Origin: Massilicoli timonensis
GTDB lineage: Bacteria > Bacillota_I > Bacilli_A > Erysipelotrichales > Erysipelotrichaceae
Direction of reading: 5' to 3'
Length of the DNA: 32,000 nucleotides
Assembly: GCF_900199515.1 (NCBI RefSeq)
Contig: NZ_LT963434.1
Coordinates: 1,742,180-1,774,179, forward strand
In this document: in pieces, positions 1 to 32,000 of the stretch
How the letters are laid out: every line of letters begins with the position of its first letter
Position numbering within the stretch: position 1 is the stretch's first letter
Made by a program: the position numbers and the translations under genes
The notes under the pieces: generated by a model
Told to the model about the DNA's origin: nothing
The model's database searches: none
The model's input: only the letters and a program-made list of their open reading frames with translations

Positions 1-1149
1 GGCAGAATAAAAAAGTTCTTGGAAGGTGCTGGCATACAGCAGGCTTACCAAAAAATTGAAGCTGGCGTCGTTGTCCGGGATCAGCGCAAAAAGCGCCACT
101 TTTTTCTCACCCAGGCTGGAAAGGTCCAGTTCATCCGTGGCGGTGAGGGCCGCCACCGAGGAAAGATTGAATTTTTCCAGGCGGGACGCCAAGGTGATTT
201 GAATGGATTTCAGCGTTTTGGCAGAGCCGGAACGATAATCCTTGTAATACTTCACAGCGATGTGATCCGGGGAGCGCATTTCCAGCCGGTCAAACAGTTC
301 GTCAAGCGGCGATTGGTAGGAATCATCATCCTCCCGCACCTCCCCGGCTCGGAGCATCTCCATAATCATGGGGAAATTCTTCTCGTCCTCCGGCGCTTCG
401 TACCACAGGTAAAACACTAAAGCCATGAGGAGCATACTGGCCGCCGTATCCCAGAAAGGGTCGTTGGACTGGCTCCCTTTTGGGGTGGTGGCTTTGAACA
501 GGTTCGTCACCATCTTCTGCACATCATTGTCGGATTTCAGATAGGCAAAGGGATTGTAGCAGTGACTTTTCTCCATGTTCAGAAGGTCTACCACCTTGAT
601 CTCATAGCCCATCCGTTCCAACAGGCTGCCGCAGTCACGAAGCAGCTCCCCCTTACAGTCCAAAATAAAAAGGGACGTATTGCATTGGCAGATGTTCACT
701 TTGGCGTAGAACCGGCTCTTGCCCGCGCCGCTGCCGCCCACCACCAAAGTGTTGAGGTTGCGGCGGTGTTTCCGGCCATCCAGCCCCATGCGGACGTGCT
801 GGGTGAAAATGCGGTTTTTGAACGGGTCCTTGTCCCGGTATTTCTTATTCACAGCCCGCGGATCGCCCCATTTGGCGGAACCGTGTTCTTCGCCTCTGCG
901 GTAATTGCGCCGGGATGAGAGATAAATGCCAATGCCCAGCCCATAGGCGGCAATAAAAATGAGGACAGTTTTTACACTGTCCTCACACCACACGATTTTG
1001 AATGGATTGTTCATTGCCGCAGGCAGGGCGCTGACAATCTCCGAAAGTCCCCCGGAAGTGGCAGGCGCAATCAGCAGGGCGAACCAGATCACCGGGACCA
1101 GCCCCAGGGCATAGAGCCAGGGGCCGCCCGCCTTGTTATCTGGCTTCAT
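1..1149 (-). CDS. Type IV coupling protein (TraG/VirD4 family), N-terminal 383 codons; gene runs off the left edge
   Basis: This ORF is not in the ORF track because it has no stop in the window. Manual minus-strand translation from the ATG at 1149 gives MKPDNKAGGPWLYALGLVPVIWFALLIAP... (hydrophobic N-terminus), then the Walker A motif TLVVGGSGAGKSRFY. The frame stays open to position 1 (...LLYASTFQELFYSA). The start overlaps the stop of the upstream 65-aa ORF. Confidence 0.85.
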   Translation of the reverse strand, partial: MKPDNKAGGPWLYALGLVPVIWFALLIAPATSGGLSEIVSALPAAMNNPFKIVWCEDSVKTVLIFIAAYGLGIGIYLSSRRNYRRGEEHGSAKWGDPRAVNKKYRDKDPFKNRIFTQHVRMGLDGRKHRRNLNTLVVGGSGAGKSRFYAKVNICQCNTSLFILDCKGELLRDCGSLLERMGYEIKVVDLLNMEKSHCYNPFAYLKSDNDVQKMVTNLFKATTPKGSQSNDPFWDTAASMLLMALVFYLWYEAPEDEKNFPMIMEMLRAGEVREDDDSYQSPLDELFDRLEMRSPDHIAVKYYKDYRSGSAKTLKSIQITLASRLEKFNLSSVAALTATDELDLSSLGEKKVALFALIPDNDASFNFLVSLLYASTFQELFYSA

Positions 1150-1333
1150 CCCGACGCTTCGCTTTCTTGTCTTTTTGGGCTGGGGCGTCAATGGTTTTCA
1201 GCAGAACATCCTCCACCGGGCCGGGGTCGCGCTGTTCCTCCAGCATATCGTTGCGCAGCTCATTGAGGGCACGAATCATAATCCCATGCTCATAGCTGTC
1301 CAGGGTGAGGACGACTTTTTCCTGTCTTTCCAT
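1136..1333 (-). CDS. Small conserved ICE protein (65 aa), function unknown
   Basis: It has the SD AAAGGAGG 8 nt upstream of its ATG. It is tightly packed between neighbours. It is about 44% identical by hand alignment to the 54-aa ORF at 26760..26924 (shared LN.LRN.ML.E.RD.G....LLK...AP). Confidence 0.65.
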   Translation of the reverse strand: MERQEKVVLTLDSYEHGIMIRALNELRNDMLEEQRDPGPVEDVLLKTIDAPAQKDKKAKRRDEAR

Positions 1334-1347
1334 CGCTCATACCTCCT

Positions 1348-2274
1348 TTACCGTTCCTGGTCTTTTTGCTTGCTGTCGCGGGTGAGGCCCATAGCCCTGG
1401 CCATACGGCCATTGAGGGATTTGAAGGCGTCCCGCATATCAGTGAGGGCCGCAGGAATATCCTCCCTGGGGACCTGCCCCTGAAATACGCCGTCCAGTTT
1501 GGAAATCTCATACTCTTTGGCGTCCACGCCATACCGCTTGCAGAGCATATAGCTGACCGCATAGGCTTTGTAGCCATCTGTCTCTCTGGAATAGCCATCC
1601 ATGCTTTGGGCAAGCTGCACATTGGCAACCTCCAGAGAAACACAGCGGAAGATGTCCGGCGCGTCCATGCCTTTTTTCACCAGGATGGCGTTCTGCTCTG
1701 CAGAAAACATGGCACCTCGGCCCTGGGGCAGTTCCTCCACGGCCCGGATGGGAACCGGGGAACTGGCGATCAGGCCCTTTAAGAGCAGGCGGTCATCGTA
1801 GCTCACCTGGGGATGAACCTGATCCCTCGCCGTAGTCTGGGAAATATCATAGACTTCCTTGGCGTAAAAGTTCTGGCCCACGCTGCCATCCTCACGCCGG
1901 TATGCTTTGCCCGGCTCCAGAATGATGATGGGCAAACGCTTCTCATCCTCCAAAATCTCGACCCCCTGGGCGTGCCACTCTTTGTAACCGCCCACACGCA
2001 CCGCGTCGGGGCACTTATCCCCAATCAGCAGCGCATTGCGGGCAGAGTGGAAGGGAAAACGGCTCTGCACATCCAGATATGCCTCCATACTGCCCGTACC
2101 CTCGGAGAACTCTCCAAAAATCCGGTCCAAGGTGGCATAGGCTTCTTTTCGCTGTTTTTCCTCCCGGACCTGCCACCACTGGCGCTTGGGGCGCTCTTTC
2201 TGGCTTTCCTGCTTTTGCGGCGCAGCCTCCGCCTGGGGCTGCTGTTCAAACAGATCGTCAAAATTATTCATCAC
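1348..2274 (-). CDS. Hypothetical protein with ArdC-N-like (ssDNA-binding, antirestriction-type) domain
   Basis: The ORF is 308 aa; the first track codon is GTG and an ATG follows at 2271. The segment HSARNALLIGDKCPDAVRVGGYKEWHAQGVEILEDEKRLPIIILEP resembles the ArdC N-terminal pattern S..N.LL...Q......tf..W...G..V.kGekg. It is translationally packed with its neighbours. Confidence 0.7.
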   Translation of the reverse strand: MMNNFDDLFEQQPQAEAAPQKQESQKERPKRQWWQVREEKQRKEAYATLDRIFGEFSEGTGSMEAYLDVQSRFPFHSARNALLIGDKCPDAVRVGGYKEWHAQGVEILEDEKRLPIIILEPGKAYRREDGSVGQNFYAKEVYDISQTTARDQVHPQVSYDDRLLLKGLIASSPVPIRAVEELPQGRGAMFSAEQNAILVKKGMDAPDIFRCVSLEVANVQLAQSMDGYSRETDGYKAYAVSYMLCKRYGVDAKEYEISKLDGVFQGQVPREDIPAALTDMRDAFKSLNGRMARAMGLTRDSKQKDQER

Positions 2275-2277
2275 AGA

Positions 2278-3093
2278 TTACCTCTCTTTCGATTTGGGTT
2301 TCTTTTTGGGTTTCGGCGGCTGGTGCCGGGTAGTTTTCTGAGCCGCCTTCTTCTGGGGTGCAGCCGGCTCCTCGGCCCTGGCAGCCTCCGCCTCCTTCTT
2401 CCGCTGGGCCTGGATGTCCCGCAGCTCCTGCCGGACGGAAGGCTTCTCGGCCCCATCAGAAGTACCCCTTGCGGACTTGCTGCTGCTCTCGGAGATAGGC
2501 TCGGACGGAGGGGATTTTTCCGCCGCTGGAGCAAAAGGGGCGTTCTTCTCTGCAGCAGGGTTCTCCGGCTGAGATTTCTCCTTCTGGACGGGCTTTTCCA
2601 TCAGCTCATCCAAAAGCTGGTCGTCCACACTCTTTTCCGGCATGGCCTGCTCCGGCGCGGCGGGTTCGCTGCCGCGCTGTTCGCGGGATTTCTCAATATC
2701 CTCCTTGATCGAAGCCGTATCCACAACGGTGAGCTTGAACTTCTCCACGATCCGGTTGGCTCTGGCAGCGTCATCCTCGAACACCAGAATGTCGATGGTG
2801 TCGTCGCCTTTCTTCACCGGGATGGGTGCGTAGAGAATCCCGTACCCCTTGGCTTGCTTGGCAAACTCCGGGCAATCCTCCTTCTTGATGGTGTAAACCT
2901 TTAGGGGGCGCTTTTCCCGCAGCATAGCTTCAATGCGGGCTTTGCCCTTGGTCTTTTTCTGGTCTTTCAAAACCGTGTAAAGGGCGGCGGCCAGATTTTT
3001 AGCAGCAGAACCGGTGATCTTGAGGGCAAATTCAGCACCCTCCAGGCTCATCCGTACCACTTGCTCCGCCGCGTCGCCTGAGTTATACATCAA
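2278..3093 (-). CDS. PcfB-like (DUF3801-type) conjugative element protein with Lys/Pro/Ala-rich C-terminal tail
   Basis: The ORF is 271 aa; the track start is TTG and an ATG follows at 3090. The N-terminal ~120 aa (AEQVVRMSLEGAEFALKITGSAAKNLAAALYTVLKDQKKTKGKARI...YTIKKED...FAKQAKGYGILYA) match my memory of PcfB family proteins located next to relaxases. Confidence 0.65.
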   Translation of the reverse strand: MMYNSGDAAEQVVRMSLEGAEFALKITGSAAKNLAAALYTVLKDQKKTKGKARIEAMLREKRPLKVYTIKKEDCPEFAKQAKGYGILYAPIPVKKGDDTIDILVFEDDAARANRIVEKFKLTVVDTASIKEDIEKSREQRGSEPAAPEQAMPEKSVDDQLLDELMEKPVQKEKSQPENPAAEKNAPFAPAAEKSPPSEPISESSSKSARGTSDGAEKPSVRQELRDIQAQRKKEAEAARAEEPAAPQKKAAQKTTRHQPPKPKKKPKSKER

Positions 3094-3096
3094 AAA

Positions 3097-4533
3097 TCAT
3101 CTCCTTCCTGGGGGAGCCGCCCGGCCCTGCTCCGGCTCCTGGCGGGCTTTCTCATCCTTACCGGAGACTTCTTCACGGGCGGCCTGTATCTTATCCTTGA
3201 TGGAAGTGGAGCGCAGGGCAATATCCTCGCACAGCTTCACCTCCCGGCGCAGCTCATTTATCTGCGCAGAAAGTTTGGAGATCTCAGCCCGGATGTGCTC
3301 CTGTCCAGCAGGGTCGGCCAGCACCGCCTTGGTACGAAGTTGCCGGTACAGGCTTTTCCGCTGTTCCGTTAGGCCGGCAAGCTGAGATTCCACATCAGAC
3401 CGATAGACGTTAAGCTGCTCCAGGGTGTCAATGCGGTGGCGGGAAAGAAGGCGGGCTTCATCGGTAAGCTCCTGCGCCCGGATCAAATCCTCCCGCAGTG
3501 CATGGGGCACCCGCCTGGGCGGGCGGTTCTTCTTTTGGGGGAATACCCCCAGCAGATAGCAGTAGTGGAAGTAGAGGGCGCGGAACCCCGTCACCTTTTT
3601 GGCCTGTTTCAAATCCCCGTGGAGCCTGCACCGCAGCGGCTCCGGCCTGTGTTCCCGCTGGGGGCGGCGCTGGGCTAAAATCCGCTTGCGGATGTTCTCC
3701 ATAGAGTAGTCCTCGCCAAAGTTGCGCATGAGCTTACGCCCACGGGGGTAATTCGGCGGACGAACCGTAATGTCCTTGCCCACTTTGATGTCGTAACCCA
3801 TCTGCCGCAGACGATAAAAAAACTGCCGTTCCGTCATAGACTGGCGGATGGCAGTATCCACATCGGCTTTGATGAGGGAGAGATAGGTGGGGCGGCCTTC
3901 CTGCTCGGCCCGCCATTCCCCGTAGTGCTTGGATTTTCCCCGCTGGGGGTTCTCAATGACGGAAAGCCCATACTCCCGGCACAGCCGGTCGGATTCCCGC
4001 TGCATATCGAAATAATCCTGCTCGGTACGATGGTACTTGATGCCGTCCACGAAGGAAACCGTGTTCACTACAAAATGATTGTGCAGATGATTTTCCCTGT
4101 CCAGATGGGTAGCCACCAGCACCTGGTATTTTTCACCCCACAGCTTTTTTGCCAGGGCAAGGCCGATCTCATGGGCCAGCTCCGGCGTGGCCTCGCCGGG
4201 GGCAAAGCTCTGATAGCCGTGGTAGGCCACAGTCCCGTCCTCCTTTCCGAAACGCTTTTTTACCGCTATCATCTCATCGCGGGCAGTAGAGGGGCTGCAA
4301 TTCACCCCGGAAACAAACTGCCGCATGACCGTTTCGCCTTCGCTTTCCACCGCCTTGCCTGTTTTTTGCTGCTGGACGGCATACTCGATCACATCGGATA
4401 GGCCCTGGGCCTCCTTGCCATCCATATTCTGCTTTTCAAAGAAATCAGGATTTTCGGTCTTGTCTGGATTTTCAATATAGATGAGGACCTTGCCCAGCCA
4501 GCCGTTCACCCGCCAGATAGATGTGGTAGCCAA
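3097..4533 (-). CDS. Relaxase/mobilisation nuclease (MobA/VirD2-type relaxase domain)
   Basis: The ORF is 478 aa. It carries the histidine-cluster motif ATHLDRENHLHNHFVVNTVS typical of MOB relaxases. A coiled-coil C-terminus is present. It lies immediately downstream of mobC. Confidence 0.9.
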   Translation of the reverse strand: MATTSIWRVNGWLGKVLIYIENPDKTENPDFFEKQNMDGKEAQGLSDVIEYAVQQQKTGKAVESEGETVMRQFVSGVNCSPSTARDEMIAVKKRFGKEDGTVAYHGYQSFAPGEATPELAHEIGLALAKKLWGEKYQVLVATHLDRENHLHNHFVVNTVSFVDGIKYHRTEQDYFDMQRESDRLCREYGLSVIENPQRGKSKHYGEWRAEQEGRPTYLSLIKADVDTAIRQSMTERQFFYRLRQMGYDIKVGKDITVRPPNYPRGRKLMRNFGEDYSMENIRKRILAQRRPQREHRPEPLRCRLHGDLKQAKKVTGFRALYFHYCYLLGVFPQKKNRPPRRVPHALREDLIRAQELTDEARLLSRHRIDTLEQLNVYRSDVESQLAGLTEQRKSLYRQLRTKAVLADPAGQEHIRAEISKLSAQINELRREVKLCEDIALRSTSIKDKIQAAREEVSGKDEKARQEPEQGRAAPPGRR

Positions 4534-4535
4534 AG

Positions 4536-4865
4536 TTACTCCATAGCGCGGGGAAGGATCACCGCTTTGGTGATGTCCCGGACGAGCTGGTCAAACTTCC
4601 GCATTTCCTCATCATAGCGGCGCTCATCAATGACGCCCAGCACATGGGCTTTCTGGGCGATCTGGTTGAGGTTGCCGCCAATCCGGTGAAGCTCCCGCAT
4701 AAAGTCGTAGTAGGCGGGTGGCGGTGCGTCTTGGGGAACCAGGCCGTTCACCAGATGGCGCAAGTACGCCTCACGGGAAAGGCCGCTGCGCTTTACTTTT
4801 TTGTTGAAGGCTTCTGCCTCTTTTTTGTCCAGCCAAAACTGAACGTGTACGTTGCGTTTTCTCAT
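4536..4865 (-). CDS. mobC: MobC-family relaxosome accessory protein
   Basis: The motif LHRIGGNLNQIAQKAH is the MobC signature (G.NLNQIA). I place the start at the ATG at 4865 (MRKRNVHVQFWLDKKEAEAF) with SD AAGGAGG. The longer track ORF from 4913 lacks an SD and overlaps the small peptide ORF. Confidence 0.85.
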   Translation of the reverse strand: MRKRNVHVQFWLDKKEAEAFNKKVKRSGLSREAYLRHLVNGLVPQDAPPPAYYDFMRELHRIGGNLNQIAQKAHVLGVIDERRYDEEMRKFDQLVRDITKAVILPRAME

Positions 4866-4975
4866 TCTTCCGAATCCTCCTTTCTGCCTATGCGGTTGAT
4901 TTGAAGCAGGCACATAATCAGCACGCCGACCACACCGCCCAGCAGAAATCCAATGGCGAAAAACAATCCTTCCAT
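4862..4975 (-). CDS. Small single-pass membrane peptide (37 aa)
   Basis: This ORF is not in the ORF track. Manual translation gives MEGLFFAIGFLLGGVVGVLIMCLLQINRIGRKEDSEE. The SD GGATGGAGG lies upstream. Its stop overlaps the mobC start (ATGA), and its 3' end encodes the mobC SD. Confidence 0.55.
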   Translation of the reverse strand: MEGLFFAIGFLLGGVVGVLIMCLLQINRIGRKEDSEE

Positions 4976-5003
4976 GAAAACCTCCATCCTTTCAAAAGGG
5001 GTA

Positions 5004-5094
5004 TTAGGGGGCGTTCCCCCTAACAAGCGGCCTTTGTGGTATCACAAAGGCGATGCTTGCTGGTACAACTACATTCCATTCCCCTGTGGGGAAT
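5004..5094. promoter_or_regulatory. Cluster of three perfect short hairpins; candidate oriT / relaxosome site upstream of the mobC-relaxase genes
   Basis: Hairpin 1 is TTAGGGGG-cgtt-CCCCCTAA (5004-5023). Hairpin 2 is CCTTTGTG-gtat-CACAAAGG (5031-5050). Hairpin 3 is ATTCCCC-tgt-GGGGAAT (5078-5094). All three sit in the only sizeable non-coding gap next to mobC. Confidence 0.4.
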
Positions 5095-5116
5095 CCGGGA
5101 CAGGCGAAAAAAGAAC

Positions 5117-5308
5117 TCACCGCTCGCCCCGGTCACGGGAATACCGTTTTGCCTGGAACTCCACGCCGGTAAAATGGCTGGCGTCCAGAACGACCTCGCC
5201 ACGTTTCCATTGGTCCCTGGCAAACTGCTCGGCCTCCTCCCGGCTGTTTGCCGCCACCTTCATTTTCACCTCCAGCGTTTCCCGGATGGTAACATCATAA
5301 TGGTTCAT
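5117..5308 (-). CDS. DpnD/PcfM-like small protein
   Basis: The ORF is 63 aa: MNHYDVTIRETLEVKMKVAANSREEAEQFARDQWKRGEVVLDASHFTGVEF. The pattern and size match my memory of the DpnD/PcfM family. Its ATG overlaps the upstream stop (ATGA), and an SD AAAGGAG is present. Confidence 0.6.
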   Translation of the reverse strand: MNHYDVTIRETLEVKMKVAANSREEAEQFARDQWKRGEVVLDASHFTGVEFQAKRYSRDRGER

Positions 5309-6276
5309 CGCTCATGCTCCTTTCCATGGCTGCCCCGAATGGGAATCCCCAGCCGGTGGCACAGAAAATCATTCACATCCTTTCCACGGGGCGGCGGTTT
5401 GTCCTCCACCCGGTAGCCCTCCGGCATAACAGCCTTGATTGCCTTGGCCGCCAGCCGGCCAGCGGTGTCGTTGTCCAGATGAAGATAGACGGTTTTCACA
5501 TGAGGGTGATCCTCTAAAAATCGGGTAAGGGCCACCGGCAGCTTGCTTTCCTCGATCTTTTTCTTCGGCTGGTACACCCCCGCCAGGGACAACAGATTGT
5601 GCCGCCGCCAGTCAATCCCGTCCAGCTTGCAGAGGGTGGCGTAGGACATCACATCAATGGCACATTCGCACAGATGGACCGCCGGATTCTCCACGCAGGC
5701 GGGCAGGGTAAAGGAAAAGTGCTTATCACTGCCGCTTAAATCCCCATGGAACCGAGCCTCGCTTATCCCGCGCAGGCATCCGAACCGCGCCTTGCCATCT
5801 TTATCAAAGCCCACAAAAACCACGTTGCTGTGTCCCTTGTTCCGGCTCTCATAAATCCGCCCGGTCTGAACACAGTAGTCCAAAATCTCCTGGTCAATGC
5901 CCCTTCCCTTGAGATAGTCCATCATCGCCTGATTGTCCGGGGCAGCCTGGGGCAGAAGCAAGTGCTTGGGCTTTTCCCCTTTCGGCGCTGGCACAAAGGA
6001 AGGCGGCGGGATGGCCGCCCTGCCGGAGATGGTTTCCATGGCCTCCAGAAAGGAATAGCCATTGACCTTGATGAGATAGTCCAGAGCACTGTAACCGCCG
6101 ATCCCACGGGAAAACCAGCACCATTTGCCGTTAGAGATACGCAGGCTGTCATGGGTCTTGGTGCAGTAGACGTTGCCGGATACATGAACCAACTCCTGGG
6201 GTTCGCAGGTTTGCAGGTAGGTGAGTAGGTCCACCCGCCTTGCCTGTTCGATGGCTTCTGAATCGTAAAAAGGCAT
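5305..6276 (-). CDS. DUF3991 + Toprim domain protein (primase/topoisomerase-like, TraC-type)
   Basis: The ORF is 323 aa. The N-terminal segment ARRVDLLTYLQTCEPQELVHVSGNVYCTKTHDSLRISNGKWCWFSRGIGG resembles DUF3991. The C-terminal Toprim acidic motifs are LCECAIDVMS and YLHLDNDTAGR. Confidence 0.85.
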   Translation of the reverse strand: MPFYDSEAIEQARRVDLLTYLQTCEPQELVHVSGNVYCTKTHDSLRISNGKWCWFSRGIGGYSALDYLIKVNGYSFLEAMETISGRAAIPPPSFVPAPKGEKPKHLLLPQAAPDNQAMMDYLKGRGIDQEILDYCVQTGRIYESRNKGHSNVVFVGFDKDGKARFGCLRGISEARFHGDLSGSDKHFSFTLPACVENPAVHLCECAIDVMSYATLCKLDGIDWRRHNLLSLAGVYQPKKKIEESKLPVALTRFLEDHPHVKTVYLHLDNDTAGRLAAKAIKAVMPEGYRVEDKPPPRGKDVNDFLCHRLGIPIRGSHGKEHER

Positions 6277-6286
6277 AAAAAAATAC

Positions 6287-6351
6287 AGCCCCCTTTACAT
6301 AGCCGTAGATTAGCCGCCCCATGTGGGGTAGCTGGCTATGTAAAGGGGGCT
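6287..6351. repeat. Perfect 18-bp inverted repeat with a 29-nt spacer, directly upstream of the Toprim gene start
   Basis: The arms are AGCCCCCTTTACATAGCC (6287-6304) and GGCTATGTAAAGGGGGCT (6334-6351). On the minus-strand RNA the 3' arm contains the only SD-like purine run (AAAGGGGG). It is followed by GUAUUUUUUU and then the AUG at 6276. Confidence 0.85.
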
Positions 6352-6369
6352 ATATTCGTTTCAGTATGT

Positions 6370-6400
6370 AAAAAACGGTGCAGATCGCTCCGCACCGTTT
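6370..6400 (-). terminator. Rho-independent terminator after the 110-aa gene
   Basis: The minus strand reads AACGGTGC-ggagcgatct-GCACCGTT followed by TTTTTT. It lies 8 nt after the stop at 6408. Confidence 0.7.
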
Positions 6401-6407
6401 CATAGGG

Positions 6408-6740
6408 CTATTCAGTTTTGAAAGCGCCGATTTTCTTCAGATAAGCAAACCCGTCTGCATGGCCCCGAAAGTAGATGTGTTCCCGTTCCATATTATCGGT
6501 ACGCATATACAGCCGGATAAATTCCTTCAAGGCTTCATGCTCCTCCGCAGTAAAGGAAAGTTCTCCCTTGCCCTCCAGCAGAGCGCCAATCGCAGGATTT
6601 CGGCGTTTCAGTTCTTCCATCTGGGCCTTCAACTCGGTATATTCCGGGCTGGCAGCCGCCAAATCCATCACAATGTCGCTGTCGATTTCAGAAAACTGCT
6701 CGGAAATGCGCTCCGGGAGCAGGCAGTAGCTATCGTCCAT
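6408..6740 (-). CDS. Acidic hypothetical protein (110 aa)
   Basis: The SD is AAGGGGTG. The ORF sits between a candidate promoter and a terminator. The sequence is protein-like (helical, Glu-rich). Confidence 0.7.
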   Translation of the reverse strand: MDDSYCLLPERISEQFSEIDSDIVMDLAAASPEYTELKAQMEELKRRNPAIGALLEGKGELSFTAEEHEALKEFIRLYMRTDNMEREHIYFRGHADGFAYLKKIGAFKTE

Positions 6741-6772
6741 CTATCATCACCCCTTATCACGATTTTTATTAT

Positions 6773-6801
6773 ACTATACCTGCCCCGCAGCGCAATGGCA
6801 A
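6773..6801 (-). promoter_or_regulatory. Candidate sigma-70-type promoter for the 110-aa gene
   Basis: The minus strand reads TTGCCA (6801-6796), a 17-nt spacer, then TATAGT (6778-6773). An overlapping TATAAT is also present. The element lies ~30 nt upstream of the ATG at 6740. Confidence 0.4.
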
Positions 6802-6809
6802 ATGTGCAA

Positions 6810-7145
6810 TCACCTTTCTTTCTGCGCTTTGGCTTTCTGTTTGGCTTCGGCGGCCCTGGCCTGTTCCTGGACAGTATCCCATACCGTATCCATATAAGAG
6901 GTTTCCTGGTTCTCCCACCGCTCAAAAATCCGCTTCAAGGGCTTGTCAGATTTCAGCAGCGCCCTGGCCTGACTATCCTCCAGATCGTGGTATTCAAGAG
7001 ACATCAGGATGTCCTCCCGCACCGTGTACTCATAGGCATGGTTCAAAATCTCAGCCGGCGGTTGGGAGAGCAGCCAATCCCGGAACTGCTCCTGTTCCGC
7101 AAACATTTTCTCATAGAGCCTGGTATTTAATTCTTCGTTGGTCAT
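6810..7145 (-). CDS. Hypothetical protein (111 aa), DUF3848-like by memory
   Basis: The SD AGGAGG follows the stop of the giant ORF. The sequence LYEKMFAEQEQFRDWLLSQPPAEILNHAYEYTVREDIL is recalled from ICE-associated small proteins. Confidence 0.7.
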   Translation of the reverse strand: MTNEELNTRLYEKMFAEQEQFRDWLLSQPPAEILNHAYEYTVREDILMSLEYHDLEDSQARALLKSDKPLKRIFERWENQETSYMDTVWDTVQEQARAAEAKQKAKAQKER

Positions 7146-7156
7146 CGTATCCTCCT

Positions 7157-10100
7157 TTACCGTGCCAGCTCCGCAACCCTCCGGGCAGGCACATCCTCGC
7201 CCTCGTCTGGGGTATCGTCCATCAATGTCTTGTCCTTCTCATCCATGTTGAGCAGAATATTCAGCTCTTTCAAACGGGCTGTTTTCTCCGCCAGCTCCTC
7301 CTCGCGGGCAAAAGGTGTAGCCAATTCCGTGCGGGCGTTTTCAAGCTGGGCCTTGGTTTCCTCCAGGCTGTTCTGCTCGGCCTGCAGGCTGCCTGCAAGG
7401 TTTTCCAGAGCGTTGTCCAGGCGGGTGATATTGCCGAACACATCCGCCCCCAGCGTCACCGTATGGGAAAGAGTGCCTTTGAGCGTGATCCGATACTCGT
7501 TGCTCCTGCCATCATAAGCCAGCACCATGGAAAAGCCCCGGTACTGCCCCAAAAGAACAGCGTCGGAACCTGTCATACGGGTGCAAACATCAATGATAGC
7601 CTTGCCGGCGCCCTCTTTTTCGGTGTAGTGCCTGCCATCCACCTCCATGCCGCAGAAGCCCTCCTGGGCCTTGGGGTGGGCCGCCGCCAGCGCCACATCC
7701 TGCTCATAGCCCGCGATCCGTTCCGTGAGCCGGGTGATTTCCTCCGGGTATTTCCGATACACCAGTTCCTCCAGAGCGTACACCTGGTTCAAGTGGCTGG
7801 CTTTCAGCATATTGAGCCGCGCCACCTCCATATCCAGGTTGCACTTCTCGATAATAAGTGGGTTGCCGGTGGCCAATGCCTTGATTTCCGAATAGCTGAG
7901 GGCAGTTTCATCTACATCATCCGCCACACGGACGGGGGCCTTGCTGGTCATGATCTGGGCGATGAACTTCTGCTTGTTCTCCACAAGCTGGTAGAGGTAA
8001 GCGTCAAAAGTGCCTTCCGTTACATACCGATAGATTTCCACCTCCTCATTTTCATTGCCCTGGCGGACGATACGCCCCAGCCGCTGCTGAAGGTCGGAAG
8101 GCCGCCAGGGGCAGTCCAGGTCATGCAGGGCAATGAGCTTATCCTGGACGTTAGTGCCTGCGCCCATTTTGGCCGTGGAACCCAGCAGCACCCGCACCTG
8201 CCCGGCGCGCACCTTGGAAAACAGCTCCTTCTTTTTGGCTTCGCTGTCTGCCGTGTGGATAAAGGCGATTTCTTCTTCCGGGATACCGGCGTCCATCAGT
8301 TTCTTTTTTAGGTCGTCATAAACACTGAAAGAGCCATCGGTAGTAGGTGTGGACAGGTCGCAGAATACAAGCTGGGCAGAGCGTTTTTCTTTAGTCTGTT
8401 CCCAGATGCGGAACACATTCCGGGCGCAGACAGCCACCTTGCCATTGGGGTCGTCGGCAGCGAGAGGGTTGATGAGCCGCATATCCAGCGCCAATTTCCG
8501 CCCGTCATTGGTAATGCGGAGCATATTGTCCACATGGGGGTCAACCCCACCGGCACGGATTTTCTCTGCCCGTTCCGCCAGCCCTCTTATCATCTCTTTC
8601 TGAAGCTCCGAGGGCTGGATCACTTCCGTGTGGAAGTTTGCCTTGGGAACAGGCAGACAAAGCATATCCGCTGTTTGGATGTCGGCAACCTCCTTGAAAG
8701 CAGCCATCAGCTCCGGCAGGTTATAAAACTTGGCAAACCGGGTTTTGGCTCGGTAGCCGGTGCCCTCCGGCGATAACTCGATGGCTGTAACCGTTTCTCC
8801 GAAGCTCCCCGCCCAGTCATCGAAATGGACAAGGCCCATCTCCTGCAGGAGCCTGTACTGCAAATACCTCTGGATGGTGTAAAGCTCTACCATGGAGTTG
8901 GAGATAGGGGTGCCGGTGGCAAAAATCACGCCGCGCCCGCCGGTCAACTCGTCCAGATACTGCGTTTTCATGAACAGGTCGCTGGATTTCTGGGCTTCGG
9001 TCTGGGCAATGCCGCCCACGTTTCGCATTTTTGTCGCCAAAAACAAGTTCTTAAAATAATGGCTCTCATCAATAAAGAGCCTGTCCACGCCGAGCTGCTC
9101 AAAGGTGACGGTGTCATCCTTGCGGCTCTGGTCGTTGAGCTTGGCCAGCCTTGTCTCCAGCGATTTCCGGGTACGCTCCATCTGCTTGACCGTGTAGCGT
9201 TCCGCCTTCTGTGCCTTGGCCTGCTCGATTCCTTCCAGGATTTCTTCAATCTGGCGCTCCAAAATGGCCTGCTGGCGCTCCAGGCTCATGGGGATTTTTT
9301 CAAACTGGCTGTGGCCGATGATGATGGCGTCGTAGTCCCCGGTGGCAATGCGGCTGCAAAACTTCTTGCGATTCTGGGTTTCAAAATCTTTTTTCGTAGC
9401 AACCAAGATATTGGCGCTGGGATAGAGTTGAAGCCATTCCGCCGCCCACTGTTCCGTGATGTGATTTGGCGCCACGATCAGTGACTTGGTGCAAAGCCCC
9501 AGGCGCTTCATCTCCATGGCGGCTGCCACCATCTCGTAGGTTTTGCCTGCCCCTACCTCGTGGGCCAGCAGGGTGTTTCCGCCGTACAAAATGTGCGCAA
9601 TGGCATTGATCTGATGGGGACGTAAGGAAATTTCCGGGTTCATGCCTTCAAACCGGATGTGCCGCCCATCATATTCACGGGGGCGGACGCCGTTGAAGGT
9701 TTCGTTGTAAATGCGGCACAGCAGTTCCCGGCGGTCGATGTCTTTCCAGATCCACTCGGCAAACTTCTGCTTGATGAGTTCCTGCCGGTCCTGGGCAATC
9801 GCGGTTTCTTTTTTGTTGAGGACAGGCTTTTTCTTGCCGTTCTCGTCCTCAATATAGTCAAATACCCGCACATCCCTTTGATTTAGAGTCTGCTCCAAGA
9901 TGTGGTAGGCGCTCATCCGCTTGGTGCCGTAGGTGGTATTGGCTTTTACATTGCTGCGGTCGGCGTTTTTCTCCCGGATGCTCCATTGGCCGGTGGCTTC
10001 GGAGCGCAGGATTTTGATACGGTCCCGCACATAGTAATTGGGGGTGAGCAGCTCCACCATGAATTGCTGGTACACCTCGATGGGCACCCAGTTCGCGCCA

Positions 10101-13100
10101 ATGCGCACCCCAATTTCACCAGCGCCCAGGTCCTGGGGCTGGACGGCCTCCAAAGCCTCCACATTCCGGCGGGCGGTTTCCTTCTGATTGTCAGGGGCCA
10201 CTTCCAGGAATGCTTTTGCCATCCGCAGCTTTTGGCGCACTTTCCCGGAAAGGTACTCATCCGCCGTGACAAGAGGATAGCGGCTCAAATCCGCCAAAGA
10301 AGGCAGGATGTCCTCCGGGTTCTCCGCACAGCGAATATCCCGGTAGATCACCCCGGCAAGCTCTTTTTCCAGTTCCTCCGGGGATTTACCCGACAGCTCT
10401 GCCATATAGTCCATATCCACACGGGCTTTTTCCGAAATGGACACCGCCAACGCTTCACTGGCTGTATCCACACTGGTGACAGCCACATGGGGCCGGATGG
10501 TGCGCCGGGTGAACATATCGGCTTTTCTTTTTAGGTTGCCCTGCTCATCCAGCACCTCCAGAGAGCACAAGAGGCAGTAGCTGGAGTCCTCCGAAAAGGC
10601 CAGCTTGTTGCCGCGACTGTTCAGCAGCCCATACTTGGCGGTGAAGCTGTCGTAAAGGGCGTTGAGCTTTTGCTGCTCGGCTGCAATATCCTCATCCGGG
10701 TAGCCTTCGGTCTGGTACTCAATAAGCCTGCGGGTACATTCCCGCAGCTCGATCATGCCACGGATACGGTTTTCCGCCGTGACGGAGACTTCCACCGGGT
10801 GCATGAGACTGTTTTCTCGGTAGTATACTTGCCCATCTGCAATCGTGTAGCTGAAATTCTTCACTGTGGGGTCGGCAGGGATGGAGCGATCTTCCTCCTC
10901 GTCCAGCTCCTCCAGCTCATAGGGCTTGATTTCCGCCTGCAAAAACTGGATGGCATTGGCAAGCTGCTCGGATAAATCTTCCCCCTCGCGGGCTTTGCAG
11001 GCGCTGTCCGGCCCGAACCGTGTGGATTCCATCACCATGTCGCCCAAAATCATCTCCGGGTGCTGCACGAAATAGCGGTTCATGCGGATTCCGTTTTCAT
11101 CGGTGTCCAAATGCACCCAATCCTGGTCTAAATCGGTGATGTGGTCGCGCTTTTGCAGAAAGATGATGTCGCTGGTCACTTCCGTTCCGGCGTTCTGCTT
11201 GAAGGTGTTATCCGGCAGGCGGATGGCCCCGATCAGGTCGGCGCGCTGTGCCAGGTACTTTCGGACGCTGGAGTTTTCCTTGTCCAGAGTGCCTTTGCTG
11301 GTAATGAACGCCACAATACCGCCGGGCCGCACCTTGTCCAGCGTCTTTCCGAAGAAATAGTCGTGGATCAGCCAGTGGTGCTTGTCGTACCGTTTATCCA
11401 GCACTTTGAAATCCCCAAAGGGGACGTTGCCCACGGCTACATCAAAAAAGCTGTCGGGCATTTGCACAGTTTCAAAGCCGTTTACGGAAATGTTGGCATT
11501 CTGGTAAAGCTGGCCCGCAATCCGCCCGGAAATGGAATCCAGCTCTACGCCATAGGCTTTGCTGCCCGCCAAATCTGTGGGGAGCAAGCCAAGGAAATTG
11601 CCGGTGCCGCAGGACGGTTCCAAAATGTTCCCCTGGGTAAAGCCCATCTGGGACAGGGCCTTGTAGATTCCCCGGATAACCACAGGCGGCGTGTAAAAGG
11701 CGGTGAGGGTGCTGGCCCTGGCCGCCGCGTATTCCTCTGAATCCAGCAGGGATTTCAGCTCCTCATAGTGGGGGCTGGTTTCCTCAAAGCAGTTTGCAAG
11801 GCCGCCCCAGCCCACATAGCGGGACAGGATTTCCTGTTCTTCGGGCGTGGCCAGCCGTTCCTCAGCTTCGATCTGCTTCAAGGTGCGGATGGCGGCAGCA
11901 TTGGCCGCGTATTTCTCGCTGGGGATGCCGTGGCCCAGGGCGTCATCGGTGATGTGGAAATCATGGCGCTGATCCCTGGGGACCTCCGGGTGCAGGGTTG
12001 TGAAAGTAATGCGCTCACGGCGGGGGTGCTTCGGCGGCAGTGGGAGTGCTTCTTCTTTTTTAGGCTGTAAATCGGCCTGCTCTGGGCTGGCTGGCTGTTC
12101 CTCTGCGGCAGGGGCTTGTTTTGCCTGCTCAATGGCTCGTTCATCAGGGAAGTTCCCGTAAACCCGCAGCCATCTGTTCTCCTGAAGGTCATAGATACCC
12201 GCGCCATCATAGGCAAAGCCATCCTCGCCCTCCATGGTGCCGGCCACATATTTCTGCGCAGCTTGTTCGGCCTTCGCCAGCGTTTGGTAATCCAGCTGTT
12301 CATCAAAGCCATTTTCAAAGTGATGGTACACCACCACTTCGTAAGGCGGCTCCATGCGCTGGGCGTAGCGGTCGATGTCCTCCATGGTGAGCCATTCCGG
12401 TTTTTCCGGCAGGGCGTCATAGAGTTCCCGCATTTTGGCGATTTGCTCTCGCACGTTCCCAGCCCACAGGTGCTTTTCCGCCCGTCCGCCAGCGCCCAGG
12501 AAGTAATCGCAGTCGGCTTTCAGGCGGCTGAGTAAACGGTAGTCATCTGAACGCTGCTCCAGCGTGGCACCGATGGATTCAAGTTCTTCATCGGAAACGG
12601 AAATGAGGTCATCAAAATCCAGCTCGGCCAGCTCGTTCTGGATGAGTTCGTCCAGGCTCTCATACTGCCTGCGCTCCAAAAACTGCCCGTCCAGATAACG
12701 CTCAATGCGGTAATGGACCAAATCTGCATTGACCTGGATGGGGATTTCCTCATCGGTGACGGTGGTGTAGGCAATGCCCACCTTTTCCAGATCACTGAAA
12801 TCGGCTGGGCTGCCATACTCGGCCACGCAGAAATCGTTGATAAACTCTTTGGCTATCTCCAGAGAAGCAGGTTCCGGCTCCTCGGACAAAAAGCCTCGCT
12901 CAATGAAGTCAGCAACATCCTGGCTGTTACCTTTACCGCCATGGGCACGGTAATCCATCAAACCTTCTTCGACCAGTTCGCTGGATACCGCATATCCGGC
13001 CTCCTCCAGATAACCGGCGATTTCTGCTATCTGCGCCTGTTCCGGGGAAAGGGCCGGGGGCAGCTCCGCGATCTGCTCCATACAGAGGGAGATGTCCACC

Positions 13101-16100
13101 GCGATTTCTTCTTCCGGGTCCGCATGGTCCAGGAAGGATTGAAGCAGTCTGCGGATTTCTTCCCGCTGAACGGGGTCGTGAAGCTGCTGGGCGATATTCT
13201 CCACCGCCTGAGCGTCATCTTCGCCATAGCCCATGCGGGAACCGTCAAACTCTCCCACAAAGCGCAGCACCTGGGCGGCCAGCTCCGGGTAGGGGTCTGC
13301 CAGTTCTTCTTTTTGAGGCGGTCCCTGTACCCTGGGCGGCACGGCGAATACCGGCGCGTCCTGGGTGGCGGAAATAGTCATTTCCGAAGTGTCAGCAATC
13401 CACTGGATTTCCTCCCGCACTGCCTGGGGCATTTCCTCATCATAAATCGTTACCGTGCGATCCGGCGCGATGTGGGCAACCGTTTTGTAGTCCCCGTGTT
13501 CTTCCTCCAGCCGGTTCCACACGGTAAGCCCATTTCCCAGATGGCCATAGCCCAGGTCGTAGGCTTTCGCCTGCGGCATGGTGGGAGCCACCGGCTCCTT
13601 GTGCTCCGCAAAGAGCGTGAAGGTTCCCTGTCGGAAGGCGGCGAGGTTTTCAAACGCCTGCCGGCGCAGGGCGTACATCCTGTCATCCTGCGGGGTGGCC
13701 TCCCAAATGGGGACCATCATCTGATAGATTTCTTCCACACGGGCCGGGTCATCAAGCTGCGGCTCAATGAGCTTCACTGCGTCCCAATAGTCAAAGCCAA
13801 AGGGATAGGGGTGGGGCTGCTCTTGTGGCACGTTCTCAAAGAAAGTGCGGATATTCCGGGCAAGCTGGTGCTTCTCATACTGCGGCATGGCGGCGCGGTC
13901 CTCATCGGTGAGGAACCGCCCCTGGGCGATCATGGCGCTGACGCGCTTTTCCACGGCGGGCCATTTCAGCTCCACCTTGGCGTAGGGGGCGGTGATACTG
14001 CCATGGCTGAAAGAAACGCCTTTACTGAGCTGGTAGGTCACATCGTCATTCCCACTGGAATGGCCGCTGTACTCGCCGTGGTAGTGCTTTAAGAAATTCT
14101 CCCGTTCCTTGCGCTCTGTGTGGTTGCGGTAGAAAGAATACACGGCCAGCCGGTAATCCGTGCTGCGTTTCCCGCCCCGCAGAAGGTTGTCAATCTCGTC
14201 CCCGGAGATAAAGAAACGCCGCTGGGGATCGTACCCTTCGGCGGCGGTAAAGTGCAGCGGTTCCCGCTGCAGGTCAGAAAGCTGCTCCAGCAATTTTTGC
14301 GGACGGTGGAAATGGAACCGCAGCAGTTCCCGGTTCTCTCTGTATGCCTGGACAAACTGCTCCAGCTCATCCCGCAGGTTCTGCAGCCCCTCCGGATGGC
14401 CTAACAAATCGCTGATGGCGGCGCTTTCCTCTGGAAACCCATGATTTTTGCCGTAAATGGCATTCACCGTGGGAAGATAGCCCGCGTCGGCGGTGCCTTC
14501 TGCAAAATCCTGCCGGAGATACCATAGCTGCGCGGCCCGTTGCTGGCGTTCATACCCGTCCACCCGGTCCAGCTCGCTCTGGGGCATATACCGGCCCAAA
14601 TCCAGCAGTTCCCGGATACGGGCCGCCGCCTGTTCCCAGGGGATGAGGGTGGCGCTGGAACGCTGGGCGCTTTCGCCCTGGGCAATGCGGATTCCCTCTG
14701 CGTTGTACCAGATGGCATACTGCCGGCCATCCAGATAAAAGCCCGCGCCGTTCTCGCCATAGTGCTCCGCCAGGAACCGGGCATTGTCCGGCTTATCCTT
14801 TTTGAAATAGGCGCAGATGATGAGGCGGCTGTTTTGGTCGTTGGCACCAATGCACAGCGCCTCGTCGATTACCTGCTGAGGCAGTGCCGGGTGAGGGAAA
14901 ATGGATGGTTGGGCCGTACCCTCGGCCTGGGCTGGCTGCTGAAACGCCGCAAAATCAAAAAGGGACATCTGCTGGCTCTCCTGGGTAAGGAGCTGCGGGA
15001 TGTCCGTCTGAATGAAATATTCTTTTTTGTCAATGAGCTGGGCAGTCCACTGGGCCACAATATCCCAGGAAAAAACGGATTCCTTGGTGCGGGATGGGTA
15101 AGAGCCTTCCCACATGAGCAGGCCATTCTCCTGGGGCTTATATCCCAGGCGCTGCCCGTCAGCGATGATTTCGGTGTACCGGTCCTGATAGGCAGATCTC
15201 AGATATTCCGCCCGTTCCTGAACGTCGCTGTGAACCGAGAAGAAAAGCTCAATCTGATTTTTCTTATATTTCAGGTCATCATCCTTGTTGGCGATGATGG
15301 CCATGATCTGCTTTTCATCCAAAAGCGCAGGGAGCTGTTCGCCGCCTGCGCTTTCTTCCTGTTCTTCATTTAGCTGTAAATCAGTTCCGCCAGCACCGTT
15401 TCCTCCGCCGCGTTCTGCAGGTTGTTCATCATCTGCACCCACTTCATCTGGTCGCTGGCTTTCAGTTCCTCCGTCACGCCCTGGGCTTTCGCCATCTGCG
15501 CTACGATTTCCTCCATCCGGCGCTGGGCCGTCTGCTGGACCTCCGCCAGATGACTGTTCAGTTTGCCGCTGGTCAACAGGTTCGTGTACGTCACCCTGCG
15601 GTGCTCCTTGAGGAACTTCTTCCGAAGCAATGCGTATTTCCCATGGGGAACCGGCTCCTCCTGGGGAGGCAGAAGGTTCGGCAGATTGTAGTCGCCCTGC
15701 CTGGTGTAAGTGATCTCGGTCATATTCAAAACTCCTTTCCGGCTGTGTGTTTTCCTGTTCAGTTACAGCATACTGGTTTTTCTGCTGGGGTTCAAATGTG
15801 CGATTTTCTTTTTGGGGCTGTCTTTGCAGGGCAAGGACCGTGCGGGAAATGGCGGAAAGGCACATCTGAGAGATGTCCCCGGTGGCCACGCCCAAAGCGT
15901 TCAGGGTCTGTGGGGTGTTGAAATTCAGCACACCCCGAAAATCCTCATCTTCAAAATATCCAGACGGGTCAAGGCCGCAGCGCACCAGCAGCATATATCC
16001 AATGCTGTTTTGCACCGCCCTGCGGTATTCCACCTCCAGGTTCAGCTCGTCCAGTTCTTCCAGAAAGCTGCCTTCCGTAAGGGTTTTCAATTCAGAAAGA

Positions 16101-16570
16101 TAGTCGGGCATATTATCCTCCACGGCGTTCTTTGCCGTAGAGAGCAGGGCTTCACCCAAATTCTCCTTGTGCTCCAGTTCTCCAAAGCTGTTTTCCAGCG
16201 TTTCGATGATGTCCGGCGCGTATTCCTCCCGCACCGTCCAAAGGGGGACGGGCCGTGGGAACCGGGCTTCATGGGTATCGGAAATATCAAAGTAATACTT
16301 CAGCCGGGGCTTGCCATTGTGTTCACCGTCAAAAACAGCAATGCCGTTTGCGCCCCGGTTTACCCAGCGCCCAAATTGCCGGTTCCATCGCTCGATCTCC
16401 AGGACGGCGGTGGCGTCTGGGCGCTGGGCGTAGACAAGCAGTTGTTCATCGAAAGAAAGCCGGTAGTTACGGCAGGCAGAAGCCAGAAACGCCCGCCACT
16501 GGTCGGGAGCTGTCACGCTGCGCTGCGTTTCCTGGTACAGCTCCGTCAAGGCTTTATATCGTATCGCCAT
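7157..16570 (-). CDS. Giant polyvalent protein: ArdC-N-like N-terminus, low-complexity linker, several uncharacterised domains, N6-adenine DNA methyltransferase, SNF2/DEAD-type helicase, coiled-coil C-terminus
   Basis: The ORF is open for 3,137 codons with SD AAAAGGAGG. The N-terminal segment is YRLSFDEQLLVYAQRPDATAVLEIERWNRQFGRWVNRGANGIAVFD. Methyltransferase motif I is LEPSCGTGNFLG (nt 11588-11623) and motif IV is GNVPFGDF (11408-11431). The helicase Walker A is AHEVGAGKTYEM (9530-9565), the DEAH-type box is FIDESHYFKN (9047-9076), and the motif VI-like sequence is QQRLGRIVRQGN (8054-8089). Confidence 0.85.
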   Translation of the reverse strand: MAIRYKALTELYQETQRSVTAPDQWRAFLASACRNYRLSFDEQLLVYAQRPDATAVLEIERWNRQFGRWVNRGANGIAVFDGEHNGKPRLKYYFDISDTHEARFPRPVPLWTVREEYAPDIIETLENSFGELEHKENLGEALLSTAKNAVEDNMPDYLSELKTLTEGSFLEELDELNLEVEYRRAVQNSIGYMLLVRCGLDPSGYFEDEDFRGVLNFNTPQTLNALGVATGDISQMCLSAISRTVLALQRQPQKENRTFEPQQKNQYAVTEQENTQPERSFEYDRDHLHQAGRLQSAEPSASPGGAGSPWEIRIASEEVPQGAPQGDVHEPVDQRQTEQSSGGGPADGPAPDGGNRSADGESPGRDGGTESQRPDEVGADDEQPAERGGGNGAGGTDLQLNEEQEESAGGEQLPALLDEKQIMAIIANKDDDLKYKKNQIELFFSVHSDVQERAEYLRSAYQDRYTEIIADGQRLGYKPQENGLLMWEGSYPSRTKESVFSWDIVAQWTAQLIDKKEYFIQTDIPQLLTQESQQMSLFDFAAFQQPAQAEGTAQPSIFPHPALPQQVIDEALCIGANDQNSRLIICAYFKKDKPDNARFLAEHYGENGAGFYLDGRQYAIWYNAEGIRIAQGESAQRSSATLIPWEQAAARIRELLDLGRYMPQSELDRVDGYERQQRAAQLWYLRQDFAEGTADAGYLPTVNAIYGKNHGFPEESAAISDLLGHPEGLQNLRDELEQFVQAYRENRELLRFHFHRPQKLLEQLSDLQREPLHFTAAEGYDPQRRFFISGDEIDNLLRGGKRSTDYRLAVYSFYRNHTERKERENFLKHYHGEYSGHSSGNDDVTYQLSKGVSFSHGSITAPYAKVELKWPAVEKRVSAMIAQGRFLTDEDRAAMPQYEKHQLARNIRTFFENVPQEQPHPYPFGFDYWDAVKLIEPQLDDPARVEEIYQMMVPIWEATPQDDRMYALRRQAFENLAAFRQGTFTLFAEHKEPVAPTMPQAKAYDLGYGHLGNGLTVWNRLEEEHGDYKTVAHIAPDRTVTIYDEEMPQAVREEIQWIADTSEMTISATQDAPVFAVPPRVQGPPQKEELADPYPELAAQVLRFVGEFDGSRMGYGEDDAQAVENIAQQLHDPVQREEIRRLLQSFLDHADPEEEIAVDISLCMEQIAELPPALSPEQAQIAEIAGYLEEAGYAVSSELVEEGLMDYRAHGGKGNSQDVADFIERGFLSEEPEPASLEIAKEFINDFCVAEYGSPADFSDLEKVGIAYTTVTDEEIPIQVNADLVHYRIERYLDGQFLERRQYESLDELIQNELAELDFDDLISVSDEELESIGATLEQRSDDYRLLSRLKADCDYFLGAGGRAEKHLWAGNVREQIAKMRELYDALPEKPEWLTMEDIDRYAQRMEPPYEVVVYHHFENGFDEQLDYQTLAKAEQAAQKYVAGTMEGEDGFAYDGAGIYDLQENRWLRVYGNFPDERAIEQAKQAPAAEEQPASPEQADLQPKKEEALPLPPKHPRRERITFTTLHPEVPRDQRHDFHITDDALGHGIPSEKYAANAAAIRTLKQIEAEERLATPEEQEILSRYVGWGGLANCFEETSPHYEELKSLLDSEEYAAARASTLTAFYTPPVVIRGIYKALSQMGFTQGNILEPSCGTGNFLGLLPTDLAGSKAYGVELDSISGRIAGQLYQNANISVNGFETVQMPDSFFDVAVGNVPFGDFKVLDKRYDKHHWLIHDYFFGKTLDKVRPGGIVAFITSKGTLDKENSSVRKYLAQRADLIGAIRLPDNTFKQNAGTEVTSDIIFLQKRDHITDLDQDWVHLDTDENGIRMNRYFVQHPEMILGDMVMESTRFGPDSACKAREGEDLSEQLANAIQFLQAEIKPYELEELDEEEDRSIPADPTVKNFSYTIADGQVYYRENSLMHPVEVSVTAENRIRGMIELRECTRRLIEYQTEGYPDEDIAAEQQKLNALYDSFTAKYGLLNSRGNKLAFSEDSSYCLLCSLEVLDEQGNLKRKADMFTRRTIRPHVAVTSVDTASEALAVSISEKARVDMDYMAELSGKSPEELEKELAGVIYRDIRCAENPEDILPSLADLSRYPLVTADEYLSGKVRQKLRMAKAFLEVAPDNQKETARRNVEALEAVQPQDLGAGEIGVRIGANWVPIEVYQQFMVELLTPNYYVRDRIKILRSEATGQWSIREKNADRSNVKANTTYGTKRMSAYHILEQTLNQRDVRVFDYIEDENGKKKPVLNKKETAIAQDRQELIKQKFAEWIWKDIDRRELLCRIYNETFNGVRPREYDGRHIRFEGMNPEISLRPHQINAIAHILYGGNTLLAHEVGAGKTYEMVAAAMEMKRLGLCTKSLIVAPNHITEQWAAEWLQLYPSANILVATKKDFETQNRKKFCSRIATGDYDAIIIGHSQFEKIPMSLERQQAILERQIEEILEGIEQAKAQKAERYTVKQMERTRKSLETRLAKLNDQSRKDDTVTFEQLGVDRLFIDESHYFKNLFLATKMRNVGGIAQTEAQKSSDLFMKTQYLDELTGGRGVIFATGTPISNSMVELYTIQRYLQYRLLQEMGLVHFDDWAGSFGETVTAIELSPEGTGYRAKTRFAKFYNLPELMAAFKEVADIQTADMLCLPVPKANFHTEVIQPSELQKEMIRGLAERAEKIRAGGVDPHVDNMLRITNDGRKLALDMRLINPLAADDPNGKVAVCARNVFRIWEQTKEKRSAQLVFCDLSTPTTDGSFSVYDDLKKKLMDAGIPEEEIAFIHTADSEAKKKELFSKVRAGQVRVLLGSTAKMGAGTNVQDKLIALHDLDCPWRPSDLQQRLGRIVRQGNENEEVEIYRYVTEGTFDAYLYQLVENKQKFIAQIMTSKAPVRVADDVDETALSYSEIKALATGNPLIIEKCNLDMEVARLNMLKASHLNQVYALEELVYRKYPEEITRLTERIAGYEQDVALAAAHPKAQEGFCGMEVDGRHYTEKEGAGKAIIDVCTRMTGSDAVLLGQYRGFSMVLAYDGRSNEYRITLKGTLSHTVTLGADVFGNITRLDNALENLAGSLQAEQNSLEETKAQLENARTELATPFAREEELAEKTARLKELNILLNMDEKDKTLMDDTPDEGEDVPARRVAELAR
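15370..15723 (-). CDS. tnpV: TnpV-family protein (117 aa) nested in the +1 frame inside the giant ORF
   Basis: The ATG at 15723 is preceded by GGAAAGGAGTTTTGAAT. The product is MTEITYTRQGDYNLPNL...GKYALLRKKFLKEHRRVTYTNLLTSGKLNSHLAEV...KASDQMKWVQMMNNLQNAAEETVLAELIYS, which matches the TnpV pattern I recall. About 97 of 117 codons end in G/C by hand count. Confidence 0.8.
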   Translation of the reverse strand: MTEITYTRQGDYNLPNLLPPQEEPVPHGKYALLRKKFLKEHRRVTYTNLLTSGKLNSHLAEVQQTAQRRMEEIVAQMAKAQGVTEELKASDQMKWVQMMNNLQNAAEETVLAELIYS

Positions 16571-16588
16571 CGGTTGCCCCTCCTTTTC

Positions 16589-16903
16589 TTATTCTTTTTT
16601 CGCAGCTTTCAGTTCTGCGCTGTAATCCTTATCAGGGTCATATTGATTGCACAGGGAGAGCAGCAACAGCCAGATGGTATTTCCGGCCTCCTTTGGGTAC
16701 ATCCGAAGTGCCACGCAGGGCGCATGGTCGCTGTCAACAAAGGGCCTCCCGTAGCGCATAAACTGGTCGATCAGCTTTTGAGCCATCTCCCGGTATTCTT
16801 CATAGGGGTTCTGTTTTGCCTGCTGATGGAGAACCGTCATCAGCAAGTTGAACCAGTCCTCGTGCGTGTCCAGCATAACGGGCGGTAAAGACGCCATTTT
16901 CAT
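16589..16903 (-). CDS. Hypothetical protein (104 aa from MKMASLPP...)
   Basis: The track ORF starts at 16975 but overlaps the upstream gene. The ATG at 16903 follows the SD GAGGTG just after the upstream stop at 16908. Confidence 0.6.
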   Translation of the reverse strand: MKMASLPPVMLDTHEDWFNLLMTVLHQQAKQNPYEEYREMAQKLIDQFMRYGRPFVDSDHAPCVALRMYPKEAGNTIWLLLLSLCNQYDPDKDYSAELKAAKKE

Positions 16904-16907
16904 CACC

Positions 16908-17453
16908 TCATCTTTCCATGGCTGCGGTCTGCCGCTGCCGGGGAATGGAAAACCCGTAGACTTTGGCAATGTCATCGCCCAGCCTGCGGGTCACTCTCGT
17001 AATATCGGCGCGGGTTGCAATGCCGCGATATAGTTTTTCTTTCAGCAGTTCAATTTGAGAAGGGCTGGCGCTGTCCTTGTAAACGCGGTAGAGGTAAAAG
17101 TTCGTGCCATCGTGGTGGATGGCGTCGCACCGCAGATCGCCCAGCCGGTCCACATACCAGGTGGAATAATCTGTGTCGGAATACAGGCAGTCCCGGATGT
17201 TGCCGCTGGGGATTTCCTTATATCCCATACGCCGCCCATTCCACAGACCCAGGTCGCCTACGACTAAAATCGGCTGGGAAAGCTGCACAGTGAGGTTGGC
17301 GCGTTCATCATCCAGGTAATCCCCATTGATTTCATACATCAGGGAAATGCGCTCATCTTCGGATAAATCCGGGTAGTCCGCCTCCAGGTCATCCCTCCAA
17401 TCCTCATAGTCCAAGCCATAATTGCTCCAGATAACGTGTCTTTCCTCCTTCAT
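16908..17453 (-). CDS. Hypothetical protein (181 aa)
   Basis: The composition is protein-like. The start overlaps the upstream stop (ATGA at 17450-17453). The ORF belongs to a tightly coupled array. Confidence 0.7.
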   Translation of the reverse strand: MKEERHVIWSNYGLDYEDWRDDLEADYPDLSEDERISLMYEINGDYLDDERANLTVQLSQPILVVGDLGLWNGRRMGYKEIPSGNIRDCLYSDTDYSTWYVDRLGDLRCDAIHHDGTNFYLYRVYKDSASPSQIELLKEKLYRGIATRADITRVTRRLGDDIAKVYGFSIPRQRQTAAMER

Positions 17454-18409
17454 CGGGCTTCACCCCGGTCTTTCTGCCTGGGCTTGATGGGCTGCCCCTG
17501 CTCGTCATAGTTTCTGGGATCGGCGGCGGGGGTCTGCCAGCCAAACATGGAGCCGGCAAGCATGGCAGCCTCCTGCGCCTTGGTAACGCCGTTCTTCACA
17601 TTGAGGTCATCTGCAAACTCTCGGTTCTGTTGGGCGTCAGGGGTTGAAAAGTCATAGCACGGGCTGTATCCTTTTTCCCCTCTGGTCAGAAGAATCAGCT
17701 CCCCGGATGAGGGAAGTACGCTGAAACACTGCACCGGCAGAGAAGAACGCAGCGGGATCACGCTCCCGTGAGTTTGCTCCAATCGCTCCGCAAATTCGCA
17801 AATATGATACAGGGCGCTGGAATACCCTCCGCTGGTTTCAAAATGGGTTTCGTCGATGAACCGGCAGGTGCGGTCGCGGGTTTCTCCGCCGCCCGTGAAA
17901 ATGCGGATGTGGTCGCCATCGGGGATACGGAACAGCTCCTTGTAGCCGGGCGTGATAAACCGGATTCCCTGTTTAGCCTTTTCCATGTGGTGTTCCAGGA
18001 ACCGGGCAACGTAGGCGTAGAGGTAAAAGTTGTAGTCTCCATAATTGGGGTTGCACCGGAACATATAGGTGTGCTGGGGCGTCTGCACCTTAAAACCGTA
18101 CTCAGCACAGTAGTTTCCCTCAAACTCAGCCTCCGGGCGCTGATAGCAAAACCTGGTCATGCTGTCACGGGTGTAGAGCAGCCCGTCCTTCTCCCGCAGG
18201 GCATTGACCACCTCATCAAGCTCCGCCTTAAACTCGTCCGTCTTGTATTCCCTTCGGTGGTCGAACCAGGAAGTGTAAAACTCTTGGCCGCTGCCAAAAT
18301 CCCCGCGCAGATGGCCGATACAGCCGGTTTGCCCTTCAAGCTGGCTGCTCTGGTTGTACGCATACAAGCGATCCTCCGGGGTCATGCTGGTAATTTTCAG
18401 CTCCATCAT
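17450..18409 (-). CDS. Hypothetical protein (319 aa)
   Basis: The ORF is long with G/C-ending codon bias. The start overlaps the upstream stop at the junction AAAGGACGTGAGCGATGATGG. Confidence 0.7.
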   Translation of the reverse strand: MMELKITSMTPEDRLYAYNQSSQLEGQTGCIGHLRGDFGSGQEFYTSWFDHRREYKTDEFKAELDEVVNALREKDGLLYTRDSMTRFCYQRPEAEFEGNYCAEYGFKVQTPQHTYMFRCNPNYGDYNFYLYAYVARFLEHHMEKAKQGIRFITPGYKELFRIPDGDHIRIFTGGGETRDRTCRFIDETHFETSGGYSSALYHICEFAERLEQTHGSVIPLRSSLPVQCFSVLPSSGELILLTRGEKGYSPCYDFSTPDAQQNREFADDLNVKNGVTKAQEAAMLAGSMFGWQTPAADPRNYDEQGQPIKPRQKDRGEAR

Positions 18410-19044
18410 CGCTCACGTCCTTTCTTTTTCGCTTGTCGGTTTTGCTCCGATATGGCCTTTTCCCGTGCCTGCCAATATTCGGGATGGTGAATTTGTACAC
18501 TACTATTGATAACAGCCTCATACGCGCCGGGGCCAAAGTGCTCGTTCACCGGAGCCTGGATCATCTTTTTATCCATCAGCTCCCGGAGAGCCACCTGCGC
18601 ATCACAGTCCTCCTCGAAGCAGAGATAGCCGCCCTCAACAAAGGCGCAGCCCATCGCTTCTTTTCGGAATATCTTTTCCGCCAATTCCCGGCGCACCATA
18701 ATTCCGCCATGCCCTGGGGTGGAAACGGAATAAACGCCGGGGCAGAGCGTTTCACATTCCTGGATATTGCCCCACGGGGAATAGGAAGGGGCCTCCGGCA
18801 CAATGGCGTTCTGCCGCTGATCCTCCAGGCACTGCACCTCCTCCTGCGCCCGCGCCACCAAATCCTTCTGCGCAGAAAACAGGTCGCTGAAATAGTGGCC
18901 CCAATCGTAGTCCGTCCGGTTACTGCATTTCCAGGTGACAAACTGCTGGGGCGCTGTCAAATGAACGCCCAAGACAAATTCGCTGTCACCCACATGACAG
19001 GAATCCGTAATGATATATCCGGCATTTTCTCTGTAATCCATCAT
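18406..19044 (-). CDS. Hypothetical protein (212 aa)
   Basis: The junction is GAAGGAGCGTGAACGATGATGG (SD plus overlapping stop and start). The N-terminal ~65 aa are weakly collinear with the N-terminus of the upstream 207-aa protein. Confidence 0.7.
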   Translation of the reverse strand: MMDYRENAGYIITDSCHVGDSEFVLGVHLTAPQQFVTWKCSNRTDYDWGHYFSDLFSAQKDLVARAQEEVQCLEDQRQNAIVPEAPSYSPWGNIQECETLCPGVYSVSTPGHGGIMVRRELAEKIFRKEAMGCAFVEGGYLCFEEDCDAQVALRELMDKKMIQAPVNEHFGPGAYEAVINSSVQIHHPEYWQAREKAISEQNRQAKKKGRER

Positions 19045-19664
19045 CGTTCACGCTCCTTCGTGGTTTTCTTTTGAGCCTGTTCCTGCTGAATCGAGGTAAG
19101 TCCATGCTTGGCCCAGCCGGGAAGGTCCTCCGGCTGTATCGTTCCCAGCACGTCCATGCGTTCATAGCGGCTCTCTTTGCCAGTATAAAGGTCAACGCAG
19201 TAACAGGCTGACCCCCTGCTGTGCGGAGAAGCCCCAAAGCCTCCCATACAGAGCTTGAGCTGACGGGTGGCTCTGCGGTATTCCCGGCGCAGCACCTCCG
19301 GCTTTATCACCACGATTTTCCCGTGCAGATCATCCTCATGGGAAATGGGGGTGCAGCCCTCCGCTGTGATGGGGCGGTCGTCTATGCCCTGTATGCGGGG
19401 CTTGTTGAGTTCTATGTGGGTTTTCTGCGCTTGCTCGGCAATTCGCTGGCCGAACAGCTCCACAATCTCCGGGAAATCATCACTGGCCATCACTTCGCTG
19501 TATTCTGCAAATAAGGCGTTTTGCCGGCAAAAGGCGCACATATACTTCATGCCGGTTTCATCCTGCGGATTTTCCCCCAGGACAACCTCCCGGTCGCCTA
19601 TATACACCGCCTGGATGACCTCATAATCACCCGCCATGCGTTTTTCTGTGGAATCATCGTTCAT
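19041..19664 (-). CDS. Hypothetical protein (207 aa)
   Basis: The ATGA overlap with the upstream stop is preceded by GGAGGCAGAGGG. The composition is protein-like. Confidence 0.7.
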   Translation of the reverse strand: MNDDSTEKRMAGDYEVIQAVYIGDREVVLGENPQDETGMKYMCAFCRQNALFAEYSEVMASDDFPEIVELFGQRIAEQAQKTHIELNKPRIQGIDDRPITAEGCTPISHEDDLHGKIVVIKPEVLRREYRRATRQLKLCMGGFGASPHSRGSACYCVDLYTGKESRYERMDVLGTIQPEDLPGWAKHGLTSIQQEQAQKKTTKERER

Positions 19665-19903
19665 CCCTCTGCCTCCATATCCTGTTTGATAAATGCTTTG
19701 ATTTCTTTTACGCTGGCAAAATCCCGTTCATCCCCGGTAAGGTAGCGCACCGTATCTCTCCATTGGGACAGCGGGTAGCTGTTCTCATCCATCCTGCACA
19801 GGTCCAAAAGGGCCGCCCGCCGCAGGATAGGCGAAAGATTTAAGTCGGAGATGAAACAGCCATGCCGGGCCGCCAGTATGTCCAGCAGGTGCAGTTCACT
19901 CAT
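19661..19903 (-). CDS. Hypothetical protein (80 aa)
   Basis: The ORF overlaps both neighbours by a few nt. An SD-like AGGTG lies 5 nt upstream of the ATG. Confidence 0.6.
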   Translation of the reverse strand: MSELHLLDILAARHGCFISDLNLSPILRRAALLDLCRMDENSYPLSQWRDTVRYLTGDERDFASVKEIKAFIKQDMEAEG

Positions 19904-20138
19904 GGCCGCACCTGCTTTCTTCGGCTTCTTTCAGCAATTCCTCCACCAGCCTGCCGCTGCGGACTTTATTGCGGTCTGCCAGCACCTTGTTCTGGACGCA
20001 CAGCACTGCCCGAATGTTGGGGACCGTAATACCGGGGATCTCCACCATCTCCTCCGGGGTGATGGTGAGAAGCTGCACCGGGGAATAACCAGCCTGGGCG
20101 AATATGCGGAACAGCCGTTGTTCAAATCGTTCTCTCAT
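19896..20138 (-). CDS. Small protein with helix-hairpin-helix-like motif (80 aa from MRERFEQ...)
   Basis: The ATG at 20138 has SD AAAGGAG 8 nt upstream. The longer track start at 20186 lies inside the terminator hairpin. EEMVEIPGITVPNIRAVL resembles an HhH motif. Confidence 0.6.
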   Translation of the reverse strand: MRERFEQRLFRIFAQAGYSPVQLLTITPEEMVEIPGITVPNIRAVLCVQNKVLADRNKVRSGRLVEELLKEAEESRCGHE

Positions 20139-20167
20139 TTGCAAAGCTCCTTTCTTTTTTGGTATGT

Positions 20168-20195
20168 AAAAGGGGCGGCCCCGCATGGCCGCCCC
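20168..20195 (-). terminator. GC-rich intrinsic terminator-like hairpin after the adhesin/small-peptide genes
   Basis: The minus strand reads GGGGCGGCC-atgcgg-GGCCGCCCC followed by TTTTAC. It starts 8 nt after the stop at 20203. Confidence 0.55.
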
Positions 20196-20202
20196 CGGCT
20201 GG

Positions 20203-20292
20203 TTACTTCTTCCGGCTTCTGACTTTCAGGAAAATCAGGCCGCCGATGATGAATACCACCAGCGCAATGGCAATGATCGTTTTCAATTCCAT
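20203..20292 (-). CDS. Small single-pass membrane peptide (29 aa)
   Basis: This ORF is not in the ORF track. Manual translation gives MELKTIIAIALVVFIIGGLIFLKVRSRKK. A strong SD TAGGAGG lies 8 nt upstream of the ATG at 20292. Confidence 0.55.
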   Translation of the reverse strand: MELKTIIAIALVVFIIGGLIFLKVRSRKK

Positions 20293-20327
20293 AAAATCAT
20301 TCCTCCTAACACAGAATCAAGCCGCAG

Positions 20328-23300
20328 TTATTTCACGGTGTTTTTGCCCTTCTTGCGCTTACCCACATAGGCCGCAACGCCCAGGGCGGCAGCGCCCATA
20401 GCGGATACGCCCATCAGAGCCGCCCACAGCCAGGGCTTGCTGTCGTCGCCGGTTTTCGGGGTGTCGCGCAGCTCGTTGTGCATTTCCGCCACGGTGGTCT
20501 TATCCGCAAAAATCGTCACCGTCTTATCCGCAGGCAGCACATAGTTGGCGCTGGCCCCATCCGACACCTCGGACACAGTGTAATCGCCCACGCGCAGGCC
20601 TTCGATGAAGATTTCACCGTTTTTATCGGTTTTGAAGGTCTGGTCGTAGCTGTTGGCCCCCGTCACGCGGAAGGAGAAGCCCTCCACCTTGCCGTCGCTG
20701 GATGTCTTTTCAATCCGAAGGGAACCAATCTGGGCCATGTTGGTGAAGCCAATCCCTGCCTCGTTCTCTACATCGTAAATCTTGCCGTTCTCGGTGATCT
20801 CCACATAGTAGGCGTTTTCATCCAGCAAGAAGCCCTCCGGCGCTTTGGTTTCCTTTACGAACACGCCGCCGTAGAGGATGTGGGACATCTCGTAAATGCC
20901 GGTGCTGGTTTCCTCCAGCTTACCCAGCAGCTCATCGCCCTCGTCCAGCTCTTTGTTGCCGTTGGTATCGCGGTACACCTCGAACTCGGCCCCAGTGAGC
21001 TTGTTGTCGGGATAATCCTTATCCACCTTCGTCAAACGCAGGTCGCCATAAATGCGCTCGTTGGCAAGGGAGATTTCCACTACCTGCCCATCTTCCTCCA
21101 CAGTAACGGGGATCACTTCATCGGAGAGGATGAACCCTTCCGGGCTTTCCAGCTCTTTCAGTACCCAATTTCCGTAAGGCACATTAGAGAAAGAAAAGCT
21201 GCCATCCTCCGCTGAGGTAGCGGTGGCCAGGGCATTTTCTGCGGTAAACTCGGTTTCGTCGTTCTTAAAGAGACCAATCACAGCCCCGCCCAGGCCCGTG
21301 CCGTTTTCGTCAGTTTTGAGGCCCTTGATTTCACCGCGGATCAGCTCGTTGGTGACAGCCTCGCCATCATTGGCGGAAATCTCTACCACGGCAATGGAAG
21401 GCCCGCCGTACTCAAAGGTGAACGGGAAGGTTTCGCCATTCAGCAGGTAATGGCTGTCGGTGGACAGCTCCTTCAAGTAGAAGCTGCCGAAAGGCAGGTC
21501 GGTGCTGCAAACGGCCTGGCCATTCTCATTCACAGAAACGATTTCCAGAAGCCCGTTTGCCGGAATCACGGAACCATCCGCTGCGGTGATGTCCTCCTGG
21601 GCATAGAGGCCAAAGGTCACGGCGGAAATTTCGCCATTCATGCCAATGCCAAAGATTTCATCCTGTTCCAGCACCTTGTCAAGCGTCACAAGGGCTTTTT
21701 GGCGCTGGTTGTAGAAGCTGGCAGAGGTTTCGGTGACTTCCACCTCCTGGCCTGCGTACACCAGCTCCACGTTGGTGACGTTCTCGCCGGTATCCACCAT
21801 GCCGTGGGGGAACTGGATTTCCTTCACCTGGAATTTGCCCAGGTAAAGGGGCTGGCTCTGGGCCGTCCCGTCCTCGCCGGTGGTGATGGTGTCCACTACC
21901 TCGCCCGCAGAGTAGCGCAGGGTGCCGTCCAGGGTGTAGACGTCCTCCAGGGCGGTGATTTCAAACACCGCACCGGGCAGGCCCTGCACCTCGTACACCG
22001 GCTGGTAAACGCCTTCGCTTTCTGCCACAGAGGAGAACACCTCGCCGGTTTTGCTGACCTTGATGATTCCTTTCTGGGCCATGTTGGGCTTGGTAACTTC
22101 GATCACCGTCACGCCGCCTTCCTCGCTGGAATTGTCCTCGGTCACATCAAAGTAAACCGGGGTGCTGTCCAGCACATAGCCGTAGGGGGCCTGTACTTCA
22201 ACCAGAGAGTACCCGGAGCCGTACTCCAGCTTTTCCGGGGTGACAAGGTAGCCCTCGGAATTGGTGTAGAACGTATCAATGGTGGTGGGCGTCGGGTAAG
22301 TGAAGGTCATTTCCACCTTGCTGCCATCCGGGCGGTAAATCTGGAACCCGGCCCCCGCATAGGGGATGGTGACGCCGGTTTCCGCGTCCACCTTGACCAC
22401 CTTGATGAAGCTCTCAAAATTGGCGTTGTTGATAAGGTAGCGGTAGGTCTGACCATCCTGGGCGATATACACTTCAAAATCGTCCATCAGCTCGCGGCCT
22501 TCCCAGCCCTTGGTCTGGCGGACGATATAAGTGCCGTAGGGCAGCTTCTTCGACTGTGCAAAGCCGTTCTCATCGCAGACGAGAACATCGCGCTCAGATT
22601 CCTTGGCATTTTCATAGCTGCCGGCTGATTTCAAGAATACCTGGAACTCTGCGCCGGATTCCGGAGTTTCGATCTGGGTTTCCCCATCATCGGTGTGCTT
22701 GATGATGGCAATGTCGCCCTTGATGACTTGCTCCGTCACATCGTTGGCTGTATCGTTCAGCTCAATGGTATAAAGCTCCGGCTCCGCGCCTACCTTGTGG
22801 ATGGTGGAATCCAGCAGGTAGCCCTCGCTGGGGCCGATTTCACGGATTGTCCAGTCCGAATCACAGACGTAATAACCGGTGGTGAACTGGCCGTTTTCGT
22901 CCGTGGTGAAGCTGTCGATGAGGGTGTCTCCCTTATACAGCCCATACACAGCGCCGGCCAGGGAACCATCGCCCTGGGGCGCGCCTGTTTCCACGTCGCT
23001 CTTGGTGACGGTGACACGGAACTTTTTCAGCACGTTGTTCACGCTCTTGTGGGTCACTTCATTCCACTCGATGGTGGCTGTCTGGGAATCCGGCACCACA
23101 TAACGGATAGGGGTATCCACCTCCTCCAGTACATAGCCCGTGCCGATGAGCACGTTTTCAAAGCGCGCCACACCGCTGGAATCCGTCACAGCATATTCGT
23201 CCACCGGCTGCCCGGAGAGGGATGTGCCGGACAGATGGAAGGTCATGCCCTCCACCAGCCCGTCCTCGCTGGTTTTCGTCACTTCCAGGCTGCCGCGCTT

Positions 23301-24557
23301 CAGCTTGTTATTGAAAGTTACGGTGGCGGTCTGGCCGCTGACGATGGTCACGCGCTGGGTTTCCTGGGGTTCATACTTATCAATCGACTGCTCGGTTACG
23401 GTATAAACGCCAGGGTTGAGGTCGGTGATGTCGATCTCGCCCGCCTCATTGGTGGTCTTGGTGGCGCTGTACCCCTCGCCGGTGATAGTGAAGTTGATCC
23501 CGGCTACCTGACCGTCCTCGGAAGTCTTAATCAGCTTCATGTTGCCGGTTTTCACTTCCAGGTTCAGATAGCCTACCATCTGGTCGGAAACGGTTTCCCC
23601 GTAGGTGGCAAAGTCCTGTTTGCCGCCGCCAGTAACGCCGTCCGTCCAAACCACAACGCCGCTGCGCTGGGCAGTCACTTTTTCCGCCTTAATGGTCACA
23701 GAGCCTTTGATGGCCTGGGCGGAAGTGATGGTGAGCTGGTTGCCATCCACAGAGAAATTCAGGCCGGTGGTGCTGCTGGAGAAGGTGTAGTCACCCAGCA
23801 CACCGTTGGTATCCGTGAGAGTGAGGGAATACTGCTGGCCGTCCCATTTCAGCTCATAGGCCCCGGCGTCTACGGTGCTGCTGAAAAAGCTGGGAAGCAT
23901 AGTATGGCGCTTGACCGCGCTCTCAATGGCGGAATACTGGCTGAAAATCTCGCTGTACAGGGGATGGTCGGCGCTGATATATTCCGTCACGTTATTTTTG
24001 CCCTGGGCGTTGGCGTCCACATGGTTAAACTGGCTGTCGCGCTCACCCACGACAGTTTCCCAAACAAGAAGCTGGGTAGCGATATATCCCGCGATCTTGC
24101 TGGCGTCCTCCGGGTTCCCACTCATCCATGAGGTGCTGGCGTTGCCCTGCCAGCCATAGGTCATAATCCGCCCGATATATTCTTTGATGGTATCCGGCGG
24201 GATGGTGGGGTTCAGGTTGGACGGGTAGTTATCCCAGAAATCTTCGCCCCGGCCCGTGTACTGGTCGCCGGTATTCACACCGACGCCCGGCTCAATACAG
24301 TAGATGGCCCTGCCATTGAAGGCGTCCTGGGTGTGGACGGAAAAGCTGTCGTTCTCTCCGGTGGACCAGCCGCCCAGGAAATTCAGTGCGGGATGGCCCC
24401 ATCCGGCCTTGTTGGGGTCGCTGGCACGGGGCAGGTCGATCATATACGTCGTCATGGTTTCGCCTGCGGCAAAAGCCGTGGTTCCTGTCCCTACGAACAC
24501 GCCCAGGCACATGAGCAGGGCCATGAACAGGGACAGAGGCTTTCTCAATGCTTTCAT
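20328..24557 (-). CDS. Cell-wall-anchored surface adhesin: signal peptide, thioester-type domain, ~9 Cna-B/SpaA-like repeats, xPKTG sorting signal
   Basis: The start ATG at 24557 has SD AAGGAGG and gives MKALRKPLSLFMALLMCLGVFVGTGTTAFA. The TED-like motifs are AIYCIEPG (Cys codon 24297-24299) and ATQLLVWE (Gln codon 24072-24074). The repeats follow the pattern L/I.V.K.d...G..l.GA.F.l. The C-terminus is TPKTGD (20448-20459) plus a hydrophobic helix plus KRKKGK. Confidence 0.9.
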   Translation of the reverse strand: MKALRKPLSLFMALLMCLGVFVGTGTTAFAAGETMTTYMIDLPRASDPNKAGWGHPALNFLGGWSTGENDSFSVHTQDAFNGRAIYCIEPGVGVNTGDQYTGRGEDFWDNYPSNLNPTIPPDTIKEYIGRIMTYGWQGNASTSWMSGNPEDASKIAGYIATQLLVWETVVGERDSQFNHVDANAQGKNNVTEYISADHPLYSEIFSQYSAIESAVKRHTMLPSFFSSTVDAGAYELKWDGQQYSLTLTDTNGVLGDYTFSSSTTGLNFSVDGNQLTITSAQAIKGSVTIKAEKVTAQRSGVVVWTDGVTGGGKQDFATYGETVSDQMVGYLNLEVKTGNMKLIKTSEDGQVAGINFTITGEGYSATKTTNEAGEIDITDLNPGVYTVTEQSIDKYEPQETQRVTIVSGQTATVTFNNKLKRGSLEVTKTSEDGLVEGMTFHLSGTSLSGQPVDEYAVTDSSGVARFENVLIGTGYVLEEVDTPIRYVVPDSQTATIEWNEVTHKSVNNVLKKFRVTVTKSDVETGAPQGDGSLAGAVYGLYKGDTLIDSFTTDENGQFTTGYYVCDSDWTIREIGPSEGYLLDSTIHKVGAEPELYTIELNDTANDVTEQVIKGDIAIIKHTDDGETQIETPESGAEFQVFLKSAGSYENAKESERDVLVCDENGFAQSKKLPYGTYIVRQTKGWEGRELMDDFEVYIAQDGQTYRYLINNANFESFIKVVKVDAETGVTIPYAGAGFQIYRPDGSKVEMTFTYPTPTTIDTFYTNSEGYLVTPEKLEYGSGYSLVEVQAPYGYVLDSTPVYFDVTEDNSSEEGGVTVIEVTKPNMAQKGIIKVSKTGEVFSSVAESEGVYQPVYEVQGLPGAVFEITALEDVYTLDGTLRYSAGEVVDTITTGEDGTAQSQPLYLGKFQVKEIQFPHGMVDTGENVTNVELVYAGQEVEVTETSASFYNQRQKALVTLDKVLEQDEIFGIGMNGEISAVTFGLYAQEDITAADGSVIPANGLLEIVSVNENGQAVCSTDLPFGSFYLKELSTDSHYLLNGETFPFTFEYGGPSIAVVEISANDGEAVTNELIRGEIKGLKTDENGTGLGGAVIGLFKNDETEFTAENALATATSAEDGSFSFSNVPYGNWVLKELESPEGFILSDEVIPVTVEEDGQVVEISLANERIYGDLRLTKVDKDYPDNKLTGAEFEVYRDTNGNKELDEGDELLGKLEETSTGIYEMSHILYGGVFVKETKAPEGFLLDENAYYVEITENGKIYDVENEAGIGFTNMAQIGSLRIEKTSSDGKVEGFSFRVTGANSYDQTFKTDKNGEIFIEGLRVGDYTVSEVSDGASANYVLPADKTVTIFADKTTVAEMHNELRDTPKTGDDSKPWLWAALMGVSAMGAAALGVAAYVGKRKKGKNTVK

Positions 24558-24582
24558 CGTGTTACCTCCTTGAAATGGCCGC

Positions 24583-24610
24583 AAAAAAAGCACATCGCTC
24601 TGGATGTGCT
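24583..24610 (-). terminator. Rho-independent terminator 26 nt upstream of the adhesin start codon
   Basis: The minus strand reads AGCACATC-cagagc-GATGTGCT followed by TTTTTTT. Confidence 0.65.
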
Positions 24611-24638
24611 GCTTACGGCTGGATTCTGTTTACGTTCT

Positions 24639-24672
24639 AAAAAAGAGAGGTGCGCCAGGCGTTCTCCACCTC
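24639..24672 (-). terminator. Weaker terminator-like hairpin in the parB-adhesin leader
   Basis: The minus strand reads GAGGTG-14 nt-CACCTC followed by TCTTTTTT. The stem is only 6 bp. Confidence 0.35.
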
Positions 24673-24837
24673 ATCCGTTCTATCTGCCAAACCTTTGGAT
24701 TCTTGAAAGAACCATCCTCCCCAAATATCTTCTTCTTTAGGCTGTTTAGGTGGTATGAGGGGGTGAGGTGTGGAGAGGGGGAACAGCGAAAACGCCGGTT
24801 CCCTGCAAATGGGCGCACTGCTCCCTTGGCAGTAAGG

Positions 24838-25812
24838 TTATCTCTCTAAACTGCGCTGGCGCTTGCGGTAGAGTTCCAGCGCCTTGACAATGGTGTCCTC
24901 GATCTTCTGCGCGGGCGTCCCCGCTGGGAAAAACTTGGCGATTCTATTTTTTGGTATTTTGAATTGCTCCACCTGGTTGGGCTTTTCCTCCTTCATAATG
25001 GAAACGAGTGCGTCTTTGGCCAGCCGTTCATCGCCGGTCTTGGCTTCGGACATCTGGCGCATTTTGATGGCCTGGGCGTGGGACGGGGTACAGTCCATCT
25101 CGTCCATGATAGTGAACAAGTCGGCCTGTTCTTCTTTTCGCAGGTAGGACAGCTCCACCGCAGGGCGCATGGCAATCTGAAGCATTTCCTGGTCTTTCAG
25201 AACTGAATTATCTACCAGCTCCAGGATTTCCGGGATGAGGTGGGTAAGGCGGATATATTTGCGTATCTGCTCATGGCTCTCGCCAGATTGTTCCGCAAGT
25301 ATTTCCCGACTTTTCTTCCCGGAAAAATGGGGCAACACTGTTGCACCATTTTCTTTTGGTGGCCGCCCAGCCTGCCTTTTCATAGCGTCCAGCTTCATTT
25401 TGTAGGCAAACGCCTTTTCCGATGGTAAAATCTGCTCCCGCTGCAGGTTGGAGTCCACCATGATAATTGTGGCTTCATCATCGGTGAGCTGCCTCACAAT
25501 ACAGGGGATTTCCTCAAGCCCCGCTAAATCCGCCGCCTTTTTCCTGCGGTGTCCAGCTACCATTTCATAGCCGCCCTCCGGTTTTGGGCGCACCAGGGCA
25601 GGGACCAATACGCCGTACTGCTTCACGCTTTCCGTCATTTCCCGCATGGCTTCATCCATACGAACCTTGAACGGGTGATTCGGGAAGTCGCTGATTTCCG
25701 AGAACGAAAGGTTGACGACTTTTTCAAGCCTTGCCTCGGCCCGTTCTTCCTCCGTGGAAAACAGGTCATCGACTGAGGGAAGATTGAAGTTTAGCCCGCT
25801 GCTTTTCGCCAT
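24838..25812 (-). CDS. parB: ParB/Spo0J-like partition protein (ParB N-terminal nuclease-like domain + HTH)
   Basis: The ORF is 324 aa. It contains PNHPFKVRMDEAMREMTESVKQYGVLVPALVRP...YEMVAGHRRKKAADLAG (ParB box GHRR). The SD is AGGAGG. It lies immediately downstream of parA. Confidence 0.9.
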   Translation of the reverse strand: MAKSSGLNFNLPSVDDLFSTEEERAEARLEKVVNLSFSEISDFPNHPFKVRMDEAMREMTESVKQYGVLVPALVRPKPEGGYEMVAGHRRKKAADLAGLEEIPCIVRQLTDDEATIIMVDSNLQREQILPSEKAFAYKMKLDAMKRQAGRPPKENGATVLPHFSGKKSREILAEQSGESHEQIRKYIRLTHLIPEILELVDNSVLKDQEMLQIAMRPAVELSYLRKEEQADLFTIMDEMDCTPSHAQAIKMRQMSEAKTGDERLAKDALVSIMKEEKPNQVEQFKIPKNRIAKFFPAGTPAQKIEDTIVKALELYRKRQRSLER

Positions 25813-26620
25813 CCGCCAGCACCTCCTTTGAAAACTCCGCGTAAGCCTGGGCCACCTTGCTCCCCTTGTCGTAGGCGTAAATACTCTTGCCTGCGGCGCT
25901 GATTTCTGCGGCTTTGATGGCTACGGGAATTTCGGAACGATAAATTTTCAACACGCTCCCGTAACTCTGCCGCAGTGTATCCGCTGTCTGTCTGGCAAGG
26001 TTTGTGCGCCCATCCACCAGCGTGAGCAGCACCCCGTCTACCTTCAGCGCCGGGTTGATCTGCCGTTTCACTTTATTGATGGTTTTCATAAGCTGGGTCA
26101 TGCCCTTGGCGGGGAGATAGTGGGCCTGCACCGGGATAATTACGCTGTCCGCCGCAGCCAGGGCGTTAATCGTAATCATGCCCAGGGACGGCATACAGTC
26201 AATGAGAACCACGTCATAGTGCTTCTTGGCTTCATTGACATAGGTTCTCAGCGTAAACTCCCGGCTCATGGCGTTGACCAGGCTCATTTCCAGCGCGGAC
26301 AGCTCGATGTTGGCGGGCATAAGGTCTACGCCCTCGCTGTGGTGCAAAATGCCCTCATCCGTGGTGAATGGCTCATCCCGGATCACTTTTTCCATGACGG
26401 TGGCCAGGGTGGTGGGCAGGCTGTCCTGGTCTTGCCAGCCCAGGCAGGTGGTAAGGTCGCCCTGGGGGTCTGCGTCAATGAGCAGCACCTTTTTCCCCAG
26501 ACGGGCTAAACCAATGCCCAGGTTCACCGTCGTGGTAGTTTTGCCTGTGCCGCCTTTCTGGTTGGCCAGCGCGATCACGCGGCCATCCCTGGGGCGGCTT
26601 CTTTGTTCCGGCATTTTCAT
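25766..26620 (-). CDS. parA: ParA/Soj-family partition ATPase
   Basis: The deviant Walker A is IALANQKGGTGKTTT. I place the start at the ATG at 26620 (MKMPEQ...) with SD GAAGGAGG. The track start at 26740 would run through a terminator hairpin. Confidence 0.9.
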   Translation of the reverse strand: MKMPEQRSRPRDGRVIALANQKGGTGKTTTTVNLGIGLARLGKKVLLIDADPQGDLTTCLGWQDQDSLPTTLATVMEKVIRDEPFTTDEGILHHSEGVDLMPANIELSALEMSLVNAMSREFTLRTYVNEAKKHYDVVLIDCMPSLGMITINALAAADSVIIPVQAHYLPAKGMTQLMKTINKVKRQINPALKVDGVLLTLVDGRTNLARQTADTLRQSYGSVLKIYRSEIPVAIKAAEISAAGKSIYAYDKGSKVAQAYAEFSKEVLADGEKQRAKLQSSLSR

Positions 26621-26632
26621 GTCCTCCTTCTT

Positions 26633-26673
26633 CGTAGATTTAGCCGCCCGTTGGCAAGACGGACGGCTATGTA
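26633..26673. promoter_or_regulatory. Operator/parS-like motif upstream of parA, shared with the 6304-6342 region
   Basis: The plus strand here reads CGTAGATTTAGCCGCCC-15 nt-GGCTATGTA. At 6304-6342 it reads CGTAGATTAGCCGCCC-14 nt-GGCTATGTA. The local imperfect palindrome is AGCCGCCCGT-tggcaag-ACGGACGGCT. Confidence 0.5.
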
Positions 26674-26697
26674 TGCGGGAATCTGAAAGATGGACAT

Positions 26698-26737
26698 GAA
26701 AAAAGCCGCTTACTCTTTCTGAAAAGAATAAGCGGCT
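26698..26737 (-). terminator. Rho-independent terminator between the small ORF and parA
   Basis: The minus strand reads AGCCGCTTATTC-ttttcagaaa-GAGTAAGCGGCT (12 bp, one mismatch) followed by TTTTTT. Confidence 0.65.
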
Positions 26738-26759
26738 CATAAGGCGGCGATATGTAATT

Positions 26760-26924
26760 TTACATCTTCTTCACCGGGGCACACATGGCTTTGAGCAGAA
26801 GTTCATCCAGGCAGCCGGTGTCCCGATTTTCCCGGAGCATAGTATTGCGCAGGTGGTTGAGGCTCTGGATCACAATGCTGTTCTCGGCGGGGGTGAGGTA
26901 TATCTTGAATTTCCGTTTTTTCAT
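26760..26924 (-). CDS. Small protein (54 aa), paralog of the 65-aa ORF at 1136..1333
   Basis: The ATG at 26924 has SD AAAGGAGG and gives MKKRKFKIYLTPAENSIVIQSLNHLRNTMLRENRDTGCLDELLLKAMCAPVKKM. About 22 of 50 aligned residues are identical to the other copy. Confidence 0.65.
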   Translation of the reverse strand: MKKRKFKIYLTPAENSIVIQSLNHLRNTMLRENRDTGCLDELLLKAMCAPVKKM

Positions 26925-26951
26925 AGGGCGTTCCTCCTTTACGCTTTCAGT

Positions 26952-26979
26952 ATATATAGAAGGAATACTGTACTGCAAA
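26952..26979 (-). promoter_or_regulatory. Possible promoter for the 54-aa gene
   Basis: The minus strand reads TTGCAG (26979-26974), a 16-nt spacer, then TATATA (26957-26952). The evidence is hexamer resemblance only. Confidence 0.25.
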
Positions 26980-26993
26980 TGTGCGATTTACAA

Positions 26994-27461
26994 TCAGATA
27001 GAAGTTGACTGGCAAAGGTATGTATCCACATTTACCTTTAGCTTTTTCAGTGCGGCAAGGATTTTATCGTGTTCTTTACGGCGTGGAACGCGGGCTTCCC
27101 TTTCCCAGCCGGAATAGGTTGTTTGACCTATTCCAATCACCTCTGCCATTTGCATTTGAGTTAAGGAAAGCTCATGCCGTACCTTTTTCAAAAGAGAGGA
27201 ATACGGGTAATCTACAAAGGTAGTATATTCGTCCAGAAGTCTATTGCGGTCAATCCCCAGCGTATTTGCAAGTGCCACCGCTATATCGTGCTTAATGGGG
27301 TGTCGGTCATTCTCATACAGAACCAGTGTCGCGGGCACAATGCCAACCTTTTCTGCCAGTTCCCTTGTGGTGAGACCCTGGAATGTCCGGTGATACTTCA
27401 GATATTGGCCCGGTGTGGTGCATTTTTCATCGGTTTTGTAGTCAAAGGTCAAATGAATCAT
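26994..27461 (-). CDS. XRE-family transcriptional regulator with two HTH domains (155 aa)
   Basis: From the ATG at 27461: MIHLTFDY... The two HTH segments are LTTRELAEKVGIVPATLVLYENDRHP and LSLTQMQMAEVIGIGQTTYSGWEREARVP. The upstream part of track ORF 26994..27854 is antisense to the response-regulator remnant and is not protein-like. Confidence 0.8.
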   Translation of the reverse strand: MIHLTFDYKTDEKCTTPGQYLKYHRTFQGLTTRELAEKVGIVPATLVLYENDRHPIKHDIAVALANTLGIDRNRLLDEYTTFVDYPYSSLLKKVRHELSLTQMQMAEVIGIGQTTYSGWEREARVPRRKEHDKILAALKKLKVNVDTYLCQSTSI

Positions 27462-27500
27462 GATTTTGCCTTTAGAATAGAGGTAAATCCCTGTGTGATT

Positions 27501-27884
27501 GAGATTACTATCGGTAAGCCTATAGACATGGACGAATTGGTTTTGCGTGTAGGGGCACTGCTTCGCCGTGCCAACATCAAAAATGAAAACCGCATGGAAA
27601 TTGGCGACCTTGTTTTGATTCGGGATGAAATGACTGCCTATGTGAATGGAGAAGAAATTCCTATCTTGCCAAGAGAGTTCAATATTCTTTATAAGCTGCT
27701 TTCTCACCCTAAAAAAATATTTACACGAAGTGAGCTGATTGATGAATACTGGGGCATGACGAATGATACCGGACTGCGTACTGTCGATGTCTACATTACG
27801 AAGCTCCGCAAGGAATTTGCCGGGTGTAAAAGTTTTGAAATCGTCACCGTACACGGATTCGGGTATAAGGCGGTGCTGAAATGA
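27501..27884 (+). pseudogene. OmpR-family response regulator, 5'-truncated: only the last receiver-domain residues and the winged-helix effector domain remain
   Basis: The recognisable sequence is ...IGKPIDMDELVLRVGALLRRA (end of the receiver, with the conserved K-P) followed by a trans_reg_C-like domain (LPREFNILYKLLSHPKKIFTRSELIDEYWG...VDVYITKLRKEF...VHGFGYK). No D-D/D/T receiver motifs lie upstream. The stop overlaps the kinase start (ATGA). Confidence 0.75.
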
Positions 27885-28948
27885 AATGGAAAAAACTGCT
27901 CAGGATATGGAAAAATGAAGATCCCCGTGTGACAGCTCCTGTTATTTCCTGGCGTGTGATCCTGTGTATTCTGGGAATTATGTACCTTCTGGTTACCTTC
28001 CAGACGTTTATTCTGGAATATTTCCATGATCGGATTGGCGCAATGGTTGGGGTGCTGACTTGTTATCTCGTTTTTGTATGTGGTGTATTATCCGGCTTGC
28101 TTTGGCTGCTTTGGAAACGCACAACTGACAAACCGCTCCGAAAGATTAAACGGGCGGCAAGAAGGGTTGCAGCGGGTGATTTCAGTGTGCAGATTGAACC
28201 GACGAGAAAAGATAAAAAGAAAAATGAATTGGATCTTTTGATTGATGATTTCAATACGATGACGCGGGAGCTTGCAGGAAACGAAGTCCTTAAAAATGAT
28301 TTTGTTTCTAATGTTTCCCACGAAATCAAAACGCCGCTTTCGGTTATTCAAAGCTATACAAAGGCATTGAGAGACGGTTATGTTCCGCCTGAACAGCAGG
28401 AGCAATATTGGGATACGATTCTGTATGCCACCGAAAAGCTGAATACGATTGTCACCAACATATTAAAGCTCAGCAAACTGGAAAATCAGCAGATTTTTCC
28501 GGAGCCTGAAACCTACCAGCTTGGTGAGCAGCTACGCCGTTGTGCGTTGGCCTTCATGAATAAGTGGCAGGCAAAGGATATTGAATTTGAAATAGATGTG
28601 GCGGATGTTGCTGTACATTATGACGCATCCCTTTTAGAGCTGGTCTGGAATAATCTTTTGTCAAACGCCATCAAGTTTACAGACAAAGGCGGGCAGATTT
28701 CACTCACATCAAAAGTTGCAGGAAACACCGTGCTGGTTACAGTAAAAGACTCCGGCTGTGGTATGAACGATGAAACCCGCAAACGGATTTTTGAAAAATT
28801 TTATCAGGGAGATGCTTCCCATGCTTCCGAGGGAAACGGCTTAGGTATGGCGCTTGCAAAAAAGGTCGTGGATATTGCAGACGGGAATATATCGGTAGAA
28901 AGCGCCCCTGGAAAGGGATCGGTATTTACGGTTGAACTAAAAATATAA
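27881..28948 (+). CDS. Sensor histidine kinase (two TM helices with a very short loop, HAMP, HisKA, HATPase_c)
   Basis: The H-box is VSHEIKTPLSVIQSY. The N-box is WNNLLSNAIKFT. G1 is KDSGCGM and G2 is GNGLGMALAKK. Confidence 0.9.
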   Translation: MKWKKLLRIWKNEDPRVTAPVISWRVILCILGIMYLLVTFQTFILEYFHDRIGAMVGVLTCYLVFVCGVLSGLLWLLWKRTTDKPLRKIKRAARRVAAGDFSVQIEPTRKDKKKNELDLLIDDFNTMTRELAGNEVLKNDFVSNVSHEIKTPLSVIQSYTKALRDGYVPPEQQEQYWDTILYATEKLNTIVTNILKLSKLENQQIFPEPETYQLGEQLRRCALAFMNKWQAKDIEFEIDVADVAVHYDASLLELVWNNLLSNAIKFTDKGGQISLTSKVAGNTVLVTVKDSGCGMNDETRKRIFEKFYQGDASHASEGNGLGMALAKKVVDIADGNISVESAPGKGSVFTVELKI

Positions 28949-28963
28949 TGGACGACTATCAGC

Positions 28964-29019
28964 GAATGCAAAAAGAGGAACATTTGTGATATCTAACGAA
29001 TGTTCCTCTTTTTGCATTC
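28964..29019. terminator. Bidirectional terminator between the convergent kinase and PLD genes
   Basis: A perfect 21-bp inverted repeat is present: GAATGCAAAAAGAGGAACATT (28964-28984) and AATGTTCCTCTTTTTGCATTC (28999-29019). The loop is 14 nt. Confidence 0.8.
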
Positions 29020-29021
29020 TT

Positions 29022-30428
29022 TCACAGAAATCTCCGAAGTAAAAGCATCAGAATCCTTATGATTTCGTAGTAAACGGATTTAGATGCAGACAGATTTCTG
29101 GAGATATAGTTCTTACCATATTTGTATTTCCCGTTGTCACTCATAACTCTGCTATACGTTTTGTCAATTTCGGCTTCCTTCCGAATAAGTGCATTTAACT
29201 CTGCGGAATCCACCGCTAGCATCAGCTCCGTATCCTGATAGGTGCTTCGCATATCGAAGTTATAGGAGCCGACGATGCTTAAACGCTCGTCCACCACAAG
29301 GGCTTTTGTGTGGGAGGAATGCTCGCCCATATACTCATGGACCCTGATTCCGGTTTTCCAGATATTCTGCTTCTGATTCATATAATCCGTACATCCCCAT
29401 GGATTGGCGCCGCTGGCAACATGGTTTGTAATACACTCTACCTGTTTTCCATAGGAAGTAATGGCTGTTAAGTCGGCATACATTTCCTTGCTGAAAATAA
29501 GGTATGGCGTAAAGACTGTGACCTGTCTGCCGACTTTTATCAGTTGACAGAGAGAATACCACATCCACGGTTCTTTGTTTTTTGCTTCGATTGGATTGGT
29601 CAGCAAAGAAATTCTGCTTGCAGGCAGGGTGCGACTTTTATAGTTCCAATCCTCGTAAGCAGCCGGATACTGATTCCTCATCTTCTTATAACGAGCGTAT
29701 AATTCAAGAAAAATAGCATCTGTCTGTATCCCCTCTTTTCCGAAAAAGAACCGGCTTTCTTCTATCCCCCAGACTGTTTCAAAATATGTCCGAAGCTGAC
29801 AGATGGATGCTTCTTCACAGGAGGTTGTTTGATAGACAAAAAGCTCCCTGTCTATGTTTGGTTTGTCGGCGCAATCTCCCAAAAAGAGATCGAAGGTGTT
29901 TCGTCCGCCCAGCAGGTACATGGTATCGTCAATGATCAGGTACTTGTCGTGCATCCTGGCAGGCAAATCCCATGGACGATAGAGTTTCAAGGGATTGTAT
30001 ATTTTGATGGAGATATTTCTCTGTGCGGCAAGCGTCTGAAAGTAAAGATTGTTTCGCATATCAAAATAGCCGCTGATGCCGTCCACAATGATTTTTATTT
30101 CCACGCCGCGGTTTGCAGCGCCAAGTAGAGCGGCCATAACATCTTTTCCGGCATGGTCAGCATGAAAAGCAAAGGTAGAAAGAATTACACTCTTTTTCGC
30201 CCTCTCAATCATGTGCAGCCTGTAAAGCAGCGCTTCGGTGTTATCCCGAATATAGGCAACACGCTCGCACCCCGGAATATTGGAATAAAAGCGGCGCTTT
30301 TCAAAGCTGCACTTATAAGCATTGGAAATCTTTTTGTGGCGGATATAGGGAATAAACATGGCAGCCGGATAGCATATCCCCATAAATAAAATCAGCCCGC
30401 CGATTGCGAAAAGAATAGTCTCTGTCAT
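29022..30428 (-). CDS. Phospholipase D family protein / cardiolipin synthase-like
   Basis: Two HKD motifs are present: MHDKYLIIDDTMYLLGGRN and SHTKALVVDERLSIVGSYNFDMRS. An N-terminal TM helix is present. The ATG at 30428 (MTETILF) has GGAG 8 nt upstream, and the ORF could alternatively start at 30446. Confidence 0.85.
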   Translation of the reverse strand: MTETILFAIGGLILFMGICYPAAMFIPYIRHKKISNAYKCSFEKRRFYSNIPGCERVAYIRDNTEALLYRLHMIERAKKSVILSTFAFHADHAGKDVMAALLGAANRGVEIKIIVDGISGYFDMRNNLYFQTLAAQRNISIKIYNPLKLYRPWDLPARMHDKYLIIDDTMYLLGGRNTFDLFLGDCADKPNIDRELFVYQTTSCEEASICQLRTYFETVWGIEESRFFFGKEGIQTDAIFLELYARYKKMRNQYPAAYEDWNYKSRTLPASRISLLTNPIEAKNKEPWMWYSLCQLIKVGRQVTVFTPYLIFSKEMYADLTAITSYGKQVECITNHVASGANPWGCTDYMNQKQNIWKTGIRVHEYMGEHSSHTKALVVDERLSIVGSYNFDMRSTYQDTELMLAVDSAELNALIRKEAEIDKTYSRVMSDNGKYKYGKNYISRNLSASKSVYYEIIRILMLLLRRFL

Positions 30429-30610
30429 AACTGTTTCTCCGTCCATTAAGAGTAGTGTAAGCCTATCATAATGGGTGGATGTTATTCTAATTCCTTGTTT
30501 ATGTTAATGAAATGTAAAACACGCCCGTTTCATGCGGGAGATTTTACGTTTCATATCTCATTAACAAAAATTGAGAAGAGGATTAACATCCGCATTTTAT
30601 TATACCTGTC

Positions 30611-31675
30611 ATGAGAAATCTTAATGTCCCAATTTTGGAAGGGGGAGTTATTTTGAAAATCATATCATTTGTTGTGCCATGCTATAACTCAGCTGCGTAT
30701 ATGAGGAAATGTATAGATTCACTGTTAGTTGCCGGGACTGATGCAGAAATCATTATTATAGATGATGGCTCTGTGTCAGATGATACGGCAGTCATTGCCG
30801 ATGAATATGAAAAAAATTATCCACATATCTGCAGGACCGTCCATCAGGAGAATGGAGGGCATGGCGAGGCGGTGAATACCGGGCTTCGCTATGCAATGGG
30901 ACTGTATTATAAAGTTGTGGATTCGGATGACTGGCTGGATTGCGACAGTCTTCTCCTGGTAATTAAAAAGTTGAAGGCATTTCATGCTGCAAATATCTGT
31001 GTGGATATGATGATCTGCAATTATGTATATGAACACGTCTTAGACAACACATCTAAGACGATCAGTTACACCAATGTTCTTCCGGTGAACTGTATTTTTG
31101 GATGGAAGGATGTCGGCCATTTCCGCATAGACCAAAACCTTTTGATGCATTCGGTTATATATCGGACACAGGTACTGCGGGATTGTGGATTGGTGCTGCC
31201 AAAGCATACCTTCTATGTAGATAATCTGTTTGTTTATGTACCTTTGCCATATGTAAAGACGATGTATTATATGGATTTGGATTTATATCGTTATTATATT
31301 GGGCGTGAGGATCAGTCGGTCAATGAACGGGTAATGATAGGACGCATTGACCAGCAGATTCGAGTTAATAATTTGATGATTGATGCGTACAACCTTCCAG
31401 AAGACGTAAAGAATCGGTCTCTGGCACATTATATGATGAAGTATCTGGCTATGATTTCTCTTGTTACATCGGTTATGCTGATTATTTCAGGAACCGATGA
31501 AGACCGTGTGAAACGATGTTCATTCTGGAATGATTTTAAGAAAGGAAATCCCAAAATGTACCATCACATTCGTTATAGTATTCAAGGTATTGCCAGTAAT
31601 CCACCGGGAAAATGGGCAGAGTCAGTTGTCATATGGGGATACCATATCGCACAGCGCATTTTTAAATTTAACTGA
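30611..31675 (+). CDS. Family 2 glycosyltransferase
   Basis: The segment ISFVVPCYNSAAYMRKCIDSLL...IIIIDDGSVSDDT is a GT2 signature. The true start may be the TTG at 30653, which has GGGGGAG 7 nt upstream. Confidence 0.85.
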   Translation: MRNLNVPILEGGVILKIISFVVPCYNSAAYMRKCIDSLLVAGTDAEIIIIDDGSVSDDTAVIADEYEKNYPHICRTVHQENGGHGEAVNTGLRYAMGLYYKVVDSDDWLDCDSLLLVIKKLKAFHAANICVDMMICNYVYEHVLDNTSKTISYTNVLPVNCIFGWKDVGHFRIDQNLLMHSVIYRTQVLRDCGLVLPKHTFYVDNLFVYVPLPYVKTMYYMDLDLYRYYIGREDQSVNERVMIGRIDQQIRVNNLMIDAYNLPEDVKNRSLAHYMMKYLAMISLVTSVMLIISGTDEDRVKRCSFWNDFKKGNPKMYHHIRYSIQGIASNPPGKWAESVVIWGYHIAQRIFKFN

Positions 31676-31697
31676 TGAGACGCAAAGGTATGAAAAG

Positions 31698-32000
31698 ATG
31701 AGCAGACTTAATAAGATCATTCTGAAAAACATATGGCATATCCCGGGGCTATTGATAAAACTGAACCGTATTCTCAAAGTCCCTAAAATGTACACGGAGG
31801 AAGAACGGATGGAACCGATCAGATACTTTTGTGAACGAGTTAAAAAGAGCGGTGACATCTCGGTAAAGGTATCTGGAAGAGAACATATTCCATCAGACAG
31901 AGGATTTATTTTTTATCCGAACCATCAGGGGCTGTTCGATGCGGTTGCGGTTGCTGACGGGACAGGGATTATGGTTTCTCCTCTTATTAAGAAAGAATTG
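31698..32000 (+). CDS. 1-acyl-sn-glycerol-3-phosphate acyltransferase-like (PlsC family), 5' part; runs off the right edge
   Basis: Manual translation gives MSRLNKIILKNIWHIPGLLIKLNRILKVPKMYTEEE...GFIFYPNHQGLFDAVAV with the H(X)4D acyltransferase motif NHQGLFD. The frame is open to the window end. Confidence 0.7.
   Translation, partial: MSRLNKIILKNIWHIPGLLIKLNRILKVPKMYTEEERMEPIRYFCERVKKSGDISVKVSGREHIPSDRGFIFYPNHQGLFDAVAVADGTGIMVSPLIKKEL

Follow-up and report, generated by a model that had tools for sequence, protein, structure and literature searches.

Can an intact mobile-element gene serve at the same time, in another reading frame, as part of a much larger gene? This question was raised by a locus of Massilicoli timonensis, in a window of 32,000 nucleotides, where a tnpV-like gene appeared to lie within a 9.4-kb open reading frame (ORF). 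The giant ORF (7157..16570, minus strand) encodes 3137 amino acids. Its ATG at 16570 follows a strong Shine-Dalgarno (SD) sequence, AAGGAGG (16579..16585, minus strand), at a distance of 8 nt. The product is exactly identical to the M. timonensis RefSeq protein WP_102269102.1, annotated as 'LPD11 domain-containing protein'. The Pfam domains found in it were LPD11, N6_Mtase, SNF2-related and Helicase_C, and LPD25 is present in its close relatives. With several unrelated effector and LPD domains in one very large polypeptide, it has the make-up of a polyvalent protein.

From the N- to the C-terminus, the giant protein comprises a conserved N-terminal domain, a linker overlapping tnpV, conserved downstream domains, LPD11, the N6 DNA methylase and the SNF2 helicase. 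The N-terminal domain (residues 1-281; 15727..16570, minus strand) is conserved, with a dN/dS of about 0.1, and has no stop codon of its own. In sequence-based searches it matched nothing in Pfam at E<=10, and PDB searches by sequence or profile were also empty. In every homolog, the first conserved domain past the linker (residues 411-700; 14471..15340, minus strand) continues the frame of the N-terminal domain. It lacks a conserved start codon, and Pfam and PDB sequence and profile searches returned no family match. The neighbors of the giant ORF on the same strand encode ParA, ParB, an SpaA/thioester adhesin, DUF7007, DUF3848, Toprim/DUF3991, a MobA/VirD2 relaxase and DUF3801. These genes provide the context of a conjugative element, in which the giant ORF is located between the partition and adhesin genes and the primase and relaxase genes.

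The tnpV coding sequence (15370..15723, minus strand; open frame 15370..15729) encodes 117 amino acids and ends with a stop codon at 15370-15372. The original prediction had placed it wholly inside the giant ORF, on the same strand and in the +1 frame. The ORF list bore this out, with both frames open and both on the minus strand, which the prediction had left unstated. Position 16570 equals 1 mod 3 and position 15723 equals 0 mod 3, which puts tnpV in the +1 frame relative to the giant ORF. Therefore, the first position of each giant codon coincides with the third position of a tnpV codon. The TnpV product is exactly identical to RefSeq WP_245858139.1, 'TnpV protein'. Its resemblance to the TnpV family had been proposed, and a profile comparison was set beforehand as a refutation test. 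The overlap claim survived it with a strong similarity to Pfam TnpV (PF14198; E=2.2e-44, 150.4 bits against a cut-off of 27), in which protein residues 5-115 covered profile positions 1-111 of 111. The motifs TY..GDY.PN, GKY, DQM.W and ELIY were invariant or nearly so in alignments with both embedded-type and free-standing TnpV, and the size of 117 residues fits the family (about 115-125). The predicted structure of TnpV was confident and helical (pLDDT 86). The model had no PDB fold match at E<1, and the best hit of a PDB sequence-profile search, at E = 0.017, was not significant.

The canonical ribosome binding site noted before tnpV was also confirmed. An internal SD sequence, GGAAAGGAG (15732..15740, minus strand; core GAAAGGAG), is followed by TTTTGAAT and then by the ATG. 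In the giant frame, the same SD nucleotides encode P-E-R-S. No promoter-like or terminator-like site was found around the overlap, and no RNA structure was found at the tnpV start (fold z = -0.28).

To see how far these features are shared, we compared related loci. A query spanning the linker gave 344 loci, of which 80 were listed; they belong to different Bacillota and many genera, with TnpV identities of 49-98%. The ascertainment bias was handled by repeating the analysis with loci found via TnpV alone. Among the loci listed, the tnpV start ATG was invariant, and the length of TnpV stayed within 114-118 residues. The arrangement GAAAGGAG-N7-9-ATG was present in virtually all of them despite the diverging surroundings, with single-base SD variants in two (L058 and L078). 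The tnpV frame had a dN/dS of about 0.2-0.3, indicating purifying selection. The embedded gene is thus under selection for its protein sequence and retains start signals of its own. The behavior of the giant frame within the overlap was different. There, dNN/dNS was 0.78-0.98, no lower than the value of 0.73 in the non-coding third frame, and we found no amino-acid-level selection on this part of the giant product. For the flanks, giant-frame dN/dS was 0.03-0.16, with most values at 0.05-0.15. These frame-specific rates, a kind of analysis suggested in the original prediction, assign constraint to TnpV and leave the giant frame unconstrained in the overlap. Synonymous divergence was 0.45 in tnpV against 0.66-0.69 in the flanks, which could be partly due to codon bias or recombination.

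These observations bear on whether TnpV is a living gene at all. It might be a fossil, captured as linker-coding material, with the giant protein as the only product. Internal starts within translated ORFs are often weak, and some annotation pipelines report the giant protein alone (WP_102269102.1 and its full-length relatives), as such an account would have it. However, in a fossil the start would be lost, stops would have built up in the tnpV frame, and the codon-position pattern would now follow the giant frame. The full-length Pfam match, the constant length, the ATG with a near-invariant SD at a conserved spacing of 7-9 nt, and purifying selection on the tnpV frame with none on the giant frame make this account unlikely.

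A living tnpV might also be expressed without its own initiation. A programmed +1 ribosomal frameshift, stimulated by the SD-like GGAGG, would yield a fusion of the N-terminal domain to TnpV beside the giant protein. In prfB and dnaX, internal SD sequences are known to stimulate frameshifting, and here the frame junction is closely preceded by a conserved SD-like element. Fusion proteins of 399 residues joining the N-terminal domain to TnpV also exist in databases. We rejected these as frameshift products: their junctions differ, they arise from single-base deletions inside tnpV, and each is a singleton. An invariant ATG spaced 7-9 nt from the SD is the layout of an initiation site. Moreover, several loci have a stop in the tnpV frame 1-2 codons before the ATG, giving an ORF of 119 codons (L014, L015, L034, L050, L063 and others), so that there is no room for an upstream shift. 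No conserved slippery motif stood out on non-systematic inspection. We regard frameshifting, too, as an improbable source of TnpV.

Within the giant ORF, the overlap forms a linker (codons 283-401; 15368..15724, minus strand) that is stop-free and shows no amino-acid-level constraint. As the original prediction had described, its peptide is hydrophobic-poor and rich in G, P, A, E, D, S, R and Q, and the sequence was as quoted there; it includes SPWEIR and DGGTESQRPDEVGADDEQPAER. This composition results from the giant codons, which begin with G or C in 82% of cases in the overlap. A shift in third-position GC content (GC3) had been claimed from a hand count, and the computed values agreed: tnpV had a GC3 of 0.82, and the giant frame had 0.63 over its first 282 codons, 0.33 across the overlap and 0.70 after it. 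The dip at tnpV is unique within the whole giant ORF. We considered further nested genes, and other +1 ORFs (e.g. 11878-12420) had no family match and were read as out-of-frame sequence. The absence of stops in the giant frame and the absence of an SD upstream of the downstream ATG (MAIIANK) also held as predicted. In addition, this Met is not conserved, as homologs have IFAII, ISGII or ITAIL in its place. A restart of translation at MAIIANK was ruled out on these grounds.

The open state of the giant frame could have a trivial cause. The tnpV codons end mostly in G or C, so out-of-frame codons rarely begin with T, and the frame might be open by chance with no selection for read-through. The first position of the giant codons, which is the third position of tnpV, indeed has a GC content of 0.82. 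For this single sequence, the giant frame stayed open in about 10% of synonymous-codon permutations, or in 1.8% when the codon usage of the flanks was applied. Sequence by sequence, within-gene synonymous permutation put the chance of an open frame at 0.004-0.58, and flank codon usage put it at 0-0.07. However, 73 distinct tnpV sequences with protein identities of 49-98% were all free of giant-frame stops, where 2.4-9 would be expected. Over 15 clusters, defined at 80% nucleotide identity, the joint chance was about 1e-20. Both frames are thus kept open over divergent homologs beyond chance.

The pattern of synonymous sites was equally distinct. A tnpV codon ending in T never preceded a codon beginning with AA, AG or GA (0 of 1704), while T-ending codons made up 16% elsewhere (685 of 4244). 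At four-fold degenerate sites, T was wholly excluded from the dangerous contexts (0 of 1256, against 302 of 2490), although C, G and A varied freely at the same sites. Judged from these counts, the apparent rule is that a tnpV codon may not end in T before a codon starting with AA, AG or GA. The high GC3 and lowered synonymous divergence of the overlap are consistent with such a stop-avoidance rule, but are not proof of it. The controls found via TnpV alone separated in the same manner. In the 12 loci with the N-terminal domain upstream, there were 0 stops and GC3 was 0.79-0.86, with 0.68 in an AT-richer Monoglobus record. In the 15 loci lacking the N-terminal domain, free-standing tnpV had 2-14 stops in that frame and a lower GC3 of 0.15-0.66. 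The comparative data already contradict a giant frame that is open by chance, and we consider this explanation very improbable.

The nested layout itself was highly conserved. The tnpV frame was offset by +1 in 80 of 80 loci listed, including the complete genomes AP025576 and NZ_AP031406. In the 76 listed loci where the downstream domain was found, it always shared frame 0 with the N-terminal domain. A stop-to-stop giant ORF covered tnpV in 79 of the 80, so the embedded ORF and the open giant frame co-occur, a point that the original prediction had proposed to check. A plasmid of Cohnella (Bacilli) and the Monoglobus record had the identical layout, and the arrangement was also found in plasmid and viral-collection contigs. 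The N-terminal domain in related loci had no stop before tnpV, apart from a nonsense codon within the N-terminal part of one locus (L019). The giant ORF of another (L077) was truncated at 547 codons. Even relatives with 29-35% identity retained an N-terminus of about 400 residues carrying tnpV-shadow motifs.

Therefore, the layout is not an indel artefact, as the original prediction had allowed it might be. A sequencing or assembly indel splitting two real genes around a normally intergenic tnpV could look plausible from gene callers that often give tnpV plus a giant gene starting just past it, and from those 399-residue database proteins that shift from the giant frame into the TnpV frame, but the single frame relation throughout the listed loci, many genera, complete genomes, and plasmid and viral-collection contigs, the lack of a stop between the N-terminal domain and tnpV, the lack of a conserved start codon or SD for the part after tnpV, and the singleton deletions at different positions behind the 399-residue variants already refute it, leaving this explanation a negligible probability.

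The conservation and openness of both frames, the purifying selection on TnpV, its conserved start signals and the avoidance of stops lead to one reading. Very probably, as judged from sequence comparison, this locus is a true, evolutionarily maintained same-strand nested gene pair in a conjugative element, with one mRNA and two products. A single transcript would carry the 9.4-kb polyvalent methylase-helicase gene. Ribosomes starting at 16570 would stay in the giant frame across tnpV, yielding a tether of about 119 residues, unconstrained in sequence and probably disordered, that would join the N-terminal domain to the remaining protein. In the +1 frame, other ribosomes would use the internal SD and ATG (15740-15721), make the 117-residue helical TnpV and stop at 15370. 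Selection acts on the amino-acid sequence of TnpV in one frame and only against stop codons in the other.

Both proteins are probably made, and the conserved SD and ATG point to internal initiation as the probable source of TnpV. Initiation within an ORF that is itself being translated tends to be inefficient; TnpV may therefore be scarce, or may rely on an internal promoter that was not seen. The overlap peptide probably acts as a linker, given that the two conserved parts have to stay in a single frame.

The original prediction had offered two readings, overprinting or a fusion that merged two ancestral genes around tnpV. For the present state, overprinting held: tnpV is intact and under purifying selection, and the giant frame is stop-free against a strong expectation of stops. 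A fusion is compatible as the evolutionary origin, given the free-standing TnpV relatives and the unconstrained segment. Most likely, tnpV is the older partner, and would have been engulfed as the two flanking ORFs became joined by way of its alternative frame. In a rough neighbor-joining tree of TnpV proteins, the embedded forms of Clostridia grouped together, and three loci (L082, L089 and L086) branched near the free-standing forms. This rough tree did not settle between a single origin and multiple origins of the nesting.

Related cases of nesting include comS within srfAB and Rz1 within Rz. Rz1 within Rz of phage lambda, and B within A and E within D of phiX174, show complete same-strand +1 nesting on one mRNA, with an internal SD and start. 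These are phage genes, and the embedded members are taken as the younger, overprinted partners, with few or no free-standing relatives. The tnpV pair shares the complete same-strand +1 nesting and, presumably, the two products from one mRNA. It differs in belonging to a conjugative element, in overlapping only 354 nt of a 9.4-kb gene, and in that the embedded gene is the constrained one. The comS gene is short and lineage-restricted, and is believed to have originated within a gene older than itself. In Bacillus subtilis it lies out of frame inside srfAB, a very large multidomain gene, with which it shares operon expression but not function (PMC8160284). The likeness is that of a small gene placed wholly inside a giant multidomain gene, on the same strand and out of frame. 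In contrast to comS, tnpV belongs to a widespread older family with thousands of free-standing relatives, and its host segment is unconstrained. The overlap also separates two conserved parts of the host protein, and does not lie inside a folded enzymatic module.

The TnpV of Tn4451/Tn4453-type mobilizable transposons is of the same PF14198 family and equal size, and is likewise found in mobile elements of Bacillota (PMC3158075). It has been postulated to help excision, from its resemblance to lambda Xis (PMC3158075). In Tn4451-type elements tnpV stands free beside a large serine recombinase (e.g. L084), a context that is typical of the family without defining it; here tnpV is nested, with a GC3 of about 0.8. 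No recombinase was found among the scanned ORFs of the window, and the neighbors of tnpV are parts of the giant ORF. The host resembles the polyvalent proteins surveyed by Iyer et al. 2017 (PMC5512222) in being a giant multidomain protein with LPD11, a DNA methylase and an SNF2 helicase. ArdC-N is a frequent, though not obligatory, N-terminal DNA-binding domain of such proteins. Pfam searches and PDB sequence and profile searches did not assign the N-terminal domain of this host to ArdC-N or another family. The survey (PMC5512222) mentions neither TnpV nor overlapping genes nor frameshifts, and we found no published description of tnpV nested in a giant polyvalent gene.

The nesting also affects annotation. 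Gene callers either drop tnpV, or keep it, cut the giant N-terminus by about 280-400 residues, including its conserved domain, and add spurious antisense ORFs. The affected elements are very common in gut Bacillota. The clusters for the two exact proteins have 1222 and 531 member sequences, and the family comprises 1094 representative clusters.

Long, complete same-strand nesting is rare and often doubted in bacteria, and the tnpV case has unusually strong comparative support, spanning dozens of independent lineages with clean free-standing controls. It may serve as a model for the coexistence of two frames. Its polarity is reversed, as the embedded gene is old and constrained, and the host uses the alternative frame as a stop-free linker. 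Neighboring genes can, on this evidence, fuse across an intervening gene without destroying it. It is likely that a giant conjugative-element protein family of Clostridia and Bacilli was built in this manner, by joining two coding regions via the alternative frame of an intact, still-functional tnpV. The small gene would then double as the template of a linker, an arrangement long held only by selection against stops, and during transfer TnpV synthesis would perhaps be tied to the transcription and translation of the host gene. The nesting links TnpV to methylase-helicase proteins that are thought to protect incoming DNA, which offers a testable lead on the function of TnpV.

The giant ORF runs from 16570 to 7157 on the minus strand in the ORF listing and encodes a 3137-aa polyvalent protein, in which Pfam recognized LPD11, N6 DNA methylase, SNF2-related and Helicase_C domains. 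A strong Shine-Dalgarno (SD) sequence, AAGGAGG, lies 8 nt upstream of its ATG at 16570. The nested tnpV gene (15723 to 15370, minus strand) encodes 117 amino acids that cover the Pfam TnpV profile (PF14198) from end to end (E=2.2e-44), and inspection of the sequence placed the SD GGAAAGGAG before its ATG with an 8-nt spacer. The third codon position of tnpV falls on the first position of the giant codons. The GC3 of tnpV is 0.82, and 82% of the giant codons in the overlap start with G or C, which explains why the overlap peptide is rich in Gly, Pro, Ala, Glu, Asp, Arg and Gln. Since stop codons start with T, the high GC3 of tnpV also makes giant-frame stops less likely. The GC3 of the giant frame was 0.63 before the overlap, 0.33 within it and 0.70 after it. 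This dip was the only one along the 3137 giant codons, and the remaining +1 ORFs inside the giant gene showed no family match. The original prediction had described a TnpV-like gene with its own ribosome binding site, out of frame in the giant ORF and marked by a fall in giant-frame GC3; all of these features were borne out. RefSeq holds both exact products from Massilicoli timonensis, the giant protein as 'LPD11 domain-containing protein' (WP_102269102.1) and the nested one as 'TnpV protein' (WP_245858139.1).

When giant residues 1-540 were used as a protein query, 1520 relatives were retrieved, many of them spanning the whole overlap peptide, at identities down to about 51%. A genome scan with one genome per species revealed 344 related stretches, and the best 80 were analysed. 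All of these best 80 carried a tnpV homolog (49-98% identity) at a frame offset of +1, and the next conserved domain was in frame 0 in all 76 of them in which it was located. A stop-to-stop giant ORF spanned tnpV in 79 of the 80. The sole exception (L019) carries a nonsense codon further upstream, in the N-terminal part. The hosts of the analysed loci include Oscillospiraceae, Lachnospiraceae, Holdemania and Eubacterium nodatum, and some of the genomes are complete. One Monoglobus record, two from Subdoligranulum and a Cohnella herbarum (Bacilli) plasmid share this layout. The first post-linker domain (14471-15340, minus strand) matched 1094 clusters among 1.84 billion representative proteins. 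Full-length relatives with just 29-35% identity retain about 400 residues ahead of this domain, in which a shadow of the TnpV motifs (..EIR.., ..RPDEVGG.DEQ.., ..DLQL..) is still readable. Judged by these comparisons, the nested arrangement is neither an error nor a one-off.

Both reading frames are maintained by selection. Across the loci tnpV has 114-118 codons, and GAAAGGAG followed by 7-9 nt and ATG marks its start in essentially every locus, while the adjacent bases diverge. No giant-frame stop occurred in 73 distinct tnpV sequences. Within-gene synonymous shuffling left the giant frame open in 0.4-58% of trials, depending on the sequence; when codons were recoded according to flank usage it stayed open in 0-7%, with 2.4-9 stops expected. 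A giant-frame stop requires a T-ending tnpV codon followed by a codon starting with AA, AG or GA. T-ending codons numbered 0 of 1704 before such codons, compared with 685 of 4244 in harmless contexts; for four-fold degenerate codons the counts were 0 of 1256 and 302 of 2490. C, G and A all vary at the four-fold sites where T is absent, indicating that these sites mutate and that T is removed. With one value per cluster (15 clusters at 80% nucleotide identity), the joint chance of an open frame was about 1e-20.

Because the first set of loci came from a query crossing the linker, the stop test was repeated on loci found through TnpV alone. Plasmid records and viral-collection contigs supplied 12 tnpV genes that lie downstream of the N-terminal domain; these contained no stops, with TnpV identity down to 41% and a GC3 of 0.79-0.86 (0.68 in the AT-richer Monoglobus record). 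The 15 lacking this domain upstream contained 2-14 stops and had a GC3 of 0.15-0.66. The higher GC3 of nested tnpV held even at similar surrounding GC (loci L081-L114). The need to avoid stops in the second frame may disfavour T at third positions, raising the GC3 of the nested genes.

An OLGenie-style count gave a dN/dS of 0.2-0.3 for tnpV, and a dNN/dNS of 0.78-0.98 for the giant frame in the overlap, no lower than that of the non-coding third frame (0.73). In the flanks, the giant frame had a dN/dS of 0.03-0.16, mostly 0.05-0.15. Synonymous divergence was 0.45 in tnpV versus 0.66-0.69 in the flanks, and 0.23 versus 0.43 in closer pairs. The amino-acid constraint thus lies on TnpV, and the giant frame must merely stay open. 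This supports the overprinting reading of the original prediction.

The N-terminal 281 giant residues are conserved and never have a stop of their own, and the part after tnpV showed no conserved Met and no SD. Giant translation therefore seems to proceed from 16570 through tnpV. Ribosomes would read across tnpV in the giant frame to make the giant protein, in which the overlap peptide and the variable stretch past the tnpV stop would act as a flexible tether. In one protein-database relative (P0008) this variable stretch is longer by an insertion of about 70 residues. TnpV would most simply arise from the same mRNA by internal initiation at its conserved SD and ATG; the vicinity of tnpV showed no promoter-like site, terminator-like site or unusual RNA structure. 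A programmed frameshift as the source of TnpV is a weak alternative, since the tnpV ATG is invariant and several loci close the tnpV frame just 1-2 codons upstream of it. The AlphaFold model of TnpV is confident (pLDDT 86) and helical, and comparison with PDB folds gave no match at E<1. A role of TnpV in excision has been postulated (PMC3158075).

The neighbouring genes, encoding ParA, ParB, a SpaA/thioester adhesin, DUF7007, DUF3848, a Toprim/DUF3991 primase, a MobA/VirD2 relaxase and DUF3801, share one strand, and this set identifies a conjugative element. In the interval from ParB to the giant gene, the element encodes a surface protein of 1421 aa (20328-24593, minus strand). This protein combines a thioester domain with ten repeats of the SpaA type (E=4e-113) and probably serves as an adhesin in mating-pair formation. 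On the right-hand side of ParA (26994-31675) the gene content differs, with an HTH regulator, an opposite-strand histidine kinase, a phospholipase-D-like protein and a glycosyltransferase, and the element may end on one side at about 26.8-27.9 kb.

Several variant copies were also observed. Seven database proteins of 399-400 aa (P0083, P0085, P0086, P0091, P0095, P0096 and P0114) pass from the giant N-terminal domain into the TnpV frame within the overlap. All are singletons from metagenome assemblies; the switch position differs among the three sequences read (P0083, P0085 and P0086), and P0083 and P0085 fit a single-base deletion. Rather than a regular product, they seem to reflect misassembly or rare inactivating mutations. 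In P0106 (398 aa) the N-terminal domain runs, just past the tnpV start, directly into the beginning of the DUF3848 protein, whose gene (6810-7145) follows the giant ORF. This junction indicates a variant without tnpV and the remaining giant gene; it is a singleton that could derive from a deletion or from chimeric assembly. In P0115 and P0120 the early linker continues into sequence that lies about 1700 residues further on, and P0001 joins giant residue ~670 to ~2220; large in-frame deletions seem to arise readily in the giant gene. In Eubacterium nodatum ATCC 33099 (L077) the giant ORF ends at 547 codons, soon after the overlap, and L052 and P0094 extend about 10 codons past the tnpV stop before ending, near a contig end. 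These copies and L019 may be decaying, or may represent a shorter architecture of N-terminal domain plus linker.

Nested out-of-frame genes are known, including Rz1 in Rz and those of phiX174. Another documented case is comS in srfAB (PMC8160284). The tnpV/giant pair differs from all of these in polarity: the embedded gene comes from a very large family that also has free-standing members, with thousands of sequences in some clusters, and the unconstrained partner is the overlapping segment of the host gene. The flanking coding regions were likely fused across an intact tnpV. No description of this arrangement was found in a survey of polyvalent proteins (PMC5512222) or a study of a Faecalibacterium ICE (PMC12084326), neither of which mentions TnpV or overlaps, or in three papers naming TnpV (PMC3158075, PMC9815147, PMC10782964), where it is handled as an ordinary annotated gene. 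In Streptococcus suis ICEs, small tnpV-carrying mobilisable elements integrate specifically in the snf2 gene (PMC9815147). Unlike nested tnpV, these insertions are disruptive and bring their own integrase. They are nevertheless another case that connects tnpV with giant genes of the SNF2 type, and might offer a clue to how such a gene first acquired tnpV.

Annotation of these loci is inconsistent between records. Where tnpV is called, the giant gene begins at an internal codon and the 280-codon N-terminal domain is left unannotated (L092-L098, L082 and L086); the full giant protein is present in other records. In the Monoglobus record (L082), RefSeq lists TnpV and a 'SNF2-related protein' starting about 3.1 kb into the open frame. 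The metagenome gene calls (L092-L098) keep tnpV, start the giant gene right after it and lose the N-terminal domain, and such calls frequently overlay the giant gene with spurious antisense ORFs of 200-380 aa. Taken together, the sequence data argue that tnpV and the giant gene form a real, family-wide dual-coding locus, from which both proteins would be produced. Nested genes were known already, and this locus differs in its reversed polarity, in that a member of an older family with free-standing representatives is the embedded and constrained partner. Miscalling of the giant gene's start is systematic, and the element concerned is very common.
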